The notes under the pieces are model-generated. The model saw only the letters and a program-made list of their open reading frames with translations. It was not told the DNA's origin and ran no database searches. Positions 1 through 64,000 of a stretch of 64,000 bases of DNA are shown piece by piece. The position numbers and the translations under genes were made by a program. The DNA comes from a plasmid: sequence record NZ_CP014126.2, one strand, 5' to 3'. How positions within the stretch are numbered: the stretch's first letter is position 1; each line of letters starts with the position of its first letter.

Positions 1-835
1 CTTGTTTATCGAATTCTGTCGCAGCAAATATAAAAAGTGTTCGTCCAACATTCTTGAGGGATATAACTGATTTACATTTAGCTATGAATGGTTGAACTTG
101 AGTTAATGATACTTTTACTCCAAGTAAAACATCACATGCAAAAAAACCAGGTTTTGCTGCATCAGCTACTTTAGTGATCAGTGGCGAAAGATAAGAAGGA
201 GCTGTAATATCAAACTGATAGGTAGAAATAGTAGGTGTATCATTTATTCTGGTTTTGACAGAGTCATGGCTTACTAAATTTAAGTTTTGGGCCCACTGAA
301 CAATCGCTGAGACAAAGACTGACTCACTAATCAATCGTGCATTTACCAGTCTTGCCACACGGCCAAAACGTTCGTTTTCCCGTTCTGTAAGCACAAGACA
401 CGTACCGATTTCAGGTAAAGATAGCTTCTTACACAAACCTAAACTGACTAGATTTTCCATGACGGTATTGAAAGAAAGTTTTTTCTTCATTGCCAAGGGA
501 GAGCCACTGGCAGCACCAAAATGGTGTATAGGTACTATCCCCCCCCTGGCCATCATCGCCGTCAATGCCAGACCATATGCAGATCCAGTTCTAACCAGCT
601 CTTCAGTGAATATCCGCCAAAACTTTTCACTCCCATAAGCTTCTTTTGTGTACAAAAAATGCTCACGCTTAGGGAACATGTTTTTTAGACTGTTTATCTC
701 CCCCGACTGCACCGATCTCGAAATTAACTTCCGAGCGTTTTCAGCAGTTATACCACGGTCACTTATGATGAGTTCTGCCAATTTTGAGCTTAGGCAGGGG
801 CCCTGTTTTTGGAGTAGATTAGAAATCGGTGTCAT
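1..835 (-). CDS. hypothetical protein; 3' end runs past the window edge
   Basis: Continuous minus-strand reading frame from ATG (rc of 833-835) to position 1, more than 278 codons (MTPISNLLQKQGPCLSSKLAELIISDRG...). An in-frame TAG lies immediately upstream of the ATG. It is absent from the ORF track because no stop occurs inside the window. AT-rich. Confidence 0.45.
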   Translation of the reverse strand, partial: MTPISNLLQKQGPCLSSKLAELIISDRGITAENARKLISRSVQSGEINSLKNMFPKREHFLYTKEAYGSEKFWRIFTEELVRTGSAYGLALTAMMARGGIVPIHHFGAASGSPLAMKKKLSFNTVMENLVSLGLCKKLSLPEIGTCLVLTERENERFGRVARLVNARLISESVFVSAIVQWAQNLNLVSHDSVKTRINDTPTISTYQFDITAPSYLSPLITKVADAAKPGFFACDVLLGVKVSLTQVQPFIAKCKSVISLKNVGRTLFIFAATEFDKQ

Positions 836-1058
836 AGATTTTGTCACACTGCGCTATTAATAATTACAAACAAACAGAGATTTCGTGCTTAAAAAAAGAG
901 ATGAGCTTACTATATGATTAATATGGGTTTTTAATGAGCTTAATGATGGCTAGATGATTATGTGCCGCGATGTTGCTTTTTTAGATATATTCACTGCCAA
1001 CGTTTATATATATAAATCCTTTATCTCGCGTTCAGACAACACGCTTTACAGTTAAAAT

Positions 1059-1155
1059 CTTGCAGCAATATAAAAGCATGCTGCAATGTTGCTGCAAACG
1101 TGTTGAGCGCAGCAATTTTTTACTATAGATTGTCTTGCAGCAAGATTGCTGCTTG
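1059..1155. promoter_or_regulatory. parA promoter/operator region with about 5 copies of TGCAGCAA / TTGCTGCA in both orientations
   Basis: cttgcagcaa...tgctgcaatgttgctgcaa...gcgcagcaat...cttgcagcaagattgctgc lies directly upstream of parA. The same octamer is iterated downstream of the partition genes. Confidence 0.5.
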
Positions 1156-1168
1156 ATAGAGAGGGTGT

Positions 1169-1807
1169 ATGGCTTGGATTGTTGGATTCATTTCCCAAAA
1201 AGGTGGTGTTGGTAAGAGCACAATGTCTCGTGCTTTTGGTCGTGAGGCGAACGCTGGCGGCATTACTACAAAAATAGCTGACCTTGATACTGAACAAGCT
1301 ACGACGACTGACTGGCATCGTAGACGCCTTTCGAATGGACTTCCCCCTGCATGTTCAGTAGAGGTGTTTAAAACAGCTTCTCAAGCTCTGTCCGTTGCAG
1401 ATAACGTTGATCTTCTTATTCTTGATGGCCCTGCTCGTGCAAGTAAGGGGACAGCAGAAATTGCTAAAGTAGCTGATCTCGTTGTGCAGCCGACCGGCGC
1501 CTCTCTTGATGATTTGATTCCCGCTATAAAAGTTTTTCACGCGCTTGTTAAAGAGGGTATTCCACGAAACAAGCTCATATTCTCGTTAAGTAGAGTTGGG
1601 ACAGATGCTGAAGAGGCTGATGCTCGTGCCTATATATTAGAAGCTGGCTACGAGGTGCTTGATGGCTGCCTTTTCGAAAAACCTGCATATCGCAAAGCTA
1701 TGAATGCTGGACTTGCGGTAACTGAAACTCGATACAAAGGGCTTAATGAAAGAGCTGATGAACTGATTCAGGCCCTCATCAACAAAGTGGGAGAACAAAA
1801 TGGCTGA
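1169..1807 (+). CDS. parA: ParA-family partition ATPase, small type Ib (212 aa)
   Basis: Deviant Walker A motif KGGVGKST at the N-terminus. Size and layout match small ParA proteins. Followed by an overlapping small RHH gene. Confidence 0.85.
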   Translation: MAWIVGFISQKGGVGKSTMSRAFGREANAGGITTKIADLDTEQATTTDWHRRRLSNGLPPACSVEVFKTASQALSVADNVDLLILDGPARASKGTAEIAKVADLVVQPTGASLDDLIPAIKVFHALVKEGIPRNKLIFSLSRVGTDAEEADARAYILEAGYEVLDGCLFEKPAYRKAMNAGLAVTETRYKGLNERADELIQALINKVGEQNG

Positions 1808-2168
1808 TGTTTCTGCATTGAAAAATAAATTCAAAGCCAAATCCAAAGGATTAGGAACGCCTCCTGGACCTGATGATTATGCAACTAGTTTGAATTCTCC
1901 AGAAGTTGCTCCAGCCCCTGACACTTCTGCAGAAATAAAAGAATCCCCTGCAGTCGTGGCACTGCCGGAGCAGCCAACTCACGAACTTTATTTCAAACGT
2001 GATGGCAGAAGTATGCGAAAAACCAATCGCACTATTCCTTTTGCTACTCGTGTTTCAGCCGAGTTTGACCAACGTTTCAGGGATATAGCCTATCAAGAAG
2101 ACCTTAAGATAGTTGAGCTGCTTGAAAAAGCTCTGGAAGCTTATGCGGAAAAGCAAGGTTACAAGTAG
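1800..2168 (+). CDS. parG: Centromere-binding partner of ParA (ParG / type Ib ParB-like, ribbon-helix-helix C-terminus)
   Basis: Start overlaps the parA stop (ATGGCTGATG). The C-terminal segment TIPFATRVSAEFDQRFRDIAYQEDLKIVELLEKALEAY has a beta-strand then helix-helix RHH pattern. The N-terminal half is Pro/Ala-rich and unstructured-looking. Confidence 0.6.
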   Translation: MADVSALKNKFKAKSKGLGTPPGPDDYATSLNSPEVAPAPDTSAEIKESPAVVALPEQPTHELYFKRDGRSMRKTNRTIPFATRVSAEFDQRFRDIAYQEDLKIVELLEKALEAYAEKQGYK

Positions 2169-2570
2169 CTGCAAGATTGCTGCAATCTTGCAGTAATCAT
2201 TTGAATCTTTCCTGATCTTCCTTCTGTACTATCATTCAGCATCTAAGTTTGCTGCTATCTATCTGCAAGATAGCAGCAAACTTGCTTAGGCTGGTTTGCC
2301 CAATTTTCGACTCATGATGTGTTGCATCTTTCTGCAATCTTGCAGCTATCTTAATTGTGAGCTTCATAATGTTCACACTAAAAGATTGCTGCAAGAATGC
2401 AGCAATCATGCTGATGGTTTTCATCCCTTGTTACCTACGATTTTATGCAAAATACTTGCAGCAAGCTTGCTGCTATCTTTCAGGCTTTCATCATCTACTA
2501 AACAGCTATCCACTCCAGTATTTACAGGATGACTGCAATCTTACAGCAATCTTGCAGCAATCTTGCTATA
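2166..2570. repeat. Centromere-like iteron array: at least 6 palindromic units TGCAGCAA-N3-4-TTGCTGCA between parG and parM
   Basis: Examples: ctgcaagattgctgcaatcttgcag, ttgctgctatctatctgcaagatagcagcaaacttgc, gattgctgcaagaatgcagcaatcatgctg, acttgcagcaagcttgctgctatc, gactgcaatcttacagcaatcttgcagcaatcttgct. The ORFs called inside this region (2236-2424 -, 2296-2532 +, 2357-2602 +) are low-complexity artefacts. Confidence 0.55.
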
Positions 2571-2699
2571 AGTTTGCCGTAGCTACTATGAGTTTTAAGT
2601 GAGATAAATATGAGATATTTTAGTTGCTGATATGTTTCTTTTACCAGTGATCGTGTATATTTGTCTCATATAGTTCTCAAATAAAGGGTGTTAAGAGAT

Positions 2700-3656
2700 A
2701 TGAAAATGTTCATCGATGATGGTTCTACAAACGTTAAACTCGCCTGGCATGACAAGGATTGTGTGAAGACACATTTGAGCCCTAATAGCTTCAAGCGTGA
2801 ATGGTCAGTAGCCTTTGGTGACAAACCTGTGTTCAATTACACCATGAACGGCGAGCAGTACTCTTATGATCCGATTGCACCTGAAGCAGTGAAAACAACG
2901 AATATTGCGTGGCAGTACAGTGACGTGAACGTAGTTGCTGTGCACCATGCGCTTCTGCAGACTGGCCTCAAACCCTGCGAAGTGGACATTACGGTCACAC
3001 TGCCACTGACTGAGTTTTATGATCACAATAACCAGCCAGCTGCAGCGAGCATCGAAAAGAAAAAAGCGAGTCTGCTGCGTCCGGTTTCACTGAACGGTGG
3101 TGAAAGCTTTAAAATCCGCAGTGTCTCGGTAATGCCCGAATCTATTCCTGCCGGATTTGAACTACTGAGCGAGCTGGACCTGCTCGATTCACTTCTCATT
3201 GTTGATTTGGGGGGGACGACGCTCGATATTTCACAGGTACGCGGTCGCATGAGTGGTATTACACGTATTCATGGCGATGCAACGATCGGGGTATCTCTGG
3301 TCACAACTGCAGTAGCTGACGCGCTTCGTGTTGCAGGAACGCGGGGTAGCAGCTATCTTGCCGATGATATTATTGTCCATCGCAATGATGATGCTTACCT
3401 TGAGCGCCGTATAAACGATCTCTCCCGCGTGAGTCTGGTCAAAAACACCATTACTGAATCACTCGAACGTCTGACTCAGCGTGTTCTAAGCGCCATGGCG
3501 GCGTTTGAAGGTTATACCCATGTAATGGTTATTGGCGGTGGTGCTGAAATTATTGCCGAAGCCGTTCGTACGCACTGTGGTGTGAGGGCAGAGCGCTTTT
3601 ATAAAACCGACTCATCCCAGTTTGATTTGGTCAGAGGGATGATTGCTATCGGATAA
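2700..3656 (+). CDS. parM: ParM/StbA actin-like plasmid segregation ATPase
   Basis: [18 protein letters not shown]...[32 protein letters not shown]...[19 protein letters not shown] is the R1 ParM/StbA N-terminal signature. The first ATG is at 2700; the track starts at an upstream GTG at 2688. Confidence 0.85.
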
Positions 3657-3660
3657 CGTC

Positions 3661-4026
3661 ATGGATACGCGCAGAAAAATCCAGTTTTACATTAATCCTA
3701 AGAGCAGCCTCGGTGAGGCTTATGCTGACAGTCACACCGATGAAACACCGCAGGGGGAACGCGGTCGACTCTGGAAGGCCGCGATGCTGAGCGGGTTTGC
3801 ACTTGAGCGTATCGATCCACGCCTCCCGTTTTTACTGTCTGAACTGCTGAGTGAAAACACGACAGCTGAAGAAGTGATTCAGGTTATCCGGGCGGTCTGT
3901 CCTAAAAAAATGACAGCCCAGTCTATGGCTGAGGCGGAAAATGAGATAGAACCCGTTGATGCTGCCAAAAATGACACTGTGGACGAAACACGCAGCAATG
4001 CGAAAGGTATGTTTGGTGTCAGTTAA
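3661..4026 (+). CDS. parR: ParR/StbB centromere-binding adaptor for ParM
   Basis: MDTRRKIQFYINPKS...PQGERGRLWKAAMLSGFALERIDPRLPFLLSELLSENTT resembles R1 ParR. ATG at 3661 lies 5 nt after the parM stop; the track starts at an upstream TTG at 3643. Confidence 0.75.
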   Translation: MDTRRKIQFYINPKSSLGEAYADSHTDETPQGERGRLWKAAMLSGFALERIDPRLPFLLSELLSENTTAEEVIQVIRAVCPKKMTAQSMAEAENEIEPVDAAKNDTVDETRSNAKGMFGVS

Positions 4027-4041
4027 CTTTATGAGGGTGCT

Positions 4042-4284
4042 ATGAACAGGGTGTTTATACTGGGAGCGGGATTCCTGGGATTCAGAAAGCTAACTGGTAA
4101 AGACAGGAAGAGTGCAGGGGAATGGGGCTTCCTAATCAGCATGCTATTTATCGTTCCACTGCTGTTCTGGGAAAGCCCCTCTGTCATAATATCTGTAGTT
4201 CTTCAGTTGATGTGGGGGGCAACAGCAACTCGATCAGCTTTTTTGGCTAATGAAACATGGAAAAAAAATAAACAGCAGCGATGA
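4042..4284 (+). CDS. small hydrophobic hypothetical protein
   Basis: 80-aa ORF with two predicted transmembrane segments downstream of parR; no recognisable family. Confidence 0.3.
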   Translation: MNRVFILGAGFLGFRKLTGKDRKSAGEWGFLISMLFIVPLLFWESPSVIISVVLQLMWGATATRSAFLANETWKKNKQQR

Positions 4285-4302
4285 ATTATTTTTAAAGAAT
4301 GT

Positions 4303-4336
4303 GGCCTGTCTGTTTAACTCAGGTGACAGACAGGCC
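4303..4336. terminator. Perfect 11-bp-stem hairpin (ggcctgtctgt...acagacaggcc) between convergent genes
   Basis: Inverted repeat read directly from the sequence. It lies 3' of the minus-strand umuC fragment and 3' of the plus-strand small ORF. Confidence 0.5.
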
Positions 4337-4374
4337 GAATGACGTATGTAGTAAAACTCGTTCAGCGCGCTGAC

Positions 4375-5412
4375 TCAGATTACCCTAGCGACCGGAATAT
4401 CGCTCCAGCGCGTTGTCCATGCCGGTGACAGCATATCTCGTTTCATCTTCCACTCCGTATTCACGCCCTGACCGGCAAACCACACACTGCCGAGCCCGGA
4501 TTGATTGATCCCGTCCAGAACCTTCATCAACTGTGCGCTATTTGCACGTGGCTTATCTTCATCGAACAGGTTGAGCTGACTGACGCCGTTCGGCGTAAAG
4601 TCATCGAGCATTATCCCGGCCTTCATGTAACGTCGCCCTTCAAGCCAGATGCGATCAAGAGATCGCATGGCCACTTCAATCACGTCCCGCGTGTCTTGGG
4701 TAGGAATTGTGAGACTCTCACCGGCGCTATTGCCATAAAATATCTCACCCTGCGCATGCGGTGAGGTGCGGATAAAGACGCTGATGCGCCGGCAGAACTG
4801 CCGTTCCTTTCTGAGCTTCTCCGCAGCCCGGGTTGCGTACTGACACAGCGCCTCCTGCATCAGCACCTTCGCCGTAATTCTCTCGCCAAAGGATCGGCTG
4901 CAGACAATCTGCTGTTTAGCAGGCACAAACTCTTCAAGGGGAATACAGGATTCTCCGTTAAGTTCCCGGACAGTACGCTCCAGCACGACGCTGAAGTTTT
5001 TACGGATAAGGGCAGGGTGGGCGCGCGACAGCTGCTGGGCGTTTTCAATCCCCATCAGATTAAGTCGCTTACCGATGCGCCGGCCAACGCCCCAGATTTC
5101 CTCCACGGGCTGGTTCGCCAGCAGGGCTGCGGTGCGCTTAGGATTACCCGGCGTCAGCGCCAATACACCGCGGAACTGTGGCCACTCTTTGCTGGCCCAC
5201 TGAGCTGATTTGGCCAGAGTTTTTGTCGGCCCCATTCCAACACCGACAGTAAGGCCAGTCGTAGCCAGCACGTGCACTCGCAGGCGCCGGCCGAAATGTT
5301 CAAAGTCTTCGCAGAAATCAATACCAGTCAGGTCCAGGAACATCTCATCAATGGAATACTGCTCAACGCGGGGTGTTATCTCTTCCAGCGCGGTCATGAC
5401 GCGCTGAGACAT
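4375..5412 (-). pseudogene. umuC: umuC 3' fragment (C-terminal ~345 codons of the polymerase V catalytic subunit), severed by an insertion
   Basis: The translation aligns with residues ~78-420 of the intact UmuC at 18707-19969 (SIDEMFLDLTG vs SIDESFLDVTG; GVGFGPTKTLAKLANH vs GVGMGPTKTLAKSAQW). Only a non-coding AT-rich stretch lies upstream. The missing N-terminus is found at 16365-16607. Confidence 0.85.
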
Positions 5413-5661
5413 GCTGTGGTTTATGTGGAATGCAATTTAAACAAAAAAATAAGTTACCATTCCTCTGAAGTTTATTTTCTGAACAGGAATTATTCAGCCT
5501 TGAACCACTTCGGTATGCTTACTGGCAGGGAGGAAAGTTGACGGGTGGTAAGACATAGCCGGAAAATCGATTTCCCCGCCGGGATTTAATCTGCCATGCT
5601 TATTCTGAAGCCCTCAATCGGGCAATGCGCTTTTATCTTTCACTTTATGCAGGAAGAAATA

Positions 5662-6660
5662 ATGATAAAAAATTACAGAATCCCGGGACTGACCGCGGTG
5701 GCATTTCTCCTCATAAGTACCATCGCAGGTGCTGCAGAAGCGCGCTGGACGTTTGACGGCGATATCCACAACAATTCCCTTGCTGTCAGTCCCGATGAAA
5801 AAACGGCGGTGGCGTCCTACAGTGAGCGCTCAGACGTGGTGGTCTATGATCTGGCTGCCGGGAAAGTCAGAAAGGTGATGAAGGGCTACGTCACCCCCCG
5901 TAATGCACTTTTCTCTCCGGACGGTAAGGCCATATTTCTTTCTGACAGCAGTCTCGGCGTAGTCAAAAAAATCAGCACCGGGACGCTTGACGTGGCGGCC
6001 ACGCTGCCGCTGGGGCCCGGGGCATTCGGCACGGCCATAAGTCGTGACGGTCAGCGACTGTATGTGAATAACGAGGCCGCCAGCACGCTCTCGGTGTATG
6101 ACCTTACACATGACCGGCCCATTGCAGTTGTGACGGGTTTTGCCCAGCCCCGTCAGGGCATTAAAATCAGCCCGGACGGCAAAACCGTCTACGTCACCAA
6201 CTTTAAGGGCGATAAAATTACCCTGGTTGATGCCGTGACGGGCGACATTCGCGGCGAGATAACCGGCTTCAGCAAGCTGCGCGCCATTTCTGTCAGCGCA
6301 GACGGCCGCACACTGTACGCGGCTAACAGCGGCAGCAACACAATCGCCGTGGTTGACACGCAAAAGCACGTCATTACGGCAACCATTCCCGTGGGTCAGG
6401 ACCCTTACGGTGCCGCGCTGACGCCGGATAACCGCTATGTTTACAGCGGCAACCTTGGCGACAACAGCCTCTCCGTTATTGATACCGCCGCCGGTAAGGT
6501 GGTGTCCACCGTCACCGGACTGGATGCGCCCCGTCAGGCGATTGTCTTCAACAAGGACGGTACCCGCGCGTGGGTGCTGAATAAAGACCTCAGCATTGCG
6601 GTGGTTGACCTGAAAAAGAACCGTGTCATGGCCACGATTAAAAGCCCGCCGCAGACCTGA
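5662..6660 (+). CDS. secreted YVTN-family beta-propeller repeat protein
   Basis: Signal peptide MIKNYRIPGLTAVAFLLISTIAGAAEA. Repeated S/TxDG(K/R)xxYV(T/A)N blades: SPDGKAIFLSD, SRDGQRLYVNN, SPDGKTVYVTN, SADGRTLYAAN, TPDNRYVYSGN, NKDGTRAWVLN. An RBS-spaced ATG is at 5662; the track ORF starts at 5596. Confidence 0.75.
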   Translation: MIKNYRIPGLTAVAFLLISTIAGAAEARWTFDGDIHNNSLAVSPDEKTAVASYSERSDVVVYDLAAGKVRKVMKGYVTPRNALFSPDGKAIFLSDSSLGVVKKISTGTLDVAATLPLGPGAFGTAISRDGQRLYVNNEAASTLSVYDLTHDRPIAVVTGFAQPRQGIKISPDGKTVYVTNFKGDKITLVDAVTGDIRGEITGFSKLRAISVSADGRTLYAANSGSNTIAVVDTQKHVITATIPVGQDPYGAALTPDNRYVYSGNLGDNSLSVIDTAAGKVVSTVTGLDAPRQAIVFNKDGTRAWVLNKDLSIAVVDLKKNRVMATIKSPPQT

Positions 6661-6810
6661 CGCGAAACCTCCCTTACTCCAGCGCAGTGACGATCCTTCG
6701 CAAAGTGGGGTGGTTAATCACTTTTATAGATTTATTTTAGCTAAATAACCTGTTTTAAAGATTTACTCTGACATGCCTATAATCTTTCTGTCTACTCAGG
6801 AGATTCCGGC

Positions 6811-7971
6811 ATGAACGATAAAATATTCACCCTGCATAACGGTGCGCGTCCGCTGAGCGCGCTGAGCAGCCCGAAAGAGGCCATACGACAGTTCACGCCT
6901 AACTGGTTCGCCGCGACCATGGGGACCGGCATCCTGTCGCTGTCTCTGGCGCAGTTCCCCTGGCAGGTTCCGGGATTGCGCCTTGTCGCCGAGGGGCTCT
7001 GGATGTTTAACATCCTCCTGTTCAGCGTCTTTGCCGTGATGTATCTGGCCCGCTGGGTGATGTACTTCGGAGAGGCAAAGCGCATTTTCGGCCATTCAAC
7101 CGTGTCCATGTTCTTCGGCACCATCCCGATGGGCATGGCGACCATCATCAATGGCCTGCTGGCGTTCGGTCTTCCGCGCTGGGGCGCAGACGTTATTCAG
7201 GTGGCACACGCCCTGTGGTGGCTGGACGTGGCGATGTCGCTGCTGTGCGGCGTGTGCATTCCCTACATGATGTTTACCCGGCAGCAGCACAGTATTGACC
7301 AGATGACTGCCGTCTGGTTACTGCCGGTCGTGGCAGCCGAGGTCGCGGCGGTCAGCGGCGGCCTGCTGGCGCCGCACATTGCTGCCCCACACGCGCAGCT
7401 CGGCATCATTATTACCAGCTACGTGCTGTGGGCGTACTCCGTGCCGGTGGCGCTGAGCATCCTCGCCATTCTGCTGCTGCGTATGGCGCTGCACAAGCTA
7501 CCGCACGAAAGCATGGCGGCCTCAAGCTGGCTGGCGCTGGGTCCGATTGGCACCGGCTCGCTCGGCATGCTGGTCATCGGCGGAGATGCGCCCGGGGTGT
7601 TTGCCGCGGCGGGCATGCCGGAAATCGGTCACATCGCGCAGGGCGTGGGGTTCGTTGCCGGCATTCTCTTCTGGGGCTGCGGCCTGTGGTGGATGCTGCT
7701 GGCCACGCTGATAACCGTGCGATACTTCCGTGAAGGCATCCCGTTCAACCTTGGATGGTGGGGCTTTACCTTCCCGCTGGGCGTGTACACCGTGGCCACG
7801 CTCAAGCTGTCTACCCTGATTGACCTCGCATTCTTTAAAGGCTTCGGTGCGCTTCTTGTCGTCATACTGGCGGCCATGTGGCTGCTTGTCGCGGTGAAAA
7901 CAGTGCGTGGGGCATGGAGCGGTAAACTGTTTGTTTCTCCCTGTCTGGCAGGCCTGGATCGGAAGCCGTGA
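6811..7971 (+). CDS. TDT-family (TehA / C4-dicarboxylate / malate / Ssu1-type) anion transporter
   Basis: 386-aa polytopic membrane protein. Hydrophobicity pattern of 10 transmembrane segments; the N-terminal region PNWFAATMGTGILSLSL is typical of TehA-like proteins. Confidence 0.6.
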   Translation: MNDKIFTLHNGARPLSALSSPKEAIRQFTPNWFAATMGTGILSLSLAQFPWQVPGLRLVAEGLWMFNILLFSVFAVMYLARWVMYFGEAKRIFGHSTVSMFFGTIPMGMATIINGLLAFGLPRWGADVIQVAHALWWLDVAMSLLCGVCIPYMMFTRQQHSIDQMTAVWLLPVVAAEVAAVSGGLLAPHIAAPHAQLGIIITSYVLWAYSVPVALSILAILLLRMALHKLPHESMAASSWLALGPIGTGSLGMLVIGGDAPGVFAAAGMPEIGHIAQGVGFVAGILFWGCGLWWMLLATLITVRYFREGIPFNLGWWGFTFPLGVYTVATLKLSTLIDLAFFKGFGALLVVILAAMWLLVAVKTVRGAWSGKLFVSPCLAGLDRKP

Positions 7972-8567
7972 GTGAAACCAGCACATCGATGCAGGACTCG
8001 TTTTTACGCGAGGAATGCCTCGCGGCAGTCACCGCGCCGCATGTGGCCGCGCTGAATCGCTGGGTCAGCGGCCAGCGTCAGGCCGGTGCAGAACTGCCGT
8101 GGTTTGATCCGGCTGACGGCGGGGTTAGGGCCGGACTGCTCGTCCTGCTGCAGTCGCCGGCGCGCAGCAGCCCGTCACCGCGGTTTGTGTCGCGTGATAA
8201 CCCGGGGCCGGCCCAGCAGAACCTTGGGCGGTTTCTGGCGGAAGCCGGTATTTCGCGTCAGGACAGCGTGCTGTGGAATACGGTGCCCTGGGTCAGTCAC
8301 GGGCTGCAGAAACGGCCGTCAGCGGCGGACATCCGCAGAGGCTGCGCCTTGCTTGAGGACGTGCTGGCGTATCTGCCCGCGCTGCGCGTGGTGGTGCTGG
8401 CCGGTGCCGTAGCGGCTCAGGCCCGCGGGACGGTCAATCATCTGTACCCCGGCGTCCCCGTGTTGACGATGCCGCACCCCAGTCCGCTTTCGCTCTGCAC
8501 GAGTCCGGCGGTGACGGAAAACATTCGCCGGGTACTCTGCGAGGCACGGGCTGCGCTGGCAGGCTGA
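7968..8567 (+). CDS. uracil-DNA-glycosylase-superfamily fold protein with divergent active-site motifs
   Basis: Architecture matches family-4 UDG: motif-B-like MPHPSPLS near the C-terminus and a G-x-FLxxAGI...V(L)WNTVPW block. The canonical GE(A/G)PG motif A is replaced by LQSPA. The start GTG overlaps the stop of the transporter gene. Confidence 0.45.
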   Translation: MSETSTSMQDSFLREECLAAVTAPHVAALNRWVSGQRQAGAELPWFDPADGGVRAGLLVLLQSPARSSPSPRFVSRDNPGPAQQNLGRFLAEAGISRQDSVLWNTVPWVSHGLQKRPSAADIRRGCALLEDVLAYLPALRVVVLAGAVAAQARGTVNHLYPGVPVLTMPHPSPLSLCTSPAVTENIRRVLCEARAALAG

Positions 8568-8586
8568 GGGCGCCAGCAGAATAATA

Positions 8587-8615
8587 CTGACAGGTTTTGC
8601 AACCGGCTCTATACT
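8587..8615 (+). promoter_or_regulatory. sigma70-like promoter (CTGACA-17 nt-TATACT) driving the riboswitch-led operon
   Basis: Hexamers with 17-nt spacing sit ~10 nt upstream of the riboswitch aptamer. Confidence 0.45.
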
Positions 8616-8625
8616 CATATGACAA

Positions 8626-8680
8626 GGTGATGGCGTTCCACCTTTCCCAACCGCTCCGTTCCGGAGCTGATGACGCCTGA
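8626..8680 (+). ncRNA. fluoride riboswitch (crcB RNA motif) aptamer
   Basis: GGUGAUGGCGUUCCACC-uuuCCCAACC-GCUCCguuccGGAGC-UGAUGACGCCU matches the conserved GGnGAUGGnGUUCnnCC...AAC...stem...UGAUGAC(U/G)CCU layout. The loop GGCGU can pseudoknot with ACGCC. It sits 85 nt upstream of ppaC. Confidence 0.8.
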
Positions 8681-8764
8681 TGCGACTCTTGATTTTCAGG
8701 AGGTGCGTCAGGCCGTCCTTACTTTCTTCCCGGCCTGCGTACTTCCCTCTTCGGGGAGAGACCT

Positions 8765-9673
8765 GTGATACACGTTTTTGGCCACATCAATCCTGACAGC
8801 GACGCCATCTGCACGGCCTTCGTCACCGCGCACTGGCTGACCGGGCGCGGCATGGACGCCCGCGCATGGCGTCTTGGCGAAGCTAACCGCGAAACCCATT
8901 TTATCTTTGACACCGCCGGACTCACGCTGCCGCCACGGCTTGATATTCCGCTACAGGATGAACGGGTCTGGCTGGTCGATTTCACCGAGCCGGCGCAGGG
9001 ACCTGACGACCTGCTCCGGAGCAACATCGTGGGGATCACTGACCACCACCGGCTGGGCGGACTGATAACGCAACTGCCGCCGGAGGTACACATACGCCCG
9101 CTTGGCAGCAGCGCCACGCTGCTGTGGCTGCTTATGAACGCTGAAGCGCGACGCACGCTGCCCCCGACGCTTGCCATTCTTCTGCTGGGTGCACTCCTGA
9201 GCGACACCGTGAATCTTCGCTCGCCCACCACGACCGAAGACGATATCCGTTCGGCTACCGAGCTGGGCGTACTGTCCGGCGTAAACCGCAGAGCCTTCGC
9301 CCGTGACCTCCTTACGGCAAAAACTGACGTCAGCGGCCTCAGCGCACAGCTGCTGCTGGACAGGGACCTCAAGGCCTTCGTCATTGCCGGCACTGACGTG
9401 CGCATCGCCCAGATTGAGGTCAGCTCCCCGTCACAGGTTGCCACCGTGATGGACGACCTGCTCGCTGCCCTGGCGTATCTGGCAGACCAGTCGGGTGCTG
9501 GTTTGGCGGTGCTGATGCTGACCGACATCCGGGCCGGGTTTTCAACGCTTTATTTCGCCGGGCGGGAGAGCGTTAACGCGGCCTCCTGCTCCGTACCGGG
9601 TATGCTCAGCCGCAAAAAACAGCTTCTGCCGTGGCTTGAGTCCCGCCTCAACCAGAACGGGAGTTCATTATGA
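8765..9673 (+). CDS. ppaC: DHH-family, family II (Mn-dependent) inorganic pyrophosphatase
   Basis: N-terminus (M)IHVFGHINPDSDAIC is DHH motif I. DHH motif: GITDHHRLG. The C-terminus SRKKQLLPWL matches the PpaC C-terminal signature. GTG start follows a GGGGAGAG RBS. Confidence 0.8.
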   Translation: MIHVFGHINPDSDAICTAFVTAHWLTGRGMDARAWRLGEANRETHFIFDTAGLTLPPRLDIPLQDERVWLVDFTEPAQGPDDLLRSNIVGITDHHRLGGLITQLPPEVHIRPLGSSATLLWLLMNAEARRTLPPTLAILLLGALLSDTVNLRSPTTTEDDIRSATELGVLSGVNRRAFARDLLTAKTDVSGLSAQLLLDRDLKAFVIAGTDVRIAQIEVSSPSQVATVMDDLLAALAYLADQSGAGLAVLMLTDIRAGFSTLYFAGRESVNAASCSVPGMLSRKKQLLPWLESRLNQNGSSL

Positions 9674-10095
9674 CCTGCTACACCCATGCATTGATACTTG
9701 TGAACGATAAAGACGACGGCACCCTCCTGCTGAAGCGGGCGGTCGCGCTGGCGCAGCCGCTCGGCATGAAAATCACCCTGGCCCACATCAGCGACGACTA
9801 CCGGGAAATGAACTACGTGTCCGACAGCCTGATGGACGACGTCGTGTCGGAAGAGGTGCTGAAATCCAAAGCGTTTATGAGCGAGCTGGCGGCCTCCGTG
9901 CCTGAGACGGTAGACATGCGGGAGCTGGTGACCATGCGCCGCTTTGAGGACGTGGAGAAGTGCATCGCTGAGCTGGGCGTGGACCTCGTGCTTGCCGGGC
10001 ACCGAAACCGCTTTATGGGAATGCTGACGTCCCGCTCGGCGGAATACATTAACCACCTCACGGTGGATGTGCTTATCACTCACCTGAATGACTGA
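9670..10095 (+). CDS. universal stress protein (UspA family)
   Basis: 141 aa. HAL(I)LVNDKDDG...LAHISDD...GVDLVLAGHRNRF...VDVLITH resembles the Usp ATP-binding fold pattern. Overlaps the ppaC stop. Confidence 0.7.
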   Translation: MTCYTHALILVNDKDDGTLLLKRAVALAQPLGMKITLAHISDDYREMNYVSDSLMDDVVSEEVLKSKAFMSELAASVPETVDMRELVTMRRFEDVEKCIAELGVDLVLAGHRNRFMGMLTSRSAEYINHLTVDVLITHLND

Positions 10096-10110
10096 ACCGG
10101 GAGAAACTCT

Positions 10111-11400
10111 ATGCGCTTTACACTGGATAACGTGACCGCCCGTGAAATTCTTGACTCTCGCGGCAACCCCACCGTTGAAGTCGAAGCCCGGACCGTGGAC
10201 GGAATGATGGCGCGGGCCTCGGTGCCTTCCGGGGCCAGCACCGGCTCGCGCGAGGCCGCTGAGCGCCGCGACGGCGACGTACACCGTTTTGGCGGTAAAG
10301 GCGTACTGGATGCTGTCAGGACGGTTAATACGGAAATCTGCGAAGCCTTGCGCGGCAGGGACGTGCGCGAGCAGCGTCAGCTGGATAACATCATGCTGGC
10401 GCTGGACGGTACGCAGAGCAAGAGTCGGCTGGGTGCCAATGCCATTCTGGGCGTGTCGCTGGCGGTTGCCCGGCTGGCGGCACAGGCCTCGCACGAGCCG
10501 CTCTGGCGCTACCTGGGGGGCCTGCAGGCGAACCTGCTGCCCGTACCGTGCATGAACATTATCAACGGCGGCGTGCACGCCCGCGGTCAGGGCGCGGACT
10601 TTCAGGAGTTCATGATAGCGCCACACGGGGCACCCACGCTGCGCGAGGCCGTGCGTCAGGGCAGCGAGGTCTACCAGGCGCTGCGCCAGATCCTGCTGGA
10701 CAAGAACCTGTCCGCGGCAGTCGGCGACGAAGGCGGTTTTGCGCCCGCCGTATCGTCGAACCGCGACCCGCTGGCGTTTATCGTGCAGGCCATTGAGAAG
10801 GCGGGGTACAGGCCCGGAGAAGACATCAGCATCTGCATGGACCCTGCCTCAAGTGAGTTTTTCGCAGACGGAAAATATCATCTGCGCACGGAGGGCAGTG
10901 CGCTGAGCGCGGCGGAAATGACGGCGTACTACGGCGAGCTGATGGACCAGTTTCCCGTCATTCTGCTGGAAGACGGCCTGGCAGAAGATGACTGGTCGGG
11001 CTGGAAGCATCTGCACCAGCAGCTTGCGGGCAGGGCCGAGCTGGTTGGTGACGACCTGTTTGTCACCAACGTGAAGTACATCCAGCGCGGCATTGACGAA
11101 AACCTCGCCAGCGCCGCATTGATTAAACTCAATCAGATAGGCTCGCTTAGCGAAACGCTGGACGCCGTGGCGCTCTGCCAGCGGCACGGGTGGGGCGCGT
11201 TCATGTCCCACCGCAGTGGGGAAACGACGGACACATTTCTTGCCGACCTCACGGTAGCCCTGCGCGCGGGACACCTGAAAACCGGTGCGCCGTGCCGCGG
11301 CGAACGCGTGGAAAAGTACAACCAGCTGATGCGCATTGAGCAGGCGCTGGGTGAGGACGCTCACTATGCGGGGCTTCATGCGTTTGTGCGCCGCACGTAA
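10111..11400 (+). CDS. eno: enolase (phosphopyruvate hydratase)
   Basis: 429 aa. N-terminus (V)TAREILDSRGNPTVEVEARTVDG; SHRSGETTDTFLADL catalytic region; IKLNQIGSLSETLDAV signature. Confidence 0.9.
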   Translation: MRFTLDNVTAREILDSRGNPTVEVEARTVDGMMARASVPSGASTGSREAAERRDGDVHRFGGKGVLDAVRTVNTEICEALRGRDVREQRQLDNIMLALDGTQSKSRLGANAILGVSLAVARLAAQASHEPLWRYLGGLQANLLPVPCMNIINGGVHARGQGADFQEFMIAPHGAPTLREAVRQGSEVYQALRQILLDKNLSAAVGDEGGFAPAVSSNRDPLAFIVQAIEKAGYRPGEDISICMDPASSEFFADGKYHLRTEGSALSAAEMTAYYGELMDQFPVILLEDGLAEDDWSGWKHLHQQLAGRAELVGDDLFVTNVKYIQRGIDENLASAALIKLNQIGSLSETLDAVALCQRHGWGAFMSHRSGETTDTFLADLTVALRAGHLKTGAPCRGERVEKYNQLMRIEQALGEDAHYAGLHAFVRRT

Positions 11401-11443
11401 CAGATCCACCGGACGGCCAGCGGCCGGCACAGGAGCACAGTCT

Positions 11444-12145
11444 TTGGCACCTTCAACGCTGATTCTCCTGCGCCATGGCGAAAGCCAGTGGAACCGGGAA
11501 AACCGTTTTACCGGATGGACAGACGTGCCGCTGACGGACCGGGGGCGGCAGGAGGCTGACCGGGCCGGTGACGTGCTGCGGGACGCGGGCCTGCTGCCCG
11601 ATCGGGTCTTCACCTCGGTGATGACGCGCTGTGTTCACACGGTCTGGCGGGTGCTGGACCGTCTTGGCCGCAGCTGGACGCCCGTGGACAAACACTGGCG
11701 GCTGAACGAGCGGCACTACGGTGCGCTGCAGGGGCTGAACAAGGAAGCGGCTGCCCGGATGATGGGTGCAGAGACCGTCCGGCTCTGGCGCAAAAGCTTC
11801 AGCGGCATTCCCCCCGCGGACGCAGGGGCTCCGGCGCAGCTGCGTCGGGACCCGCGCTACAGCCGCGTTGCGCTGGCCGACCTGCCTGCGACGGAAAGCC
11901 TGGAAATGACGCTGCGTCGCGTCATGCCCTACTGGCAGCACGCCGTGATGCCGCAGATACTCTGCGGAAGTACCGTTCTGGTCGTGGCGCACGGCAACAC
12001 GCTGCGCGCCCTGGCCGCCTTCCTGGACGGCATGCCACACGACAGCTTGGCACAGTTGCATATCCCGACCGGCGTGCCGGCCGTATACCAGATGGATGCG
12101 GCCGCACAGGTCGTTTCCCGTTATGTTCTGAATATAAAAAAATAA
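11444..12145 (+). CDS. gpmA: 2,3-bisphosphoglycerate-dependent phosphoglycerate mutase
   Basis: LILLRHGESQWNRENRFTGWTDVPLT is the histidine-phosphatase RHGE motif. The probable start is TTG at 11444, 8 nt after AGGAG. The track ORF (from 11336) overlaps the eno 3' end and is probably over-extended. Confidence 0.75.
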   Translation: MAPSTLILLRHGESQWNRENRFTGWTDVPLTDRGRQEADRAGDVLRDAGLLPDRVFTSVMTRCVHTVWRVLDRLGRSWTPVDKHWRLNERHYGALQGLNKEAAARMMGAETVRLWRKSFSGIPPADAGAPAQLRRDPRYSRVALADLPATESLEMTLRRVMPYWQHAVMPQILCGSTVLVVAHGNTLRALAAFLDGMPHDSLAQLHIPTGVPAVYQMDAAAQVVSRYVLNIKK

Positions 12146-12150
12146 AAGGA

Positions 12151-12531
12151 GTGAACGTGAATCAGCTTTTTGCTGTCATCACCGGCGGTGCTTTAGGGTG
12201 TGTTATCCGCTGGCAGCTGGGCGCGCGCCTGAACGCGCTTTTTCCGGACCTGCCGCCGGGGACGCTGCTGGTCAACCTGCTGGGAGGGTTTATCATCGGA
12301 GCGGCGCTGGCGTATTTTCTGCGCCATCCCGGCCTCGATCCGGCCTGGCGGCTGCTCATTACCACCGGGCTGTGTGGCGGAATGACGACCTTCTCCACGT
12401 TCTCGGCTGAGGTTTTTGCCCTGCTGCAGTCCGGCAGCTATGCCTGGGCAGCCGCCTCGGTGCTGATACACGTGCTGGGTTCGCTGGCCATGACGGCGGC
12501 CGGATTTTATATCATGACGCTGTGTGGTTAA
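12151..12531 (+). CDS. crcB: CrcB/Fluc fluoride ion channel
   Basis: 126 aa with four transmembrane segments and the GGxTTFSTF signature (CGGMTTFSTFSAE). GTG start follows AGGAG. Confidence 0.85.
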   Translation: MNVNQLFAVITGGALGCVIRWQLGARLNALFPDLPPGTLLVNLLGGFIIGAALAYFLRHPGLDPAWRLLITTGLCGGMTTFSTFSAEVFALLQSGSYAWAAASVLIHVLGSLAMTAAGFYIMTLCG

Positions 12532-12546
12532 CCCGAGGGAGACCTT

Positions 12547-12566
12547 AGTGCAGTGACCGCTGCACT
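12547..12566 (+). terminator. stem-loop (agtgcag-N6-ctgcact) immediately 3' of crcB
   Basis: 7-bp inverted repeat 16 nt after the crcB stop. Confidence 0.4.
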
Positions 12567-12664
12567 GAGGTATATTGTTCAGAAGCGCTCTCTGCAGGCC
12601 AGACCTGACAGGGTTTACGCTTGTAATGCTTCCCGTACACCTGAGGCGCTGCTGTGAAAGAATT

Positions 12665-13078
12665 TCAGGCCTGCCTGTTCTGGTAAAGGTCCCAGCGATT
12701 GCCGTAGATGTCCTCAAATACGACAACCATTCCGTATTCTTCCTCCCGTGGCTCCTGAAAGAAGTGGACGCCTTTTGCCTTCATAGCATTGTAGTCGCGC
12801 CAGAAGTCGTCGGTCTGCAGGAACAGAAAAACCCGTCCGCCGCACTGATTGCCGATAAAGCCTTCCTGCCGGTCGTTCGACGCGCGGGCAAGAAGAATAG
12901 CACAGTCGCTGTCAGGGGCCGGCGTCACCACGACCCAGCGCTTACCCGGCTGCGGCGTGTCTTCAATGAGGGTAAAGCCCAGCTTATCGGTGTAGTACTC
13001 AATTGCACGATCGTAGTCATCGACCACGACCGCCACGTATCCCATACATCGCTTCTGTTTTCTCATCTGCTGCTCCAT
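12665..13078 (-). CDS. VOC-family (glyoxalase / bleomycin-resistance fold) protein
   Basis: MGYVAVVVDDYDRAIEYYTDKLGFTLIED...ILLARA...GRVFLFLQTDDFWRDYNAMKAKGVHF is typical of a paired betaalphabetabetabeta module. Confidence 0.65.
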   Translation of the reverse strand: MEQQMRKQKRCMGYVAVVVDDYDRAIEYYTDKLGFTLIEDTPQPGKRWVVVTPAPDSDCAILLARASNDRQEGFIGNQCGGRVFLFLQTDDFWRDYNAMKAKGVHFFQEPREEEYGMVVVFEDIYGNRWDLYQNRQA

Positions 13079-13191
13079 CAGTTACGGCATTACGCCCGTT
13101 ATAATCAGCTTTATATCAAATACGGCGTTCAGTTATCTGTACTGATTCTGCACTGATACCCTCAGACCTGACATTGTAAGCATCTGAGCAG

Positions 13192-15363
13192 TCAGGATTG
13201 TGGGCCCAATCTTGTAAGAGCCTGCTCAACCTTTTCAGCATCCTGCTCCAGTATGGCTCTCTCATCGGGAGTGAGCGGGACCTCTTCGAGGTAACGCCGG
13301 ATGGATGCTTTACTCTCCAGTATCAGCCCGCGCGCGCTATCCTTCAGCAGGTTAAAATCGCAGCCGATGCAGGCCATCCGGTGCGGGCAACTGCTCCAGA
13401 AGGGGTTCGTACAGTATGAGTCGCCCAGATCGTAGTAGGTCGCGGGCCCGGACAGGCTGGCGGCTTCAGGATCGTGGTCAACCAGCACGCTTATCATATG
13501 AGCGACCCTGTCGGCTTTGACGAACGAGGCAGCCAGCTGAGTCGGGCGGATGCGAAGATAGTGCATTGTAGACTGGGGCGTTGAATGGCCCGTCCACTGC
13601 ATCAGTTCGTACAGCGACATGCCCTGCGGTACGCTCGCCAGCGCGGTCACGGCTGAGGCCCGCCCCCGGTGGCTGGTTATCATTCCGCCACTGTCTTCAC
13701 AAGGCACGCCCGCTCTTGCGCATAGCATCGGTATCACGGTGCGGTTGAGGATAGCGCTGCCGGCAGGCTTACCCCGGTACTGAAACAGAAGCCGGACTTT
13801 CTCACCGGTTCGCTCGTCAGCGAGCAAAGCCTGTTCTGCCGGACGCTCATCCAGCCATATGTCGACGTATTTTTTCACCACGGCCGCCACCGGTTTAACA
13901 AAGGCTTTTGAGGTTTTTCCGGCAGGGATATGCAGGTAACACAGGGTTCCTGCCGGGATGATACTTCCGTCGTCCTTCACGATATCGTCCGCCTGCGGCG
14001 CGATGCACCCGGTTGTCAGGCGGAGCAGTTCGTTCTTTCTTACCCCCGCATGGGTCCAGATGACGGCCATTGCCTGCAGCATGGCCAGTGGATAATGTAT
14101 TTCAGTGAGCAGATCTTCCTGACGCAGATTGAGGCTGGCCCAGATGAGCTTCAGCCAGACCGGATCGTCAATAACACGGGGATTGACGCCGCGACGGAAC
14201 AGCGGCGTATCCGGTGTGGAAAGATGGCGGGCAGGGCTGAAGTGCAGGCGCCCCCAGCCCCAGTTTTCGTAATCAATCATAAAACGGCGCAGAGAATAGA
14301 TAAAATGCGCCCTGGAATGCGGCATCATGGGCTCGCCGGAGCGCACCGATTTGCCGGTGCCCCTTTCCGTGCCCAGCTGAAGCTCATCCACGTTCATCCG
14401 GCCTACCGCCGCAATGAAGCTGGCGCAGGTTTCCATTGTCCAGTCTGCCGGTTCCCGAACCTCCGGATGCTCCTTTTTCAGCCAGAGGCCGCAGCGCAGA
14501 ATAAAGCTGTACTGGCTTTCACGGGTGCGCGGCCTGAGCACCGACGTTTCCCGCCAGCGCCGGCACCAGTGCACCCAGGCCGGATCGACGCCTTCGACCG
14601 GCTTTTCGTACCATTTTTTATAGTTTCGCATCCTCACCGGGGCGCTGATAATCCCCAGTGCGGCAAGTGCATGTGAAACGCGGCCGACGTAACGGGATAT
14701 TCCCTTGTCTGTCCCGCTCTGGGCGCGCCAGAGGAGTTCAGGCGTAAACGTTTCAAGCCGGGGATCCCTGTTCATGATCATCAGTGTTGCCAGTATACCC
14801 GAGACATGATTTTTCTGGCTGGTCGGGGCATAACCCAGCGACGTCAGCGTATCAGTCAGCCGGTCCAGCTCCTGGTGATAAAAAGCCTGGCCGAAGATGG
14901 CAGAAGCATAGAGCGCGGGTTTACGTATATCAGGCAGGCTGAGCGGGTCATGCAAATCAGCCAGATGCCAGGCAAAAGCGGCCATTAACGGACGGCCCTC
15001 CCTGACTTCCCGGCACAGCGTCAGCCAGCGTTCCTGCGGCCAGCACCAGCAGGGCATGCCGTCTGCATGCATTTCGCGCAGCAATCCGGCTATCACCAGC
15101 CCCGTGATTTTGCTGCCGCATCCGCTTCCGGCGGCAATGTCCATCAGCGGCCTGATGAGGTCCGGCACCGGCTTCGTTCGCAGCATACGGGACCGGCTGT
15201 GAGCGCTGCTCAGTGCCGTCCGTTCAGCGAGGGTCAGTGACGCCTCAAGCCGGTATTCAGTCATGTCGAACGGATGCCGGCTGTTTTCAATCGGTGTGTG
15301 TGGGCTCATGTTATTTCTCTGTTCTGAAAATGAGGTTCGCCATCCTGATATCTGCCGTTTCAA
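13192..15363 (-). CDS. large tyrosine recombinase (723 aa) with a long N-terminal extension
   Basis: The C-terminus carries ...ITSHRGRASAVTALA... (HxxR) and ...GHSTPQSTMHYLRI (H...Y nucleophile). It overlaps the upstream small recombinase gene by 53 nt, which suggests an operon. Confidence 0.7.
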   Translation of the reverse strand: MKRQISGWRTSFSEQRNNMSPHTPIENSRHPFDMTEYRLEASLTLAERTALSSAHSRSRMLRTKPVPDLIRPLMDIAAGSGCGSKITGLVIAGLLREMHADGMPCWCWPQERWLTLCREVREGRPLMAAFAWHLADLHDPLSLPDIRKPALYASAIFGQAFYHQELDRLTDTLTSLGYAPTSQKNHVSGILATLMIMNRDPRLETFTPELLWRAQSGTDKGISRYVGRVSHALAALGIISAPVRMRNYKKWYEKPVEGVDPAWVHWCRRWRETSVLRPRTRESQYSFILRCGLWLKKEHPEVREPADWTMETCASFIAAVGRMNVDELQLGTERGTGKSVRSGEPMMPHSRAHFIYSLRRFMIDYENWGWGRLHFSPARHLSTPDTPLFRRGVNPRVIDDPVWLKLIWASLNLRQEDLLTEIHYPLAMLQAMAVIWTHAGVRKNELLRLTTGCIAPQADDIVKDDGSIIPAGTLCYLHIPAGKTSKAFVKPVAAVVKKYVDIWLDERPAEQALLADERTGEKVRLLFQYRGKPAGSAILNRTVIPMLCARAGVPCEDSGGMITSHRGRASAVTALASVPQGMSLYELMQWTGHSTPQSTMHYLRIRPTQLAASFVKADRVAHMISVLVDHDPEAASLSGPATYYDLGDSYCTNPFWSSCPHRMACIGCDFNLLKDSARGLILESKASIRRYLEEVPLTPDERAILEQDAEKVEQALTRLGPQS

Positions 15364-16312
15364 TCGCGCCAGCCATCCGGGCAGCCAGGTCCCTGCCAGA
15401 AAGATGAATATAAATCTGTGTTGTGGTCAGGTCGCGGTGTCCTGCATAGGTGGCAAGTTCGTGCAACTTCCAGCCCGCGCGGGCAAGGTGTGTGAGTCGC
15501 AGGTGCCGGAAGGTATGGGTTGAGATGTCCGGCATCCCAGACTCAAGCGCCCATTTCCGTACCGTTTTGCTCCAGGTCCAGAATGAAAGCGGCCCGCCCT
15601 GATTACGATCGGACTCAGAACGGAACAGGGCACCTCTTACGATTCCGGTCCGCTTCATCTGCATAAGGTGCGCGGCCAGCACTGGCACTACTGCCGGGCT
15701 GTAACAGACAATTCGTTCACGCCGGCTCTTGGTGGTTTCTGCCCGGATGCGGATGAGCCGGTGAGCAAAGTCGAAGTCGTCAATACTTAGCGAGGTAATT
15801 TCAGACCGACGCAGCGCGCCGTAATAGGTTAATGCCAGCATCAGGCGGTCACGCAGTGGGGAAGCGGCGGCATGATAAAGAAAACACTGCCACTGCGCAT
15901 CGTCAGGAATGCGCGGCAGCTTTACAACGCGGGGAACCAGTCCCCGGCCGGAACTCAGCATGCCGGGCGTGCCGGATCGGGGCAGCGGATTGACCGTGCA
16001 AAGATCCAGGTACATGAGAAAGTCATACCAGAGGCGGATCGCCGACAGGCGAAGCTGGAGCGTGGCGCTGGCCGCGGAAAAAGGCATCCCGGGTAACTGA
16101 GGACTAATATAGGCAGCCAGGTCTTCAAACCGCGCCTTTTCAGGTTTAATTCCGTTCTGGCTGCAGAACGCAAAGTAATGACGGAGGGCATTGCGGTAGG
16201 CTGTTAGCGTGGCCTGCGCCCGCCCCAGATCGGATAACAGTTGCAGCCAGCGCTCTGCCAGCAACAGAACGTGTTCACTCGGTGGAATCAGCATTGCATT
16301 CTCCTCTGACAA
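15311..16312 (-). CDS. tyrosine recombinase, XerD-like (333 aa)
   Basis: C-terminus HTFRHLRLTHLARAG...LATYAGHRDLTTTQIYIHL gives the complete R..HxxR..H/Y catalytic set. It is the first gene inside the right end of the element. Confidence 0.8.
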   Translation of the reverse strand: MSEENAMLIPPSEHVLLLAERWLQLLSDLGRAQATLTAYRNALRHYFAFCSQNGIKPEKARFEDLAAYISPQLPGMPFSAASATLQLRLSAIRLWYDFLMYLDLCTVNPLPRSGTPGMLSSGRGLVPRVVKLPRIPDDAQWQCFLYHAAASPLRDRLMLALTYYGALRRSEITSLSIDDFDFAHRLIRIRAETTKSRRERIVCYSPAVVPVLAAHLMQMKRTGIVRGALFRSESDRNQGGPLSFWTWSKTVRKWALESGMPDISTHTFRHLRLTHLARAGWKLHELATYAGHRDLTTTQIYIHLSGRDLAARMAGAIETADIRMANLIFRTEK

Positions 16313-16364
16313 CAGCTTTGCTGTTCAAAGTTTACTCAATCAATGTTGCATTCCACGTAACTTA

Positions 16365-16607
16365 CTAGAGCGCGTAGTTTGAACTAAAGACGTGCACACG
16401 CTCGGCAAAATCCTGATTTTTTATCTGGAACCACGGCGCGCCCATTTTAATGCCCAGCTTTTTTGCGCCGGCGCTGCGCGCGATGATGCAGCCGTCATTG
16501 TTCGACAGGACGACAACGGGCTTACCGCGCAGATCAGGGCGAAACAGTGCTTCGCAGCTGGCATAAAACGAATTGACGTCGGCCAGGCCAAACATTGGCA
16601 TGATCAC
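16365..16607 (-). pseudogene. umuC: umuC 5' fragment (first ~78 codons), fused to element-derived codons
   Basis: MFGLADVNSFYASCEALFRPDLRGKPVVVLSNNDGCIIARSAGAKKLGIKMGAPWF...HVFSSNY aligns with the N-terminus of the intact UmuC (MFALADANNFYASCETVFRPDLRGKPIVVVSNNDGCVIARSAEAKRLGVKMAAPLF...HVFSSNYEL), then ends in AL-stop. It overlaps the umuD stop. Confidence 0.85.
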
Positions 16608-17053
16608 CTCCGGCGGGCTCGGGTACTGTTGAAGAACCAGGTAACCACACCGAGCAGCTGCAGCTCCTCCGGATAAATTACCGGATAGGCCGGGTTCATC
16701 GGCAGCAGTGCGAGCCTGGGCTGCAGCTGCAGACGCTTGACCGTAAATTCGCCGTTAACCTCAGCGATCACTATGTCGCCGTGAGCCGCCTCTTCTGCCC
16801 GGTCAACCACCATGACATCACCATCGCAGAGACCGAGATCCCGCATACTGTTTCCACTGGCGCGCACGAAAAAAGTTGAGGCGCGCCGGCGAATGCAGAG
16901 CTCATTCAGATCGAGTTCTTTCTCAACGTAATCCTGAGCGGGGGAAGGGAAGCCGGCGGCGCAAGGATCAGCATACAGCGGCACCCGGACACGGGGCGTA
17001 AATATGGGTGGCCAGAGCAACGTCAGCCCGGGAGTATAGTTACCCGGATTCAT
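16604..17053 (-). CDS. umuD: UmuD, SOS mutagenesis protein (canonical, self-cleaving type)
   Basis: Cleavage-site region PCAAGFPSPAQDYVE; catalytic Ser in ASGNSM and Lys in EFTVKRLQL, matching UmuD/LexA S24 peptidases. Confidence 0.85.
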   Translation of the reverse strand: MNPGNYTPGLTLLWPPIFTPRVRVPLYADPCAAGFPSPAQDYVEKELDLNELCIRRRASTFFVRASGNSMRDLGLCDGDVMVVDRAEEAAHGDIVIAEVNGEFTVKRLQLQPRLALLPMNPAYPVIYPEELQLLGVVTWFFNSTRARRR

Positions 17054-17131
17054 GACCTGATGCCCAGGCCATACTGCAGCAGTACTGCGGAAACTTTGTT
17101 GAAATTGCGCATAAAATTCCTCCTCTTATTT

Positions 17132-17151
17132 TACTGTTTATATGTACAGTA
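17132..17151. promoter_or_regulatory. LexA (SOS) box TACTGTTTATATGTACAGTA
   Basis: Perfect CTGT-N8-ACAG palindrome 80 nt upstream of minus-strand umuD. Confidence 0.85.
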
Positions 17152-17350
17152 TTATTGAGGTGAATTAATCTGGCAAGAGGGAGCGAAGCGGCCATGTATA
17201 AAAGCGAAGCCATCTGTCTGACAGAATAGGAAATTTTATGAAGGTCAGCCCGGCACTAAGTGGCCCGGCAGCTTTAACAGTAATGCAGAATGTATGTTTG
17301 GTGTGTAAGCAGTTCATGCCGGCATCGGTGAAATGACGCTTCCTCGCCAC

Positions 17351-17389
17351 GGCTGTTCGTTCCTCGCTGCGCTGCGGTACGCCTCAGCC
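17351..17389. repeat. dispersed 39-bp repeat GGCTGTTCGTTCCTCGC..CGCTGCGGTACGCCTCAGCC (copy 1)
   Basis: Near-identical (37/39) to 53807-53845, which lies inside the tra operon. Confidence 0.5.
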
Positions 17390-17508
17390 GGGCCTGCGGC
17401 GAGCGTTACAATTGCACGTTCAGGGAAAGAAATATGCAGCCCTGTTACTCTTCCGGCTTACCTATTCCGGCAACAATACCCAGCTGAGAGATGCGAACCA
17501 TAAAAGCG

Positions 17509-18189
17509 TTAATCCTTATCTGCCGGTGAGGCCTCGATAAGCTCACTACCCTGGTGATGAATATTGCCAACTTTTTTGCTGACAGGATGCCAGGTAAATG
17601 CTTTTTCCGGAACGGCTGCATCGCGGGCAATTTCTTCTGCACGCGCTGGAGACGTTTCGTCACTGAGCCATTCACGAACAGCATCAGGCGTAATCACCAG
17701 CGGCCGCCTGTCATGTATATCGACCATGCCCTGATTGCTGGCTGACGTGACAATCACGAAGCCCTCTTTGCCGTGATCCTGCCCGTACGGCTGCCTGCCG
17801 ATGGCGGCGAAGAAAAGTGGCTCCTTTTTTTTGTGAAAGATGAAGAATGGCTGCTTCTCACCACCTTCTTTCTGCCATTCGAACCAGCCGTCAGCAGGCA
17901 CGATAGCGCGGCCATGATTCCAGAGAGGCTTAAACATGCGGCCGCTCGCAGCCGTCTCACCGCGCGCGTTGATAAGTGGCTGCTTATCCCACCATTCCGG
18001 TCCGTAGCCCCAATATACCGGATCGAGGCGCAACGAATCTTCCTGTTCGTGTAGCAGTAACACTTTAGTGCCTGGTGCTACGTTAAAGCGCCCGAGAGGT
18101 TCCGGATCGAATGTGATTTCGTCCGGTGTCAGGCCGAGTGAGTCAAAATAATCGTCGCGGCTGCTGTACTGCGCAAATCTTCCACACAT
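17509..18189 (-). CDS. SOS-response-associated peptidase (SRAP / YedK-like, DUF159)
   Basis: N-terminal MCGRF with catalytic Cys2; 226 aa; conserved WNHGRAIVPADGWFEW. It lies between two umuDC operons. Confidence 0.8.
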   Translation of the reverse strand: MCGRFAQYSSRDDYFDSLGLTPDEITFDPEPLGRFNVAPGTKVLLLHEQEDSLRLDPVYWGYGPEWWDKQPLINARGETAASGRMFKPLWNHGRAIVPADGWFEWQKEGGEKQPFFIFHKKKEPLFFAAIGRQPYGQDHGKEGFVIVTSASNQGMVDIHDRRPLVITPDAVREWLSDETSPARAEEIARDAAVPEKAFTWHPVSKKVGNIHHQGSELIEASPADKD

Positions 18190-18314
18190 AGTTACCTCCT
18201 GCTGTTGATGTAAGGATAGCGACGTATACTGATATCAGGAGTATTAAATGCGCCTGTATGACGGACACCCGGTCGTTATCAGGTTCACCTCACAAGGCTG
18301 AAAAGCTGTAAATA

Positions 18315-18707
18315 ATGGAGATATTCATGGCCTTTCAGAGCCCGGCCCAGAACTACACCGAAACGCGCCTGAGTCTGGGCGATCTGGTGCATCTTTCCCC
18401 TTACTCTACCTATCTGATGCGCAGCGAAAGCGACTGTCCAGATGCTGGTATTATTAAAGGGTCCGTGCTGGCAATCGATCGCGCGCTGACACCGGCACAC
18501 GGTCAGTTAATCGTTGCCGAGCTCGAGGGAGAACTGACGCTGAGGCGGCTGCTGCTTAATCCGGTTCCTGCCCTGCAGGCGCTGGACGCGGACGAAACTG
18601 TTACGCTGCTTGATGTAAGCCATGTGCTGCCAGTGTGGGGTGTGGTTGCCTATGCCCTCACCGATGTAGCCGGAGTGGGATTTAACGGACTGGCAGGAGA
18701 TGAGTAA
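18315..18707 (+). CDS. UmuD'-like protein: begins at the post-cleavage position and has a degenerate Ser/Lys dyad
   Basis: It aligns with UmuD from GFPSPAADYV onward (AFQSPAQNYTE...). The ~24-residue arm and Cys-Gly cleavage site are absent; an in-frame TAA lies 2 codons upstream. Catalytic GDSM becomes SDCP (Ser->Cys) and VKKL becomes LRRL (Lys->Arg). Confidence 0.7.
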   Translation: MEIFMAFQSPAQNYTETRLSLGDLVHLSPYSTYLMRSESDCPDAGIIKGSVLAIDRALTPAHGQLIVAELEGELTLRRLLLNPVPALQALDADETVTLLDVSHVLPVWGVVAYALTDVAGVGFNGLAGDE

Positions 18708-19969
18708 TGTTTGCGCTGGCCGATGCCAACAATTTTTACGCCTCATGCGAAACCGTATTCAGGCCCGATCTGCGTGGTAAACCGATTGTCGTCGTGTCGA
18801 ACAACGACGGATGCGTTATCGCACGATCGGCCGAGGCAAAGCGTTTAGGGGTTAAAATGGCCGCCCCGCTGTTCCAGAATGAGCGTTATTTCAGGCAGAA
18901 CGGTGTGCACGTGTTCAGCTCAAACTACGAGCTATACGGCGACATATCTGCACGCATGATGGCCATACTGGGCGAGATGGCCGCGGGACAGGAAGTCTAT
19001 TCCATCGATGAGTCATTTCTGGACGTTACCGGGATTGATAACCTTATCCCGCTTGAGGCATTCGGGCAGCAGATGCGCGAGCGTATCCGGAAGGAAACCG
19101 GGCTGATAATCGGCGTGGGGTTCGGGCCGACCAAAACCCTGGCCAAACTTGCTAACCATGCATCTAAAAAGTGGACGCAGACGAATGGCGTCGTAGATCT
19201 GTCAGACAGAAGCCGACAACGAAAACTCCTTCATCTGACTGATGTCAGTGATATCTGGGGCATTGGCCGGCGGATCAGCCTGCGCATGAACCAGCTGGGA
19301 ATCACCACGGCACTGCAGCTCGCTGACAGCAATGTCAGCATGATACGTAAGAACTTCGACGTTATCGTCGAGCGCACCGCGCGTGAACTCAATGGTGAGT
19401 CTTGCCTGGCACTTGAAGACGCACCTCCGCCTAAGCAGCAGATAGTGAACTCACGTTCTTTTGGCCAGCGCGTTACACAGTTAGAAGATATGCAGCAGGC
19501 GCTCGTGCTTTATGCCACGCGTGCTGCGGAAAAGCTCAGGCAGCAGAATTCACGCTGCCGCCATATAAGCGTCTCGATCGCCACCGGTCGCCACGGTGAT
19601 GAACCGCAGTATTCAAATACGGCCTCACGCATATGCGATTATCCGACGAACGACACGCGGGACATTATTGAATCAGCACTTCGAGGCCTCAGCACTATCT
19701 GGCAGGAGGGTTACCGGTATGCGAAAGCCGGCGTAATGCTGGGTGATTTTTACCAGTCAGGCGTGGCACAGTTCGACATGTTCAGTGAGCAGCAGCCGCG
19801 TGCAAATGCAGATGCATTAATGGCAGCGCTGGACGGCATCAATCGCGCAGGCAAAGGAAAGGTCTGGTTCGCGGGTCAGGGAAATCGCGACAGTTCATGG
19901 CAGATGAAGCGTGAAATGCTGTCGCCGCGCTATACCACGCGCATAAAAGATATTCCGCGAATTAAATAA
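18707..19969 (+). CDS. umuC: UmuC, Y-family DNA polymerase V catalytic subunit (intact, 420 aa)
   Basis: MFALADANNFYASCETVFRPDLRGKPIVVVSNNDGCVIARS...SIDESFLDVTG...full length. Start overlaps the upstream stop (TAATG). Confidence 0.9.
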   Translation: MFALADANNFYASCETVFRPDLRGKPIVVVSNNDGCVIARSAEAKRLGVKMAAPLFQNERYFRQNGVHVFSSNYELYGDISARMMAILGEMAAGQEVYSIDESFLDVTGIDNLIPLEAFGQQMRERIRKETGLIIGVGFGPTKTLAKLANHASKKWTQTNGVVDLSDRSRQRKLLHLTDVSDIWGIGRRISLRMNQLGITTALQLADSNVSMIRKNFDVIVERTARELNGESCLALEDAPPPKQQIVNSRSFGQRVTQLEDMQQALVLYATRAAEKLRQQNSRCRHISVSIATGRHGDEPQYSNTASRICDYPTNDTRDIIESALRGLSTIWQEGYRYAKAGVMLGDFYQSGVAQFDMFSEQQPRANADALMAALDGINRAGKGKVWFAGQGNRDSSWQMKREMLSPRYTTRIKDIPRIK

Positions 19970-20043
19970 CTTTAAGTTATAAAGCTAGGTGAATCTGTTC
20001 ATGCAATTCACTTCACCCTAGCGCTATTTTATGAATAATGCTG

Positions 20044-20838
20044 TTAAGGTTGATTGTTTTTCATTTTTGTAGTTGTCATTAATATTTCTTCTATTTTATC
20101 TATGGAAGTAAAGTCTACAAGGCTCACTTGATTGATATGCGCATCAAGCTCTTTCGAATTAAAGAGGCCTCGAAGATGTTTTAACCAATCGTCAGCAAGA
20201 GATCTTTCTTGTTGGCTGAATAGATTAAATAGTTCTGTCGCTTTAATTGATCTCTCGTCGATGTCTCCATCATTATCATAAAACACACTATAATCGTTGA
20301 TGAATCTATTTGTTCTAAGTGCCAGCGCTAATATTTTAAGATTTTGAGCACTAATTGATGCTTTAAGATCATAGCTTTTACTTTGCAGATCAGTTATCTC
20401 AGTTGCAAGGGCCTTTTTTTCGGCTTCCAAGGTTTCAATTTTAGCATCAATTTCTTTTTTCTTGTTTTCTCTAATTTTTTTTGCGATCTCCTCTCTATCT
20501 ATAGCCTTTTCGTCAGCATAATGAATTTTCGCTTTGAAGTATGCAGTAAAATTGGAAATCAAAGCATTAAGTCCAGGCATAGTGATTGAAAGAGCGATGC
20601 CAGTCAAGACAGGAAGAACAAGGTAGTTATAATATAAGTTATCTTGACCATATATTGCAGTTATTCTTTTTTCAACAGGTGCTTTTGACATGAATAAAAA
20701 AATAATATTTGACCAGTTATAAGCGAGCCAGGATGTTGTTATATAAGCCGCACAAGGACCAGCAAACCGCCCAGCTAATCCTTTAAAGAACTCCGCGCTT
20801 CCTTCTTTTACGCCGTCAGTTTCTTCACTCATTATCAA
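20044..20838 (-). CDS. hypothetical membrane-anchored coiled-coil protein, AT-rich orphan
   Basis: 264 aa. Two to three N-terminal transmembrane segments, a central Lys/Glu-rich heptad region (EEIAKKIRENKKKEIDAKIETLEAEKKALATEITDLQSK) and an acidic C-terminus. The ~35% GC region is flanked by ~60% GC DNA. Confidence 0.4.
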   Translation of the reverse strand: MIMSEETDGVKEGSAEFFKGLAGRFAGPCAAYITTSWLAYNWSNIIFLFMSKAPVEKRITAIYGQDNLYYNYLVLPVLTGIALSITMPGLNALISNFTAYFKAKIHYADEKAIDREEIAKKIRENKKKEIDAKIETLEAEKKALATEITDLQSKSYDLKASISAQNLKILALALRTNRFINDYSVFYDNDGDIDERSIKATELFNLFSQQERSLADDWLKHLRGLFNSKELDAHINQVSLVDFTSIDKIEEILMTTTKMKNNQP

Positions 20839-21443
20839 TGCCTATTCTAAAATTCAGTAGGAAAACTCTTCCCGGTTTATAAAATCTTATCGCTTAATAA
20901 ATTAACTTTGTCCCCGCAACTAGGAACATCGTGATACCCACACTTCACGTAGTTGAATCAGTGGTCAGTGTCAGTAGGTTCGCATTACAAGGTATAGAAC
21001 CAACTACCATAACCGCTAAACAGCTGAATCAGACAGTACCTAAAATAATAACAACGGATGTCATTTTTTAACAGCTTCTTGCCATCTCATGAGTAACAGT
21101 GCTGCTGCTCTTTCGAGCATAGATTTACAAACTAGATATGCACATGTGTTCTGGGCAAGAAGACATAAGGAAGTCGCTTCGCTCTGCTTCTTTTGCCGCT
21201 CCCCGTCCTGCGGCCGGAAACCGGCAGAGGTAAAGTGCCGTGCCCTTACTGTAGCCGGGCGGCTTCCCAAACAAGCGAAGCTGTCGCCGGCCTTCTCACC
21301 CGTTCCCCGCCGTGCGCGGGACATTCAGTCCGCTCCGGCGGCGCGTGCGGCTTCGCGTCCGCCCTTGTTTGCTCAGCTGTTCGCCCGTCTGCGTGTTGGT
21401 CACGGCACCATAGGGGTGCCCCCTGACATTAAGGAGCATAACT

Positions 21444-22088
21444 ATGTCCCGATTCATGCGTGGCGACAGCGTACAGATCATGGCCGGCTTTCCGGATAAC
21501 AGCATCGACTTCATTCTGACCGATCCCCCGTACCTCGTCGGCTTTAAGGACCGGTCCGGCCGTTCGATCGCGGGCGACGTGAGCGACGAGTGGGTACTGC
21601 CGGCCAGCCGTGAAATGTTCCGCGTGCTCAAAAACAACAGCCTGGCGGTAAGCTTCTACGGCTGGAACCGCGTGGACGTCTTTATGCAGGCGTGGAAATC
21701 CGCGGGCTTCCGCGTCGTCGGGCACCTCGTCTTCACCAAAACCTACGCTTCGAAATCGGCGTTTGTCGGGTATCAGCATGAAAGCGCCTACCTGCTGGCC
21801 AAAGGGCGCCCGCCGCTGCCTGCAAAGCCCTTACCTGACGTGATGCCCTGGAAGTACACGGGCAACCGGCACCATCCGACCGAAAAGCCGGTGAGCGTAT
21901 TGCAGCCGCTTATCGAAACCTTCACGAAGCCCGGGGATTTAATTCTGGACCCGTTTGCCGGTTCAGGTTCGACCTGCGTCGCCGCGGACCAGTGCGGCCG
22001 CCGCTGGATAGGGATCGAACTACTTGAGGAGTACCACGCCGCCGGCCTGCGCCGCCTGGGTGAACTGCGCGCCGCCCGTGCCGCATAA
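21444..22088 (+). CDS. orphan DNA methyltransferase (beta-class N6A/N4C, DPPY motif)
   Basis: Motif IV ILTDPPYL precedes motif I DPFAGSGST (circularly permuted beta-class order). 214 aa; typical of leading-region methylases. Confidence 0.75.
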   Translation: MSRFMRGDSVQIMAGFPDNSIDFILTDPPYLVGFKDRSGRSIAGDVSDEWVLPASREMFRVLKNNSLAVSFYGWNRVDVFMQAWKSAGFRVVGHLVFTKTYASKSAFVGYQHESAYLLAKGRPPLPAKPLPDVMPWKYTGNRHHPTEKPVSVLQPLIETFTKPGDLILDPFAGSGSTCVAADQCGRRWIGIELLEEYHAAGLRRLGELRAARAA

Positions 22089-22123
22089 CGCATATTCTCT
22101 GACCACGCCATAAGGACAGCACC

Positions 22124-22354
22124 ATGACAGACCAGACACTGACGACCGAAATCACGCAGCTTACCGACGACATTAACGACCTGGAGGAATCGCTTTACGA
22201 GTTTCACCTTCGATTGCGGAACATGACAAAGCGGCATCTTTACCGCGGCGCGGCGCCGGCGCAGAAAATGGCCGGGATGCTGATCGAGCAGATAGATACA
22301 GAACTGGTGGCGCTGTACCGGCGGGCTGCCGAAATGCGCAATCACCTGAAGTAA
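22124..22354 (+). CDS. hypothetical small protein
   Basis: 76-aa ORF with its own RBS-like spacing after the methylase gene; acidic N-terminus, basic C-terminus. Confidence 0.35.
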   Translation: MTDQTLTTEITQLTDDINDLEESLYEFHLRLRNMTKRHLYRGAAPAQKMAGMLIEQIDTELVALYRRAAEMRNHLK

Positions 22355-22804
22355 CGGGCAGGCGGTCATTTTATGACCGCCTGCTGTCTGTGCGCTGATT
22401 CAGCCGCCGCTGCGCTTTTGTCCACAGGGTTATAGCCAGGCTATGCACCCGGATTGTGGACAAATGGACATAAGGAAGTTGCTGCGCGCCGCTTTATTCC
22501 GCCATTCGGCGGGACAGGGCAGAAAACCCGGTCCGTGCGTGCTGCGGCCGGTGCCGTGACTTCACTGTAGCCCGATCGCCTTGTGGTCAAGCGCGCCTCC
22601 TTCGCCCGTTCGCACTCCCTCCACCGCACTTACTTCCGTCGCGCTTCCGCTCAGTCTTCGCGTCAGCGCCGTGCGTAAGCACGTCTCCGCTCGCTTGCGC
22701 TGCGGCCTCCTCGTCACGCTTGACCACTGCGTCTCTCCGTCGGGCTGTCATTCAGTCACGGCACAGGCCGGAACTGAGACAACTTTGACTGCGGAGGATT
22801 TCTT

Positions 22805-23305
22805 ATGACATTTAGCGGACCAGCGGTATACGTCGGGACTTACCATAAATATAACTGCGGCAGTATTTTCGGGAAGTGGTTTGATCTTACTGACTTTGAG
22901 GAAAAAACCGAGTTTCACAACGCGTGTCGCGAGCTCCATGCCTCTGAAGAAGATCCTGAATTTATGTTTCAGGACTGGGAGGGCATTCCGTCTAAATTCG
23001 TGTCTGAATCCTTTATCGACTGGGATTTCATCGCGGCGTGGAAGCAGGCGAAAGAAGAGGGCAGGGAAGACGCCTTTGTTGCATGGGCGGATTATTCCGG
23101 CGGGTGCGATTTCGACGCATTTGATGATGCGTACAGGGGGAAGGCGGAAAGTGAGGAAGATTATGCGTATGAGCATATTGAAGACTGCGGCCTGCTGAAT
23201 GACGTTCCGGAGCCGCTGCGCTCTTATTTCGACTATGAAGCCTATGCCCGTGACCTGTTCAGCAGCGGATATGTGCTGCACGACGGCTTTGTATTCAGCA
23301 ACTGA
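22805..23305 (+). CDS. ardA: ArdA anti-restriction protein (DNA mimic)
   Basis: MTFSGPAVYVGTYHKYNCGSIFGKWFDLTDFEE...PEFMFQDWEGIP is the ArdA N-terminal signature; strongly acidic overall. Confidence 0.85.
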   Translation: MTFSGPAVYVGTYHKYNCGSIFGKWFDLTDFEEKTEFHNACRELHASEEDPEFMFQDWEGIPSKFVSESFIDWDFIAAWKQAKEEGREDAFVAWADYSGGCDFDAFDDAYRGKAESEEDYAYEHIEDCGLLNDVPEPLRSYFDYEAYARDLFSSGYVLHDGFVFSN

Positions 23306-23532
23306 TGATGCCGGCAGGGGAAGCCCTGCCGAAAAGGAAAAAAATGAAACTGTCACCGCAAACCCGCAACATCCTGCGTCAGTATAAAACCCTTGTGAAT
23401 GCGCAGCGTCGATCCAACGACCTGAGAGAGCTGAGGACGGAGGAGCTCATTGATGAAATCTGTTATTTCATGACCTGTCAGAGTGCCGTTTACATCGGCG
23501 GTCACTTTATTAAGCAAGGCGGGAAAGGGTAA
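23305..23532 (+). CDS. hypothetical protein downstream of ardA
   Basis: 75-aa ORF overlapping the ardA stop; basic. Confidence 0.3.
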   Translation: MMPAGEALPKRKKMKLSPQTRNILRQYKTLVNAQRRSNDLRELRTEELIDEICYFMTCQSAVYIGGHFIKQGGKG

Positions 23533-23661
23533 TCAGCACAGTGAGGCGGTTCCGGCCGCCTTTTAGCCCGCGAAAACCGCGCCTGCGGCGGCAGAAAGAA
23601 AAGAGGCGCGCCTGACGGCGCGACTCCCGTCTTTCGGCCTGTAAGGGCAGCGAGATTTATA

Positions 23662-24003
23662 TCATGGAAAGTAGAACCACGCAGTGGATATAAGGTCATT
23701 TGTAATTTCGAAAACGGCAATGCTTTCGAGGGGGGCGGGTGACAGGCCATGGATGAATTCGTGATCAAACACTTTGTTACCCAGCACAGTCCTGGAAATG
23801 AGTTCTGCCCTGAGTTCCGGATTATTAAAACGATTACTTATGTAAAACTCACGCAGCGCTGATTTGCCGATTGTTGAGGGCGTTTCAGCGGGCATACGAT
23901 AGCCTCTGAAATCCTCAGAAAAGCAATTAATAAAGGCATTAATATCGTGTTTATTGTAAGCCTCAAACTGAGCGGCGACGGGACGTGTTACTGACATGTT
24001 CAA
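23662..24003 (-). CDS. SnoaL/NTF2-like small protein
   Basis: 113 aa. FEAYNKHDINAFINCFSEDF...G..E.R.FY pattern typical of NTF2-like (DUF4440/SnoaL) folds. Confidence 0.4.
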   Translation of the reverse strand: MNMSVTRPVAAQFEAYNKHDINAFINCFSEDFRGYRMPAETPSTIGKSALREFYISNRFNNPELRAELISRTVLGNKVFDHEFIHGLSPAPLESIAVFEITNDLISTAWFYFP

Positions 24004-24668
24004 CCCTCTGATTTTGTTTATTTATGCTACTTATTAGCATAAATATTCATTCATTTGAAGGTTTCTGAAATCCTTTCTTCGATGTATCGCCGATTAATCA
24101 TAAAAAGCCCGTTATCCCGGGCGTCCTGTCGGCTGTCATGCTTCGCACAGAGCCGGCAGGCCGTCTCTGCCCGGCCCCGTTCCGGGGCAGCGGGTTTCCA
24201 TCCTGACGCAACACCTTCCGCTCACAGCAGCCGTTCCGGCTGCGCCGCTCAGTCACGCCGTAAACGGCGCTCCATGCATCCCGCCACCACACACGGCGGG
24301 ATGTAAGGGGCAACGCTGTTTCGCGCCCGCGCGTCACACCGTTGCGGCGGGTTCCTGCTTTCCTCATGGGTTGTTTCGCCCGTCTGAGTCCTTTCGCCGG
24401 GGCTGAGACAAGCACAAACCGCCTGGCTGTCCAGGGACGGCTGAAGCCTCTCGCCGGAAAATTTTTTATGTAGCCAAAAATTTTTCCGCTCGCTCCCGGA
24501 CACCTGCGCCGGCCCGTGCTCGTTGCGCCCTTTGCGGCGAACGGCTCTCAAACGGGTGAAGGTTACAACCAGGGGAGCAAGCAGCAGTTCCCCGCAAAAC
24601 GTCAAGACCGCGGCCCCGGCAACTCAACGGGTGATGGTTTTAAGGGCAAACACAATCAGGAGATTTCA

Positions 24669-24902
24669 GTGGAACAGTCAGCAGTGGTGCGCTTACCGGA
24701 GGATACCTTTACGCGTGAGGAAGCGAACGCGGTCGCAGCGCAGTACACCAACGTCGCCATTGAGGACGATCAGGGTACGCACTTTCGCCTGGTCGTACGC
24801 AAGGACGGCGATTTGGTCTGGAGAGCATGGAATTTTGAATCAAACGCGGGTTACTGGCTGAACCGTTATATCGGTGATTACGGTATTCGCAAAGCGCAGT
24901 AA
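24669..24902 (+). CDS. hypothetical small protein
   Basis: GTG at 24669 lies 6 nt after AGGAG. The longer track ORFs 24516-24902 and 24523-24861 overlap in two frames and are probably over-extensions. Confidence 0.35.
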
Positions 24903-24975
24903 GCAGTTAAAAGGTGCCCTGCGGAGCAGCAACTCTGCAGGGCGAGACAGTCATTAATCTAAAGAGGTATCAACG

Positions 24976-27012
24976 ATGTCAGTAGCCAATGTTAAAGCAA
25001 AAGCCCCTAAAAAAACCAGCGTTAAAAAAGTGACCGAAGCCGAGCAGGCGGAGGTCAAAGCGGCGCTTGAAGCCGCGCCGGTTGAACACGCGCCCCTGTC
25101 AGTGTTTGTCATGTCATTACTGAATGCCCGGACCATCCCATACTCCACTGAAAGCGTTGAGAGCATGGCGGCAACCATTAAGTCGGTCGGCCTGTTGCAG
25201 AATCTGGTTGCCCACGAACTGCCGGACGGTGAACTGGCGGTGGCTGCAGGTGGCAAACGCCTTACTGCCCTGAATTTGCTGCTCTCACAGCAGTTTCTGA
25301 CTCCTGATTATCAGGTACCTTTCAAGCGCGTCTCCCCGGAAATGGCCGCGCTGGTTTCCTACATCGAGAATGCGCAGCGCAGCGATATGCATGCGGCAGA
25401 ACAAATTGCCAGCTTCGGTACCCTGGCTTATCAGGGAAAAACCCCCGAGCAGATTGGTGCAGAGCTGGGCTACAGCACCCGTCACGTTCAGCGCATGCTG
25501 AAACTTGCAAACCTCGCGCCGTCACTGCTTAAGCTGCTGGCAGACGATCAGCTGACAGTTGAGCAGTGCCAGGCGCTCTGCCTCGAAGATGATCAGGCCC
25601 GTCAGGTGCGTGTTTATGAAGAGGTGAAAGCCTCCTGGCATAACCTGCCCGTCACCATGTTAAGAAAACTCATTACCGATAAAGAAATCTCGATCACTGA
25701 CAAGCGCTTTCTTTTCGTGGGACGTGAGACGTATGAGGCAGCAGGCGGTGTCGTGCGCGAAGACCTGTTCAGCCAGCAGGAAGGTGAGGGAACGGCTGAC
25801 GTGGTTCTGCTGGAAACCCTGACTGTGCAGAAGCTGACTGCTATGGCGCAGGACATTCAGGAAAGTGAAGGATGGGTGTGGAGCCTGGGCCAGCTGAGTT
25901 CGCTTTATCCGCACCGGGATGTGCTGACGTATCAGCTGACTGACGAGCCTGAACCGGTGTACATCGGTGACGAAGAAAGCCGCATCGATGACCTGTACCA
26001 GGTGGCTGACGAATGCGAGCAGAACTCTGACGACGAAGGCTACAGCGCCGCCAGCGATGAAATTGAAATCATCGAAAAAGCTGCACTGGTTCGCGCCTGG
26101 ACCCCGGAAATTCGCGCCAGGTCGGGCGTGGTGGTCGGGTTCGATCAATACGGTGATCTCTGTGTGCAGCGCGGCGTTGTGCGGATTGCCGATCTGAAGG
26201 CTGATGATAGCAGCGAAACAGAGCAGGGCGCACAGTCTGCCGCCCCTGAAGTCAGCCCGATTCGGATGGATAAAAGGCCGGATGCGGCTGAGGGTATCAG
26301 TCTGCCGCTTCTCACCAAAATGTCGTCTGAGCGCACCCTTGCCGTGCAGGCTGCGCTGATGCAGCAGCAGAAAAAGGCTGTTTCCCTGCTGGTCTGGCAG
26401 CTTTGCAATAACGTATTCGCCTCCGGCTCACAGTATGGCAACCCGTTCGGCATCCGCCTGACCGTACCACACTACAGCCTGACGCAGGATGCCCCGTCCG
26501 GCGACAAAGGCCCGGGCTTTACGGTCCTGATGCAGGAAAAAGCCCGTCTTGAATCCCTGCTGCCGCAGGGATGGGATAAAGACTTCACCACATTCTTCGA
26601 TCTGAGCGGTGAAACGCTTATGTCACTGATGGCGTTCTGCGTCGCCAGTTCAGTTGATGGGGTGCAGACGCGTGAATATCAGCGCACCACTGACAGCCGC
26701 CTGGACACACTGGAAAATGCGATAGGCTTCCACATGCGTGACTGGTGGCAACCTACAAAGGCGAACTTCTTCGCTGACCTCAAGCATACACAGATTATCG
26801 ATGCGCTGACTGAGGCCGGATTTACAGGCGCGGCCGCTGACGCGGCGAAAATGAAGAAAGGCGATGCTGCTGAACTGGCAGAGGGAAAAATGCGGGATAC
26901 GCGCTGGGTGCCAGCCTGGATGAAAGCGCCGGAGCCTGAAACGATTGACGCGGCCGGGTCTGCTGAGGCTGGCAGTGACACTGACAACAACGACTCCGCT
27001 CACGCGGCCTGA
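24976..27012 (+). CDS. ParB/Srx-fold nuclease-domain protein of the plasmid leading region (678 aa)
   Basis: The N-terminal ~150 aa carries a ParB-like block (PLSVFVMSLLNARTIPYSTESVESMAATIKSVGLLQNLVAHEL..GELAVAAGGKRLTAL) followed by an HTH-like segment (PEQIGAELGYSTRHVQRMLKL). Long acidic C-terminal tail. Confidence 0.65.
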   Translation: MSVANVKAKAPKKTSVKKVTEAEQAEVKAALEAAPVEHAPLSVFVMSLLNARTIPYSTESVESMAATIKSVGLLQNLVAHELPDGELAVAAGGKRLTALNLLLSQQFLTPDYQVPFKRVSPEMAALVSYIENAQRSDMHAAEQIASFGTLAYQGKTPEQIGAELGYSTRHVQRMLKLANLAPSLLKLLADDQLTVEQCQALCLEDDQARQVRVYEEVKASWHNLPVTMLRKLITDKEISITDKRFLFVGRETYEAAGGVVREDLFSQQEGEGTADVVLLETLTVQKLTAMAQDIQESEGWVWSLGQLSSLYPHRDVLTYQLTDEPEPVYIGDEESRIDDLYQVADECEQNSDDEGYSAASDEIEIIEKAALVRAWTPEIRARSGVVVGFDQYGDLCVQRGVVRIADLKADDSSETEQGAQSAAPEVSPIRMDKRPDAAEGISLPLLTKMSSERTLAVQAALMQQQKKAVSLLVWQLCNNVFASGSQYGNPFGIRLTVPHYSLTQDAPSGDKGPGFTVLMQEKARLESLLPQGWDKDFTTFFDLSGETLMSLMAFCVASSVDGVQTREYQRTTDSRLDTLENAIGFHMRDWWQPTKANFFADLKHTQIIDALTEAGFTGAAADAAKMKKGDAAELAEGKMRDTRWVPAWMKAPEPETIDAAGSAEAGSDTDNNDSAHAA

Positions 27013-27038
27013 TAAGGAGCGCCGCCCTTCGGGGCGGC

Positions 27039-27488
27039 ATGGAGACAAACATGAAAAATAACAATGCTCTGAATCTGACCGTGCTGACCGGAATGCACCC
27101 CTGCGAATTTGAGGAGTGGCGCGAAAGAGGCGAGAACGATCGCCATATTCTGACCAGCGCTGTCGCGCAGCTGCTGCACGTGCCAGCGGGCTGGAATGTC
27201 AACGGGGAATACCGTGGCGAATTTGGCGGATTCTTTCCGGTTCAGCTGCGCTACACGCCGCCCGGAGAGGCGTTCAGTCTCTGCGTATGCAGTCCGGGAG
27301 ACGTGTCCGGGGAGTGGCTGATTGTACTCGTGTCAGCTGACGGTAACTGCGTGCGCGAGGTACTTAGGCTGACGCCGTTCGACCCGCAGCGTATCAGCGA
27401 CCTGATCGCCGCAGCGGCGCAGGCATCACTGCTGGAACACTGCGCAGCCGGCATGGCGGAATATCTGGCAGAAGGAGAGTTCGCATGA
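27039..27488 (+). CDS. psiB: PsiB, plasmid SOS-inhibition protein B
   Basis: [44 protein letters not shown] matches F PsiB ([44 protein letters not shown]). Confidence 0.85.
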   Translation: [149 protein letters not shown]

Positions 27489-28216
27489 TCCCTGTCAGCC
27501 GTTCACTGGTTCCGCTTTCACCTGCACGCCGTGCAGCGATGCAGGCCATCGCGTTCGTTGAAAACAGGCATGAACGTAACGTGTACTGTGCAGACTATCC
27601 GTATGCACACGCCTTTTTTCGCCTGCTCAGGGGTAGCAGGCGAGTGACGCTGAAAGAAATCCGCTTTTTCCGTCCCTCGATGCTTGAGGCCGAATTCAGG
27701 GGTAACAGACAGTCATGGCTGGCAGCGATTGACCGGATGATTGCCAGTGCCGGTGAGGACTGTCCGCATCCGCTGAGCAGTTATGATGTTCACGATCTGT
27801 TTCCGGGATGGCGATTTCAGGGCACCGAGCGGCAGCGGCGAAAAACGGAGCTGCGCGATGAGAAGTATTCCCGCCAGTATCGCCGTGAGAGGGAGGAGAA
27901 AACGCGCACTCATCAGGCGATAAAAGGACAGGCTGAGATTGACCTGGCATTCCACACGCCAGCCAGTGTCAGCAGCTGGATATCACGCTGGTCTGACTCG
28001 CAGCTGCATCATACCGAGCTGGAGATCATGTTTTATCGGTGGAGTGAGAGATTCCCTTCACTGGAATCTCTGGATCGCTGGGAAATGGCAGGCCAGCCGT
28101 TATGGAGACTGGGGGCTGAGGCCGGGTTCCTGTCAGAGGAATCGACAGGGATGACGCAGGCGCTGGAACGCTGGATGGTACCCAACAAGTTGATGTTCAG
28201 GCCGGTGGCGGTATGA
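27485..28216 (+). CDS. psiA: PsiA
   Basis: Overlaps the psiB stop. LVPLS...EYPYAHAFFRLLRGS is a conserved PsiA block. 243 aa. Confidence 0.8.
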   Translation: MIPVSRSLVPLSPARRAAMQAIAFVENRHERNVYCADYPYAHAFFRLLRGSRRVTLKEIRFFRPSMLEAEFRGNRQSWLAAIDRMIASAGEDCPHPLSSYDVHDLFPGWRFQGTERQRRKTELRDEKYSRQYRREREEKTRTHQAIKGQAEIDLAFHTPASVSSWISRWSDSQLHHTELEIMFYRWSERFPSLESLDRWEMAGQPLWRLGAEAGFLSEESTGMTQALERWMVPNKLMFRPVAV

Positions 28217-28437
28217 GCCGGGGCGATTACAGCACTGAACTTAAAACGGCGCGGAGTCAGCGCCGCAGGCTGGTAACCATGAAGGAAAAACTCTGCGCAA
28301 TGTCGGGTGAGTGGGAGGGACTTTCAGGGGCGCAGGAGACTGAAACAGAGCGTCTGGCAGAGGCCGTTAGTGAGCAGATAAGGCGGCTGGACGATGACAT
28401 TGCCTGGTGGCGGGCCGGTGGAGGCAAAGAGAGCTGA
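28213..28437 (+). CDS. hypothetical small protein downstream of psiA
   Basis: 74-aa ORF overlapping the psiA stop (ATGA). Confidence 0.3.
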   Translation: MSRGDYSTELKTARSQRRRLVTMKEKLCAMSGEWEGLSGAQETETERLAEAVSEQIRRLDDDIAWWRAGGGKES

Positions 28438-28542
28438 TGCTGAATGGTGACGTAATACGCAGACAGCAGCGATATTAAAGCGCTCAGCATGATCCCGGCA
28501 CCGGCAGAGTTTGTGCGGCAGTTTTTCAGACAACCGACTGCC

Positions 28543-29010
28543 GGACATGGCCCCCTTCGGCTCCCCGGCGTTGCCGGGTCGTCAGTCCCACTCCGCTAAC
28601 CGGCAAAGCCGGTAAGCTCCGCCGAACCCCTTCGGGTTTCGGACATAGGGCCTGATGGCTCAGGTCAAAGGCTGCAACCGGCTTTCGCCGGTGCTTCAAC
28701 CGGGCGCGCTGCGCCCTTTAAAGGCGTCACGCCGTTCCGTCGTGACGACTGTGTTCATGCTCATCCCTGTGCTGTCACCCTTTTCCGGCTGGTACGGAGC
28801 GGAGGGCTTTTCGTAGCACAGTCATCCGTTCGCCCACTAGGGGTACGCTTCGCCGTTCCTCGCCCGTTCGCACTCGCCACAAAGACGGCTCGCTTGCGCT
28901 GCGGCCTGCGGTGACGCCCCGTGTTCGCCCGTCTGCCGGTGCTACTTATGCCCTTCGCCGCTCCATACCAACCGAAACAGGGTTTTAGTAACCATCAGAG
29001 GAAAACCAGC
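28543..29010 (+). repeat. leading-region ~0.5 kb repeat, copy A (candidate ssDNA promoter / Frpo-ssi-like element) with the fused 5' end of the downstream gene
   Basis: >95% identical to 31477-31942 and 33466-33937. The identity continues through the first 17 codons (MNTQNVKTAATKTTETW) of the downstream ORF. The sequence is GC-rich with many short inverted repeats. Confidence 0.6.
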
Positions 29011-29418
29011 ATGAACACACAGAACGTCAAAACCGCCGCAACCAAAACCACCGAAACCTGGGCTGAAGGTCAAAACACTAATTACTACCTGGGAGATCGT
29101 TTTACCAGCGCAGAGGGGTACGCCGAAGAAGTGCGGAATTACTGGCTGAATCGTGAGGCGGCGGCGGTAAAAGCGCCTGCGGAGATCGACGTACACCGCT
29201 TTCACGATGCGCTGGGGACACTCTATCCGCTGAACTGGGCATCCAGTGATAGCGGGAACTGTGAAACGTTCATGTTCGCAGAAATGTATTGCGGTGAGGT
29301 AACGGACATCTACGCCCGTATCGGGGTGCGTTACTTCCGGCTGCGTAATTATAACCACATGACCCACGCTCAAATCCTAACGAGCGTTAAGGAGGCATTT
29401 GAACTGAACCAGAAATGA
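29011..29418 (+). CDS. leading-region hypothetical protein, paralogue A (shared N-terminus MNTQNVKTAATKTTETW)
   Basis: ATG at 29011 is preceded by AGAGGA. The N-terminal 17 aa are identical to the ORFs at 31943 and 33938, then the sequences diverge. Confidence 0.55.
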   Translation: MNTQNVKTAATKTTETWAEGQNTNYYLGDRFTSAEGYAEEVRNYWLNREAAAVKAPAEIDVHRFHDALGTLYPLNWASSDSGNCETFMFAEMYCGEVTDIYARIGVRYFRLRNYNHMTHAQILTSVKEAFELNQK

Positions 29419-29507
29419 AAAAAGCAGGCATAAGCCTGCTCATTCACCGCCGGAACCACGCGACCAACGAACGTTCCGGCGCTGTCAAACTTAACGGAGA
29501 TAAACCC

Positions 29508-29654
29508 ATGCAATTCGACCCGCAAATCGTGTCACACGCACAGGCATTTGTAAATGCCCTTCGCAAAGGGAAGCGCGCGCGCGTCCCGGCTATTCGCCTG
29601 GAGCACTGGCAGCAGTTTATGACGCTGGTTTATGCCGGACTCGGCCTCGCGTGA
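29508..29654 (+). CDS. small protein, paralogue of 34431-34568 (MxFDxQIV...)
   Basis: GGAGA RBS then ATG; 48 aa. The paralogue sits in the equivalent position after copy C. Confidence 0.35.
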   Translation: MQFDPQIVSHAQAFVNALRKGKRARVPAIRLEHWQQFMTLVYAGLGLA

Positions 29655-29702
29655 TGTGAAAAAGCCGCCCCTGATCGGGGCGGCTGTAAAAGGAATCGAT
29701 TC

Positions 29703-30521
29703 ATGTCACAGATAAGTTTTGCGGAATTTTTTGACCAGGTACAGGACGCGGCACCGGTTGTTCAGCATCCTTTACCTGCGCTGCCGGTAAAACTGCCTGC
29801 GGTTTCCCCACCCGTGTTAAGCCTTGCAGCGGCGAGAAGACAGTTTATCAGCGTCTTCCATGAGACAGCGTATAACCTGCGCCGCTGGGAGGTGTTCAGC
29901 GATTTCATTATCCTGGCGGCCAGTGAACTGGATATCGCCCGGATCAGAACGCCGGAAAGCATTGAACGCTGCCGGAAAATCAGCGAACGCTACAGCGCCG
30001 CCGACATGCGCAATATGCACGAACTGTTCGCGCTGATGGTATGTGCGCTTCAGGCTCAGTTTCATGATTTTCTGGGCGCTGTTTTTATGGAGCTGGAGCT
30101 GGGCGACGATCGCCAGGGGCAATATTTTACGCCTTACAATGTCCAGTCAATGATGGCACGCCTGCTGATGCCCGGCGTGATTGATACCATCCGGCGGGAA
30201 GGGATGTTTACCTTGTCAGAGCCGACCTGCGGAGCCGGGGGAATGGTTATCGCTTACGCAGAGTGCCTGATTGAAGCTGGGCTTAACCCTTCCGTTCAGA
30301 TGTTCGTCAGTTGTATCGATATTGATCCTGTCGCGGCGGATATGGCGTTTATACAGCTTTCCCTGCTGGGCATTGCCGCTGAGGTTGTCACCGGTAATAC
30401 ACTGACGCTGGAGTTTAACCGGGTACGCTATACACCGGCTTACTATCTCAACGATTTCGAAGAACGCCTTGAAAGTCAGCGCCGGATCAAGGCTATGCTG
30501 GCTTTTATCAGGGCAATGTAG
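29703..30521 (+). CDS. N6-adenine-methylase-like protein with a degenerate catalytic motif (likely non-catalytic)
   Basis: GQYFTP (motif X) and EPTCGAGGM (motif I, AdoMet loop) are present. Where gamma-class enzymes carry (N/D)PP(F/Y), the sequence is VVTGNTLTLEF. No target-recognition domain. Confidence 0.5.
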   Translation: MSQISFAEFFDQVQDAAPVVQHPLPALPVKLPAVSPPVLSLAAARRQFISVFHETAYNLRRWEVFSDFIILAASELDIARIRTPESIERCRKISERYSAADMRNMHELFALMVCALQAQFHDFLGAVFMELELGDDRQGQYFTPYNVQSMMARLLMPGVIDTIRREGMFTLSEPTCGAGGMVIAYAECLIEAGLNPSVQMFVSCIDIDPVAADMAFIQLSLLGIAAEVVTGNTLTLEFNRVRYTPAYYLNDFEERLESQRRIKAMLAFIRAM

Positions 30522-30636
30522 GCCCGGACAAAACAGCAGGGAACAGAAAGGCAGGGAAGCCGCAATTACGGGTTTGTATGGGGTGCATGAGTCATGCAGA
30601 AATTGCACAATATACGGAATTTCGTATAATGAGGAG

Positions 30637-30972
30637 ATGATGCGTAAGAAAATCAGTTTTATTGACAGCAGTCTTGAGGATTTACGAGCTTTCCCGGAAG
30701 AGGCCCGCACCGCGTCAGGGTATCAGCTTGACCTGGTGCAGCAGGGACTGGAACCGGACGACTGGAAGCCATTTGCTTCAGTCGGTCAGGGAGCACGTGA
30801 AATACGCATCCGGGGTAATGACGGCATTTTCCGGGTCATGTATGTCGCCAAATTTGAAGAGGCCGTGTATGTGCTGCACTGCTTCCAGAAAAAGACACAG
30901 AAGACCAGCCAGAGTGACGTGGAACTTGCCCGGAATCGTTATCGCAGACTGGCAGAGGAGCGTAAAAAATGA
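30637..30972 (+). CDS. HigB/RelE-superfamily toxin-like protein (toxin-first operon)
   Basis: ~110 aa. FIDSSLEDLRAFPEEAR...IRIRGNDGIFRVMYV...VYVLHCFQKKTQKT is typical of HigB-2/Gp49-like toxins. It overlaps a downstream HTH gene. Confidence 0.55.
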   Translation: MMRKKISFIDSSLEDLRAFPEEARTASGYQLDLVQQGLEPDDWKPFASVGQGAREIRIRGNDGIFRVMYVAKFEEAVYVLHCFQKKTQKTSQSDVELARNRYRRLAEERKK

Positions 30973-31259
30973 ATATTCAGACTTTTGATAATGTGTGGGA
31001 CGCGATCAGCGAAACGCCAGAGCAGGCGGAAAATATGAAACTTCGCGCCGAGTTAGTGAGCCGCCTGAATAGCTGGATTAAACGTAATGGCCTGAATCAG
31101 GCCACTGCCGCCGCTGCGCTGGGCGTTTCACAGCCAAGAGTGTCAGAGCTGGCAGGAGGCAAAATTAACTGCTTCTCGATTGATAAGCTGGTCAGCATGA
31201 TGGCGCATGCCGGACTGCACATAACCAGTATTGAGATAAGCGAACCAGAGGCAGCTTGA
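30969..31259 (+). CDS. HTH XRE-family antitoxin-like protein (HigA-like)
   Basis: NGLNQATAAAALGVSQPRVSELAGGKINCFSIDKLVSMMAHAG is an HTH_XRE pattern. Start overlaps the upstream stop (AAATGA). Confidence 0.6.
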   Translation: MNIQTFDNVWDAISETPEQAENMKLRAELVSRLNSWIKRNGLNQATAAAALGVSQPRVSELAGGKINCFSIDKLVSMMAHAGLHITSIEISEPEAA

Positions 31260-31417
31260 GCTGCCTTTTTGCCCCGCGCAAACTGCCAGGGCGGTAGCCC
31301 CTGCGGGGCAGGATAAACCCGGTGCTGACGCACCGGCTATACCCTTTCACCTGACCGTCTTCATCCCTTCCCATCTGATGCTGATAGCTTGCCGTTTCTG
31401 ATAACCGGGCTGATTCT

Positions 31418-31474
31418 GCCACTGCCACTGCCACTGCCACTGCCACTGCCACTGCCACTGCCACTGCCACTGCC
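31418..31474. repeat. hexanucleotide microsatellite (GCCACT)x9.5
   Basis: Perfect tandem array read directly from the sequence. It replaces the spacer present upstream of repeat copies C and D. Confidence 0.9.
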
Positions 31475-31476
31475 GG

Positions 31477-31942
31477 GACATGGCCACCTTCGGCTCCCCG
31501 GCGTTGCCGGGTCGTCAGTCCCACTCCGCTAAGCGGCAAGCCGCTAAGCTCCGCCGAACCCCTCCGGGTTTCGGACATAGGGCCTGATGGCTGAGGTCAA
31601 AGGCTGCAACCGGCTATCGCCGGTGCTTCAACCGGGCGCGCTGCGCCCTTTAAAGGCGTCACGCCGTTCCGTCGTGACGACTGTGTTCATGCTCATCCCT
31701 GTGCTGTCACCCTTTTCCGGCTGGTACGGAGCGGAGGGCTTTTCGTAGCACAGTCATCCGTTCGCCCACTAGGGGTACGCTTCGCCGTTCCTCGCCCGTT
31801 CGCACTCGCCACAAAGACGGCTCGCTTGCGCTGCGGCCTGCGGTGACGCCCCGTGTTCGCCCGTCTGCCGGTGCTACTTCTGCCCTTCGCCGCTCCATAC
31901 CAACCGAAACAGGGTTTTAGTAACCATCAGAGGAGAACCAGC
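31477..31942 (+). repeat. leading-region ~0.5 kb repeat, copy B
   Basis: See copy A. Confidence 0.6.
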
Positions 31943-32875
31943 ATGAACACACAGAACGTCAAAACCGCCGCAACCAAAACCACCGAAACCTGGGTAAAAC
32001 AAAACTTCGACGTGCATCTGTCGATGCGCACAAATCGCCGGGTTAGTCTGGCGAAGCTGGAAGGCGATCTGATGAAGCACCGTGCCATGCAGAAACTGGG
32101 CGTTGATACTGAAGAGCTTTTCGATGACCTGCAGCTGGCAGTTGCGTGCATAACCACAATGATTGACAGGGGTGACATCGTCACACCGTCCGGATATGAG
32201 CTGGCGTCATCCGTGCGGTCTCTGGCTATCGAACTGTATCCTGAAGCGTGGGAGGCCGTGGATGGTCCTGATCTGCCGGAACTGGCATGGCTGCAGGCCG
32301 ATGCTCCCGGATGTCGTGAGGCTGAGCGTCAGTTATATATTGAGAATGCCCGTCCTTTTGGCGTCACCGTATACGGCTGCATGGAGTTCCATGAGGATGA
32401 TCGAAATCTTGGCACGTACTGGCAGGATGGGGCAGTTTGCCTGGGCCGTGCTGATTCCATCACGGAGGCAATGGAGTTGCTGGTTCAGGCTGATCTGAAC
32501 AATGACTGGCAACTGTGCGACTACGATGCACTAAGCTTTCAGCCGAAGGTCGTCACGATCACCGACCTTGCACATCGAGTTGTGCTGCGCGGCAATGCCA
32601 GTAAGCTGGAATGGACTGTACCTGAAACCGATCCGGCGGAACTTGAACGGATCGCTGAACAGAAAGCGGCACTGCTGAGCCAGGCTGCATTCGAGTCAGG
32701 CTGGGATAACTTTGAGACTGCCCGCATATTACGTAGCGAGGCTAACTTGTTGGAACTGGGCACCGTTCACGCCGTATGGCTGAACGATCCGAAAGTGGCA
32801 AAAGCCTTAAGAGAATACCGGCATCCGTCAAAACGCCTTGATGAAACAGAACTCATGGAAAATCTGGAGTTTTAG
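31943..32875 (+). CDS. leading-region hypothetical protein, paralogue B (310 aa; shared 17-aa N-terminus)
   Basis: ATG at 31943. Diverges after MNTQNVKTAATKTTETW. Acidic. Confidence 0.55.
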   Translation: MNTQNVKTAATKTTETWVKQNFDVHLSMRTNRRVSLAKLEGDLMKHRAMQKLGVDTEELFDDLQLAVACITTMIDRGDIVTPSGYELASSVRSLAIELYPEAWEAVDGPDLPELAWLQADAPGCREAERQLYIENARPFGVTVYGCMEFHEDDRNLGTYWQDGAVCLGRADSITEAMELLVQADLNNDWQLCDYDALSFQPKVVTITDLAHRVVLRGNASKLEWTVPETDPAELERIAEQKAALLSQAAFESGWDNFETARILRSEANLLELGTVHAVWLNDPKVAKALREYRHPSKRLDETELMENLEF

Positions 32876-32945
32876 ACCGTTGCATGACTCGTGCTGCCTG
32901 GAATGCACTGAGCACCAGGTGGCGCGAAGGTAACAGGAGCTACCC

Positions 32946-33266
32946 ATGGTAAATAACACTGCACCCGATGTAAGACTGCCTGCGGCATTTTCGCAGCCTG
33001 AATCATTGAAAATCGCTGACATCGGTTGTCTGGCCAGTCTCATCCAGCAGCAGGATAGCTACGATGGTGCAGCCATCGAATCTGCCGCAGCGGCCGTTAA
33101 CATGTTCGCCAGCTGCACGGGACTGGACAGTGAAAATGACCTGGCTGCAACAGCGATTACCGATTTGCTCACAAACCTCATGCACCTATGTGAAGTGATT
33201 GATCTGCCGTTCTGTGAGTTTCTGAGTCGCGCCGGTGAACATTTCGAAAATGAAACCGGCAGCTGA
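32946..33266 (+). CDS. hypothetical acidic small protein
   Basis: 106-aa ORF preceded by GGAG. Confidence 0.3.
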   Translation: MVNNTAPDVRLPAAFSQPESLKIADIGCLASLIQQQDSYDGAAIESAAAAVNMFASCTGLDSENDLAATAITDLLTNLMHLCEVIDLPFCEFLSRAGEHFENETGS

Positions 33267-33295
33267 ATCCGTGCCGTGCAGGGCACAAAGCCTGC

Positions 33296-33465
33296 AGGCC
33301 TTTCAGGCCAGGCAAAACCCGGTGCTGACGCACCGGCTCTCCCCCTCCGCGTTCTCTGTAGTCTGCCAGTGATGCCGGGTGTTTCACTGCTGTCCGGATG
33401 GTGTCGCCGGTTATGCAGGCTCAGATGCAATTGCTGCCTTTACTGACTAAACATCAACTTCAGGG
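33296..33465. repeat. second leading-region repeat family (~170 bp), copy 1; contains a perfect hairpin CCGGTGC-TGAC-GCACCGG
   Basis: Near-identical to 35205-35380. A partial copy at 31311-31345 shares aacccggtgctgacgcaccggct. Confidence 0.6.
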
Positions 33466-33937
33466 GCCGGGACATGGCCACCTTCGGCTCCCCGGCGTTG
33501 CCGGGTCGTCAGTCCCACTCCGCTAACCGGCAAAGCCGGTAAGCTCCGCCGAACCCCTCCGGGTTTCGGACATAGGGCCTGATGGCTGAGGTCAAAGGCT
33601 GCAACCGGCTATCGCCGGTGCTTCAACCGGGCGCGCTGCGCCCTTTAAGGGCGTCACGCCGTTCCGTCGTGACGACTGTGTTCATGCTCATCCCTGTGCT
33701 GTCACCCTTTTCCGGCTGGTACGGAGCGGAGGGCTTTTCGTAGCACAGTCATCCGTTCGCCCACTAGGGGTACGCTTCGCCGTTCCTCGCCCGTTCGCAC
33801 TCGCCACAAAGACGGCTCGCTTGCGCTGCGGCCTGCGGTGACGCCCCGTGTTCGCCCGTCTGCCGGTGCTACTTCTGCCCTTCGCCGCTCCATACCAACC
33901 GAAACAGGGTTTTAGTAACCATCAGAGGAGAACCAGC
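33466..33937 (+). repeat. leading-region ~0.5 kb repeat, copy C
   Basis: See copy A. Confidence 0.6.
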
Positions 33938-34327
33938 ATGAACACACAGAACGTCAAAACCGCCGCAACCAAAACCACCGAAACCTGGGCTGAAGGGCAA
34001 AACATCAACGGCTTGGATCCGGCACTGGCTCAGAGCCTGGATTATCTCAGGTTATTGAAGTCGGAGAGCATGACCGAGGAAGAACGTTTTGAACTTCTCA
34101 CAGGCACTCTGATGAATATGGCTGAAGAGGTTTGCAAGACGGTTACTGACTGGTCGCGCCCGCGCCCGATGATCCCGCTGGCATCATTTAAAGCGTGGAT
34201 TGCAGCGGCACACATTGCGCACGGCTATCCAGACGGAATAGGCGATGCAGCATGGGGATACGCAAGCAGTGAACTGGCTTTGATTCTCAAAGCCGGATAC
34301 GCCATGCATAAAGCGGATATTGCCTGA
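33938..34327 (+). CDS. leading-region hypothetical protein, paralogue C (shared 17-aa N-terminus)
   Basis: ATG at 33938; same fused N-terminus as the other two paralogues. Confidence 0.55.
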   Translation: MNTQNVKTAATKTTETWAEGQNINGLDPALAQSLDYLRLLKSESMTEEERFELLTGTLMNMAEEVCKTVTDWSRPRPMIPLASFKAWIAAAHIAHGYPDGIGDAAWGYASSELALILKAGYAMHKADIA

Positions 34328-34430
34328 TGAGAGAAGTGCAGATGTAAAAAAAGCAGAGTTTCCTCTGCTTTCTTCACCGCCGGTATTTACGAGATACCGG
34401 CAACATCAAAACCAGAATCTGGAGAGATAT

Positions 34431-34568
34431 ATGATTTTTGACATGCAAATCGTCGCACATGCCATCGCGGTTGTAAACGCAATGCGCAGCGGCCAGCTGG
34501 CACATTTAGCGGCAATGGTGTTTTCACAGTGGATGCAGGTAGCGCGTAAGGTGGAGAAGCAGCCATGA
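34431..34568 (+). CDS. small protein, paralogue of 29508-29654
   Basis: GGAGAG RBS. MIFDMQIVAHAIAVVNAMRSGQ vs MQFDPQIVSHAQAFVNALRKGK. Confidence 0.35.
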   Translation: MIFDMQIVAHAIAVVNAMRSGQLAHLAAMVFSQWMQVARKVEKQP

Positions 34569-35134
34569 GCCAGATTATTAAGCATCCACATTCCACAGCA
34601 TTCACCAGCCTGATTCAGCAGGACGATATCACCAGAGTGATGGGCAAATACTGCCTTATTCGCCTGGATAATGGTGCAGAGTCCTTCTGGCACAATGGCC
34701 ATTATGTCTGCGAGGCAAACGGTGCATACGGTGAAACGGGTGTGTCAGACATTGCCAGGCTGACCGCACGGGCGGGTGGTCATTCGTTACGGTGCATCGA
34801 GCTGCCGGTGCCTGATGGAGAGTGGTGCTGGGGTGATATAGCGGAAACACTGGCTCGCAGTGCCCTGAGTGAAACGGTACGGGCCTCCTGCATCGTGACG
34901 GGCTGCATAACAGCGCAGGGCAGGGGGGTTCACTTCTGCAATCATCCGCTGCTGAGCGGCGACAACTCGAATCTGTGGTTTCCAATTGGCAACAATGAAG
35001 ACTGGTTTGCGGCTGTGGAACGGATTCTGATCATGAACGGTTTAGCCGAAAATCTCACCAGTCTTTCACCGCTTCGTGACGGACCAGATTACATGGACTG
35101 GAAAGCGACCTATAACAGGAAGGTCATAATCTAG
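34565..35134 (+). CDS. hypothetical protein (Cys/His-containing, 189 aa)
   Basis: ORF overlapping the upstream stop; no recognisable family. Confidence 0.4.
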   Translation: MSQIIKHPHSTAFTSLIQQDDITRVMGKYCLIRLDNGAESFWHNGHYVCEANGAYGETGVSDIARLTARAGGHSLRCIELPVPDGEWCWGDIAETLARSALSETVRASCIVTGCITAQGRGVHFCNHPLLSGDNSNLWFPIGNNEDWFAAVERILIMNGLAENLTSLSPLRDGPDYMDWKATYNRKVII

Positions 35135-35204
35135 GGAGCTAAGGCCGGTTTACACCGGCCATTCTGTCCATGAGCGGGGTGCTGAACCGCGAAAAAAACC
35201 AGCA

Positions 35205-35380
35205 GGCCTTACAGGCCAGGCAAAACCCGGTGCTGACGCACCGGCTCTCCCCCTCCGCGTTCTCTGTAGTCTGCCAGTGATGCCGGGTGTTTCACTGCTG
35301 TCCGGATGGTGTCGCCGGTTATGCAGGCTCAGATGCAATTGCTGCCTTTACTGACTAAACATCAACTTCAGGGGCCGGGA
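35205..35380. repeat. second leading-region repeat family, copy 2
   Basis: See 33296-33465. Confidence 0.6.
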
Positions 35381-35520
35381 CATGGCCACCTTCGGCTCCC
35401 CGGCGTTGCCGGGTCGTCAGTCCCACTCCGCTAACCGGCAAAGCCGGTAAGCTCCGCCGAACCCCTTCGGGTTTCGGACATAGGGCCTGATGGCTGAGGT
35501 CAAGGGCTGCAACCGGCTGT
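35381..35520 (+). repeat. 5' ~140 bp of the 0.5 kb leading-region repeat (copy D, diverges afterwards)
   Basis: Identical to the first ~140 bp of copies A-C, then unrelated GC-rich sequence up to the next gene. Confidence 0.5.
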
Positions 35521-35825
35521 CGCCGGTGCGTTCACTGGCCCCGAAATCGGGGCCGCTGAGGACCGGACCGGCAAAGGGCCGCCGTCCGGTGCTGTGTCCT
35601 GTTCATCTCCCGCGTTCTGTTTCGTTTCCTGAATTCCTCGCCGTGCAGAAATTTGGCACACGGGCGCCTTCGCACAAGGGACGCAAGCTAAACGGCTGCA
35701 CCCGGTCCCTTCGGGCTGCGGCTTTGCCGTTTCCCTCTGCGCTCAGCCTGATCCCCGTGCGCCCGTTCTGCCCTCACGGCGAGGAACTCAGAGAAACATC
35801 GAATAAACCACACGGGAGACACAAC

Positions 35826-36404
35826 ATGTCAAAGCTGAACGTCAACACCCCGGCTTCAGAATCTAAAGAATCATCTTTTTTAACGGCAAAACCATCAGAA
35901 GAAATCAGCTACGAAGCTATCCGTCGTGCATTACGTCGCAGTCTATTTTTCAAGGATCATCCGCAGTTCAATGTGAACACCGCGGCGCTGCGTAGCGATT
36001 TTGCTATGAATCTGGAGTATCTGACGGCGGCAACCTTTACGCGCGAAGAGGCAGATTTTAATACGGGAAAATTCCGCTCAGGAATCGAGATGCTGCTGAT
36101 TAACGCGCATGAAAAACTGCAGATCACGGTTTTTGTTTATGCTCCAGCGGCAGGCTCTGCACCGGAAATCTATGAAACCCGGATCGTGCATTCAGCTAAT
36201 CCGATTGGTGAAGAAGAATATGCGGAAAATACCGAATACCAGACTACTAACGTTTACAAAGCCACAGGTGAGCTGAATGTTGCGGCGCTTGATCTGTTCT
36301 GGTCTGAGCATGAAGGGCTGATTAAATATGCGAAGCAAAACCTGCCCCGGACTAACGAATACAGCCCATTCTGCCACTGGCAATTTTCGCACCTGAGAGG
36401 ATGA
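35826..36404 (+). CDS. hypothetical leading-region protein (192 aa)
   Basis: ATG at 35826 after GGGAGA. The upstream part of track ORF 35490-36404 lies in the repeat and is unlikely to be coding. Confidence 0.45.
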   Translation: MSKLNVNTPASESKESSFLTAKPSEEISYEAIRRALRRSLFFKDHPQFNVNTAALRSDFAMNLEYLTAATFTREEADFNTGKFRSGIEMLLINAHEKLQITVFVYAPAAGSAPEIYETRIVHSANPIGEEEYAENTEYQTTNVYKATGELNVAALDLFWSEHEGLIKYAKQNLPRTNEYSPFCHWQFSHLRG

Positions 36405-36525
36405 AAAAACACTCCCCTGCAGCGTTCTGCAGGGAAATGAGATATCTGATATTCAGCAAATCGCTGGCCACTAGATAAGTTTTTTATTTGACAGCTGACA
36501 CTATTTCTTTATGAGGTTATTAATT

Positions 36526-37347
36526 ATGGTCCGTTTTTCTTCCCGCTATGCAGCCCCGACTGCTATCCGTAAAAACAGCCCGCTCAATAATGATGAGCTG
36601 ATGCGCATTGTTCCGAGCGCATTTTCCGCCGAAAAGCATGATTCACGCTCTGAGCGTTATACCTATATTCCTACCATTACCCTGCTGGATAAACTGCGTG
36701 AAGAAGGGTTCGAACCTTTTTATGCCAGCCAGTCGCGCGTCCGCGATCCGGAAAGACGTGAGTTTACCAAACACATGATCCGCCTGCGCCGGGGAAATAA
36801 TAACAGCGGCGAAGAGGTGCCGGAAATCGTATTACTGAACAGCCATGACGGCTCCAGCAGTTATAAAATGATCCCCGGTATTTTCCGGCAGGTCTGCACG
36901 AATGGCCTGGTGTGCTGGAAATCGTTTGGTGAAATCAGCGTGCCACACAAGGGGGATATTGTATCGCAGGTTATTGAAGGCGCTTATGAGGTGCTGGGCG
37001 TATTCGATAAGGTGGAAAATAATATCAGCATGATGAAATCCATTCAGGTTAACAGTGAAGAACGCCGCCTGCTGGGCCAGCTGGCGCTGGAATATAAATA
37101 TGACGGCAAAGAGCCGCCGGTGTCAGCTGAGCGTATTATTAAGCCGCGTGCCTGGTATGACAAAGGCACCGACCTGTGGACCGCGTTTAATATCGTGCAG
37201 GAGAACCTGATTAAGGGGGGGATGCCCGGCAGAACGGCAAAGGGAAAAAGAACTACGACACGACCGGTAACGGGCATCGACGGCGATATAAAGCTGAATC
37301 AGGCGCTGTGGAAGATGGCGGAGGAGTTCGCAAAACTCAAATCATGA
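36526..37347 (+). CDS. DUF932-like plasmid/phage protein (YfjQ-type)
   Basis: ~270 aa; the conserved central block NSHDGSSSYKMIPGIFRQVCTNGLV is characteristic of this leading-region family (recollection, not searched). Confidence 0.45.
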   Translation: MVRFSSRYAAPTAIRKNSPLNNDELMRIVPSAFSAEKHDSRSERYTYIPTITLLDKLREEGFEPFYASQSRVRDPERREFTKHMIRLRRGNNNSGEEVPEIVLLNSHDGSSSYKMIPGIFRQVCTNGLVCWKSFGEISVPHKGDIVSQVIEGAYEVLGVFDKVENNISMMKSIQVNSEERRLLGQLALEYKYDGKEPPVSAERIIKPRAWYDKGTDLWTAFNIVQENLIKGGMPGRTAKGKRTTTRPVTGIDGDIKLNQALWKMAEEFAKLKS

Positions 37348-37380
37348 AAATAACCCCGGCATGCCGGGGTTATTTTTTGT
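37347..37380. terminator. bidirectional rho-independent terminator (aaccccggc-atg-ccggggtt followed by a T-run)
   Basis: GC hairpin flanked by A-run and T-run between convergent genes. Confidence 0.75.
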
Positions 37381-37903
37381 CAGGCATTACGTCCGCAGCT
37401 AAGAAATTTTCAGGCGCGGGCGTTTTTTTATTCTGCTTCGCCATTGCGGTGTAAACCTCATCCCGTGCAATGAGCACGCGGTAAATACTCTTGATGATTG
37501 CAGCATATTCACGACGCTGTTTGATCAGCTTCGGACTCGGGCCGGTGTTGTACATCCCGACGCTGTCCCAGTTTCTGCCATACTGTCTGAAATTTCGCGC
37601 CTCGATCCACGCACCGGTATAAATGCAGATGCACGGATCTTTCAGCAGCCTTTCCCGCGTAATATCAAACTTTTTCAGCTGATTAAAGTGAGAGCTGTTT
37701 ATCTGCATATTGCAGACATCATGCGTGCCGCCGCTGCTTTTCGTATTCAGCGCATTATTACGCATGCGTGATTCCTGAATGGAATGCGCCATCAGGAGAC
37801 GCGGATCAATACCGAAATCCTGCCCGGCTTTTGTGAAACACATTTCCGGCGCAGCCTGCGCGCTGAATACAGCGGCAAGCGCGAGAGCAGCAAATATTTT
37901 CAT
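37370..37903 (-). CDS. lytic transglycosylase, SLT domain (F orf169 / R1 P19-like)
   Basis: Signal peptide MKIFAALALAAVFSAQA. Catalytic-Glu region LLMAHSIQESRMRNNA. 177 aa. Confidence 0.75.
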   Translation of the reverse strand: MKIFAALALAAVFSAQAAPEMCFTKAGQDFGIDPRLLMAHSIQESRMRNNALNTKSSGGTHDVCNMQINSSHFNQLKKFDITRERLLKDPCICIYTGAWIEARNFRQYGRNWDSVGMYNTGPSPKLIKQRREYAAIIKSIYRVLIARDEVYTAMAKQNKKTPAPENFLAADVMPDKK

Positions 37904-37989
37904 TCTGATAATCTCACGTACGTGCGCGTAAAGCGCCAGGCGGGTTCGTGTGGAAAATACCCGCTCAGATCATTGCTTGCAAGATAATT

Positions 37990-38740
37990 CGTTACAGACG
38001 CGCACGTTGCGCTGACCGGCTGGTGACGAACCTTGTCAGGGATATAAAGAATTCAGCAGGATAGCTTTATTTATCAAGCCGCTCTCCGGGTGTAAGATTT
38101 CATCACACCCCACGCAAGATTTCATCTTGCAGTTTTTTTATTTTAAAACATAGAGTTATCCTGTTTTTAATGGAGTTTTTTGTTTATATAAAATTAAAAG
38201 TGTGCTAATTAACACACTTTACAGTGCCGTATTGTGTGTCATGATGGTGCCTTATTGTGTGTTGTTATGGTGCTGGATTGTGTGTTGTGACAGTGCCGCC
38301 TTGTGTGGTAATTAGGCACTGCAAAAGGCACTGTAGGGTGTGCTAATTATCGCTAGTCATTAAAATCAATAACCTAGATATATGCTACGCCATGCTAGTG
38401 CCTGATTAACACACATCAAAACAGCCCACAGTGCCGGATTGGCACACCTAAAATAGAGTAGTAATGCCTGCTCACCACATCTTAGTTACTCAGGTTTTAT
38501 CATTTCTTATGGCCTGGAAAGCTATATAGTGCTGAATTAACACACATTTTTGATGCGTCGCCTGCTATATCAGATCTCATGAAAAAATAATTACCTAGTG
38601 CTGGATTGACACACACTCATTCAAAGAGAAATAATTAAAACAGCTGAGCTACACCTTCTACATATTTCTCCAGAAAAGATGCTCTGGTTTCTTATTCGCT
38701 TAAATTTTTCAGAATGCGATCTTATTTTCGCCGCTACGGA
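37990..38740. promoter_or_regulatory. oriT: oriT region: F-type nic sequence plus arrays of putative relaxosome-protein binding sites
   Basis: The minus strand reads TTGCGTGGGGTGTGATGA at 38101-38118 (compare F nic GCGTGGGGTGT|GGTG). A-tract bend at 38133-38150. Palindrome GTGTGCTAATTAACACAC at 38200-38217. Four tandem 23-bp repeats (gtgccNNattgtgtgt...) at 38223-38312. Further AGTGCYNGATTRACACAC copies at ~38388, 38425, 38529 and 38597. traM lies immediately downstream. Confidence 0.7.
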
Positions 38741-38751
38741 GTGACAGCAAA

Positions 38752-39138
38752 ATGGCCCGAAGGAATATTTATTTTAAAGAGAAAACTGAAAGGGAAGTCC
38801 TTGAGCTTGTACAGATTGAGCTTCAGAACGGAGCCACACACGGCGAGATAAACTTTTCCTCTGTTGTGAATGAGCTCGTCGGTATTGGTTTGATGGTAAA
38901 AAAACATCAGGGTGAAGGTAGCAAGTTTGATGCTGAGGGATTCAATCGAGATCTGATACGCAAAGTTTCGGGAACCCGTGAAGGAACCAGCATTATGATT
39001 GCAATGCTTACAGAAATGTACCTGCATGTCAGAGGAGAGAACAATGCACACGCTCTGGAGGAGCTGATTGACCGTAACCTGACGGGGATAAGTGCGGCAG
39101 AGGATAGGGCTGAAAATAAGCATTTTATCCAGGAATAA
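38752..39138 (+). CDS. traM: TraM relaxosome accessory protein
   Basis: 127-aa protein. N-terminal RHH-like segment (RRNIYFKEKTEREVLELVQIE) and C-terminal tetramerisation-like helix. It is positioned right after oriT, as in F. Confidence 0.7.
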   Translation: MARRNIYFKEKTEREVLELVQIELQNGATHGEINFSSVVNELVGIGLMVKKHQGEGSKFDAEGFNRDLIRKVSGTREGTSIMIAMLTEMYLHVRGENNAHALEELIDRNLTGISAAEDRAENKHFIQE

Positions 39139-39142
39139 CGAA

Positions 39143-39172
39143 GCCGGGCGTTTGCCCGGCAATTTTTAATTT
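39143..39172. terminator. bidirectional terminator gccgggcg-tt-tgcccggc plus T-run
   Basis: Hairpin between convergent traM and the histidine kinase gene. Confidence 0.65.
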
Positions 39173-40431
39173 ACGCGCGAAACAGGGATTCTCAGCGTGA
39201 ACGTAGTACCCTTTCCGATTTCAGAGTGTGCCTTTATTGAACCGCTCATGGTTTTTATATAACTGTTCACAATAGTAAGTCCGAGTCCAAGACCTTGCCT
39301 GGTTTCTGATTCAGCACCTTGATTAAAAGGCTTGTAGAGGAACTTTAACTTACGCATGTCAAAGCCACATCCATTATCACTTACTCTTATCATTAAAATT
39401 CTATCGGTCAGTCTGAGTCTTACATCTATTAATCCATTACTGGTGTTTTTATTGGAATTATCTATCAGGTTGTGAATAATCGATATGAGCTTTTGCTTAT
39501 CAGTTCGAATCAGTGTTTCAGGCAGGTTTACATGAAACTCTAATGTGTTTGTTGTTTCATTGAAGAGTGACATGCTTGATTCGATTATTTCATTGAGCCT
39601 GAAAGTTGTCACATTTAAACCAACGTTTCCGATTTCAATCTTCGAGAACTCAAGGATCTCTTTTGTTTGCTGGAAGAGTTTATTTGAGTGTAATGAGATT
39701 TTTGCAAGATATTTCTGAGTTGCGAGCATGCCCTCTTGGGGATCTATCATATCGCATGCGAGTTGAATTTTTTGGATTGAACCAGACATTTCGTGATAAA
39801 TTGCCGAGATAAAGATATTCTTACCTTTTATGGCTGCTTTAAGTTTGGAGATGTGCATCCATAATACGATCATTAGAAGAAAAAGAAGGAATATACTTGC
39901 GAGCGCAGTTGTTTCTGCACTCATTGAGTTATCGCTTATTATCTTTTTAACTCTCTCAAAGTTTTTAATCTGAATACGATAGATGATTTGTTGGAGGTCA
40001 ATCAAAGCCGGTTGCATTTCATCCATTTTACTTAGCAGCATTGCTTTTGTTGATGAAGGGTTTTCCGGATTATAGAGTGCGCCTAAATCAGCGCTTTGTT
40101 TTTCAATATTACTTAGAGCTGATATGAAATCTGGCTCGTAATAAAACGTGCCGCTATAATTATATTTATTGCGAAGGATTAGTAGTTTTGAGTCAAAGAC
40201 GGATTTACTGATCAGGAAAGCATTCGGATTTTCAGTTTTATAAACTGCAGTTCTGGTACGTTCGAAAGCAAGAAATAATATTTCTGCAGTAGAATAGTTA
40301 TCAAGAGTAGGAGCTATACTTCTGTACTGATTTTTTACTTCATTGAACTTCATAACAGTTAGATAGACGGAACCTCCAAAAAGCAGAGTCAGTACCAGGC
40401 CAAAAAATACCGCTGTTTTTTTACCTTTCAT
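39166..40431 (-). CDS. sensor histidine kinase with a ~160-aa periplasmic domain
   Basis: TM1 VFFGLVLTLLFGGSVYLTV; TM2 ALASIFLLFLLMIVLWM. H-box ISAIYHEMSGSIQKI; N-box IHNLIDNSNKNT; G1 DNGCGFD; G2 GLGLGLTI. AT-rich. Confidence 0.8.
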   Translation of the reverse strand: MKGKKTAVFFGLVLTLLFGGSVYLTVMKFNEVKNQYRSIAPTLDNYSTAEILFLAFERTRTAVYKTENPNAFLISKSVFDSKLLILRNKYNYSGTFYYEPDFISALSNIEKQSADLGALYNPENPSSTKAMLLSKMDEMQPALIDLQQIIYRIQIKNFERVKKIISDNSMSAETTALASIFLLFLLMIVLWMHISKLKAAIKGKNIFISAIYHEMSGSIQKIQLACDMIDPQEGMLATQKYLAKISLHSNKLFQQTKEILEFSKIEIGNVGLNVTTFRLNEIIESSMSLFNETTNTLEFHVNLPETLIRTDKQKLISIIHNLIDNSNKNTSNGLIDVRLRLTDRILMIRVSDNGCGFDMRKLKFLYKPFNQGAESETRQGLGLGLTIVNSYIKTMSGSIKAHSEIGKGTTFTLRIPVSRVN

Positions 40432-40882
40432 CTACCGCCTCAATTCTGTTTATCTGCCAGACAGTGCGAGCATTTACTTCAAGATTATTCAACTCTGGAT
40501 GCTGGTCCCTGGGATAAATGACAGCAAAAGGACCGAGATCTGAGACGGGTATCTGTTTTCCGTTTTTCTTGTAGGCAAGGATGACTCCATACTTGTCCAG
40601 TTCGGCTACGGGGAGGGTATAGCTGTAGTCATCAAGAGCAAAGATTCGCAACTGAGAGGCCTGAACACCGTACGATTTCAGGAGCGTAGTAAAAGTTACA
40701 CCTTCGAATGTTGCTTCAGGGGTGAAATTAGTAGAGGTTTTAATAGTTGATAAAGCCAGATGTGACAGGTCTTCTGTAGTGATCGTTCTAGTCGTTTTAC
40801 CAAAAACTAACTGAAGCGTGTCTGCCAGCACCACAGGTGCTGACGTCATGGAGAGACACAATATACATGCCCTTATTATCAT
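40421..40882 (-). CDS. secreted small protein, possibly with a sulfite-oxidase/YedY-like fold lacking Mo ligands; putative co-sensor
   Basis: Signal peptide; GVTFTTLLKSYG...ALDDYSYTL...GPFAVIYPRDQHPELNNLEVNARTVWQINRIEAV loosely follows the Moco-oxidoreductase domain consensus. Overlaps the kinase gene start. Confidence 0.35.
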   Translation of the reverse strand: MIIRACILCLSMTSAPVVLADTLQLVFGKTTRTITTEDLSHLALSTIKTSTNFTPEATFEGVTFTTLLKSYGVQASQLRIFALDDYSYTLPVAELDKYGVILAYKKNGKQIPVSDLGPFAVIYPRDQHPELNNLEVNARTVWQINRIEAVDER

Positions 40883-41322
40883 TTTTGTTTCCTTTTTCGC
40901 ATGATCAGTTGGCCAAATTCATCGTCACCTTGCGGCACCCAACCTCGGGCTGCATAAAATCCTGCCGCAGAAGACCCTTTATCGGTGGTCAGTTCAATCT
41001 GGTCATCACTTCCGCTAAAGAACCAGTCTGTGATCCTTTCGAGTATCTCACTCCCAATACCTCGCCCGTGATACTCCGGTCTGACAAACAGGCCGCCAAT
41101 GAGGGCATGGGGAATGTGTATACCCAGTCCGTAACCCACAAACTCGTCATTAATACTGCAGATCCATCCACCCCCCTGGCTGATGTCTTCAATTACCTGT
41201 TCTCTCTGCAGATATTGTATCTGGTGAGCATGAACCATGTTTTCCTTTACAGAAAAACGGATGTCGTAAACTTCCTTGATGTGTCTTGGTTCAAGTTTCA
41301 GGAATTCCATTTTTAGTACCAT
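40879..41322 (-). CDS. GNAT-family N-acetyltransferase
   Basis: Acetyl-CoA motif A: FVRPEYHGRGIGSEILERI. 147 aa. Confidence 0.75.
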   Translation of the reverse strand: MVLKMEFLKLEPRHIKEVYDIRFSVKENMVHAHQIQYLQREQVIEDISQGGGWICSINDEFVGYGLGIHIPHALIGGLFVRPEYHGRGIGSEILERITDWFFSGSDDQIELTTDKGSSAAGFYAARGWVPQGDDEFGQLIMRKRKQK

Positions 41323-41325
41323 TAT

Positions 41326-42096
41326 TTAATAGAAAATGTTTGCCAGAAGAATTGAGGATAAAATAAACACCCGCGTCGGTTTCTCGACAAGTTCAACACC
41401 ATACTTGACGATGGTTTCACCGATTTCCTGTTCATGCTGATTTAACTGTCCTGTTAACAAGATAATCGGAACTTTCTCATCTGTACTGCGAATTTTCTTA
41501 ATGACTTCCTCTGAGTTTTGATCATAGTCAAGTAGCCAGTCAATAACATACCCATCATAAGATTCGCTATCAATAGCTTCACTGAGAGAGGCCGCAGTCT
41601 GAAAGGCCTGCCCGTCTATGCCGTACCTATTGGATACAGACTGCATTAACTCCAGGATTTCATTGTCATTATCAAGTATCGCTATTTTTGGGGCAGGCAA
41701 AAGGTCCATTTTCTTTACTTTCTTCATATCTTTGTGAATTTTTGAAGAAGTCGGGTTTATAATATAGAAGTTCTTACTTTTATATGCATAGTTAATACCA
41801 GGTTCTTTAACCTCTACATCTTCATTACTTACTTCAACATTACATCGGATATGAATGTCGTTTACTATAAATAAGCCATTATAGTTACGCCTATCATCTA
41901 ATGATTCATTGAAGAAAGAAAAAATACGTTTTACTTCCTGATAAGTTATGCCACGTTTTTCGTCTAGTTTTTGTTTGGCGCTCTTATATTGAATGTCTAG
42001 TATTTCAGCAATAGTAGATGCCTGCTTTCTTTTTCCTATTCCCTTCCGTTCCAACAGGTTCAGGACTTTTTCAAGATTTAGCTTTGGTCTTTCCAA
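41326..42096 (-). CDS. atypical response regulator: N-terminal HTH, C-terminal receiver domain
   Basis: C-terminal REC pattern (KIAILDNDNE...DGYVIDWLLD...VPIILLTGQ...VEKP). N-terminus has an HTH-like stretch (KRKQASTIAEILDIQYKSAKQKL). It occupies the traJ position, on the opposite strand. Confidence 0.6.
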   Translation of the reverse strand: MERPKLNLEKVLNLLERKGIGKRKQASTIAEILDIQYKSAKQKLDEKRGITYQEVKRIFSFFNESLDDRRNYNGLFIVNDIHIRCNVEVSNEDVEVKEPGINYAYKSKNFYIINPTSSKIHKDMKKVKKMDLLPAPKIAILDNDNEILELMQSVSNRYGIDGQAFQTAASLSEAIDSESYDGYVIDWLLDYDQNSEEVIKKIRSTDEKVPIILLTGQLNQHEQEIGETIVKYGVELVEKPTRVFILSSILLANIFY

Positions 42097-42798
42097 TTGA
42101 ACACCCGGCTGTATTGAATAGATTTAATAGTTTGCGTTTTTGCATTTCAATTTGGGTTAACTCAAAGATGATACACGACTGACGAACTTTTGAAGATAAT
42201 TTTATGCTGTCAACTTATTGATATATATAGAGTTATTGTAAGTCCTCGCAATGGAATCAGAAAAATCCTCAAAAAATACTCAGCAAGGGGTTCACTTAGG
42301 GAGCGGTTATCTAGTAAAGTAGTGTAAGTGCCTTACATACATGTGCTCGCAGCGTAACGCCAAAGCTGTCGTGCTGTGTAAGGTGAGGCTCAATGTCAGT
42401 TTAAAAAAATATGAACTCATGCTACGCCATAGCCTCACTGAATTTATTCTTGAATGGGGTCTAACTGCTACTGATGAGCTCATATATAAAATAATACATA
42501 CATAAACCTATGCCGAAGTGTTCTCCACAAACATCTTTGCATAGCTGCGTTCAATCAGCCCCTCTCCTGTTCAGCATGTCTGGTGAGGGGCAGTTGATCG
42601 TTTTACAGATACTTTCCAGATAGGTTTCCAACACCAGGGTTTTTTCTTCTTCTTTTCATTAACTAAGAGTTTTCTTTTCTCAGGAGGTGTGAGGTATCTA
42701 AAAGCCAAATTTCATTATCAATACTAGTCCCCGTTAATTAATGCATACGCTTTATGCGCGTATGAACTCAGTGTTTTTTTTAAACTGGATATTCACAA

Positions 42799-43221
42799 AT
42801 GAAAATTACCCACTCCGTTACCGGTTTACCGGTGAACGTGGCGGTAGCATTGCCTGATGAGGTTAAGACTCACACAGGCAATGTATTCAGCCGCACCGCC
42901 AACCGTTTCCATTCTGCTTCTTCTCTGTTCTTAACCTCCCTGAAATCCTCCCCCTCATTTCGCCACAGCCTAATGCTGTGCGCGTTGATGCTGGTTGTTG
43001 TGGCTTTTCCACATATTGCTAATGCCACTGACCTGCTGAAGACGCAGCAGCAGGATGCCAGTGACACGTTTGGCCTGCAAAGCTCCGTTATGCGCTGGAT
43101 TTATTTCGCAGAGATCATCATTTCAGTTGTGGGGTTCATTAAGACCCGAAATCCTCTGGTTTTTGTCGGCCTTATTGTGGTCCTGCTCGTAACCCGTGCT
43201 TTCTACGGTATGGTCGGGTGA
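42799..43221 (+). CDS. traA: TraA propilin (F-type pilin)
   Basis: The C-terminal 65 aa (TDLLKTQQQDASDTFGLQSSVMRWIYFAEIIISVVGFIKTRNPLVFVGLIVVLLVTRAFYGMVG) match the F pilin architecture. Long leader peptide. Confidence 0.75.
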   Translation: MKITHSVTGLPVNVAVALPDEVKTHTGNVFSRTANRFHSASSLFLTSLKSSPSFRHSLMLCALMLVVVAFPHIANATDLLKTQQQDASDTFGLQSSVMRWIYFAEIIISVVGFIKTRNPLVFVGLIVVLLVTRAFYGMVG

Positions 43222-43224
43222 TAT

Positions 43225-43530
43225 ATGGAAGACAGGGAATCGCGAAGGTATTACTTCCCGGAAACCCTAAACAACCAAAAGCGTTGGTTTGGTCTGCCAC
43301 CTGAAGAGGCGGTTATTCTCATTGGTTGTGGCGGACTGGGGTTCTGGATTGACATGTTTGTCATCATGCTCATTACCGGCGGTGCGCTCTGGCTTCTTAT
43401 ACGTCACCTTAAGAAGGGGCAGGGGTCCTGGTGGCTTCTGAACCTTCTTTATTGGTATCTGCCCACCACGCTTTTCCGGACGCAGCTGCGGCGTGTTCCG
43501 GATTCCGGCAACCGTCACTGGATGCAGTAG
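43225..43530 (+). CDS. traL: TraL
   Basis: RRYYFPETLNNQKRWFGLPPEE...SWWLLNLLYWYLP...DSGNRHW matches F TraL (YRFPDTLNQPWR...SANREW). Confidence 0.8.
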   Translation: MEDRESRRYYFPETLNNQKRWFGLPPEEAVILIGCGGLGFWIDMFVIMLITGGALWLLIRHLKKGQGSWWLLNLLYWYLPTTLFRTQLRRVPDSGNRHWMQ

Positions 43531-43581
43531 CCCTTCTGCCGCCTTTCGGGGCGGCACATTTCCCTGAAAATGGGAGGACTC

Positions 43582-44190
43582 ATGAAACTTCAGATAAAAG
43601 AAACGCGCCACCGCGTGGTGGTATACACGCTCACGGGACTCGTCGCCCTCGTCTTTCTTCTTGCTGTTGCCTGTGGCATTACCGGTGCAATGGCTTGGTA
43701 TTTTGCTCACACGCAGAAAACCATCACCACTCCGATGACATTCGACAGACCATTTGTCTCCGATGTAACAGCCGGAGACGCAGCGCTGAATAGCATGCTT
43801 GTACGATCACTCGTTAACCTGCGTCTCAACGTCACGCCAGAAACGGTCGATCGCCAGCACGAGCTTCTTCTGAGTTTTGTAACTCCTGAAGCACGCTCTG
43901 AAATGAAAAAGGTGTTGGCTACCGAATCCGCATATGTGAAAAAAAATGGTATTGCCAGTGTGTATAGCATTGAGCAGGAGGCCACTGACCCTAAGACCGG
44001 CGATATCACGGTCGGAGGGACACTTCGAGCCAGTACTACAAACGGCAGCGTCAGCGTTGATCTGCCTGTTGCCAGGCAGGCCTGGCGGCTTCGTCTCCAC
44101 TACGTAAATGGCCTAATCCGACTTGAAGCCTTTCCCGAAGTGTCCTGGTCCGCCTCTTTCAACGCAGATAGCTCTGGAAAATCATTATGA
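43582..44190 (+). CDS. traE: TraE
   Basis: N-terminal transmembrane segment; TPMTFDRPF..LRLNVTPETVD matches F TraE (TPMAFNAPF...LRLNVSSETVD). ATG at 43582 after GGAGGA. Confidence 0.8.
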   Translation: MKLQIKETRHRVVVYTLTGLVALVFLLAVACGITGAMAWYFAHTQKTITTPMTFDRPFVSDVTAGDAALNSMLVRSLVNLRLNVTPETVDRQHELLLSFVTPEARSEMKKVLATESAYVKKNGIASVYSIEQEATDPKTGDITVGGTLRASTTNGSVSVDLPVARQAWRLRLHYVNGLIRLEAFPEVSWSASFNADSSGKSL

Positions 44191-44918
44191 AAGCACAACT
44201 GATTGCCGCGTTCATCGCCGGTGTCATCCTGACTGGTCCGGTCAGCGCTACCGTACCCGGACCGGCTGGTACTGTATTTGAAAATAATGCGCATCTTAAA
44301 GCGATGATGAGTAATACCAGTCCAAATAAAATTGTTATCGATGGTGAATTGATCACTGGTATTACCGGCCCTGATAACGCCTATAAAAAAGCAAATACTG
44401 CCGATGGCGCACTGCTGATAACGCCTCTTACGGGGCAGGATTTCACAATCTTCCTTGAAACTGCCAGCGGCGTAGGCGTCTCAATTGATGTATCACCGAA
44501 ACCGGGAAACGGGCGCACTCTGCACCTTATTCCGGCAGATGCACCGGTGAAACCTAACCCTGACGCTAAATCATGGGAAGAAAGTCAGCCGTTCCAGAAA
44601 ATACTGGTGAGCATTGCTCGCACCGTAGCGAATGGCGAGGTACCTGAAAACTATACCGAGATTAAGGCTTCGCGCGGTCCTGCTTATACCCCCCCCGCTG
44701 GCGTGCAGCTGACACCTGAACGTCAGTTGGCAGGTTCGCATCTGCGGGTGATGCGTTATCGCATAAAAAATACAGGCTATGTGACCCGGATGCTTAGCGA
44801 GAAACAGTTCTGGCAGAAGGACGTGCGTGCAGTAATGCTCTCAACACAAACGCTTTATGCGAACGGTGAAGGCTTTGTATGGGTGATCTTCTCAACTGAT
44901 CCGGAGGGCGGAGCATGA
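44187..44918 (+). CDS. traK: TraK (secretin-like)
   Basis: Signal peptide; position and size (243 aa) fit TraK. Confidence 0.75.
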   Translation: MKAQLIAAFIAGVILTGPVSATVPGPAGTVFENNAHLKAMMSNTSPNKIVIDGELITGITGPDNAYKKANTADGALLITPLTGQDFTIFLETASGVGVSIDVSPKPGNGRTLHLIPADAPVKPNPDAKSWEESQPFQKILVSIARTVANGEVPENYTEIKASRGPAYTPPAGVQLTPERQLAGSHLRVMRYRIKNTGYVTRMLSEKQFWQKDVRAVMLSTQTLYANGEGFVWVIFSTDPEGGA

Positions 44919-46303
44919 GCAATATCAATACCGCAACGCGTCGCCGGCAGTGGGTAATCACCGGTGTGGCCGTCGCGGTTATGCTGGCTGTGGGCGCGGG
45001 TATATGGGGGTATTCAGAGCATCTTGCGGCACTGAAAAATCCTCCTCCGGCTCCAACCGCAGATCTGACAGGAGCAGGACTCGTCAGCAGTAGTTTTACC
45101 GCTGCAGTGTCAGAGTCCGTACTGACGCAGCAGCAGAACAAGACTGCCTCCCTTGAAAAGGACCTATCTACGCTGTCCAATAATGTCAGTTCACAGAACG
45201 AAGCGCTGACGCGCAAACTCGAACAGATAAGCTCGGCACTGGATAAGCTGCAGAGTCAGACGGACAAACCGCCATCGCAGAACGGGCCTGTCACTTCACA
45301 AACCGGACCAGGGACAACCGCTACTGGTCCAGCCTCGCTGGGACAGTCTGGTCCGGCACAATGGCGCGTAACTAACCCCGGTAACGGTCCGGGAGCAGGG
45401 CAGGGGAGTCAATTCTATCCTGCACAGAGTCATAGTTTTTATCCCGGTAACGGTACTGTGCGCCCGGGTGGTCTGAGTCGAGATACTTTTACCTACGCTG
45501 CGCTCGCAGAGAAAAAGACAAAGCTTCCCTGGATTCCATCAGGATCGTTTTCAGAAGCGGTAATGATTGAAGGCGCAGATGCCAATGCCAGTGTTACTGG
45601 CCAGCAAAATACCTCTCCAGTAGTCATTACTTTGTTGGGTGACGTTTCTATGCCCAACGGTAAAACATACAACATGGATCAGTGTCGCGTAACTGGAGAA
45701 ATTTTCGGTGATATTTCCAGCGAACGTGGCGAGGTCCGAACCAAAAACATCAGCTGCATACTGAAAAATGGCAAGCACATCGATATGGCTTTCGACGGTC
45801 ATGTGTCTTATCAGGGCAAGCAGGGTATTCGCGGCAAGCCTGTCATGCGTAATGGTGCAGTACTCGCTAACGCCGGATTTGCAGGGTTGCTATCGGGACT
45901 GGGTGAAGGTGTTCAGGCTGGCTCCACTACTACCGTCGGCATCGGTGCCACAGCTTCGCCAGCTGCAGGTGACATCTTAAGACAGGGACTAGGCGGCGGT
46001 GCCAGCAAAGCAGCAGATACGCTGAGTCAGTACTACATCAAACGCGCCGAGCAGTATCACCCTGTTATTGATATTGGTGCTGGCAACTCCGTGACAGTCG
46101 TATTCCAGCAGGGATTCAGGCTCGAAACCATTGAGGATGCTGAGGCGGAGAAAGCGCTAAAAGACGCGCCACAGGCCACTGTTCAGCAGGCTGCAGCAGT
46201 GGTGCCTGCCAGCGTCAATACAGGTAGTGCACCGGTTCTAAATCCTGATGAAGTACTGCGTCAGGCCAGTCAGTTACGTCTCGGTGATACGATCCCTCAA
46301 TGA
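44915..46303 (+). CDS. traB: TraB (VirB10-like)
   Basis: N-terminal transmembrane segment, Pro/Gln-rich linker and C-terminal beta-domain. 462 aa. Confidence 0.8.
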   Translation: MSNINTATRRRQWVITGVAVAVMLAVGAGIWGYSEHLAALKNPPPAPTADLTGAGLVSSSFTAAVSESVLTQQQNKTASLEKDLSTLSNNVSSQNEALTRKLEQISSALDKLQSQTDKPPSQNGPVTSQTGPGTTATGPASLGQSGPAQWRVTNPGNGPGAGQGSQFYPAQSHSFYPGNGTVRPGGLSRDTFTYAALAEKKTKLPWIPSGSFSEAVMIEGADANASVTGQQNTSPVVITLLGDVSMPNGKTYNMDQCRVTGEIFGDISSERGEVRTKNISCILKNGKHIDMAFDGHVSYQGKQGIRGKPVMRNGAVLANAGFAGLLSGLGEGVQAGSTTTVGIGATASPAAGDILRQGLGGGASKAADTLSQYYIKRAEQYHPVIDIGAGNSVTVVFQQGFRLETIEDAEAEKALKDAPQATVQQAAAVVPASVNTGSAPVLNPDEVLRQASQLRLGDTIPQ

Positions 46304-46314
46304 AGGAGTTTTCA

Positions 46315-46848
46315 ATGAAACAGTGGTATGTGCTGCAAACGCTTTTTGCACAGGAGAAAAGGGCTGAGGCACATCTTATTAATCAGGGAGTTGAATGTTA
46401 CCTACCATTTTTCACCTGTCAGTTACTGGCTGACGGGAAAGTGAAGCCGGTTAAAGCACAACCCCTTTTTCCTGGATATTTGTTTGCAAGGTTTGATCCG
46501 GAAGACATTCACACAACCACTATAAAATCTACACGAGGCGTATCCACGATTGTTCGGTTCGGAAACCGCATTGCTGTTATGTCTGATGAAGAAATGAATC
46601 GCTTAAGGCATGGTGCGGACTCGGCAGCGAAGGCTGACATGCAGTCTCCTGCGCATGGTGACAAAGTGTTGATTGCAGGCGGCGTTTTCGGAAACCTCGA
46701 AGCTATCTGGCATGAGCCTAATGGTGCAAAACGGGCAATATTATTGCTGAATTTTATGGGCCGCCTTATTGAGTTGGATTTGAAAAAGGCCCGATCTGAG
46801 GGAATGCAGATTAAAAGACTGACAGGCAGTAACCAGGCTGCGGCCTGA
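46315..46848 (+). CDS. RfaH/NusG-family paralogue (NGN domain plus KOW-like C-terminus)
   Basis: KQWYVLQTLFAQEKRAEAHLINQGVECYLPF...PLFPGYLFARFDPEDIHTTTIKSTRGVSTIVRFG...GDKVLIAGGVFGNLEAIWHEPNGAKRAILLLNFMG is colinear with E. coli RfaH. ATG at 46315 follows AAGGAG. Confidence 0.75.
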   Translation: MKQWYVLQTLFAQEKRAEAHLINQGVECYLPFFTCQLLADGKVKPVKAQPLFPGYLFARFDPEDIHTTTIKSTRGVSTIVRFGNRIAVMSDEEMNRLRHGADSAAKADMQSPAHGDKVLIAGGVFGNLEAIWHEPNGAKRAILLLNFMGRLIELDLKKARSEGMQIKRLTGSNQAAA

Positions 46849-46875
46849 GTGGTTTGACTCTTGAATATTTGAAAT

Positions 46876-47319
46876 TTGCAGAATATGGAGCATCGTATGA
46901 GACACTCATTCGTTAAAAGAATCATTAAAAATAATAAGTTACTAGTTAGCCTGACTATTACTGTCCTGACTTTCAATATGGTCACGTTGTTTTGGCTCAG
47001 GCACAGCGGATATCTGACATGGGAATCATTAAACTGGTCAGTTTTGAGGGTGATTGCTCTGGTCTCAGCATTAATGGCCGCTTTAAATCTTTACCTGCTC
47101 TTGAAACGCGACGAACTGAGCTCCGTCTACCTTTTACCTGCTTCGGTTCCCTGGCTAATGGCGATGCTTTGGTACGTTTGCAAGAGTGTTTGGTATTGGT
47201 CGCTTCCTTCCTCTCCGGTTCAATATTTAATTTTTGGTGCGCTGGGAAGTTTCTTCTTCACTCTGGCTGTTGTAGCTGCAATGGCTAACCAACATGAAAG
47301 TATGGATAAACGGATTTAG
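46876..47319 (+). CDS. inner-membrane protein (TraP-like position)
   Basis: 147 aa, four hydrophobic segments; located between traB and traV where traP sits in F. Confidence 0.4.
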   Translation: MQNMEHRMRHSFVKRIIKNNKLLVSLTITVLTFNMVTLFWLRHSGYLTWESLNWSVLRVIALVSALMAALNLYLLLKRDELSSVYLLPASVPWLMAMLWYVCKSVWYWSLPSSPVQYLIFGALGSFFFTLAVVAAMANQHESMDKRI

Positions 47320-47363
47320 TGCAACGCAACAAGCGATTATGAACGGTCAGATACCGCGTTACT

Positions 47364-47393
47364 CCGGGTTTTACTCAGCTGAGTAAAACCCGG
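47364..47393. repeat. 30-bp perfect palindrome CCGGGTTTTACTCAG|CTGAGTAAAACCCGG
   Basis: Read directly from the sequence; lies in the gap upstream of traV. Confidence 0.9.
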
Positions 47394-47511
47394 AAGTTAT
47401 AGAAAAACGTCATATTGCAACCTTCACCTGCTCTTTTACTGCTCGTTCAGTTTAATCCCAACGCACCACTCCCTTATCAACTGCGGCCCTTCCGTATCTG
47501 AGGAAACTACT

Positions 47512-48060
47512 ATGCAAAAATTATTTGCGTGCGCACTGTTGTGCGCTGCGCTGACCGGCTGCGCCGGTATGAACTCTGATTTTGACTGCAACAAAACTGC
47601 GACCGATCAGTGTCTGTCGATGTCCGATGCCAGCAAACTGGCATCGAAGCATAAAAGCCTGGACGATCTGAGCGCAGAGAAGGAGGCCGGCCCAAAGCCT
47701 GCCGCTGAGGCGCTGGCGACGCCCGGCAATGCGAAATCCGCCATCAACCCTTACCGCTCTGTTAGCGTGGCCTCTCTGTCACCGCGCCCCATATCCGGAC
47801 AGATTGCTAATTCCGGGGACATCCGGGCATCAACACTGCCGGTCCACTCCGCATCACTGTCCGGAACCTCAGTCGCTGCAGCCGATGCCAACGGGCCCGG
47901 ACATGCAGACGCACGTCGTATTCCTGACGCCACTCAGAGATTGTGGATTGCGCCTTGGGTGGATGAGCAGGACAGCTTCCATCAACCCGCTGTGGTTGAA
48001 TTTGTTAAGCAGAAATCCCGCTGGGATGAAGACTTTCGCGTGATTAGCGAGGGAGAGTAA
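47512..48060 (+). CDS. traV: TraV outer-membrane lipoprotein
   Basis: Lipobox LTGCAG; ...RLWIAPWVDEQDSFHQPAVVEFV matches F TraV (ALWIAPYIDNQDVYHQPSSVFFV). Confidence 0.85.
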   Translation: MQKLFACALLCAALTGCAGMNSDFDCNKTATDQCLSMSDASKLASKHKSLDDLSAEKEAGPKPAAEALATPGNAKSAINPYRSVSVASLSPRPISGQIANSGDIRASTLPVHSASLSGTSVAAADANGPGHADARRIPDATQRLWIAPWVDEQDSFHQPAVVEFVKQKSRWDEDFRVISEGE

Positions 48061-48153
48061 TGAATAAACATTTTCCCTTCAAATCACGACATGAAACGTT
48101 CTCGCCCGACGCAGCCGGTGCTGCTCGGGGAGCGATAAAATCTGGAGAATGGC

Positions 48154-50799
48154 ATGCTCAATAACGTTATCGATCATCTTGCCGGCATTCTCAGCAGCGG
48201 GCGAGGTGAGGGCGGGGCAAAAGAAGCTGCCGCCATGCTACGTCAGAACTTCAATTATCCGTCTCTGAGTGGTCTGTTCCCCTGGCGCGCTTATGACGAT
48301 ACAACCGAACTCTACGTCAATAGCCGTTCCATTGGATTCGTTATGGAAGTGGCACCGCTGGCAGGTGCAAATCAGCAGGTGGTGCAGGCACTGGATGATC
48401 TGCTGCGCAAAACATTACCCCGCAAAACTCCCGTCACAGTGTTGATGGTCGCCAGTAAGTGTGTTGGAGATCTGCTGGATGAGGGGCTTAGTCGAGATAT
48501 GTGGAAAGGCAATATGGCTCCACAACTCAATGCGATTACTAAGGCTTTTTGGGAGCGCTCAGCACTCAAGGGGTTGGCGAATAATCGCGATTATCCGCTG
48601 TACCTTCGTAACTACCGCGTTTTTCTGGTGTACGCACAGGCCGGACGTGGTGGTATTCGGGCTATGGAAGAGGCAGTTCAGATGGGTAAAACGCTGCGCG
48701 TTTCGTTGCAGGCAGCCCATATGGATACCCGCCGCGTCGGGCCAGAAGAGTTTCTTTCTGTGGTTCGTGAGCAGCTCAACTACCGGCCGGGGCAGGTCAC
48801 TACGAGTAATAAACAGTGGAACAGTGATCAAGAGCTGCACCGCCAGTGTGTTGACCCCAGCACAGAGCTTGAAGTGCATCCCGGTTTTCTTCGGCTAACC
48901 ACGGCTCTTCAGCCGGAAGATCGAACCCTCGATAAAAGCGAAACTGATGGTGTCGCTCGTACACGCATTGTCAGTCTGCAGCTGACCCGAACACCCGCGA
49001 AGTTTGCGCTGTGGCAGGCTTCAGACAACCTGCAGAATATGCGTTTCCCGGATCTTGGTATTCCCTGCCCGTTTATTCTGAGCTGGACGGTATGCGTTGA
49101 AGATCAGGTAAAAAGTCAGAACTCTGCATTCAGCAAAGAGCAGGACCTGGGTAAGAAAGCAGGAACCTCTTATGCGAAGCTGTTTCCTGGTACCGAACGT
49201 GCTTATCAGGAGTGGCGCGGACTGCGTCAGGAACTGGCCAACAATGAAATCGCCATGTGCGATATGTCACTGAATCTCACACTCTTTACACCGGATGATG
49301 CGAGCGAGCAGAAAAAATGTGAGCTGGCAGCCATCAATGTGTTCCGTAAAAACGAGCTTGAAATAGCAGCACCGCGCTTTCAGCAGTTACGCAACTGGCT
49401 TACCACTTTGCCGTTTATGATGCAGGAGGGTTTATGGGACGATATGCGTCAAATGGGAGCGACACTCCGCTGTAAAACGTTTAATGCAGTCAATCTTATG
49501 CCCGTAGTTGCCGAACGGCAGATGTCGCCGCGCGGTATTCCGCTGGCCACTTATCGCAACCAGTTGGCCTTTTTCGACATGTTCAGCAAGCACAACGGAG
49601 CCAGTAACTTTAACTGTGCCGTGACGGGCACGTCAGGTGCGGGCAAGAGTTTCCTTATCCAGGGAATCCTGCGAGAGGTACTGAATACCGGGGGCTTTGG
49701 CTGGGTAATAGACATGGGGGGTAGCTACAGGAACTTCTGCCGTCAGGCGGGTGGGGCATATCTTGATGGGGAAACGTTGCGCTTTAATCCGTTTGCCAAT
49801 GTCACAGACATCAGCGAGTCATCCGAGGGCATAACTGGTCTGATGGCCGTTCTGGCAAGTCCGCAGGGAAATCTGGATGAGATCAGTGAGGCTATTCTGC
49901 AGAAAGGAGTGGTCGCGGCCTATGAAGCGAAGCAGAACAAGGCGCGTATTGACGACGTAGTCCATTATCTTGAATCGTCAGATGTGACTGAAAAATATGC
50001 CAGCCAGCCAACCATAATGAGTCGAATCAACGAACTGGTACTGCTGCTGGATCAATGGTGTACCTGGGGAGCCAACGGCGAATATTTTAACTCAGATGAA
50101 CCTACTCTTGACGGTGAAACACGGTTTACTGTGCTGGAGCTGCAGGGACTGGAGAAACGACCGAATCTTTTGTCCGCGGTGCTGTATTCGCTCATTTTGG
50201 CGATCCAGGAAAAGATGTACCACTCACCTCGTAGTCTGAAAAAAGTGGCCATTATCGATGAGGCCTGGCGTCTGTTCAGTGGACAGAACCCACATGCAGC
50301 ACGCTTTATCGAAAAAGGCTATCGCACGGTTCGCCGCCATCGAGGCGCATTTATCACCATCACCCAGGGCATGAAAGACTTTACCGGATTACCGGGAGAG
50401 CCTGCTCCTTCCGCCGCCGCCGCCGCGTGGGACAACAGCGGAACAAAAATCACGCTACTGCAGGAGGCGAAAGCGCTGAAAACCTACCTCAATGCTAACC
50501 CCGATCAGTTCAGTGAGATGGAAACGGAAATTATTCGTGGATTCCAGAAGGCAATTCTTACGGGATACAGCTCCGCAATGATTTCAATGGGAGAGCAGAG
50601 TTCATTTTACCGCGTGTTTGTTGACCCGCTTACGCGAGCCCTCTTCAGCACCACGGGAGAGGACTATGAATACATGACGGAGGCACAGAATGCAGGAGCG
50701 ACCAGCGAGGAAGCTGCGTGGCTTCTGGCCTGTGAACCACACATGTATCAGGCCGAAATGCAGGAACTGCAGTTATGGGCTGGCCTGACTGTAACCTGA
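48154..50799 (+). CDS. traC: TraC, VirB4-family ATPase
   Basis: 881 aa. Walker A GTSGAGKS; Walker B region VAIIDEAW. Confidence 0.9.
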   Translation: MLNNVIDHLAGILSSGRGEGGAKEAAAMLRQNFNYPSLSGLFPWRAYDDTTELYVNSRSIGFVMEVAPLAGANQQVVQALDDLLRKTLPRKTPVTVLMVASKCVGDLLDEGLSRDMWKGNMAPQLNAITKAFWERSALKGLANNRDYPLYLRNYRVFLVYAQAGRGGIRAMEEAVQMGKTLRVSLQAAHMDTRRVGPEEFLSVVREQLNYRPGQVTTSNKQWNSDQELHRQCVDPSTELEVHPGFLRLTTALQPEDRTLDKSETDGVARTRIVSLQLTRTPAKFALWQASDNLQNMRFPDLGIPCPFILSWTVCVEDQVKSQNSAFSKEQDLGKKAGTSYAKLFPGTERAYQEWRGLRQELANNEIAMCDMSLNLTLFTPDDASEQKKCELAAINVFRKNELEIAAPRFQQLRNWLTTLPFMMQEGLWDDMRQMGATLRCKTFNAVNLMPVVAERQMSPRGIPLATYRNQLAFFDMFSKHNGASNFNCAVTGTSGAGKSFLIQGILREVLNTGGFGWVIDMGGSYRNFCRQAGGAYLDGETLRFNPFANVTDISESSEGITGLMAVLASPQGNLDEISEAILQKGVVAAYEAKQNKARIDDVVHYLESSDVTEKYASQPTIMSRINELVLLLDQWCTWGANGEYFNSDEPTLDGETRFTVLELQGLEKRPNLLSAVLYSLILAIQEKMYHSPRSLKKVAIIDEAWRLFSGQNPHAARFIEKGYRTVRRHRGAFITITQGMKDFTGLPGEPAPSAAAAAWDNSGTKITLLQEAKALKTYLNANPDQFSEMETEIIRGFQKAILTGYSSAMISMGEQSSFYRVFVDPLTRALFSTTGEDYEYMTEAQNAGATSEEAAWLLACEPHMYQAEMQELQLWAGLTVT

Positions 50800-50814
50800 T
50801 CCGGAGAAATAATT

Positions 50815-51261
50815 ATGCATGAAGAAAAAATGTCATCTGCCCGTGCAGATGAGGAAGGCGGTAACGGCCACGTCGCGACGGGTAGCGTCAGAGCAAAAAC
50901 GTGGTCTCGGCTGCTTTACAGCCGGAGGTGCAGAACTGCTGTGGCAGGCGCACTGTTAGTAGTGATGAGCGGTGGTGTCAGCGCACTAGTTTCGCAAGCG
51001 CTACAGCCAGCATACGTTGTGTTTGACATGAAAGGCACTATCGACACTTTTCGCCAGCAAACCGCGCAGCGGCCGATGGAAAAAGATGTGCTTGAGACCC
51101 TGACGAAGCGCTTTGGTGCAGCGCTGGATTCAAGCCTGACGGCCTGGCAGGAAAAACATAATGGCATCGTTCTGGTAAAGGGTGCGGTTGTTGGTGGTGC
51201 TCGCGACATCACGCCTGACATTCAGGCGGACATTGCGCGTCAGATGCAGGGGACGCAATGA
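50815..51261 (+). CDS. trbI: TrbI
   Basis: Single transmembrane segment, ~130-150 aa, in the F gene-order position after traC. Confidence 0.55.
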   Translation: MHEEKMSSARADEEGGNGHVATGSVRAKTWSRLLYSRRCRTAVAGALLVVMSGGVSALVSQALQPAYVVFDMKGTIDTFRQQTAQRPMEKDVLETLTKRFGAALDSSLTAWQEKHNGIVLVKGAVVGGARDITPDIQADIARQMQGTQ

Positions 51262-51899
51262 ATAGACGCCCGATAGCCAGGCTTCTTGCCACAGTGGTTT
51301 TTTTACTCGCTACAGCGGTTTCACTGACCGCAGGGGCGAAAGATCTTGGAACCATCGGGCATCTGTTTCCGATCGCCGAGCCGGACCTGCTGACCTTTAT
51401 CGGCCAGCGACTGCAGGGCATGAAAGACAGCGGCGAGATGGACAGGCTGCAGCGCGAGGCCGAAGCGCGTGTAAAGGAGCACGCAGTACGCCCGGCACCA
51501 GTGGCTGGGCTGACGTCGGCGAAGAAAAATAAAACTTTCATGTACGACCCGACATTTACAGTGCGTGAAACTATCCGGGATATGCGTGGAAATATCATTG
51601 CCCGGGCCGGCGATAAGGTTAATCCGCTGGATAAAGTGCCTTATAGCGAAACACTTTACTTCGTTGACGGAGACAACCCTGCGCAAATGGACTGGGTTAA
51701 ACCACAGCTTAAGGAAAAGCAAAACTTCAAGGTCATTCTGGTTAAAGGCAATGTGCACGACAGCAGCATCGCTCTGGACGAGCCTGTCTACTTTGATCAG
51801 TACGGCACGCTAACAACAAAATTTGGCTTTGAGCACACGCCTGTACGTATCACACGTGACGGGCGCATGCTCAAAGTAGAGGAGGTGGCGCTGAAATGA
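51258..51899 (+). CDS. traW: TraW
   Basis: Signal peptide; AKDLGTIGHLFPIAEPDLLTFI matches F TraW (AEDLGTWGDLWPVKEPDMLTVI). Confidence 0.8.
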   Translation: MNRRPIARLLATVVFLLATAVSLTAGAKDLGTIGHLFPIAEPDLLTFIGQRLQGMKDSGEMDRLQREAEARVKEHAVRPAPVAGLTSAKKNKTFMYDPTFTVRETIRDMRGNIIARAGDKVNPLDKVPYSETLYFVDGDNPAQMDWVKPQLKEKQNFKVILVKGNVHDSSIALDEPVYFDQYGTLTTKFGFEHTPVRITRDGRMLKVEEVALK

Positions 51900-52186
51900 G
51901 TCACAAAATGCGAGGACGTAAAGCTCCGGAAACTGTAAAAATTCACGCGGCTACTGTGCGTATGGATGATGCTGATAAAGCAAGACTGAGGCAGATGACC
52001 AGTGAGCACCCACTGTACACAGAATCGGTAATAATCCGAGCTGCATTACAGGCTTTTCTTGCGTATGGCGTCCCGATGCGAACTGAAATTGTACTGGCCT
52101 CACTGAATGAAGGTGATGTAAGCGAACTCATGCGCCGCCACGGCATGCTGCCCACATCCGAGAGTGAGGGAACGCATGCAGTATAA
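51896..52186 (+). CDS. ribbon-helix-helix small DNA-binding protein inside the tra operon
   Basis: VKIHAATVRMDDADKARLRQMTSEH...SVIIRAALQAFL follows the beta-alpha-alpha RHH pattern. Confidence 0.5.
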   Translation: MSHKMRGRKAPETVKIHAATVRMDDADKARLRQMTSEHPLYTESVIIRAALQAFLAYGVPMRTEIVLASLNEGDVSELMRRHGMLPTSESEGTHAV

Positions 52187-52856
52187 CCTTGTCCAGAAGG
52201 TGATAGATGACTGGCAGAAAACTGAGTCATCATCGGCATCCGTGGCTGCACCGGTTCAGCTGCACCCTGAGCCGGTAATGCAACCGGTATGGACGGCTCC
52301 TATCCCGCCTGCCTGCCGAGCTGAAATTTCACTGGCACCGGAGAGCATCAGTGCATTTACGTCAGGCTTACCGGCTGTGGGTAGTTTCATTGTTCTGATA
52401 GCGATGGCCATTGTCATCGTCCGTGTAGGAAGGAGAATGACTCCCGAGAGGCCGGACACCATGCGCGTTGTATATGGATCGTCACCTCCGGCCCCCCTTG
52501 GCAGTCGTAAGATGGCTGACCTGGCAGCCGCTGAGGCAAACAGCCATTACTGGCAATGCATGCTGGCGGCATTTGGCGGCGCGCTGGAGGCCGAAGGCTT
52601 TGCGCTTCGTGCTGAGCCTCGGGCAAAGATCCTGCTGCCTTATGCTGTCCGGGCCCGCGTGGGTATCGCCATCGTAAAAGCGCGTTACCGCTACCTGAAC
52701 CCGCGCCAGAGCGACGAAGCTGCAGAGGCGATGCTGCGTGATGCCGAAGAGGATGACTACACCGGCAGCTGGACCGATTGCTGTCAGCGGGGAGCCGAGG
52801 CGGCCGGCTGGTATGTAGTAAGCCGGGGTGATGTCGGTCCACTAAATATGCAATGA
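52164..52856 (+). CDS. hypothetical protein with one transmembrane segment
   Basis: ORF with hydrophobic segment GSFIVLIAMAIVIVRV; overlaps the upstream stop. Confidence 0.4.
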   Translation: MRERMQYNLVQKVIDDWQKTESSSASVAAPVQLHPEPVMQPVWTAPIPPACRAEISLAPESISAFTSGLPAVGSFIVLIAMAIVIVRVGRRMTPERPDTMRVVYGSSPPAPLGSRKMADLAAAEANSHYWQCMLAAFGGALEAEGFALRAEPRAKILLPYAVRARVGIAIVKARYRYLNPRQSDEAAEAMLRDAEEDDYTGSWTDCCQRGAEAAGWYVVSRGDVGPLNMQ

Positions 52857-52878
52857 CCTTCCTACAGGTATAAAAATT

Positions 52879-53271
52879 ATGAGAAATAAAAATCGCGAAC
52901 CGGGCCTTATTCGGGTGATGACGTCACTGGATAACGTTGGTCTGGGTGAGCGACAGAAAACTATTTCGGACCTGCTACACAGCGCGCGGTTCGCCATACA
53001 GGAAGGGGATTACTTTACCGCACAGCAGCACATTACTGAGACTCTCGGCCAGTTGCGTAAAGCGCGACACAGCCTGCAGGTCTCTGGCGCAGATGAGCTG
53101 GAAATTAGTCTGCTTAATAATGCGATTGCCAGGCTGCTTGCTGTGCAGAAAGAAGGTGGTGCGGACTGGCGTGCTTATTTTTTTGTGTATTTACGTGAGA
53201 GCCGATATCCGCTGTTATTCCTGTTTTTTGTTGCAATATTAGCAATCGTATTCGTAAGGATTACTAGCTGA
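52879..53271 (+). CDS. hypothetical C-terminally membrane-anchored protein
   Basis: 130 aa; hydrophobic tail LLFLFFVAILAIVFV. Confidence 0.4.
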   Translation: MRNKNREPGLIRVMTSLDNVGLGERQKTISDLLHSARFAIQEGDYFTAQQHITETLGQLRKARHSLQVSGADELEISLLNNAIARLLAVQKEGGADWRAYFFVYLRESRYPLLFLFFVAILAIVFVRITS

Positions 53272-53371
53272 CAGGTCATCTGCCAGAATTTTGTAACAGG
53301 AGGAGGGCCCGCAGTGGATATCAGCTGGTCTAAAATCTGCGCATGAGTTATCACTTAAAGGAAAACCGGCA

Positions 53372-53752
53372 ATGAAAAAAACGACGCTCAGCCTTCTGTT
53401 GTTTGCTGCTGGCCATGCCTCAGCTGCGCCGTCGCTCATGCAGGCCTGGCCGTCATGCGACATAAAAGCTCAGCATGACGCGAAGGGCGTAACCGGCGGA
53501 AGCATCAGAGACCCGCTTCAGGCGCATATTTCAGTGCGCGTTAACGTACTGCAGGCCGATATCAGCAACGCCCGCAAGGCGCGTCATTTAACAGAATCTC
53601 AATCCGAACAGCTATGGCGTCATGCAGACCGCATCAGAAAAGATACTGATGGTTATGTGAAGCAGCAGGGATTTCTGAGCGCGGCAGAGCGCGCAAGCTA
53701 CGACCGTGAACTTGACGACATCACCGGCAAACTGTGCCGCGCAGTGAAGTAA
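53372..53752 (+). CDS. hypothetical secreted protein
   Basis: Signal peptide MKKTTLSLLLFAAGHASA; 126 aa. Confidence 0.45.
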   Translation: MKKTTLSLLLFAAGHASAAPSLMQAWPSCDIKAQHDAKGVTGGSIRDPLQAHISVRVNVLQADISNARKARHLTESQSEQLWRHADRIRKDTDGYVKQQGFLSAAERASYDRELDDITGKLCRAVK

Positions 53753-53806
53753 CATCTACCCGGGTGGCTCTGGCCACCTGAATGCCTTTTCTGCCCACGA
53801 TGCGCA

Positions 53807-53845
53807 GGCTGTTCGTTCCTCGCGCCGCTGCGGTACGCCTCAGCC
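53807..53845. repeat. dispersed 39-bp repeat, copy 2
   Basis: See 17351-17389. It follows a hairpin ggtggctctggccacc at 53765-53780. Confidence 0.5.
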
Positions 53846-53918
53846 TGCACCCCGCAGGCAGGCCCGATTAACGTCTGACTCCGGCAGTTCCGCTGCCGTC
53901 ATTACGGAACCTCACCCT

Positions 53919-54260
53919 ATGACATACCCCGCTGAAATATCGGCTCAGCCGGTCGTGCGCGATCGCTGGGGCGGCTGGACGCATCCTGACTTCTTTGTGC
54001 CCGCTGATGGTAATGAATATCCGCAGCCCGGCGAGTTTGAGGCCTGGCTTACCGCGCATAGTCTGGCGGCCGCCTTCACCTGGATGGAAAACGATGCGCC
54101 GGACTGGATCCGTGATCGCTTCCAGAAAACAGGTGACTGTAGCAGCTGGCAGCCCTCCGGGCCTGGCGGAGAGGGCTGGTTTATAGGCAGCATCCACGAC
54201 ACTGATGACGGCCCAGTGTGCGTCTGGCTTCGTCAAAAGCAGGAGGTGCGGAACGCATGA
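53919..54260 (+). CDS. hypothetical protein
   Basis: 113-aa ORF immediately upstream of traU. Confidence 0.4.
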   Translation: MTYPAEISAQPVVRDRWGGWTHPDFFVPADGNEYPQPGEFEAWLTAHSLAAAFTWMENDAPDWIRDRFQKTGDCSSWQPSGPGGEGWFIGSIHDTDDGPVCVWLRQKQEVRNA

Positions 54261-55249
54261 AACGCGCACTCTTCATTTTATGCCTTCTTGTGACGGCAAT
54301 TATTGCCAGGCCGGTGATGGCGGCAACCAGTAATGCCGGCGACGGTCGGTGGGTGAACCCCATCAGTGACGTCTGCTGGAAGTGTCTTTTTCCGATGTCA
54401 CTTGGCAGTATCCAGCTGGCATCAGGCGCACACCCGGATACGCCTAACCCTGCCTCACCCATTCAGCTCTGCTCTTACGGTATTTTCTATCGTCTCGGGC
54501 TGGCGATCGGCTTTTGGGAACCGCTGGCGCTGACCGATGTGACCCGTGAGCCTGGCGTGATGGTGAATATGGGGGGATTTAAGATTAACCTCGGCCGCAC
54601 CGGCACCGGACGCGGTGGGCAAAGTGACTCACCCTCGCCTGGAAGCTTTTACCATGTGCACTGGTATAAGTATCCGCTGATTTTCTGGCTAAATATTATC
54701 ACCAGCGAAGGCTGTATGCAGACCGGTGATATGGATATTGCCTACCTGTCTGAAGTAGACCCACTCTGGAACGACAGCACGCTGGCCATGATCCTGAACC
54801 CCGAAGTGGCGCTGTTTAATAACCTGCTGGCGCAGGGCGCCTGTGCGGCGGACTCGATTGCCTCCACGGCCGGCGTGCCACTGGATCCACTTTTCTGGTG
54901 CGCCGGTGCACAGGGCTCGATGTATCCGTTTACAGGCTTTACCAGTAATGAGTTTTCGCCACTTGAAGCCTCCCTGCTCGTCAGTGAACGCATGGCCTTC
55001 AAGCTGCATCGGGAGGGGCTGGTCATGGAGACTATCGGGGCGGATGTTGCTGTCTGCTATGAATATCCGTCCCCGATCATCCCCAAATCACGCTGGCGTT
55101 ATCAGATGGTGAATATGTACCCCGAACCAAACGACTGCCATCCATTCGGCACAACAACCCAGCTCTGGGGCTCTGTACACAACTCACCGGCTACGAAAAA
55201 GAACTTCGGCTACCTCATGTGGCGAAAGCGTAACTGCGTTTATCTGTAA
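54257..55249 (+). CDS. traU: TraU
   Basis: ATG at 54257 after AGGAGG. Signal peptide. DVCWKCLFPMSLG matches the conserved TraU CWxCLFP motif. Confidence 0.85.
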   Translation: MKRALFILCLLVTAIIARPVMAATSNAGDGRWVNPISDVCWKCLFPMSLGSIQLASGAHPDTPNPASPIQLCSYGIFYRLGLAIGFWEPLALTDVTREPGVMVNMGGFKINLGRTGTGRGGQSDSPSPGSFYHVHWYKYPLIFWLNIITSEGCMQTGDMDIAYLSEVDPLWNDSTLAMILNPEVALFNNLLAQGACAADSIASTAGVPLDPLFWCAGAQGSMYPFTGFTSNEFSPLEASLLVSERMAFKLHREGLVMETIGADVAVCYEYPSPIIPKSRWRYQMVNMYPEPNDCHPFGTTTQLWGSVHNSPATKKNFGYLMWRKRNCVYL

Positions 55250-55258
55250 GGACTCACC

Positions 55259-55888
55259 ATGAAACAACCTCTGATTACGGCGCTGCTCGCGGGCGCCGCG
55301 CTGCTGTGCGCAGGAATTGGGAATGCCGCTGAGCAGCCGTCCGTATCAGGTAACGATATGGCGTATATGAAACAGCAGCAGCGCGACCTGGAATTGTTCA
55401 AAAGCCAGCTGAAGGGCATGAATATCACGCTGCCGGATGCGCAGCAGGGACGAGTCTCGCAGCTGCAGAACGAAATTGCCGCCGCACAGGCGGATCAGAA
55501 CAGCGCCGCGCGCCCTACGCCGCGGGCCGTTTACTTCGTCAGTCTGGGCATCCCGGAGGAAGGGCTGCTGCCGATGCTTGCGGACGCACGCCGCTTCGGC
55601 ATACCTGCCACGCTGCGCGGCCTGCTGAACAACGACTTCCGTCAGACGGCTGAGATGATGTTTGAACTGTCCAAAAAAGATAAGCAGGCAGGGGTGCAGA
55701 TCGACCCGACCCTGTACGAGAAGTACAACATAAAGGCCGTGCCAGCGCTGGTCGTCACCTGTGGCAGTCAGTCTGATGTGATCTACGGCAGCCTGCCAGT
55801 GAAGCAGGCGCTCGAAGAAATTAAGCAGCGCGGCGACTGTGGCAGTACGGCTGCGCAGCTACTGCAGGACGCGGAGGGTGCGAAATGA
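55259..55888 (+). CDS. trbC: TrbC
   Basis: Signal peptide; size and position as in F after traU. Confidence 0.65.
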   Translation: MKQPLITALLAGAALLCAGIGNAAEQPSVSGNDMAYMKQQQRDLELFKSQLKGMNITLPDAQQGRVSQLQNEIAAAQADQNSAARPTPRAVYFVSLGIPEEGLLPMLADARRFGIPATLRGLLNNDFRQTAEMMFELSKKDKQAGVQIDPTLYEKYNIKAVPALVVTCGSQSDVIYGSLPVKQALEEIKQRGDCGSTAAQLLQDAEGAK

Positions 55889-57735
55889 AGCGTGCCCTGC
55901 TGCTTTCTTTATGTCTGATGGCGTCCGGCGCATTCGCAGATGCGGTAAGCGACGCTTACAACGCGGGTGCAGGTTATGCCGGATCGAATAAGGGACAGGG
56001 AACCTCTGCTGCGAAGGGGACTGACCCGGCGTCAGTCATTCCGGGCTACACAGCCAATCCCCCGCAGGGCGGCTATTACGGCGGCGTACAGGGTGGCGAC
56101 GGTGGCATAGCGGATAAAGGGCAGACCCAGATCGGAAGTAACGAAGCGGGACAGGCAGTCACGGATTCTTCAACGAAGAACCCGCCTGTAACCATCGATC
56201 CCAACGCTGACTTTATCCAGAACGGCAAGAACGCAGAAGCCAACAGCGGCTCTATCGTGGACGGTACCAACAGCCAGTGCACCACGAAAGTTGTTTCAAA
56301 GTCGGTATTCGAAAACTTCACGTGCGACAGGGACGTAGCGCAGGTCCAGACCTGTGCCCGAACCGGCAGCGTTATCGTCACGGGCTCAAGCCATACGGAA
56401 ACCCGGACGATGAATATGCTGCTCAAAAACGCACGCCGCTCGGGCAAACAGGTAATAGTGGATTTCACGTTCCCTGAAACGGCTACGCTCGTCAGCGGCA
56501 CCACGCAGCTTGTTTACACGCCGGCCCCGTCCTATAACTCCGGGGTTAATTACGTCACGTCGATTCTAAACAATAACGTTACGCTCCGTTACGGTAAGAA
56601 GGCAGCGGACAACCTGGGTATCGCAGGGCTGCAGGTTAATGCAGGTCAGGTTTACTCTGCCGTGATTACCCCTGATGGCTCACGTATTGATGCCACCATC
56701 AATACGCTTATTAAGTACATTAATGACGGCACTACCCTGTTCCACCTCGACGTGACGTTTAACGTGACGGTTTCCGATAAAAAGGCCGACACAACCTGGT
56801 CTGAAAGCTGCAGCTTTGACAAATCCCAGGCTACCGCCAGCACCGGCAGTGTTTGCACCGATCCGGGCGGCTCCCGCTCGGTTACCTCTGACGGCCAGAC
56901 CTTTACCCAGACGCAGGGCTGCTGGCAGTACCAGGACAGCTACATCGTGCCTGTTAATTCCACCGGTAACTGCGCCCAGCTGATGTCTGACAGAAACTGC
57001 ACTATCGCTGCACGCGGCTGTACCGAGGCTGAAGGCGGAACGTGCATGCATGAGCAGGATACATACCAGTGTCAGACCACTTTCACCTCTCAGGGACTGC
57101 TGTGCGGCGGACAATATCTTTGTCAGAGCGGCGATTGTGACGGCACTGACGGTGCCGGCGATAGCGGCTTTGATACCGCCGTGGCCAAACTTGCCGGTCT
57201 TGCCTCCGCTGGTGATGACGTTAAAAACGGCGATCAGATAGACATCAAGGCCTTTACCGGACAGGCGCTCTACTGCCGCAAGGCGATGGCGGGCTTCTCA
57301 AACTGCTGCGTTGATACCGGCTGGGGAAACAGCTCGGGGCTGGCCAACTGCAACAGTGACGAAATGGCTATCGGCAAAGCGAAAGCTAAAAAGGTCACGG
57401 TTCTGGTCGGTGAAGCCTGCAATAAGGCTGTGCTTGGGGTGTGCGTACAGAAGAAGCAGGCTTACTGCGTGTTCGGCGGCAAACTTGCCCGCATCATTCA
57501 GGAGCAGGGCCGCCGCGATCAGCTGCACGTCAGCTTTGGCAGCGGAGACTCCCCGAACTGTCGTGGCATCACGGTTCCTGAACTGCAGGCCATTAACTTT
57601 GATCTGATTAACTTCCAGGACTTCTACAGCGACCTGATGGCCAACCAGAAAATCCCTGACTCAGCGACGATGGTTCAGCAGGCTAAGGACCGCATTGCCG
57701 CGCAGGTTAATGCGCAGACAGGAGGTAAAAAATGA
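55885..57735 (+). CDS. traN: TraN, Cys-rich outer-membrane mating-pair stabilisation protein
   Basis: 616 aa; signal peptide; C-terminal third has ~20 Cys in the conserved TraN spacing (CxxC...CQSGDCDG...CC). Confidence 0.85.
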   Translation: MKRALLLSLCLMASGAFADAVSDAYNAGAGYAGSNKGQGTSAAKGTDPASVIPGYTANPPQGGYYGGVQGGDGGIADKGQTQIGSNEAGQAVTDSSTKNPPVTIDPNADFIQNGKNAEANSGSIVDGTNSQCTTKVVSKSVFENFTCDRDVAQVQTCARTGSVIVTGSSHTETRTMNMLLKNARRSGKQVIVDFTFPETATLVSGTTQLVYTPAPSYNSGVNYVTSILNNNVTLRYGKKAADNLGIAGLQVNAGQVYSAVITPDGSRIDATINTLIKYINDGTTLFHLDVTFNVTVSDKKADTTWSESCSFDKSQATASTGSVCTDPGGSRSVTSDGQTFTQTQGCWQYQDSYIVPVNSTGNCAQLMSDRNCTIAARGCTEAEGGTCMHEQDTYQCQTTFTSQGLLCGGQYLCQSGDCDGTDGAGDSGFDTAVAKLAGLASAGDDVKNGDQIDIKAFTGQALYCRKAMAGFSNCCVDTGWGNSSGLANCNSDEMAIGKAKAKKVTVLVGEACNKAVLGVCVQKKQAYCVFGGKLARIIQEQGRRDQLHVSFGSGDSPNCRGITVPELQAINFDLINFQDFYSDLMANQKIPDSATMVQQAKDRIAAQVNAQTGGKK

Positions 57736-58529
57736 AACCACTGCTGATAGCCCTGCTGCTGATGGCATGTACGGGGCAGGCCGTGGCGGACGATGCGCCG
57801 CCCGCTGACGGGGTGGTGACGCCGGCCGACCCGTTTACCGGTTGGCACTGGTACAACGAGCCGAAGAAAAAGCCGGAACCGCCTGCACCAAAAGCGCAGC
57901 CCGCGCCGCAGGTGCCGGACTTCAGCAGGCTGTCACCGTCAGAGCAGGCGGACGTTCTGAAAGCGTACACAAAGGAGGCGCTGAACAACGCCATACTCCA
58001 TCCGTCCGCAGAGCATACCGCCACGTTCCTGCGCTGGCAGAAGTTCTGGACCGACCGGGCCTCGATGTTCAGCCAGTCATTCGCGGTGGCGCAGCTTGAC
58101 CATCCTGATCTCGACTACAACCTTGACCATCCGCACTACAACAGCACCGCGCCGCTGCAGCAGGCACGGGACCAGCAGGAACAGACGCAGGCCATCAGCC
58201 AGCTTTCCGGGCAGTACGGGCTGTTCTACTTCTACCGCGGCAGTGACCCGATTGATGCGCAGATGGCGGGCGTGGTGGCGGACTTCGCCCGCCTGCGTCA
58301 CATTTCGCTGATACCGGTGAGTGTGGACGGCACGGTGTCCCCGCAGGTGCCCGACAGCCGGCCGGACGCCGGTCAGAGCGCGCGCATGGGCATCAGCCAC
58401 TATCCGGCGCTGTTCCTGGTTGACCCGAAGTCAAAAAGCTTCCGTCCGCTCGCCTACGGTTTTATGACGCAGGACGACCTGGCGAAGCGCTTTCTTAACG
58501 TGGCCACCGGCTTTAAGCCTAACTTCTGA
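57732..58529 (+). CDS. traF: TraF (thioredoxin-fold, no CxxC)
   Basis: GWHWYNEPK...; C-terminus SFRPLAYGFMTQDDLAKRFLNVATGFKPNF almost matches F TraF (SVRPLSYGFISQDDLAKQFLNVSEDFKPNF). Confidence 0.9.
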   Translation: MKPLLIALLLMACTGQAVADDAPPADGVVTPADPFTGWHWYNEPKKKPEPPAPKAQPAPQVPDFSRLSPSEQADVLKAYTKEALNNAILHPSAEHTATFLRWQKFWTDRASMFSQSFAVAQLDHPDLDYNLDHPHYNSTAPLQQARDQQEQTQAISQLSGQYGLFYFYRGSDPIDAQMAGVVADFARLRHISLIPVSVDGTVSPQVPDSRPDAGQSARMGISHYPALFLVDPKSKSFRPLAYGFMTQDDLAKRFLNVATGFKPNF

Positions 58530-58539
58530 GGACCTGATT

Positions 58540-59010
58540 ATGCTGACACTCTCACCTGTCTGGCACGGGCGGCTGCGCGCTGCGCGGCTGGTACAAAACC
58601 TCCTGCTGCAGACGCTCGTTATCCATCCGGCGCTTCTGTTCTTTCTGCTGTTCCTGCTCAGTGCACACGGCGCCGGTGGTGCCGGGCAGATGCTTGTGAA
58701 CGAGGCCGAAAGGATGGTGCGCGACGCGCCGGCGGGAGAAGTGTGGGGCTGCGTATCGCAGGCCATGCCCGTGGAGAGCTGGCCGTTAGTTCCTGATACT
58801 TCACGGGATAAGGCCGCACCGGTCAGCAGTGATATCAAGCCTGCACCACCGGCAGCAATGTGCGTAAAGGCGGCGGTGAGCCGCGATGCGTGGGCGGCGC
58901 AGACTAATGACACGCTGCTGTTCCTCTATAAGGCTGGCGTGGTGCTTTCCGTCATATCAAGCCTGGCGGTGAGACATTTCCGCCGCCGGGCAATTGGAGA
59001 AAACGTATGA
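58540..59010 (+). CDS. membrane protein in the TrbA position
   Basis: 156 aa with 2-3 hydrophobic segments; between traF and traQ, as trbA is in F. Confidence 0.35.
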   Translation: MLTLSPVWHGRLRAARLVQNLLLQTLVIHPALLFFLLFLLSAHGAGGAGQMLVNEAERMVRDAPAGEVWGCVSQAMPVESWPLVPDTSRDKAAPVSSDIKPAPPAAMCVKAAVSRDAWAAQTNDTLLFLYKAGVVLSVISSLAVRHFRRRAIGENV

Positions 59011-59219
59011 ACAGACTTCCCCTCATCATTACGCTGTTTATGGCGGGCATCATTTTTAACTGCCTGCGACAGTTGCTGGCATGGTCTGCCAGCTTCACGT
59101 ATGACGTACTTGCCGGCGCTTCATTAGCCTGTCTGGTGCTGGTTGCGATGGGCCTCATTGCGGAACTGATTGCCTGGCGAAGGTCGCGCGGCGGCCGGGG
59201 AGGCCATCATGAAGCTTAA
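59007..59219 (+). CDS. traQ: TraQ-like pilin chaperone (small inner-membrane protein)
   Basis: 70 aa, two transmembrane segments; in the F gene-order position. Confidence 0.45.
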   Translation: MNRLPLIITLFMAGIIFNCLRQLLAWSASFTYDVLAGASLACLVLVAMGLIAELIAWRRSRGGRGGHHEA

Positions 59220-59832
59220 TGTGCTGATGACGGTATTGCTGATACTGCCTGTATTCGTACAGGCGTCGGTGGCTTCGGATATTGCAGCGCTGGAGCAGAC
59301 GAAGTTACAGCGCGGTGCGCAGCTGCCGGATTTCGGATTACCCGGGGCCAGCCTGGTGCGGGCGGCGCCCGTAAAACCACCCCGGATGATGGCCCTTTCA
59401 GACGGGCGGCAGGTGAACCTGAATGACTATGCGGTGGTGGTTTTTATGCAGCGCGGCTGTCAGTACAGCGCGAAGTTCGATCCGCTGCTGAAGTCCTGGG
59501 CTGATGAGGAAGGAATAAAGGTGTACCCCTACACACTTGACGGCTACGGGGACGCGGCCTTTCCGGTGGCGCTTATCCCGCGTAAAGCGGGACCGAACGA
59601 GCCGATTGCCGGTGAAATTCTGACGTTCTTCGGTAATGGCCTGCCCATCGCCACGCCGACCACGTTTATGGTCAACGTTAACACCAACGTGGCCTACCCG
59701 CTTTTTCAGGGAGAGACGGATATGGGAACGATGAGCCAGCGCCTGGCACAGATGATCGAAGCCGATATCGATAACCTTCCACCGGACACGCTGGGTCCGG
59801 TACCAAGCAGCGCCTCACTGACTCCGCAGTAA
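59209..59832 (+). CDS. trbB: TrbB (periplasmic thioredoxin-like disulfide isomerase)
   Basis: Signal peptide MKLNVLMTVLLILPVFVQASV; FMQRGCQYSAKF CxxS/C-type motif. In the F position. Confidence 0.6.
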   Translation: MKLNVLMTVLLILPVFVQASVASDIAALEQTKLQRGAQLPDFGLPGASLVRAAPVKPPRMMALSDGRQVNLNDYAVVVFMQRGCQYSAKFDPLLKSWADEEGIKVYPYTLDGYGDAAFPVALIPRKAGPNEPIAGEILTFFGNGLPIATPTTFMVNVNTNVAYPLFQGETDMGTMSQRLAQMIEADIDNLPPDTLGPVPSSASLTPQ

Positions 59833-59863
59833 TGAAGGCAGCTTTACCGCTCACGGAACACCT

Positions 59864-60142
59864 ATGACTGAAAAAACTTTAACGCTCTCGCGACTTGAGA
59901 CTGCGCTGTTGATTGTCTGCGCCTCGCTGCTGGCTGCAGCCTGCCTTTACGCCTGGCTCGTCTGCGACCTTGCTGGCCCGATAAACGGCATGTCTTACGG
60001 TTCGGATGCGCTGGTCCTCAGCGGCCTGCAACTCTACCCGTTACTTTTCCTTTTTTCCCTTGCCGGAGGCTTAGGCTTCGGCGCACTGACCAGCATCACA
60101 CTGCGCCGGCACGGATTTATGGCTGACCGGAGTTTTCAATGA
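59864..60142 (+). CDS. TrbJ-like small membrane protein
   Basis: 92 aa, two transmembrane segments; in the F position before traH. Confidence 0.4.
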   Translation: MTEKTLTLSRLETALLIVCASLLAAACLYAWLVCDLAGPINGMSYGSDALVLSGLQLYPLLFLFSLAGGLGFGALTSITLRRHGFMADRSFQ

Positions 60143-60176
60143 CAGAACGTATACATTTACAGACGGGGAAAACACC

Positions 60177-61544
60177 ATGAATCTGCGTCAGTTCCTCACA
60201 GGCGCTCTGGCTGCCCTTACCCTGAGTATGCCGGCCTTTGCCGATGTGCAGGGTGACCTGAACGGCTACTTTGGCAGCCTCGGCTTTGACGGCAACGTGT
60301 CAAAGGCGCAGGCATGGCAGGGTCAGGCCGCAGGCTATGTCACCGGCGGCTCAATTTATCTGCGTAACCCGGTCAAACAGGTGCAGCTCATCTCGATGCA
60401 GGTGCCGTCACTCAACGCCGGCTGCGGCGGCATTGACTCCTATCTGGGTGCCTTTTCCTATATCAACGGGGCAGAGCTGCAGCGCTTCGTTAAGCAAATC
60501 ATGAGCAATGCCGCCGGATATGCTTTTGATCTCGCACTGCAAACGATGGTGCCGGAGCTCAAACAGGCTAAGGATTTCCTGCAGAAGCTGGCCTCTGATG
60601 TGAACTCAGCCAACATGAGTTCGTGCCAGGCAGCGCAGGGCATTATTGGAGGTCTGTGGCCGGTATCTCAGGTGTCAAACCAGAAAATCTGCCAGGACAT
60701 TGCTGGCGAGAGCAATATTTTCTCCGACTGGGCGGCGTCGCGTCAGGGCTGCACAGTAGGTGGTCAGGGTGACAGCGTCACCGGAAGGGCTGCTGACAAC
60801 ATGAAGGACCAGGTGCTGAAGAACAAGAATCTCATCTGGGATGCGCTGGGTCGCAATCACCTGTTTGACGGTAACCGCCAACTGAAGGAGCTGGTAATGA
60901 GCGTGGTGGGCTCCATCATTTTCAATAAAGCCGGCCAGGTCACCGTCCTTACGCCACTGGTTGATAACCGCGACATCATCACCGTGCTGATGCGCGGCGG
61001 CACCGCGAAAATGTACGGCTGCGACGAACAGGATCTTTGTCTCGGCCCCACGGTAACAAACGTCACAGTCAGTAGTGACGTCGCCCTGGTTACGCAGGTA
61101 CGTAATCTGATGATCTCTATCGACAGTAAGCTTACTGCTGATACCGGTCTGTCAGACAGGGAGAAGGGCTTTATTAATACCACTTCAGTTCCGGTGCTTA
61201 AGTATCTGACCAACTCACGCAGCATGGGCATGAGTCCGACCTACCTGATACAGGTAGCCGATTTTATCGCTCAGGACATGATGATCCAGTATCTGCAGGA
61301 ACTGGTAAAGCAAGCCAGTCAGTCGCTGGCAGGTAAAAACTTCCCCGAGCAGGCGGCAGGCGAGCTTCGTAACAACGTTCTGGCTGCAACCTCGCTACTG
61401 GCACAGATGAAACTGCAGTCTACAGCCGATCAAAATGCGCTGGACGGCATTGATCGCAATATGCAGTACCTGCAGCAGCAGGTGTCGACCATTATCTCAA
61501 CGTCTTATCAGGGCAACTATAAATGGGGAACTGGCCATGACTGA
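60177..61544 (+). CDS. traH: TraH
   Basis: 455 aa, signal peptide; conserved NAGCGGIDSYLGAFSYING block and C-terminal coiled-coil region. Confidence 0.85.
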   Translation: MNLRQFLTGALAALTLSMPAFADVQGDLNGYFGSLGFDGNVSKAQAWQGQAAGYVTGGSIYLRNPVKQVQLISMQVPSLNAGCGGIDSYLGAFSYINGAELQRFVKQIMSNAAGYAFDLALQTMVPELKQAKDFLQKLASDVNSANMSSCQAAQGIIGGLWPVSQVSNQKICQDIAGESNIFSDWAASRQGCTVGGQGDSVTGRAADNMKDQVLKNKNLIWDALGRNHLFDGNRQLKELVMSVVGSIIFNKAGQVTVLTPLVDNRDIITVLMRGGTAKMYGCDEQDLCLGPTVTNVTVSSDVALVTQVRNLMISIDSKLTADTGLSDREKGFINTTSVPVLKYLTNSRSMGMSPTYLIQVADFIAQDMMIQYLQELVKQASQSLAGKNFPEQAAGELRNNVLAATSLLAQMKLQSTADQNALDGIDRNMQYLQQQVSTIISTSYQGNYKWGTGHD

Positions 61545-64000
61545 AATCTGGACCATATACGGCGGGGACATGTGGCGACAGGTGTTCAACGGCGTTGTTA
61601 CCGTTCTTGGCGCTGATACCTTTACCACTCTGTTACGCATCGTCAGCATGTTCGGAGTGCTGGGTGTAGCCGTAACATTCGTTAAAACCAGAAACCCCTT
61701 GGTTTTCCTTCATTATCTGGCGGTATTCATGCTTATCACCTCTGCGCTACTGGTTCCCAAGCGCAGCGTGCAGATACATGACATTACCGATCCGGCGGCA
61801 GTTTATCAGGTTGATAACGTGCCGGTGGGACTGGCCATGATTGCCGGGCTTTCCACAGGTGCAGGTTATGGCGTGGCACAGCTGTATGACTACGTTTTTG
61901 CGCGGCCTGACTCGCTGACTTACACGAAGACGGGCATGCTGTTCGGATCTCAGGTCATTGCGCAGACGACAGACTTTCGTACGCAGAACCCGGAGCTTTC
62001 GCAGATGCTTACGGATTACGTAGAGAACTGTGTGGTAGGTGACATCCTGCTTAATAACAAATACACCATAGCGCAACTGCTTAATAGTACTGACCCACTG
62101 ACTCTTATCACGAACAACCCGAGCCCATTACGCGGACTTTATCAGGATGCCGGAGGAGGAAGACAATTTATCACCTGTCAGCAGGCGGCTGCAGTGATAA
62201 AGAACCTTATCGGGGCGGATGTACGGATCGGCGGAACCACCTGGCATCAGCTTGCTACGCGAGTATTTGGTAATCGGGTCAATGCCGATGCGCTTCTGGG
62301 TAATGCGATGGATGAAAGTTATAACTTTTTCTATGCAGGCGGCCTGAGTGCTGCACAGATTATGCGAAATAATATTACCAATGCGGCCGTACGTGACGGC
62401 TGGAAAGGATTCGCGGCACGCTCTTCAGACACGGCCAACCTGGTTAACCTGGCGACGGAGTCCAGTATGACCAAGCAGCGCCTGAGCTGGGCCTCATTCG
62501 GAAGCATCATGGGTCGAATGCTTCCGATGTTTCAGTCGTTGCTAATGCTCATCCTGATCGCACTGTTCCCGTTAATGATTGCGCTGGCGCTGACCAACCA
62601 CACCATATTTGGACTTAATACGCTGAAAATATATGCTGGCGGCTTTCTGTACTTCCAGATGTGGCCTGTGATGTATGCGATCCTTAACTCACTGGCAAAC
62701 TTTTATTTACAGTCGAAAACCGGTACCACGGCGCTGGTATTATCTAATCAGGATCAGGTGGCATTGCAGCACTCAGATGCAGCCAATATCGCAGGATATC
62801 TGAGTGCATCTATTCCGGCGCTGTCGTTCTATCTGACAAAGGGGGCTGGGGCTATTGCTTCACAGGTGGCGGGCAGCGTCATCAGTTCGGCAGCATTCTC
62901 GACGGGTGGACAGGCATCGACTACGGCGGACGGCAACTGGTCGTTTAACAACATGTCGATGGATAACGTTAATGCAAACAAGTTCGACACAAATATGATG
63001 CATCGCTCCGGTTCGCAGTCACTCCAGACCGGTAATGGCGCAATGCATACGCAGACTGCAGACGGACATAATGTCTACGATACCAGCGGAGCGGTATCAA
63101 CCCTGCCAGTGAATATGCGTCTCAGTGCGCTGGCCAGCAGCGGATACTCCGAACAGGCGCGACAGGCCCAGCAACAGGCACAAAGCTCGCTGGATGGCTA
63201 TAACCATAGCGTCACCAGCGGGTTCCAGCAGTTGCATCAGCTGACAACTCAGACTGGCAACAGCGATAGCGTGACGCAGGGTAGCGATAGCAGTGTGGCA
63301 ACCAACGTCAGCCGTGGCGCCAGCAAAATGCAGTCGGCTGTTGAGAGCTATGCGAAGTCTCATAATGTCTCTGAGCAGCAGGCATATAACAAGCTCATGG
63401 ATATAAGCAATCAGGGCAGTGCAGGCACCGGTATCAGGGGACAGGTTAAATTTGACTCTGGTGACCAGCTGGCAGGTAAACTTGGTAAGTGGGCTACTGG
63501 TGTCAGCGCCGGTGGTGAGGCCAGTGTAAACGCTGACTGGCGTCACTCTTCTGGCAGTTCGCACGGCACACAGGATACAAATGCTGAGGGACGAGATCAT
63601 CGCCAGGACCAAAGCAGTCAGGAGGCACGCGACTTCCGTGAGGGTATGGACATGATCACTTCCACCCGCCTCAGCGAGTCGGGGAATCACACCGACAACC
63701 AGTCAAACTCTCAGGTTCAGCAGTTTGCAGCTACGCTTAACGACGCTAAGAGCCAGTACCATCAGTACACCGAAAGCAGCACACGCAGCCAGGAACTCAG
63801 CCGTATGGCCACTCTGTCACAGACACAGAGTGCAAGCCTGGACGCAAACTACAATCAGGAGTTTGTGGACTGGACTACCGCAAAATATGGCAGCGACGCG
63901 CAGAACATTCTGACCAATGTGAAAGGTGCAGAGGGTGCAGCGATGGAGTTCATGCACGAGCGGCTTGAACCGCAGATTATGAAAAACTATGTTGACCGTA
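61537..64000 (+). CDS. traG: TraG (VirB6-like N-terminal membrane domain plus mating-pair stabilisation domain); 3' end beyond the window
   Basis: ATG at 61537 overlaps the traH stop. Open frame to the window end (>820 codons). MTEIWTIYGGDMWRQVFNGV...polytopic N-terminus typical of TraG. Not in the ORF track because no stop occurs inside the window. Confidence 0.8.
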   Translation, partial: MTEIWTIYGGDMWRQVFNGVVTVLGADTFTTLLRIVSMFGVLGVAVTFVKTRNPLVFLHYLAVFMLITSALLVPKRSVQIHDITDPAAVYQVDNVPVGLAMIAGLSTGAGYGVAQLYDYVFARPDSLTYTKTGMLFGSQVIAQTTDFRTQNPELSQMLTDYVENCVVGDILLNNKYTIAQLLNSTDPLTLITNNPSPLRGLYQDAGGGRQFITCQQAAAVIKNLIGADVRIGGTTWHQLATRVFGNRVNADALLGNAMDESYNFFYAGGLSAAQIMRNNITNAAVRDGWKGFAARSSDTANLVNLATESSMTKQRLSWASFGSIMGRMLPMFQSLLMLILIALFPLMIALALTNHTIFGLNTLKIYAGGFLYFQMWPVMYAILNSLANFYLQSKTGTTALVLSNQDQVALQHSDAANIAGYLSASIPALSFYLTKGAGAIASQVAGSVISSAAFSTGGQASTTADGNWSFNNMSMDNVNANKFDTNMMHRSGSQSLQTGNGAMHTQTADGHNVYDTSGAVSTLPVNMRLSALASSGYSEQARQAQQQAQSSLDGYNHSVTSGFQQLHQLTTQTGNSDSVTQGSDSSVATNVSRGASKMQSAVESYAKSHNVSEQQAYNKLMDISNQGSAGTGIRGQVKFDSGDQLAGKLGKWATGVSAGGEASVNADWRHSSGSSHGTQDTNAEGRDHRQDQSSQEARDFREGMDMITSTRLSESGNHTDNQSNSQVQQFAATLNDAKSQYHQYTESSTRSQELSRMATLSQTQSASLDANYNQEFVDWTTAKYGSDAQNILTNVKGAEGAAMEFMHERLEPQIMKNYVDR

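Follow-up and report, generated by a model that had tools for sequence, protein, structure and literature searches.

The closest described counterparts of the locus analysed here are Frpo1 and Frpo2 of F (ssiD; class 1, ssp1a/ssp1b) and ssi1-3 of ColIb-P9, likewise repeated stem-loops of the transferred strand (T-strand) in the leading region, which occur in two or three copies of ~330 nt that are ~90% identical, stand each before an operon templated by the T-strand, and give early, transient expression from single-stranded DNA (ssDNA). A second group, the class 2/3 promoters, includes the pESBL klcA/ardA and M.EcoGIX promoters as well as Frpo3/ssp2 and ssp3 of F. Start sites of class 1-3 promoters were mapped via 5' RACE, and the promoters are needed for early expression (PMC12672017; PMC9849209); in class 2/3 hairpins transcription begins within the stem (PMC12672017). 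Samuel et al. (2024) described further candidates, of which Frpo*1, *4 and *5-7 (insect-gut metagenome, Salmonella enterica) match parts of the repeat described below and were graded as low-certainty owing to poor -35/-10 elements.

The stretch of DNA that we analysed (the window; 64,000 nucleotides of the plasmid record NZ_CP014126.2) is the leading region of an F-like conjugative plasmid of Pantoea agglomerans and has the same layout as that of F. A match to the F nic region lies on the minus strand at 38118-38101 (cttgcgtggggtgt/gatg), so that the minus strand is the T-strand and genes on the plus strand are templated by it, as the sequence-only reading had held. Homologous cassettes point in one common direction in all 11 of the other MOBF/F-like plasmid loci fetched, and traM/SLT lies downstream in 9 of these 11. 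Repeat search and MAFFT alignment located three complete copies on the plus strand: copy A at 28543-29062 (ATG at 29011; gene A ends at 29418), copy B at 31475-31994 (ATG at 31943; gene B, 31943-32875, 310 aa) and copy C at 33470-33989 (ATG at 33938; gene C, 33938-34327, 129 aa). They are 98-99% identical through the Shine-Dalgarno sequence (SD; AGAGGA at 28997-29002 in copy A), the ATG and the first 17 codons (MNTQNVKTAATKTTETW), past which the ORFs of 135, 310 and 129 aa diverge, just as first described; five extra residues (AEGQN) are common to ORFs A and C. Each repeat consists of two parts, an upstream module X of ~190 nt with covarying hairpins (28543-28730 in copy A, 31476-31662 in B, 33470-33657 in C; plus strand) and a ~310-nt T-strand hairpin (28733-29042, ~31665-31974 and ~33660-33969, respectively; minus strand).

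As in F, where flmAB takes this place, a toxin-antitoxin locus (HigBA-like here) lies between the copies. However, the triplicated repeat has no significant BLAST match to F Frpo except for 29 nt (AACGTCAAAACCGCSGC), which are non-coding in F and coding in the repeat. Further, a gap of ~30 nt separates the F hairpins from the ATG, while our stem takes in the SD and the ATG along with ~11 codons, and the apical half is of another type than in F Frpo1/2 and ColIb-P9 ssi1-3; a Salmonella/Klebsiella type is a chimera that combines this basal stem with an apical hairpin resembling class 1. Judged from its sequence, the true F-type Frpo homologue of the window is a different, previously missed class 1 (F Frpo/ssiD-type) element at 24304-24637 on the minus strand (70% identity to F ssiD/Frpo, 77% to S. 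marcescens Frpo'1), which precedes the DUF905/ParB-like/psiB/psiA operon, whose genes were assigned via Pfam. The other structured leaders pointed out earlier, before the methylase and ardA, are also real and could be matched to published elements: a class 3/Frpo*3-like hairpin before the N6/N4 methylase (21166-21423, minus strand; 82% identity to Frpo*3, and fold) and a class 2-like hairpin upstream of ardA (22545-22775, minus strand), which has TTGACC-N15-TACAGT on the T-strand and class 2/3-type motifs (alignment A4), its BLAST match not being significant. The triplicated hairpins resemble class 2/3 hairpins in being GC-rich and very stable, in the position of the -10 bubble and in the motifs AGCCGCAGC, GAACGGGYGA, CCCTTG and GCTA of the apical, promoter-bearing stem, which are common to our hairpin, F Frpo3/ssp2 and the class 2/3-like leaders of the window. 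They differ in the spacing from -35 to -10 (18 nt here, 15 there), in the -10 itself (TACGAA/C with an upstream TG here, TAAGAT or TACAGT there) and in the basal stem, which here reaches through the translation start.

Module X is conserved and structured, with three local hairpins and a long-range helix in copy A. The R1 covariance model found 91 X copies (87 distinct) across 76 sources, in which 24 of 34 pairs show compensatory changes and 95.7% of cells pair, a level reached by 0 of 500 shuffles; because the compared sequences are related, these and the following shuffle tests overstate significance. BLAST with X gave matches in 4571 plasmids, and a search of Rfam with X returned no family match. 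Matches to the Frpo* candidates are spread over both parts of the repeat, namely 28570-28642 (88% identity to Frpo*4), 28728-28823 (73-85% to Frpo*5/7) and 28843-28920 (70% to Frpo*1), and Frpo*5 and *6 also have the ribosome-site region in common with it. Those entries are fixed 400-nt upstream windows that end at the ATG and mix X, part of the hairpin and the motif termed M below; what is new with respect to that study is the modular build, together with covariation, strand bias and a coding start inside the hairpin.

As had been suggested as a check, we folded the minus strand of the repeat as ssDNA. The T-strand of copy A forms a long imperfect hairpin of -76.4 kcal/mol (z -5.89; 0 of 100 shuffles), compared with -59.0 kcal/mol (z -2.33) for the plus strand. 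The RNAalifold consensus again favours the T-strand (-51.7, against -40.1 for the plus strand, where the fold is weaker and the mid-stem is lost). The Y core (28790-28970) has 46 pairs, 10 of them with compensatory changes, and pairing holds in 94.6% of cells; none of 500 shuffles reached these values. A candidate extended -10 (T-strand 5'-TGcTACGAA-3'; 28810-28818, minus strand) lies on the 3' arm at the edge of an internal bubble; the pattern GTGCTAC....AGCCCTCC is kept throughout the Y-type hairpins as well as in the Salmonella/Klebsiella Frpo*5 type, and aligns with the GCTAAGAT / GCTACAGT element of class 2/3-type hairpins (alignment A4). As for the -35/-10-like hexamers that this check was to look for, the window has a degenerate -35 position with CTAGTG (TTGCGG in relatives), TACGAA is without the usual T at -7, and a simple consensus scan of the hairpin found no promoter.

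The outer stem consists of the complement of the stretch from the SD to codon 11, the ATG included. Its 3' arm includes M (28743-28761, minus strand), an inverted repeat of the start region that pairs with the SD, the ATG and codons 2-7 in the MFE fold, and P (28778-28790, minus strand), which lengthens the basal stem by pairing with the complement of the 5'-UTR motif U (AACCGAAACAGGG; 28970-28982, plus strand) and lies 175-230 nt upstream of the ATG across 26 records, with one outlier at 368. For 53 start-region substitutions M shows a compensating change, and for 4 it does not. A direct repeat of U, the motif T (ACCGAAACCTGGG; 29050-29062, plus strand), stands at the 3' end of the 17-codon tag, and U and T co-vary across plasmids (11.9/20 identity within a record vs. 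10.8 with shuffled partners; 0/2000).

These features could also be read at the RNA level, as long structured 5' leaders of transcripts from farther-upstream promoters, with the M helix serving as a translational switch or for stability. The stem pairs are mostly Watson-Crick and would form in plus-sense read-through RNA too, so that it is wobble counts and energies that carry the strand argument; moreover, the AUG is predicted to be fully paired in such RNA (P(unpaired) of 0.00 in RNA from 28700 vs. 0.39 in RNA from 28945), and X carries two near-invariant G:U pairs that are possible solely on the plus strand. However, wobbles in the hairpin favour the T-strand, at 24 vs. 3 cells in the Y core and 35 vs. 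5 in U:P (where 268 cells are Watson-Crick and 30 mismatched), as do the consensus folds given above and, in 73 of 75 records, the stability of the duplex between M and the start region. In addition, no sigma-70-type duplex promoter was found upstream of genes A-D, and initiation inside the stem of the related class 2/3 hairpins (PMC12672017) points away from a leader transcribed from afar. Counting against the promoter model, on the other hand, part of the start region is still paired even with the internal start, and relative to synonymous recodings the ribosome site gains accessibility modestly (3rd-14th percentile). Taken together, we regard a role exerted mainly in RNA as unlikely.

It is likewise improbable, in our judgement, that the repeats serve mainly in DNA processing, as ssi priming sites or as roadblocks that delay duplex conversion, with gene expression being secondary. 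Frpo transcripts do prime DNA synthesis, at ssp2 of F the synthesis of the complementary strand stalls until UvrD steps in, several hairpins follow one another in X as they do in known ssi signals, and the stability of the GC-rich stems would suit a roadblock. Such a function is nevertheless compatible with promoter activity, since the F elements do both, and each cassette is set at a fixed distance before a first cistron with a strong SD. The compensatory changes in the stem, further, preserve the ATG and the reading frame, neither of which a pure replication signal needs.

The SD, ATG and 17-codon tag (28997-29061 in gene A, plus strand; identical in A, B and C) occur on at least 18 unrelated families of ORF bodies, and gene-B homologues of as low as 35% identity retain the tag. 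Because the start region is built into the stem of the hairpin, unrelated genes carry one N-terminal peptide, and we take a structural constraint on the promoter DNA, perhaps together with control at the ribosome site, to be the best explanation of the shared N-terminus. The sequence-only reading had put forward a common target in translation initiation or regulation; of this, the possible ribosome-site control is kept, given that the SD, the ATG and ~11 codons are base-paired in the outer stem, and a peptide with a target of its own is not. A functional peptide, be it a degradation tag for transient leading proteins or a targeting/translocation signal, with the nucleotide conservation being secondary, would account for the recognisable pattern MNT[QH]NV..TA..ES.E.W on so many unrelated proteins and would suit the known transience of leading proteins (PMC9849209). 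We find it very unlikely, as amino-acid changes are common (E/K, R/T, S/T/P, and W to R, G, C or Y by single-base steps) where synonymous ones are nearly absent (ACC 73/73, GCC 70/71, GAA 62/64), and substitutions in codons 2-5 are mirrored in the non-coding partner M. Moreover, the homologous segment is non-coding in F Frpo1/2 (a weak match, E 0.008), and residues 1-12 are predicted to be disordered (pLDDT below 50).

The repeat is a mosaic whose modules X, Y and start region recombine independently of each other, which had not been noticed before. Copy D (35378-35534, plus strand) has module X only, over 157 nt at 96.8% identity, and is thus partial as stated earlier, if slightly longer than the 140 bp then given; R1 finds it at 35382-35507 (132 bits), and 35405-35607 is 77% identical to Frpo*4. 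Past 35534 it runs into a different T-strand hairpin (35592-35835, minus strand; -83.4 kcal/mol, z -5.94), which likewise takes in the SD and, at 35826, the ATG of gene D (35826-36404, plus strand; MSKLNVNTPASESKES, a diverged tag) and in which TGcCAAATT, read from the sequence, is the candidate extended -10. Cassettes of the same hairpin type are 84-100% identical within one plasmid (98-99% in this window) and 65-81% identical between distantly related plasmids, and we propose that gene conversion may maintain the alikeness of the three copies. The second repeat reported before copies C and D (33287-33470 and 35195-35378, plus strand; 98.4% identity) measures 184 nt, where ~170 bp had been claimed, and bears a double hairpin (GGCCTTTCAGGCC / CCGGTGCTGACGCACCGG) after the stop codon of the upstream operon. 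Its CCGGTGC-TGAC-GCACCGG hairpin (33319-33336 and 35227-35244) precedes copy B as well (31319-31336); many related plasmids have kept the hairpin pair, which is terminator-like solely on the minus strand. The small ORFs at 29508-29654 and ~34431-34568 are indeed paralogous (50% identity over 36 aa, E 3e-11). Finally, although several near-identical copies lie inside 7 kb and further ones in related plasmids, a non-autonomous mobile element (MITE/IS remnant) or functionless neutral segmental duplication is hardly credible, as a search of the repeats found no terminal inverted repeats of at least 40 nt, target duplications or transposase, the modules recombine independently, the copies always have a single orientation and lie in leading regions, and strong covariation indicates selection on structure.

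Cumulatively, orientation, T-strand stability, covariation, G:T wobbles, shared motifs and the lack of IS/MITE features support, on computational grounds, the single-strand promoter idea, and the likeliest function of copies A, B and C is that of hairpin promoters acting on incoming ssDNA. We consider it probable that each repeat is a portable 'zygotic expression cassette' of the F-like leading region, with the early, transient expression from ssDNA described for F and ColIb-P9, which would work as follows. The T-strand would enter the recipient single-stranded and its ~310 nt (28733-29042 in copy A) would fold into the long imperfect hairpin, imitating duplex promoter DNA, with the -35-like site and the extended -10-like TGcTACGAA at the internal bubble on the 3' arm. 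Host RNA polymerase would initiate within the stem and copy the 5' arm outward to the gene, giving an mRNA leader of ~60-70 nt. Behind the polymerase, the displaced 3' arm may re-anneal in place of a non-template strand, so that the ribosome site of the nascent RNA would be left free. Transcripts started upstream (read-through or vegetative) would include M, which may pair with the AUG and hide it, in keeping with the unpaired probabilities given above, so that translation would be tied to initiation at the single-strand promoter. Duplex conversion would abolish the hairpin and switch the cassette off. As the basal stem takes in the complement of the translation start, from the 5' UTR through the SD and the ATG to about codon 11, this coding stretch would be constrained as promoter structure, and any gene placed under such a promoter would acquire the same disordered N-terminal tag.

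The layout of the window is that of the F leading region, and the window matched Pantoea agglomerans plasmids (96.5% to NZ_CP143413.1). The plus strand carries, in order, genes for a methylase, ArdA, DUF905, a ParB-like protein, PsiB, PsiA, several unknowns and DUF932, followed by a minus-strand lytic transglycosylase gene, oriT and a traM-like gene. Since the F nic motif, cttgcgtggggtgt|gatg, was located on the minus strand (38118-38101), the minus strand is transferred 5′ to 3′ toward lower coordinates and is the template of the plus-strand genes. All genes served by the ~0.5-kb repeats are on the plus strand, in agreement with the orientation expected of single-strand promoters in the sequence-only reading, and the cassettes lie 2-10 kb from oriT. 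The same cassette orientation was observed in all 11 related plasmid loci compared, which belong to MOBF-relaxase or F-like plasmids, with traM/SLT downstream in nine of them. Only two genes of the leading-region array run on the minus strand, a SnoaL-like gene (23662-24003) in its interior and the transglycosylase gene on the side of oriT. Between nic and the traM-like gene lies a 23-bp tandem repeat (38224-38307; 3.7 copies, 78% matches), probably the relaxosome-protein binding sites of oriT. The place directly after the traM-like gene, occupied by traJ in F, is taken here by a sensor histidine kinase gene (39166-40431, minus strand), and the arrangement of kinase, oxidoreductase, GNAT and response regulator is annotated likewise in F-like plasmids of P. 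ananatis and Erwinia billingiae.

Repeats A, B and C (28543-29062, 31475-31994 and 33470-33989) were 98-99% identical over about 520 nt, including the SD, the ATG and the first 17 codons of the genes behind them, which we refer to as the tag. When the minus-strand single-stranded DNA, that is, the T-strand, was folded, the long, stable and imperfect stem-loop anticipated from the sequence was indeed obtained (-76.4 kcal/mol, z -5.9), as compared with -59.0 and z -2.3 for the plus strand. Ten distinct sequences of the hairpin core (Y, 28790-28970 in copy A), related to one another and read as T-strand, shared a consensus stem of 46 pairs, 10 of which showed compensatory changes, with 94.6% of the cells able to pair; neither shuffles nor register shifts came anywhere near the observed values. 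The T-strand was favoured, with 24 G:T wobbles on the assumption of T-strand folding vs. three on that of plus-strand folding, and a consensus fold energy of -51.7 on the T-strand vs. -40.1 on the plus strand, where the mid-stem was lost. The partial copy D at 35378, which does share the start of the repeat, albeit over 157 nt and not 140 nt as first read, is followed by a different hairpin that likewise encloses its own SD and ATG.

The kind of element is already known, namely the single-stranded promoters of plasmid leading regions. In F, early and transient expression from ssDNA depends on both Frpo1 and Frpo2, which are ~90% identical (PMC9849209), while Wen et al. described three classes of single-stranded promoter in pESBL and F, with start sites determined by 5′ RACE (PMC12672017). 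According to Shaw et al. and Fraikin et al., F Frpo3/ssp2 additionally holds up synthesis of the complementary strand until UvrD intervenes, and a catalogue of homologues and candidates, including the low-certainty 'Frpo*' elements, was compiled by Samuel et al. (PMC11541004). BLAST of the published promoter sequences against the window placed an F-type class 1 element at 24304-24637, outside the triplicated repeat, and showed the methylase leader to be 82% identical to Frpo*3. The repeat itself turned out to be a patchwork, in which 28570-28642 resembles Frpo*4 (88%), 28728-28823 resembles Frpo*5/7 and 28843-28920 resembles Frpo*1, the last with 70% identity over 88 nt. Although BLAST of the repeat gave no direct significant match to F Frpo3, which corresponds to Frpo'4, Frpo*1 itself matches F Frpo3. 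With class 1 (F Frpo/ssiD, ColIb-P9 ssi1-3) the repeat does not share homology to the ~330-nt elements, the match being limited to 29 nt (E 0.008). A relationship to class 2/3 (pESBL klcA/ardA, M.EcoGIX, F ssp2/ssp3) is possible; in alignment, blocks of motifs are conserved and the overall build is alike, and the spacing and the basal stem are different. Taken together, the interpretation of the repeats as single-strand promoters is supported, their activity being predicted.

Alignment of Y with F Frpo3, the ardA and methylase leaders of the window, Frpo'4 and Frpo*1 revealed common blocks, AGCCGCAGC in the 5′ arm and GAACGGGYGA, CCCTTG and GCTA in the 3′ arm, and in the class 2/3-type 3′ arm -35-like (TTGnnn) and -10-like (TAnnnT) hexamers are readable at CCCTTG and GCTA. 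A scan for consensus promoters found nothing in the repeat hairpin. The candidate elements in Y are TTGCGG and TGcTACGAA/C, separated by 18 nt, and the former is degenerate in the window (CTAGTG). The extended -10-like TGcTACGAA has no T at -7 and lies at a conserved bubble, where class 2/3-type hairpins have their -10 in the alignment; its TA is paired and the remainder is in the bubble, resembling a fork-junction promoter. We infer this -35/-10 assignment from sequence, and it should be read as putative. Neither TTGACG, in the complement of the tag, nor TTGACC, in the upstream module X, is accompanied by a usable -10, and a duplex promoter on the minus strand based on either of them was rejected for this reason.

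The hairpin is not confined to the leader, for the T-strand from 29075 to 28730 folds as one hairpin in which the complement of SD, ATG and codons 1-11 pairs with 28743-28761, the segment we call M. A motif in the 5′ UTR (U, 28970-28982) is complementary to a partner in the 3′ arm (P, 28778-28790), and across 26 records this helix, which covaries between sequence types, comprised 268 Watson-Crick cells and 35 wobbles permitted only on the T-strand vs. five permitted only on the plus strand. Between the start region and M, 53 substitutions were matched and four unmatched (40 records, relaxed start pattern); among these substitutions were changes of the base immediately preceding the ATG and, in codon 2, of AAC to CAC or AAA. 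In 73 of 75 records, the T-strand gave the more stable start-region:M duplex (-30.1 vs. -24.5 kcal/mol, with shuffled controls at -19.2).

The extended stem bears on why unrelated genes begin alike. An exact search with ATGAACACACANAACGTCAA, one genome per species, returned 63 stretches, nearly all Enterobacterales plasmid-like contigs, and these together with the plasmid loci yielded 82 distinct tagged ORFs; the 74 complete ones of at least 60 aa formed 18 groups whose bodies are unrelated. A ParB-like protein, a methyltransferase, gene D and F YgeA begin with diverged versions of the tag, and the MNTQNV start is kept in gene-B homologues at 35% identity. A tblastn search with the 22-aa tag gave no matches, probably owing to low-complexity masking, and the tag was therefore searched for at the DNA level. 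Within the tag hardly any synonymous variation occurs and amino-acid changes are frequent, residues 1-12 of gene B are disordered in the AlphaFold model, and a segment of the tag weakly matches a non-coding part of F Frpo1/2 (E 0.008). The spread, synonymous constancy and disorder of the tag and its non-coding match in F fit a constraint at the nucleotide level, with the peptide as a passenger. In this plasmid the tag also contains a 15-nt tandem duplication (CAAAACCGCCGCAAC / CAAAACCACCGAAAC; 29028-29058, the same in B and C), which accounts for the stretch TAATKTTE.

Other explanations of the shared start were considered as well, with CsrA, Hfq and ClpX-degron readings of the tag among them. 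A hairpin limited to 28798-28958, with a peptide- or mRNA-level cause for the tag, was replaced because the full T-strand fold puts the start region in the stem; when the tag was tested as a translational enhancer, support was weak (3rd-14th percentile among synonymous recodings). A three-element switch in the mRNA, with AUCUU pairing with U or with T, a direct repeat of U at the 3′ end of the tag, was rejected because it agrees with the Klebsiella type only and not with the AAACAT type. T and U co-vary between plasmids, and in principle T might pair with P in place of U.

Ahead of M and Y lies X (28543-28730), a multi-hairpin module. Its covariance model found 91 copies in the sequences compared and had compensatory changes in 24 of 34 pairs, the long-range helix included, and the first ~100-225 nt of X were found by BLAST in 4571 plasmids. 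The wobble test for X did not separate the strands (33 vs. 45 variable cells), and two invariant G:U pairs favour the plus strand. X may insulate the upstream operon or form a structure at its 3′ end, may be a site of priming, or may be an accessory promoter element; a primase- or PriA-dependent priming signal (G4-type or phiX-type ssi) was considered because X is a hairpin array. When the repeat was cut into X, M, Y and the translation start region, these four segments appeared in varying combinations across the 11 loci. In a Klebsiella IncFII plasmid, X is found ahead of class 1 elements fronting ssb and DUF932, and also ahead of an Frpo*5-type hairpin. Y exists without the tag, for example fronting radC in P. 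deleyi, and the tag is also found behind other hairpins.

A known IS or MITE family can be dismissed as the source of the repeats, which have no inverted repeats of at least 40 nt, differ in their left flanks without duplication and occur in one orientation only. Sequence similarity among the cassettes of one plasmid far exceeds that between cassettes of distantly related plasmids, which indicates gene conversion. Between copies A and B, a HigBA-like toxin-antitoxin pair (RelE/ParE-type, HigB-like toxin and XRE antitoxin; about 30640-31259) recalls flmAB between Frpo1 and Frpo2 of F (PMC9849209); in the way proposed for flmAB, it might protect the A-B interval against deletion by repeat recombination. 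A perfect tandem repeat of the hexanucleotide CTGCCA (9.8 copies, 31416-31474) abuts the start of X in copy B, and plasmids of P. deleyi, P. ananatis and P. dispersa have other hexamer runs (CAACAG, CCACTG-like) at the same place. The second repeat bearing a perfect hairpin was found as described, at 184 nt and 98% identity. After the stop codon of each upstream operon stands a conserved hairpin pair (GCCCCTGCGGGGC or GGCCTTTCAGGCC, then CCGGTGCTGACGCACCGG; 31296-31344, 33296-33344 and 35204-35252), which recurs in many related plasmids and has the appearance of an intrinsic terminator on the minus strand only. The Rfam scan gave only three chance-level matches (E 0.08-0.9), all far below gathering scores, among them a weak 'DUF3085 RNA' match overlapping the hairpin pair (E 0.35) and AS-pc01, the antisense RNA of plasmid pHK01, whose match (29419-29513, minus strand; E 0.08) scored 30 bits where the gathering score is 79 and lies in the interval from gene A to the first small ORF.

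The two small ORFs downstream of the modules (29508-29654 and about 34431-34568; 45-48 aa, MxFDxQIV.HA.A.VNA.R.G) are paralogues, as had been noticed. The first precedes an N6-adenine methylase gene, as does its 48-aa Klebsiella homologue WP_004152750.1; the name 'succinate dehydrogenase flavoprotein subunit' given to such ORFs in some records looks like a mis-annotation. Neither the small ORFs nor genes A, B, C and D had a Pfam or NCBIfam match. Gene B (31943-32875, 310 aa) is a member of a Pantoea-centred family, and its confident AlphaFold model (mean pLDDT 83.5) had no fold match in the PDB.

In RNA begun upstream at 28700 the AUG was fully paired, whereas in RNA begun at the predicted internal site it was partly free. 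This contrast suggests that only transcripts begun at the putative single-strand promoter would be translated well; we further suggest that the 3′ arm could displace the nascent RNA from its template. A scheme uniting these features, which we put forward tentatively as possible but somewhat short of probable, has one stretch of DNA read three ways. On the T-strand, the complement of the start region would form the basal stem of the single-stranded promoter; in mRNA the same stretch would be the ribosome-binding site and start; and in protein it would be a disordered N-terminal tag, handed to every gene that the cassette captures. The 3′ arm would have two roles, serving as surrogate non-template strand, which would leave the ribosome site free in RNA transcribed from ssDNA, and, as RNA, as an anti-start sequence silencing any transcript with a start other than the single-strand promoter. 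Two gates, one on transcription and one on translation, would confine expression to the minutes that follow entry of the DNA, with X as a further widespread (>4500 plasmids) structured part of the cassette system, e.g. an insulator, a 3′-end structure or a priming site. In the published work searched there was no description of a start-enclosing hairpin imposing a shared N-terminus, nor of the X module.

Mapped start sites represent three classes only, all from E. coli plasmids, and the cassette family is common in plasmids of Pantoea, Erwinia, Mixta, Serratia and Klebsiella. For a family rated low-certainty so far, covariation and strand-specific wobbles provide new comparative evidence of T-strand folding, together with a mosaic architecture with module swapping. 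The family also offers a concrete cause for the same ~20 first residues on dozens of unrelated leading-region ORFs, which matters for protein-family clustering and for the annotation of 'hypothetical' leading genes, and ideas on how ssDNA-templated RNA may become translatable and testable ideas on how expression may stay off after conversion to duplex DNA. Which genes of a plasmid are expressed in the first minutes after conjugative entry is determined by single-stranded promoters, and since the genes so controlled include anti-restriction, anti-SOS and methylase genes, these promoters influence the establishment of resistance plasmids in new hosts.

Follow-up and report, generated by a model that had tools for sequence, protein, structure and literature searches.

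What governs conjugation in a plasmid whose slot for traJ, the transfer activator of F plasmids, is occupied by other genes? The question is raised by the F-like Pantoea plasmid NZ_CP014126.2, of which a stretch of 64,000 nucleotides (hereafter the window) was analysed. A four-gene module coding for a sensor kinase, a small secreted protein, a GNAT acetyltransferase and a regulator is found in this slot, between traM and traA. Here we describe the likely function of its products, the DNA that separates it from the transfer operon and its occurrence in other bacteria.

Results

Architecture of the traM-traA interval

The first-pass annotation described four minus-strand genes between traM and traA, and all the open reading frames are indeed present (Table 1). 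The slot is bordered on the left by the relaxosome gene traM, which carries the same annotation in pT88c_C, a twin plasmid 99.5% identical to ours, and a hairpin that appears terminator-like for both strands separates it from the kinase gene. On the right, traA is followed by traL, traE, traK and traB, up to position 46303 (TraL, NCBIfam E=8.4e-19). Because the module genes are packed with a gap of 3 nt or with overlaps of 4 and 11 nt, they are taken to form one operon. The GC content of the whole module is 39.2% versus 53.4% for the window; the value of about 35% initially given for the four genes is close for the kinase (36.5%) and the regulator (36.4%), but not for the PruR-like (44.4%) and GNAT (46.4%) genes. 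The AT-rich gap of about 700 bp ahead of traA was borne out by measurement.

Table 1. Features located in and around the traM-traA slot (positions in the window).
Feature	Position	Strand	Evidence or remarks
traM (relaxosome protein), left border of the slot	38752-39138	+	Pfam Tra_M E=2.1e-12; NCBIfam TraM E=2.3e-12
GC-rich hairpin GCCGGGC-N4-GCCCGGC	39143-39160		Terminator scan; between the convergent traM and kinase genes
Histidine kinase gene	39166-40431	-	HATPase_c, NCBIfam TorS core
Secreted PruR-family (SUOX-fold) gene	40421-40882	-	Oxidored_molyb; PDB matches
GNAT acetyltransferase gene	40879-41322	-	Acetyltransf_1
Regulator gene (BetR-HTH, beta-domain, C-terminal receiver)	41326-42096	-	Pfam BetR, Response_reg
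Divergent AT-rich control region, regulator operon to traA	42097-42798		702 bp, GC 37.9%, without conserved protein gene
Conserved block AATTTGGGTTAA ... GATGATACACGA	42149-42178		Invariant columns in alignment A1 (Pantoea, Erwinia relatives)
Phased direct repeats CCTCAAAAAAT / ACTCAGCAAGG / (G)GTTCAC	42267-42295	+	11-bp spacing; candidate operator
traA propilin, first gene of the pilus/T4SS operon	42799-43221	+	TIGR02758 TraA E=9.8e-13; annotation of the twin plasmid
ops-like element GTGGCGGTAGCATTGCCTGA	42838-42857	+	Inside the 5' end of the traA ORF
RfaH paralogue, plasmid-encoded, within the tra operon	46300-46848	+	NCBIfam RfaH NF006534, 150 bits vs cut-off 124

The GNAT protein carries an Acetyltransf_1 domain (Pfam E=2.3e-13) and matches PDB 8heh_A strongly (E=2.8e-52, 180 bits); it accompanies the module in Pantoea, Erwinia, Serratia, Arsenophonus and Enterobacter.

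A PruR-like protein and its putative partner kinase

The small secreted protein had been noted for a sulfite-oxidase-like pattern. It does match Oxidored_molyb (Pfam E=8.5e-7) and starts with a hydrophobic signal peptide (residues 1-20), but its assignment has to be corrected to a PruR-type pterin-binding homologue. A phmmer search against the PDB returned 7kom (7.2e-19), 7rkb (3.5e-18), 7kp2 (1.9e-17) and 7kos (5e-17), each over about 110-120 residues, the last three entries carrying the title (putative) 'Pterin Binding Protein'. In the PruR family the pterin is contacted by the stacking residues Y104 and W160, the Trp being in place of the Moco Cys, and by the hydrogen-bonding N102 (PMC11194511). 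The corresponding residues in our protein are D84-D85-Y86 and W142, in which the stacking Tyr (Y86) and Trp (W142) are kept and the pterin-contacting Asn (PruR N102) is Asp84, a substitution described for PruR groups C and D in a 2026 review. The D-D-Y and VWQI motifs are conserved in 15 module copies. By these sequence features the protein is a PruR-family homologue and a predicted pterin binder, and because it is PruR-type, a pterin is a candidate signal of the module. The module variants of Pandoraea and Trinickia contain a FolM/pteridine-reductase-like SDR gene, which ties the module family to pterin chemistry, and SDR genes also lie within the Variovorax and Xenophilus modules.

The kinase conforms to the periplasmic-sensing type proposed for it, since hydropathy reveals two hydrophobic (TM) segments, at residues 6-29 and 169-201, around a periplasmic loop of about 139 amino acids, and its catalytic boxes are intact. 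These comprise the H-box YHEMSG with His213 and the N, G1, F and G2 boxes (HNLIDNS at 320, DNGCGF at 352, FNQG at 369 and GLGLGL at 380, respectively). HAMP and PAS domains are both absent. The Pfam match to HATPase_c is clear (E=3.9e-23, 82.5 bits) and that to HisKA is weak, under the cut-off (16.6 bits); among NCBIfam models the TorS core TIGR02956 fits the kinase best (E=2.1e-34), in a match confined to the core region and far below the equivalog cut-off. Judged by its sequence, the protein is a TorS-like two-TM sensor and the putative partner of the PruR-like protein.

A regulator with a BetR HTH and a C-terminal receiver

The N-terminal HTH and C-terminal receiver initially read from the regulator sequence were both recovered by Pfam, as a BetR HTH (PF08667) at residues 7-65 (33.5 bits, cut-off 21.6; profile positions 6-64 of 148) and a Response_reg domain at residues 138-240 (30.9 bits, cut-off 30.2). 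The regulator homologues of loci L005, L006 and L012 match almost the whole BetR profile. The AF2 model (pLDDT 88) consists of four helices at residues 4-61 followed by a beta domain, and Foldseek matched REC structures with TM values, normalised by target length, of 0.77-0.86. The phospho-acceptor pocket is intact; among 37 homologues D142, D186 and K239 are invariant and T215 is conserved in at least 90%. Asp186 is the predicted phospho-acceptor, and the protein is predicted to represent the DNA-binding output of the module.

The divergent region between the regulator and traA

The discovery by sensitive profile search of a small traJ- or traY-like gene in the gap had been named as a possible refutation of control by the two-component system, and nothing of the kind was found. 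Searches of the gap by tblastn with two TraY proteins from relatives gave no match, and the ORFs of the gap matched no family in Pfam, NCBIfam or PHROGs, where the TraY of a relative scored 1e-10 as a positive control; these ORFs are not conserved among the relatives either (alignment A1). The absence of a traY-like ORF from the gap, claimed before, is thus upheld. Neither FinP nor a traJ leader reached the Rfam gathering threshold in the whole window, whose sole Rfam match is a fluoride riboswitch. The idea that the module stands in place of traJ/traY needs to be divided, however. It sits at the traJ position but is not the replacement of traY as such, since relatives carry both. DAPP-PG734 P2 and Pantoea sp. 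AS142, which are sister plasmids, and one Klebsiella F-type plasmid have a module of this kind as well as traY; the sister plasmids in which TraY was seen include L002 and L017.

No sigma-70-like promoter was recognisable on either strand of the gap, which is what factor-dependent promoters would predict. The conserved block stands 53-82 bp from the regulator start and may be the promoter or operator of the regulator operon. The phased repeats, a candidate operator of the regulator, form a motif with one match in 64 kb versus 0.005 expected per window, the pattern having been derived from the same sequences in which the motif was then counted. The motif lies 169-177 bp from the regulator start in L002, L003, L008, L009 and L017, with variants in L004, L010, L011, L018, L019 and L022; its orientation is always identical, and it holds a fixed distance to the regulator gene and not to traA. 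Because it is also kept upstream of the regulator in Serratia chromosomal copies without any T4SS, autoregulation is the safer reading, and the motif may be mainly, or only, autoregulatory.

Absent from the first-pass annotation were the plasmid RfaH paralogue and the ops-like site in traA. In L002, L003 and L008 as in the window, traA has the GGCGGTAG core at nt +42 between almost unchanged flanks, while the codons around it diverge; GGCGGTAGCATT departs from the GGCGGTAGNNTG pattern at one position, yet is conserved in the four plasmids. An rfaH annotation is also found in relatives. The likeness to the RfaH/ops system consists in an RfaH-family protein encoded in the tra operon and in GGCGGTAG-CATT near the 5' end of that operon. 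The window element nevertheless fits 10 of the 12 positions of the ops element GGCGGTAGnnTG and lies inside the traA coding sequence instead of an untranslated leader, and the factor is here plasmid-encoded and located in its own target operon.

Recurrence of the module at conjugation loci

A comparative search for the module, which the first-pass annotation had recommended for the traM-traA junction of F-like plasmids, bears out the association. The regulator gene is divergent from the first gene of a conjugation/T4SS operon in 14 of the 18 plasmid loci inspected, as it is in 18 of 60 species-level genome loci. The plasmid loci with a divergent regulator span MPF_F, MPF_T and MPF_I and include Klebsiella, E. 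coli and Salmonella plasmids. The gene read divergently from the regulator is traA or traY in MPF_F plasmids of Pantoea, Erwinia, Enterobacter and Klebsiella; a VirB-type operon takes this position in S. symbiotica, Arsenophonus, E. coli, Salmonella, Buttiauxella and Pandoraea, and an MPF_I operon does so in Klebsiella. Where the GNAT-pruR-HK part is inverted (L010, L011 and L012), the regulator still faces the T4SS genes. A homologue is present in 465 PLSDB plasmids (384 typed conjugative), many of them from clinical Klebsiella, E. coli and Salmonella. Of the complete modules found in species genomes, roughly half do not adjoin a T4SS, and two adjoin Tad/Flp pilus genes; in Serratia the module occurs without any T4SS and has thi genes and rpoC as neighbours. 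In the relative L036 a neighbouring divergent ORF carries a plasmid fertility-inhibition (PFIN) domain. The recurrence of the divergent context in three unrelated T4SS classes strongly suggests that the regulator controls transfer genes, and because the module stands head-to-head with three types of conjugation operon in many bacteria, it is probably an environmental switch of plasmid transfer that has gone unrecognised.

Discussion

Proposed mechanism

From sequence and genomic context we consider it fairly probable that the module is a plasmid-borne signalling operon which, at the traJ position, gates the transfer operon. In its favour, domain content and catalytic residues are intact and no TraJ, TraY or FinP alternative was found in the slot, whereas the absence of WX7E from the kinase loop and the presence of Asp at the pterin-contacting Asn count against it. 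We propose that the PruR-like protein, on account of its signal peptide, would be exported to the periplasm, where it would bind a small pterin, as suggested by its homology to pterin-bound PruR structures and the conservation of the stacking Tyr and Trp. By analogy with PruR-DcpA it would then dock on the periplasmic loop of the kinase, which has the catalytic residues needed and would set the phosphorylation of Asp186 in the regulator. The regulator would in turn bind the phased ACTCA repeats and control both its own operon and a promoter on the traA side. Transcription into traA would allow the ops-like site to load the RfaH paralogue, as in the established RfaH/ops mechanism, with consequent read-through of the long tra operon. 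In this scheme the control may be exerted by activation or by repression.

Several other explanations have to be weighed. The module might be an autonomous, self-regulating cargo that landed in a permissive traM-traA site, its output being its own operon (e.g. the GNAT) or host genes, with no control of transfer. The T4SS-less Serratia module beside thi genes and rpoC, upstream of whose regulator the repeat motif persists, would agree with this, as would the GC content of 39% vs 53% for the backbone, which suggests a separate ancestry. However, the regulator is repeatedly found divergent from the first T4SS gene, in three MPF classes and in three classes of Proteobacteria, an adjacency that survives inversion of the kinase operon, and no other recognisable transfer activator is found in the slot of such plasmids; we regard the cargo explanation as unlikely, albeit credible. 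Slightly more doubtful is a negative control, in which the phosphorylated or unphosphorylated regulator would silence the tra promoter as a fertility-inhibition-like gate until the signal relieves repression. It shares the context evidence of gating, the sequence not fixing the sign; the PFIN-domain neighbour in L036 speaks for it, as does the fact that HTH_3/Cro-like folds are often repressors. Yet the gap has no consensus promoter, and promoters without a consensus usually require an activator; the phased direct repeats, which immediately precede a -35-like TTCAC, also look like activator sites.

Regulation by a divergent TraJ/TraY-like protein or a FinP-like RNA hidden in the gap, with the two-component system as an accessory, is in our opinion highly improbable. 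A 54-aa ORF on the tra strand (42341-42505) can be read by eye as strand-helix-helix, and compared with shuffled sequence the leader has a somewhat better fold (z = -2.96). This ORF, however, has no Pfam, NCBIfam or PHROGs profile match, whereas a true TraY scores 1e-10; it lacks a Shine-Dalgarno sequence, is missing from the gaps of L003, L008 and L011, and its AF2 model contains two helices and zero strands. The negative tblastn with TraY in the gap and the lack of FinP or a traJ leader in Rfam also argue against it.

Comparison with known systems

The gating operon that we favour resembles the PruR-DcpA/PruR-DTB systems of Agrobacterium tumefaciens (PMC11194511, PMC13259868). In both, the secreted SUOX-fold protein has no Moco cysteine and keeps the stacking Tyr and Trp, and pruR directly precedes and overlaps the gene of a two-TM sensor with a periplasmic loop of about 140 aa (here with an 11-nt overlap, and a loop of about 139 aa against 138-150 aa in the definition). 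In the DTB subclass, as here, a TorS/BaeS-like kinase core is accompanied by nearby response-regulator genes, PruR-DTB pairs being "frequently proximal to response regulator genes" (PMC11194511). Unlike them, the window kinase has a loop without any Trp and without the invariant WX7E that defines DcpA-type partners; the conserved loop motif of the window clade is EPNLDNYSTAEILFLAFERTRT, and hybrid-kinase variants likewise have no WX7E. Further differences are the Asp at the pterin-contacting Asn, the location on a plasmid, the additional GNAT and BetR-HTH/REC regulator, and the head-to-head position with a conjugation operon; neither PMC11194511 nor PMC13259868 describes such an output, or assigns any output, for DTB systems.

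TraJ, which acts with host ArcA at PY under the control of FinOP (PMC7690428), occupies the equivalent place, with traM on one side and the first tra-operon gene on the other, and both proteins are presumed master regulators of this operon. The window regulator, however, has no sequence relation to TraJ and lies on the opposite strand, and its input would be phosphorylation by a dedicated plasmid kinase instead of an antisense RNA; the window also differs from F-like tra regulatory regions in having neither FinP nor traY. In the F plasmid a response regulator of the host, ArcA, already cooperates at PY (PMC7690428). TorS of the E. coli TMAO system TorS/TorT/TorR, the best NCBIfam match of the window kinase core, is likewise regulated by a separate periplasmic ligand-binding protein, but the window kinase is not hybrid, TorT is unrelated to PruR and TorR is OmpR-type. 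On Ti plasmids, an external chemical prompts the kinase/regulator pair VirA/VirG, aided by the periplasmic ligand-binding co-sensor ChvE, to turn on a T4SS operon, and the plasmid-borne kinase and response regulator of the window, with their putative periplasmic ligand-binding helper, would work in a similar way. The homology is nonetheless limited to generic kinase and REC cores: VirG is OmpR-type and has its REC at the N-terminus, ChvE is a sugar-binding protein encoded on the chromosome, and the signals are phenolics and sugars.

Implications

A full-text literature search returned no report linking a PruR-type module to plasmid transfer. We tentatively suggest, as a possibility more than an expectation, that the PruR-type pterin sensor, its kinase and the BetR-HTH/REC regulator constitute a widespread and unrecognised master switch of conjugative T4SS expression (in some bacteria, of Tad pili), which MPF_F, MPF_T and MPF_I plasmids in Alpha-, Beta- and Gammaproteobacteria would have recruited independently, among them hundreds of sequenced plasmids from Klebsiella, E. 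coli and Salmonella. Extracellular pterins or their redox state would in that case be the cue for plasmid transfer, and conjugation and pilus operons are the output that we propose for PruR-DTB. If the module does gate transfer, TraJ/FinOP would be replaced, in F-like and other plasmids, by a phosphorelay with a nameable class of ligand, and a chemical cue for turning transfer on or off could be put directly to the test and perhaps be exploited. Because PruR-DcpA controls attachment, DNA transfer and attachment to surfaces may both be under the control of pterin signals.

Organisation of the locus and its genes

Between traM and traA the window carries a module of four minus-strand genes, encoding a histidine kinase, a small PruR-like protein, a GNAT and a regulator. 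With a spacer of 3 nt or overlaps of 4 and 11 nt between neighbours, the genes form a single operon; it ends at a GC-rich hairpin that the convergent traM shares. The first-pass annotation had placed all four genes at ~35% GC, which holds for the kinase (36.5%) and the regulator (36.4%) but not for the two middle genes (44-46%), the window average being 53.4%. Positions 38700-43300 show 99.5% identity to pT88c_C, a Pantoea agglomerans plasmid of 163 kb with an F-type MPF_F transfer region. MOB-suite typing of this twin plasmid as 'non-mobilizable' was set aside; its tra region continues via annotated traG, traD and a 1951-aa MobF relaxase, and the transfer system therefore looks intact.

Features of the module and the neighbouring transfer genes
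Feature	Position	Strand	Remarks
Lytic transglycosylase gene	37370-37903	-	followed by the oriT-side gap
traM	38752-39138	+	borders the module
Histidine kinase	39166-40431	-	strong HATPase_c, H-box His213, all ATP-lid boxes
Small secreted protein (PruR-like)	40421-40882	-	signal-peptide-like N-terminus, partial Oxidored_molyb match
GNAT	40879-41322	-	match to PDB 8heh, E=2.8e-52, 180 bits
Regulator	41326-42096	-	BetR-type HTH, beta-rich middle domain, C-terminal receiver
Phased direct repeats CCTCAAAAAAT, ACTCAGCAAGG, GGTTCAC	42267-42295		three repeats, 11-bp phase, reading towards traA
traA, traL, traE, traK, traB	42799-46303	+	beyond the 702-bp gap
ops-like element, GGCGGTAG core	42838-42857		nt +42 within the traA ORF
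rfaH-like gene (RfaH paralogue)	46300-46848		after traB

In the kinase, two hydrophobic segments (residues 6-29 and 169-201) flank a loop of ~139 aa, and the DHp helix follows directly after the second transmembrane segment, so that there is neither a HAMP nor a PAS domain. The closest likeness of the kinase core among NCBIfam profiles is TorS. A PDB search with the sensor domain gave no match, and the N-terminal 194 aa retrieved from a large protein database one fragment only, which is uninformative as to origin. Analysis of 37 homologues of the regulator indicates that D142, D186 and K239 are invariant and T215 nearly so, and thus the receiver should be phosphorylatable. The AF2 model of the regulator is confident (pLDDT 88); a comparison with the PDB gave no full-length structural relative and matches to the REC domain alone. 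The structure matched by the GNAT is titled 'GNAT family N-acetyltransferase'; a literature search for 8heh found no paper, the structure being apparently unpublished, and its source protein may belong to a Serratia-type module.

A PruR-linked sensor pair

A sequence search of the PDB with the small protein gave four chains with E values from 7e-19 to 5e-17, three of which carry the name (putative) "Pterin Binding Protein". In Agrobacterium, PruR senses pterins in the periplasm and docks on the periplasmic loop of the cyclase/phosphodiesterase DcpA; in the so-called PruR-DTB pairs its partner is a TorS/BaeS-like kinase, often encoded near response-regulator genes and with outputs unassigned (PMC11194511). 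Both stacking residues of PruR, Tyr (Y86) and Trp (W142), are retained in the window protein, and the pair matches the published gene order, overlap and loop length of the PruR-DTB class. However, the hydrogen-bonding Asn is replaced by Asp, a variant reported for some PruR groups (PMC13259868), and the WX7E motif, invariant in PruR-DTB, is absent from the window kinase and from every related kinase examined. Given this mixture of features, the sequences lead us to name the pair PruR-linked and DTB-like, rather than a proven DTB member.

The module variants of Pandoraea and Trinickia again point to pterins, their extra enzyme being an SDR with FolM as second-best structural match and pteridine reductase as second-best NCBIfam match. 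In betaproteobacterial variants the SDR stands in place of the GNAT (Pandoraea locus L012, 5781-6563; L038, 9854-10723; also L044, L048 and L072), and the SDRs of L012 and L038, closest to FolM and pteridine reductases, are possible equivalents of PruA. Enterobacteriaceae variants have a 327-aa protein without family match at the GNAT position. Only tentatively do we propose a pterin as the signal of the module.

Conservation of the head-to-head arrangement

A tblastn search with the regulator gave matches in 465 PLSDB plasmids, 384 of which are typed conjugative, and in 14 of the 18 plasmid loci inspected its gene and the first gene of a conjugation operon are transcribed divergently. The first-pass annotation had suggested looking for the module at the traM-traA junction of F-like plasmids, and in MPF_F plasmids from Pantoea, Erwinia, Enterobacter and Klebsiella the regulator indeed diverges from traA or traY. 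It also faces lytic-transglycosylase/VirB2-4 operons in S. symbiotica, Arsenophonus, E. coli, Salmonella, Buttiauxella and Pandoraea, an MPF_I operon in one Klebsiella plasmid, and TraY with a transglycosylase gene in another. Although the block of GNAT/SDR, pruR and kinase genes is flipped relative to the regulator in Arsenophonus, Enterobacter and Pandoraea, the regulator still faces T4SS genes there, and therefore the head-to-head position of regulator and T4SS genes is the constant feature. In the Salmonella Typhi plasmid p84390bp (L083, 3873-5274) an IS1 insertion has removed pruR and the kinase, leaving the regulator facing a VirB operon; this natural 'orphan regulator' could inform on constitutive versus abolished transfer.

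A few plasmid loci carry the regulator without an adjacent T4SS, and at the species level, with one genome per species, 18 of the 60 loci analysed have T4SS genes directly upstream in divergent orientation. What lies divergent from the BetR-REC regulator and its PruR-kinase pair in two Paraburkholderia loci (L045, 2085-8500; L051, 2095-8538) is not a T4SS but a Tad/Flp pilus operon with a Flp-like small ORF, RcpC/CpaB and a secretin, and in Trinickia dabaoshanensis (L036, 7925-8539) the divergent ORF has a PFIN (plasmid fertility inhibition factor) domain (E=2.6e-17). Many Serratia species (L004, L019-L026) have a conserved chromosomal copy of the regulator and GNAT-pruR-kinase genes adjoining thiCEFSGH, in L004 also rpoC. 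There the regulator is preceded by three to four ACTCA repeats, and a T4SS is absent within 9 kb.

The divergent region between the regulator and traA

The first-pass annotation had seen no traY-like ORF between the module and traA (42097-42798), and more sensitive searches agree with it. A tblastn search with the TraY proteins of L002 (plasmid P2 of DAPP-PG734) and L007 was negative, and neither TraY nor TraJ was found among all ORFs of the gap with Pfam, NCBIfam and PHROGs to E 10, the positive control having worked. The only sizeable ORF on the tra strand, of 54 aa (42341-42505) and ribbon-helix-helix-like by eye, was dismissed: it is not conserved, it has no RBS, and AF2 models it as all-helical. 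Rfam gave no FinP-like RNA; its sole match across the whole window is a fluoride riboswitch (crcB motif) at 8617-8686 on the plus strand (51.3 bits versus a gathering score of 34). The leader of ~480 nt (42320-42800, plus strand), considered as a FinP-like RNA, folds somewhat better than shuffled sequences (z = -2.96), which is unremarkable, and was discarded. A consensus scan of both strands of the gap found neither promoter nor terminator.

The composite pattern of the phased repeats, derived from the same sequences in which it was counted, has a single match in the 64-kb window, where 0.005 would be expected, and one match each in L002, L003, L008, L009 and L017 (Pantoea sp. AS142), always with the same orientation and at 169-177 bp from the regulator start. 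L004 (Serratia), L010 (Arsenophonus), L011 (Enterobacter), L018, L019 and L022 have looser versions. The gap has a second conserved block at 42149-42178, and a block CAACACCAGGGTTTTTT at 42629-42645, between the repeat motif and traA, is common to the window and L008. Loose matches at 2604-2664, where the stricter composite is absent, are regarded as chance, since the repeats there are different and precede a ParM-like ORF. ATGAGNT-like short repeats lie at ~2590-2680 (region 2560-3656) upstream of this ORF, whose first residues resemble ParM/StbA; this is probably a parMRC-type partition locus.

The repeat motif is also retained in the T4SS-less Serratia loci, and therefore autoregulation is the minimal reading; the traA-side promoter may also be controlled from this site. 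Control of the transfer genes by the module is, in our judgement, rather probable.

In four plasmids (the window, L002, L003 and L008) traA contains the GGCGGTAG core between nearly identical flanks, the surrounding codons diverging, and an RfaH paralogue follows traB in all four, which points to an ops-like site for loading within the propilin leader. Enterobacter L011 has neither the traA-internal core nor the paralogue after traB, but downstream of its traB lies a canonical GGCGGTAGCGTG (L011 position 712, minus strand).

Discussion

The analysis shows the parts of the module with their key residues, the packing of the genes as an operon, the conserved context and the repeat motif. We propose that the periplasmic PruR-like protein with its ligand, possibly a pterin, would act on the kinase loop, and that the kinase would phosphorylate Asp186 of the regulator. 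The regulator would bind the phased repeats, thus controlling its own operon and the tra promoter, and the plasmid RfaH paralogue would then load at the ops-like site, allowing the long operon to be read through. In this scheme we infer the ligand, the protein contacts and the DNA binding, as well as the sign of control and any role that the GNAT may have.

The Ti-plasmid system VirA/VirG with ChvE comes closest in function; by homology the closest known system is the PruR-DTB class. PY of F-like plasmids is activated by TraJ, which FinP/FinO keep in check, acting jointly with the host's response regulator ArcA, and the operon begins with traY (PMC7690428). Here the TraJ slot holds instead an unrelated, predicted phosphorelay on the opposite strand, and traY is optional within the family. 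Full-text searches of a searchable literature that is incomplete found no account of the module as a conjugation regulator, and in a 2026 review of pterin signalling the words "plasmid" and "conjugat" are absent (PMC13259868). What makes the finding interesting is that an orphan signalling class acquires an output open to testing, and that plasmid transfer acquires a candidate chemical cue.

Follow-up and report, generated by a model that had tools for sequence, protein, structure and literature searches.

On sequence evidence, the F-type tra operon of the plasmid analysed here probably carries its own RfaH-type antiterminator, a factor that would be dedicated to this operon, would load at an ops-like element inside the first tra gene, traA, and would act in positive feedback on its own synthesis. 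We examined a 64,000-nucleotide stretch of sequence record NZ_CP014126.2 (hereafter the window), which is 99.7% identical over 5 kb to plasmid pT88c_C of Pantoea agglomerans T88c (NZ_CP134722.1), an MPF_F plasmid. A first-pass annotation had proposed a resident antiterminator securing full-length tra transcription; this emerges as the best-supported reading, with the functional part of the proposal deduced from homology, synteny and conservation of the site.

The tra region and the identity of the rfaH product

The window features traM and a divergent regulatory cluster, followed by traA-traL-traE-traK-traB-rfaH-hypothetical-traV-traC and onward. The elements that bear on the analysis are the following:

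42799-43221, + strand: traA (propilin), first gene of the tra operon, matched by Pfam TraA, with the ops-like element in codons 14-18 of the leader peptide
42840-42854, + (non-template) strand: ops-like element GGCGGTAGCATTGCC, putative loading/pause site for the resident RfaH
43225-46303, + strand: traL, traE, traK and traB, between the ops-like site and rfaH, from open reading frames (ORFs) and annotation
46303-46308, + strand: Shine-Dalgarno sequence AAGGAG, 6 nt before the rfaH ATG, read from the sequence
46315-46848, + strand: rfaH paralogue, 177 aa, with NGN domain, linker helix, KOW-type C-terminal domain and a basic extension of about 20 aa
46897-47319, + strand: small polytopic membrane protein of 140 aa, with a weakly similar ORF after rfaH in most relatives
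47363-47394, no strand assigned: perfect 32-bp palindrome (16+16 nt) between the membrane ORF and traV
47512-64000, + strand: distal tra genes traV, traC, trbI, traW, traU, trbC, traN, traF, trbB, traH, traG and onward, presumed beneficiaries of antitermination

The rfaH gene is thus the sixth of an F-type operon and lies 3.5 kb downstream of the ops-like site, separated from traV (47512-48060) by one extra ORF, that of the 140-aa membrane protein, and preceded directly by traB (44915-46303). The operon had been credited with more than 30 kb, a length that is not visible in the window, which ends in traG, but that agrees with the near-identical record NZ_CP134722.1, where traA and the genes that follow on its strand, up to the one behind the MobF relaxase, span about 33 kb.

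The product of 46315-46848, which begins MKQWYVLQT, is almost certainly an RfaH-family factor. Its NGN domain is recognized by Pfam PF02357 (residues 2-98, E = 1.4e-22), its score against the NCBIfam RfaH equivalog NF006534 is above the cutoff (150.5 versus 124 bits) and that against TIGR01955 (RfaH) falls just below (142.7 versus 144.5 bits), while a phmmer comparison with the PDB aligns its residues 1-158 with residues 1-156 of E. coli RfaH (2oug; E = 2.9e-32), in keeping with the colinearity initially noted for this 177-aa ORF. The aligned region includes IHTTTI at residues 65-70, with the H, T and T of the HTTT motif invariant in the clade; in RfaH this motif is implicated in contact with the β gate loop. 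Assignments to housekeeping NusG (TIGR00922; 41.9 bits, cutoff 135.7), UpxY (71.2 bits, NCBIfam cutoff 100) and LoaP (42.8 bits, NCBIfam cutoff 125) were rejected, each score falling far short of its cutoff. The near-identical protein of pT88c_C is already named RfaH by PGAP.

The Shine-Dalgarno sequence had been placed right after the traB stop codon (46301-46303), and the two do in fact overlap, the first A of AAGGAG being the last base of the stop. A second in-frame ATG at 46300-46302, which overlaps the traB stop (ATGA), would yield a product of 182 aa; we rejected it and take 46315 as the likely start because the upstream codon lacks a Shine-Dalgarno sequence and the resulting extension is absent from the relatives. 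The MKQWYV start is the one used by PGAP and in all relatives. At the other end of the protein, plasmid RfaH proteins end in a basic tail of about 15-20 aa (residues 158-177 in the window, 46786-46845) that is missing from E. coli RfaH, and an (M/L)RF(H/R) motif recurs in this extension among the plasmid relatives.

Conservation of the traB-rfaH-traV arrangement

A protein scan of genome contigs yielded no plasmid relatives of the window protein. It returned five chromosomal-looking RfaH homologues of about 43-44% identity, none of them in a tra context as far as contig titles show, together with one distant epsilonproteobacterial homologue (27%), and we therefore used a plasmid collection, in which tblastn over 72,556 plasmids identified 403 records with a homologue. 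The comparison draws on 17 F-like loci from this collection and two from assemblies, L029 (Rahnella sp. AA) and L030 (a metagenome contig). The sources include Pantoea agglomerans, P. ananatis, P. stewartii, Pantoea sp. At-9b, Erwinia persicina, E. billingiae and Erwiniaceae PD-1, as well as Phytobacter, Cedecea, Ewingella, Rahnella, a Pectobacteriaceae isolate (Brenneria-like) and Providencia.

At every one of these 19 loci, from eight named genera and two unclassified isolates, rfaH is found just after traB and before traV, and traB-rfaH-(small membrane ORF)-traV is the recurring order, even though identity to the window protein drops to about 40%. The stand-alone gene position, with action in trans on unlinked operons, that is a trait of RfaH is accordingly absent, with rfaH inside the tra operon in 19/19 cases. 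Pfam, NCBIfam, phmmer and gene order together confirm that, as first described, the tra operon contains an RfaH paralogue in its traB-traV interval. Homologues outside tra operons were also recovered, one in Citrobacter (L025) in the chromosomal arrangement ubiD-rfaH-tatD and one in Rahnella aquatilis (L026) in a different context.

The ORFs that follow rfaH in most relatives encode 118-140 aa and, in at least nine loci, overlap the rfaH stop by 4 nt. By BLASTP the 140-aa window product is weakly similar to those of L022, L023, L014, L007 and L021; it gave no Pfam match and no similarity to F TraP, TrbD, TrbG or TraR. Possible roles for this membrane protein are that of a functional partner or of a rapidly evolving tra accessory protein.

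The palindrome further downstream, reported at first as a perfect 30-bp repeat at 47364-47393, is real and perfect but larger, with 32 bp at 47363-47394. Its predicted RNA hairpin is strong (z-score -4.9) and lacks a U-tract. The sequence was found in three near-identical Pantoea plasmids only, with 14 related loci lacking it, which places it outside the conserved module, and as a lineage-specific element without a U-tract it was discarded as a conserved partner of rfaH. It may instead be a processing, stability or pause element that the antiterminator would help polymerase to pass.

Regulatory surroundings of the operon

Where F has traJ and traY, the window features a four-gene cluster (39166-42096, - strand) divergent from traA, which encodes a BetR-HTH response regulator with a receiver domain (41326-42096), a histidine kinase (39166-40431), a GNAT acetyltransferase and a small protein with a molybdopterin-oxidoreductase-like domain. 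The cluster may be a two-component input to the tra promoter. A response regulator occupies the same position in the close relatives L014, L015 and L019, while a reverse-oriented gene annotated or Pfam-matched as Arc-family is found there in L004, L005, L017, L018, L020, L024 and L029, a reverse-strand hypothetical gene in L003, L006, L007, L016 and L021-L023, and a same-strand LuxR-type regulator in L027. G+C content is 0.40-0.46 across traM, the regulators and traA (38000-44000) versus 0.52-0.60 in the distal tra genes, and this low-G+C region is the type of AT-rich DNA that is silenced by H-NS and counter-silenced by RfaH in other systems.

Consensus scans of 41800-49000 gave two promoter-like sites against a shuffled mean of 7.0, and eight terminator-like sites against 7.9; no tra promoter or internal intrinsic terminator emerged from that interval. 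An Rfam search of 41800-48200 returned no match, JUMPstart included.

A conserved ops-like element in the traA leader-peptide codons

The first-pass annotation had seen no canonical ops near the tra promoter region and had proposed a search for ops-like 12-mers on the non-template strand across 37990-43000. Allowing one mismatch, that search reveals GGCGGTAGCATT at 42840-42851 (+), which overturns the initial impression: the element is near-canonical, matches GGCGGTAGNNTG at 11 of 12 positions with an exact 8-nt core, and starts 41 nt after the A of the traA ATG (42799). It preserves the canonical core G2-G8 as well as T11, and carries T rather than G at position 12. By sequence, GGCGGTAGCATT is therefore a putative cognate ops (GGCGGTAGnnTG) on the non-template strand of the target operon.

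Presence of the core is not in itself significant, as the counts are at chance level, with the 8-mer GGCGGTAG occurring five times in the window on both strands and 59 matches found against 58.9 expected when two mismatches are allowed; significance rests on conservation. The motif recurs at the identical offset and on the sense strand in 16 plasmid traA genes. We aligned the first 120 nt of traA in ungapped register and computed mean pairwise identity in 12-mer windows, leaving aside L030 (P0008 lineage), whose contig starts inside the pilin genes. The 12-mers over the motif are the most conserved block of this region, at 0.80 versus a mean of 0.47, and within the two site classes described below the motif windows reach 0.94-1.0 versus 0.49-0.61.

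Several features of this block are more readily understood at the level of DNA than of protein. The traA codons that cover it are GTG, GCG, GTA, GCA and TTG. Their synonymous third positions never change where they fall on ops G4 or A7 but are variable at ops positions 1 and 10, the latter being N in the consensus. The encoded peptide changes from AVALP to AEACP between classes while the DNA core remains the same. On the Providencia plasmid (L027) the element, as GGCGGTAGCTTTGCC, is intergenic, between a traY-domain gene and traA, and in Ewingella (L018) a 1-nt deletion just upstream breaks the traA frame and leaves AGCGGTAGCTTTGCC intact. Taken together, the fixed offset, the frozen synonymous sites, the peptide change and these two loci argue for a constraint on the DNA itself, one that matches the definition of ops. 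Our literature search found no description of an ops-like site inside traA, nor of its conservation at the DNA level.

The Ewingella locus (Ewingella americana pB61b, around 1470-1530) deserves separate mention, as PGAP starts its traA at a TTG inside the motif, its plasmid gene table lists no traC, and no relaxase is typed; the motif persists here in a tra system undergoing decay.

Other ops-like matches in the window, at 7494 (-), 16192 (+) and 56827 (-, perfect), are each antisense to and inside an ORF, and we set them aside as chance rather than RfaH sites; within the 64 kb there is no other sense-strand ops-like site in an operon leader. The perfect canonical 12-mer among them, GGCGGTAGCCTG at 56827-56838 (- strand), lies inside traN in antisense orientation to tra; L004, L006 and L007, the three class A loci extending over traN, show no equivalent. 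It is probably due to chance; were it functional, it would load RfaH onto antisense transcription. A class-A-like core, GCGGAAGCAT, is also found on the sense strand at 53496-53505 (+) inside a hypothetical gene of the tra operon, and is probably fortuitous because the RfaH of the window belongs to class T.

Co-variation between the site and the plasmid-encoded RfaH

The traA sites fall into two classes. Class T, GCGGTAGC(A/T)TTG, comprises ten fetched loci, namely the window and L003, L005, L014, L015, L016, L018, L019, L020 and L027, and is also found in L029; class A, TGCGGAAGCCTG, comprises eight (L004, L006, L007, L017, L021, L022, L023 and L024). When aligned to E. coli RfaH, class T proteins feature H20 (N in L019), N23 (R in L027), Q24, T68 and R73, and class A proteins Q20, S/E/Q23, Q24, A68 and R73, so that in the eight class A plasmids the ops T6A change occurs together with H20Q, N23S/E/Q and T68A in RfaH. 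Class A forms one clade in a neighbour-joining tree, and the co-variation consequently represents a single evolutionary event rather than a repeated one.

The residues concerned lie at positions that touch ops DNA in E. coli RfaH. The RfaH:ops9 crystal structure shows T6 turned out into a pocket to which H20, R23, Q24 and R73 are the main contributors, and T68 is listed among the ops-loop contacts; in vivo, few ops substitutions are as defective as T6A (PMC5995543). The T6A switch is thus the change that would be expected if the plasmid protein, and not host RfaH, reads the site. We found no description in the searched literature of a T6/A6 switch paired with H20Q, N23S and T68A.

Some observations count against recognition of an ops element by this protein. 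Of the full set of ops-DNA contact residues of E. coli RfaH (K10, R16, H20, R23, Q24, T68, T72 and R73; PMC5995543), the window protein keeps R16, H20, Q24, T68, T72 and R73, but two are changed, K10 to L and R23 to N. The T at ops position 12 likewise weighs against it, given that G12C in E. coli ops causes loss of the U11 pause, although recruitment is not abolished (PMC5995543).

Proposed mechanism and alternative explanations

The proposed sequence of events is as follows. Polymerase coming from the tra promoter would reach GGCGGTAGCATT 41 nt into traA, where the non-template strand would fold into a small C3:G8 hairpin that exposes G5 and T6. The NGN domain of the resident RfaH would contact this DNA by way of the retained R16, H20, Q24, T68, T72 and R73; the protein would also bind polymerase, through the HTTT motif, and stay bound, excluding NusG and Rho-dependent termination and suppressing pausing, so that transcription would be carried through the roughly 33 kb to the relaxase gene. 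Basal read-through would make the first RfaH, which would then act in trans on later polymerases; the location of rfaH downstream of its own loading site is what suggests the positive feedback loop.

The main rival to this ops model, which we consider unlikely, is ops-independent recruitment in cis, where a non-autoinhibited protein with a β KOW domain would load co-translationally onto the polymerase transcribing its own mRNA and act only from traV onward, the traA motif being irrelevant or serving host RfaH only. The state of the C-terminal domain bears directly on this alternative. Of the autoinhibitory salt-bridge pair, R138 is kept and E48 is replaced by Q in the window protein; the hydrophobic interface residue L142 is conserved, and position 145 varies between L, F and I. 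AlphaFold2 (AF2) with 51 homologues models the NGN domain with pLDDT of about 90 and the C-terminal domain as β at low confidence (pLDDT 46-64), and with 25 close relatives it predicts a β KOW domain at pLDDT of about 70 with an extra strand (164-168) in the C-terminal extension. Neither run yields the autoinhibited α hairpin, and the top Foldseek matches of the model are polymerase-bound, active forms of E. coli RfaH (6c6s_D and 8phk_P).

The loss of E48, the β fold in both predictions and the embedding of rfaH in its presumed target operon are all consistent with loading in cis, which is the exact mode proposed for RfaH homologues in or next to long operons in PMC13015549; if the predicted β KOW domain is correct, ops may not be strictly required for activation. 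The same source, however, describes AF2 as unreliable for the RfaH fold switch, so the models are not decisive, and the conservation of R138 and L142 suggests that some autoinhibition may persist. Moreover, recruitment in cis leaves unexplained why an ops-like block should be the most conserved DNA at the traA 5' end, and why its position 6 co-changes with ops-pocket residues of the plasmid rather than the host protein.

The remaining two explanations are rated as less likely. It is improbable that the traA site is used mainly by host chromosomal RfaH, as in F, with the plasmid copy serving as a redundant back-up or acting on host envelope or exopolysaccharide operons with canonical ops. Canonical host RfaH should recognize a site with the exact core G2-G8 plus T11, F does rely on the host factor (PMC7819879), and a plasmid protein that keeps H20, Q24 and R73 could bind canonical chromosomal ops. 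Yet the class A substitution T6A is strongly defective for canonical RfaH and the plasmid protein has changed in parallel, which argues that the latter is the cognate partner; retention of the same operon slot in 19/19 loci, eight named genera among them, argues for a tra-specific role, and the lack of another sense-strand ops-like site in an operon leader of the 64-kb window also speaks against this reading. Finally, that the block owes its conservation to the propilin leader peptide or to the initiation of traA translation, with coincidental likeness to ops, is very improbable: it does lie in coding sequence at a fixed distance from the start codon, and an ops core does arise by chance a few times per 64 kb, but the two classes encode radically different residues (V to E, L to C) over an unchanged nucleotide core, synonymous sites are frozen where ops is specified and free where it is N, in Providencia the same 14-mer lies outside coding sequence and in Ewingella it is out of frame, and 11 of 12 positions match an independently defined 12-mer.

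Beyond the resident RfaH of this one operon, we put forward only tentatively a broader scenario, in which F-like plasmids of plant- and environment-associated Enterobacterales would carry private, co-evolving RfaH/ops pairs with the loading site in pilin-leader codons. One clade would have switched the flipped-out base from T6 to A together with H20Q, N23S and T68A, giving a pair orthogonal to host RfaH and to other plasmids, and the position of rfaH downstream of its own site would make for a plasmid-autonomous positive-feedback switch for transfer competence.

Comparison with known systems

The closest reference point is E. coli RfaH itself, with which the plasmid protein shares the two-domain architecture, about 40% identity over the full length, the HTTT motif, residues H20, Q24 and R73, and the same core GGCGGTAG on the non-template strand. 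In contrast to the stand-alone chromosomal gene of E. coli, the plasmid gene lies inside its target operon; its product has K10, R23 and E48 replaced, carries the C-terminal extension of about 20 aa and is modelled by AF2 without the autoinhibited α fold, and its site has T rather than G at position 12. The site is, furthermore, located inside the first ORF, in the traA leader peptide, and not in an untranslated leader or, as in F, in the traV-traR spacer.

The F tra operon needs host RfaH (SfrB) (PMC7819879), and the target here is likewise an F-type tra operon. The F plasmid, used as a control (L002), features a perfect GGCGGTAGCGTG in its traV-traR spacer (9323-9334), the only perfect ops in F. 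This is roughly the place in the operon that rfaH occupies on the present plasmids, whose own ops-like site is found where the operon begins; the RfaH control point thus differs between F and this plasmid group.

Plasmid-encoded RfaH-like factors are known from IncX, where PrfaH/ActX (PDB 9ik0) offers the nearest functional parallel. A 2025 study found that conjugation of IncX3 requires PrfaH, which acts through an ops-like site located ahead of its own gene; the study counted 3,212 plasmids with nusG-family genes, 10% of them IncFII (PMC11880322). Both factors are co-transcribed with the conjugation genes that they activate (putatively so here), and both have an ops-like site upstream of their own gene, consistent with a shared autoregulatory logic. 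The two proteins match by phmmer over the NGN domain only (residues 3-108, E = 2e-8), PrfaH ranks 35th in Foldseek at 27% identity, and its key residues differ (T11, T72, Y76); in IncX, prfaH is the first gene, ahead of a P-type virB operon, rather than the sixth of an F-type one. The name ActX, suggested at first pass for a plasmid RfaH paralogue, was thus right, but on this identity and NGN-only match the IncX protein is a distant analogue and not a member of the same family branch.

True members of the family appear in a 2026 preprint on fold-switch prediction, which places WP_013200013.1 (E. billingiae) and WP_101080081.1 (Rahnella sp. AA) in a 'mixed alpha/beta CTD' group and reports assays in E. 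coli on E. coli ops only (PMC13015549). The group as a whole had low activity there, which counts against the ops model, and WP_013200013.1, from E. billingiae pEB170, had intermediate activity on canonical ops (PMC13015549). We find that WP_013200013.1 is the rfaH product of locus L019 and that the RfaH of Rahnella sp. AA (NCBI name; P0020), a candidate for WP_101080081.1, sits at traB-rfaH in L029; both loci feature a class T ops-like site at the same traA offset. The passages of PMC13015549 covered here contain no analysis of the tra-operon context of these proteins or of the cognate traA site.

LoaP, UpxY and TaA are likewise specialized NusG paralogues in or next to the long operon that they antiterminate, but they come from different phyla, the HMM scores for LoaP and UpxY are weak, and the recruitment signals of these two are RNA or leader elements. 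The concept of a resident RfaH in tra operons is itself already published, and the window gene is an ordinary one that was already annotated. Wang et al. noted in 2020 that plasmids encode resident NusG paralogues in their tra operons, with function awaiting test, and called the recruitment of such operon-embedded paralogues unknown (PMC7593976). For the F-type branch, the present analysis supplies a concrete candidate loading site in answer to that question, together with a natural specificity swap in which ops T6/A6 is paired with H20/Q20, N23/S23 and T68/A68. If correct, the model would explain how a 33-kb operon is expressed independently of host RfaH, and would matter for host range and for attempts to prevent conjugation with RfaH as the target.
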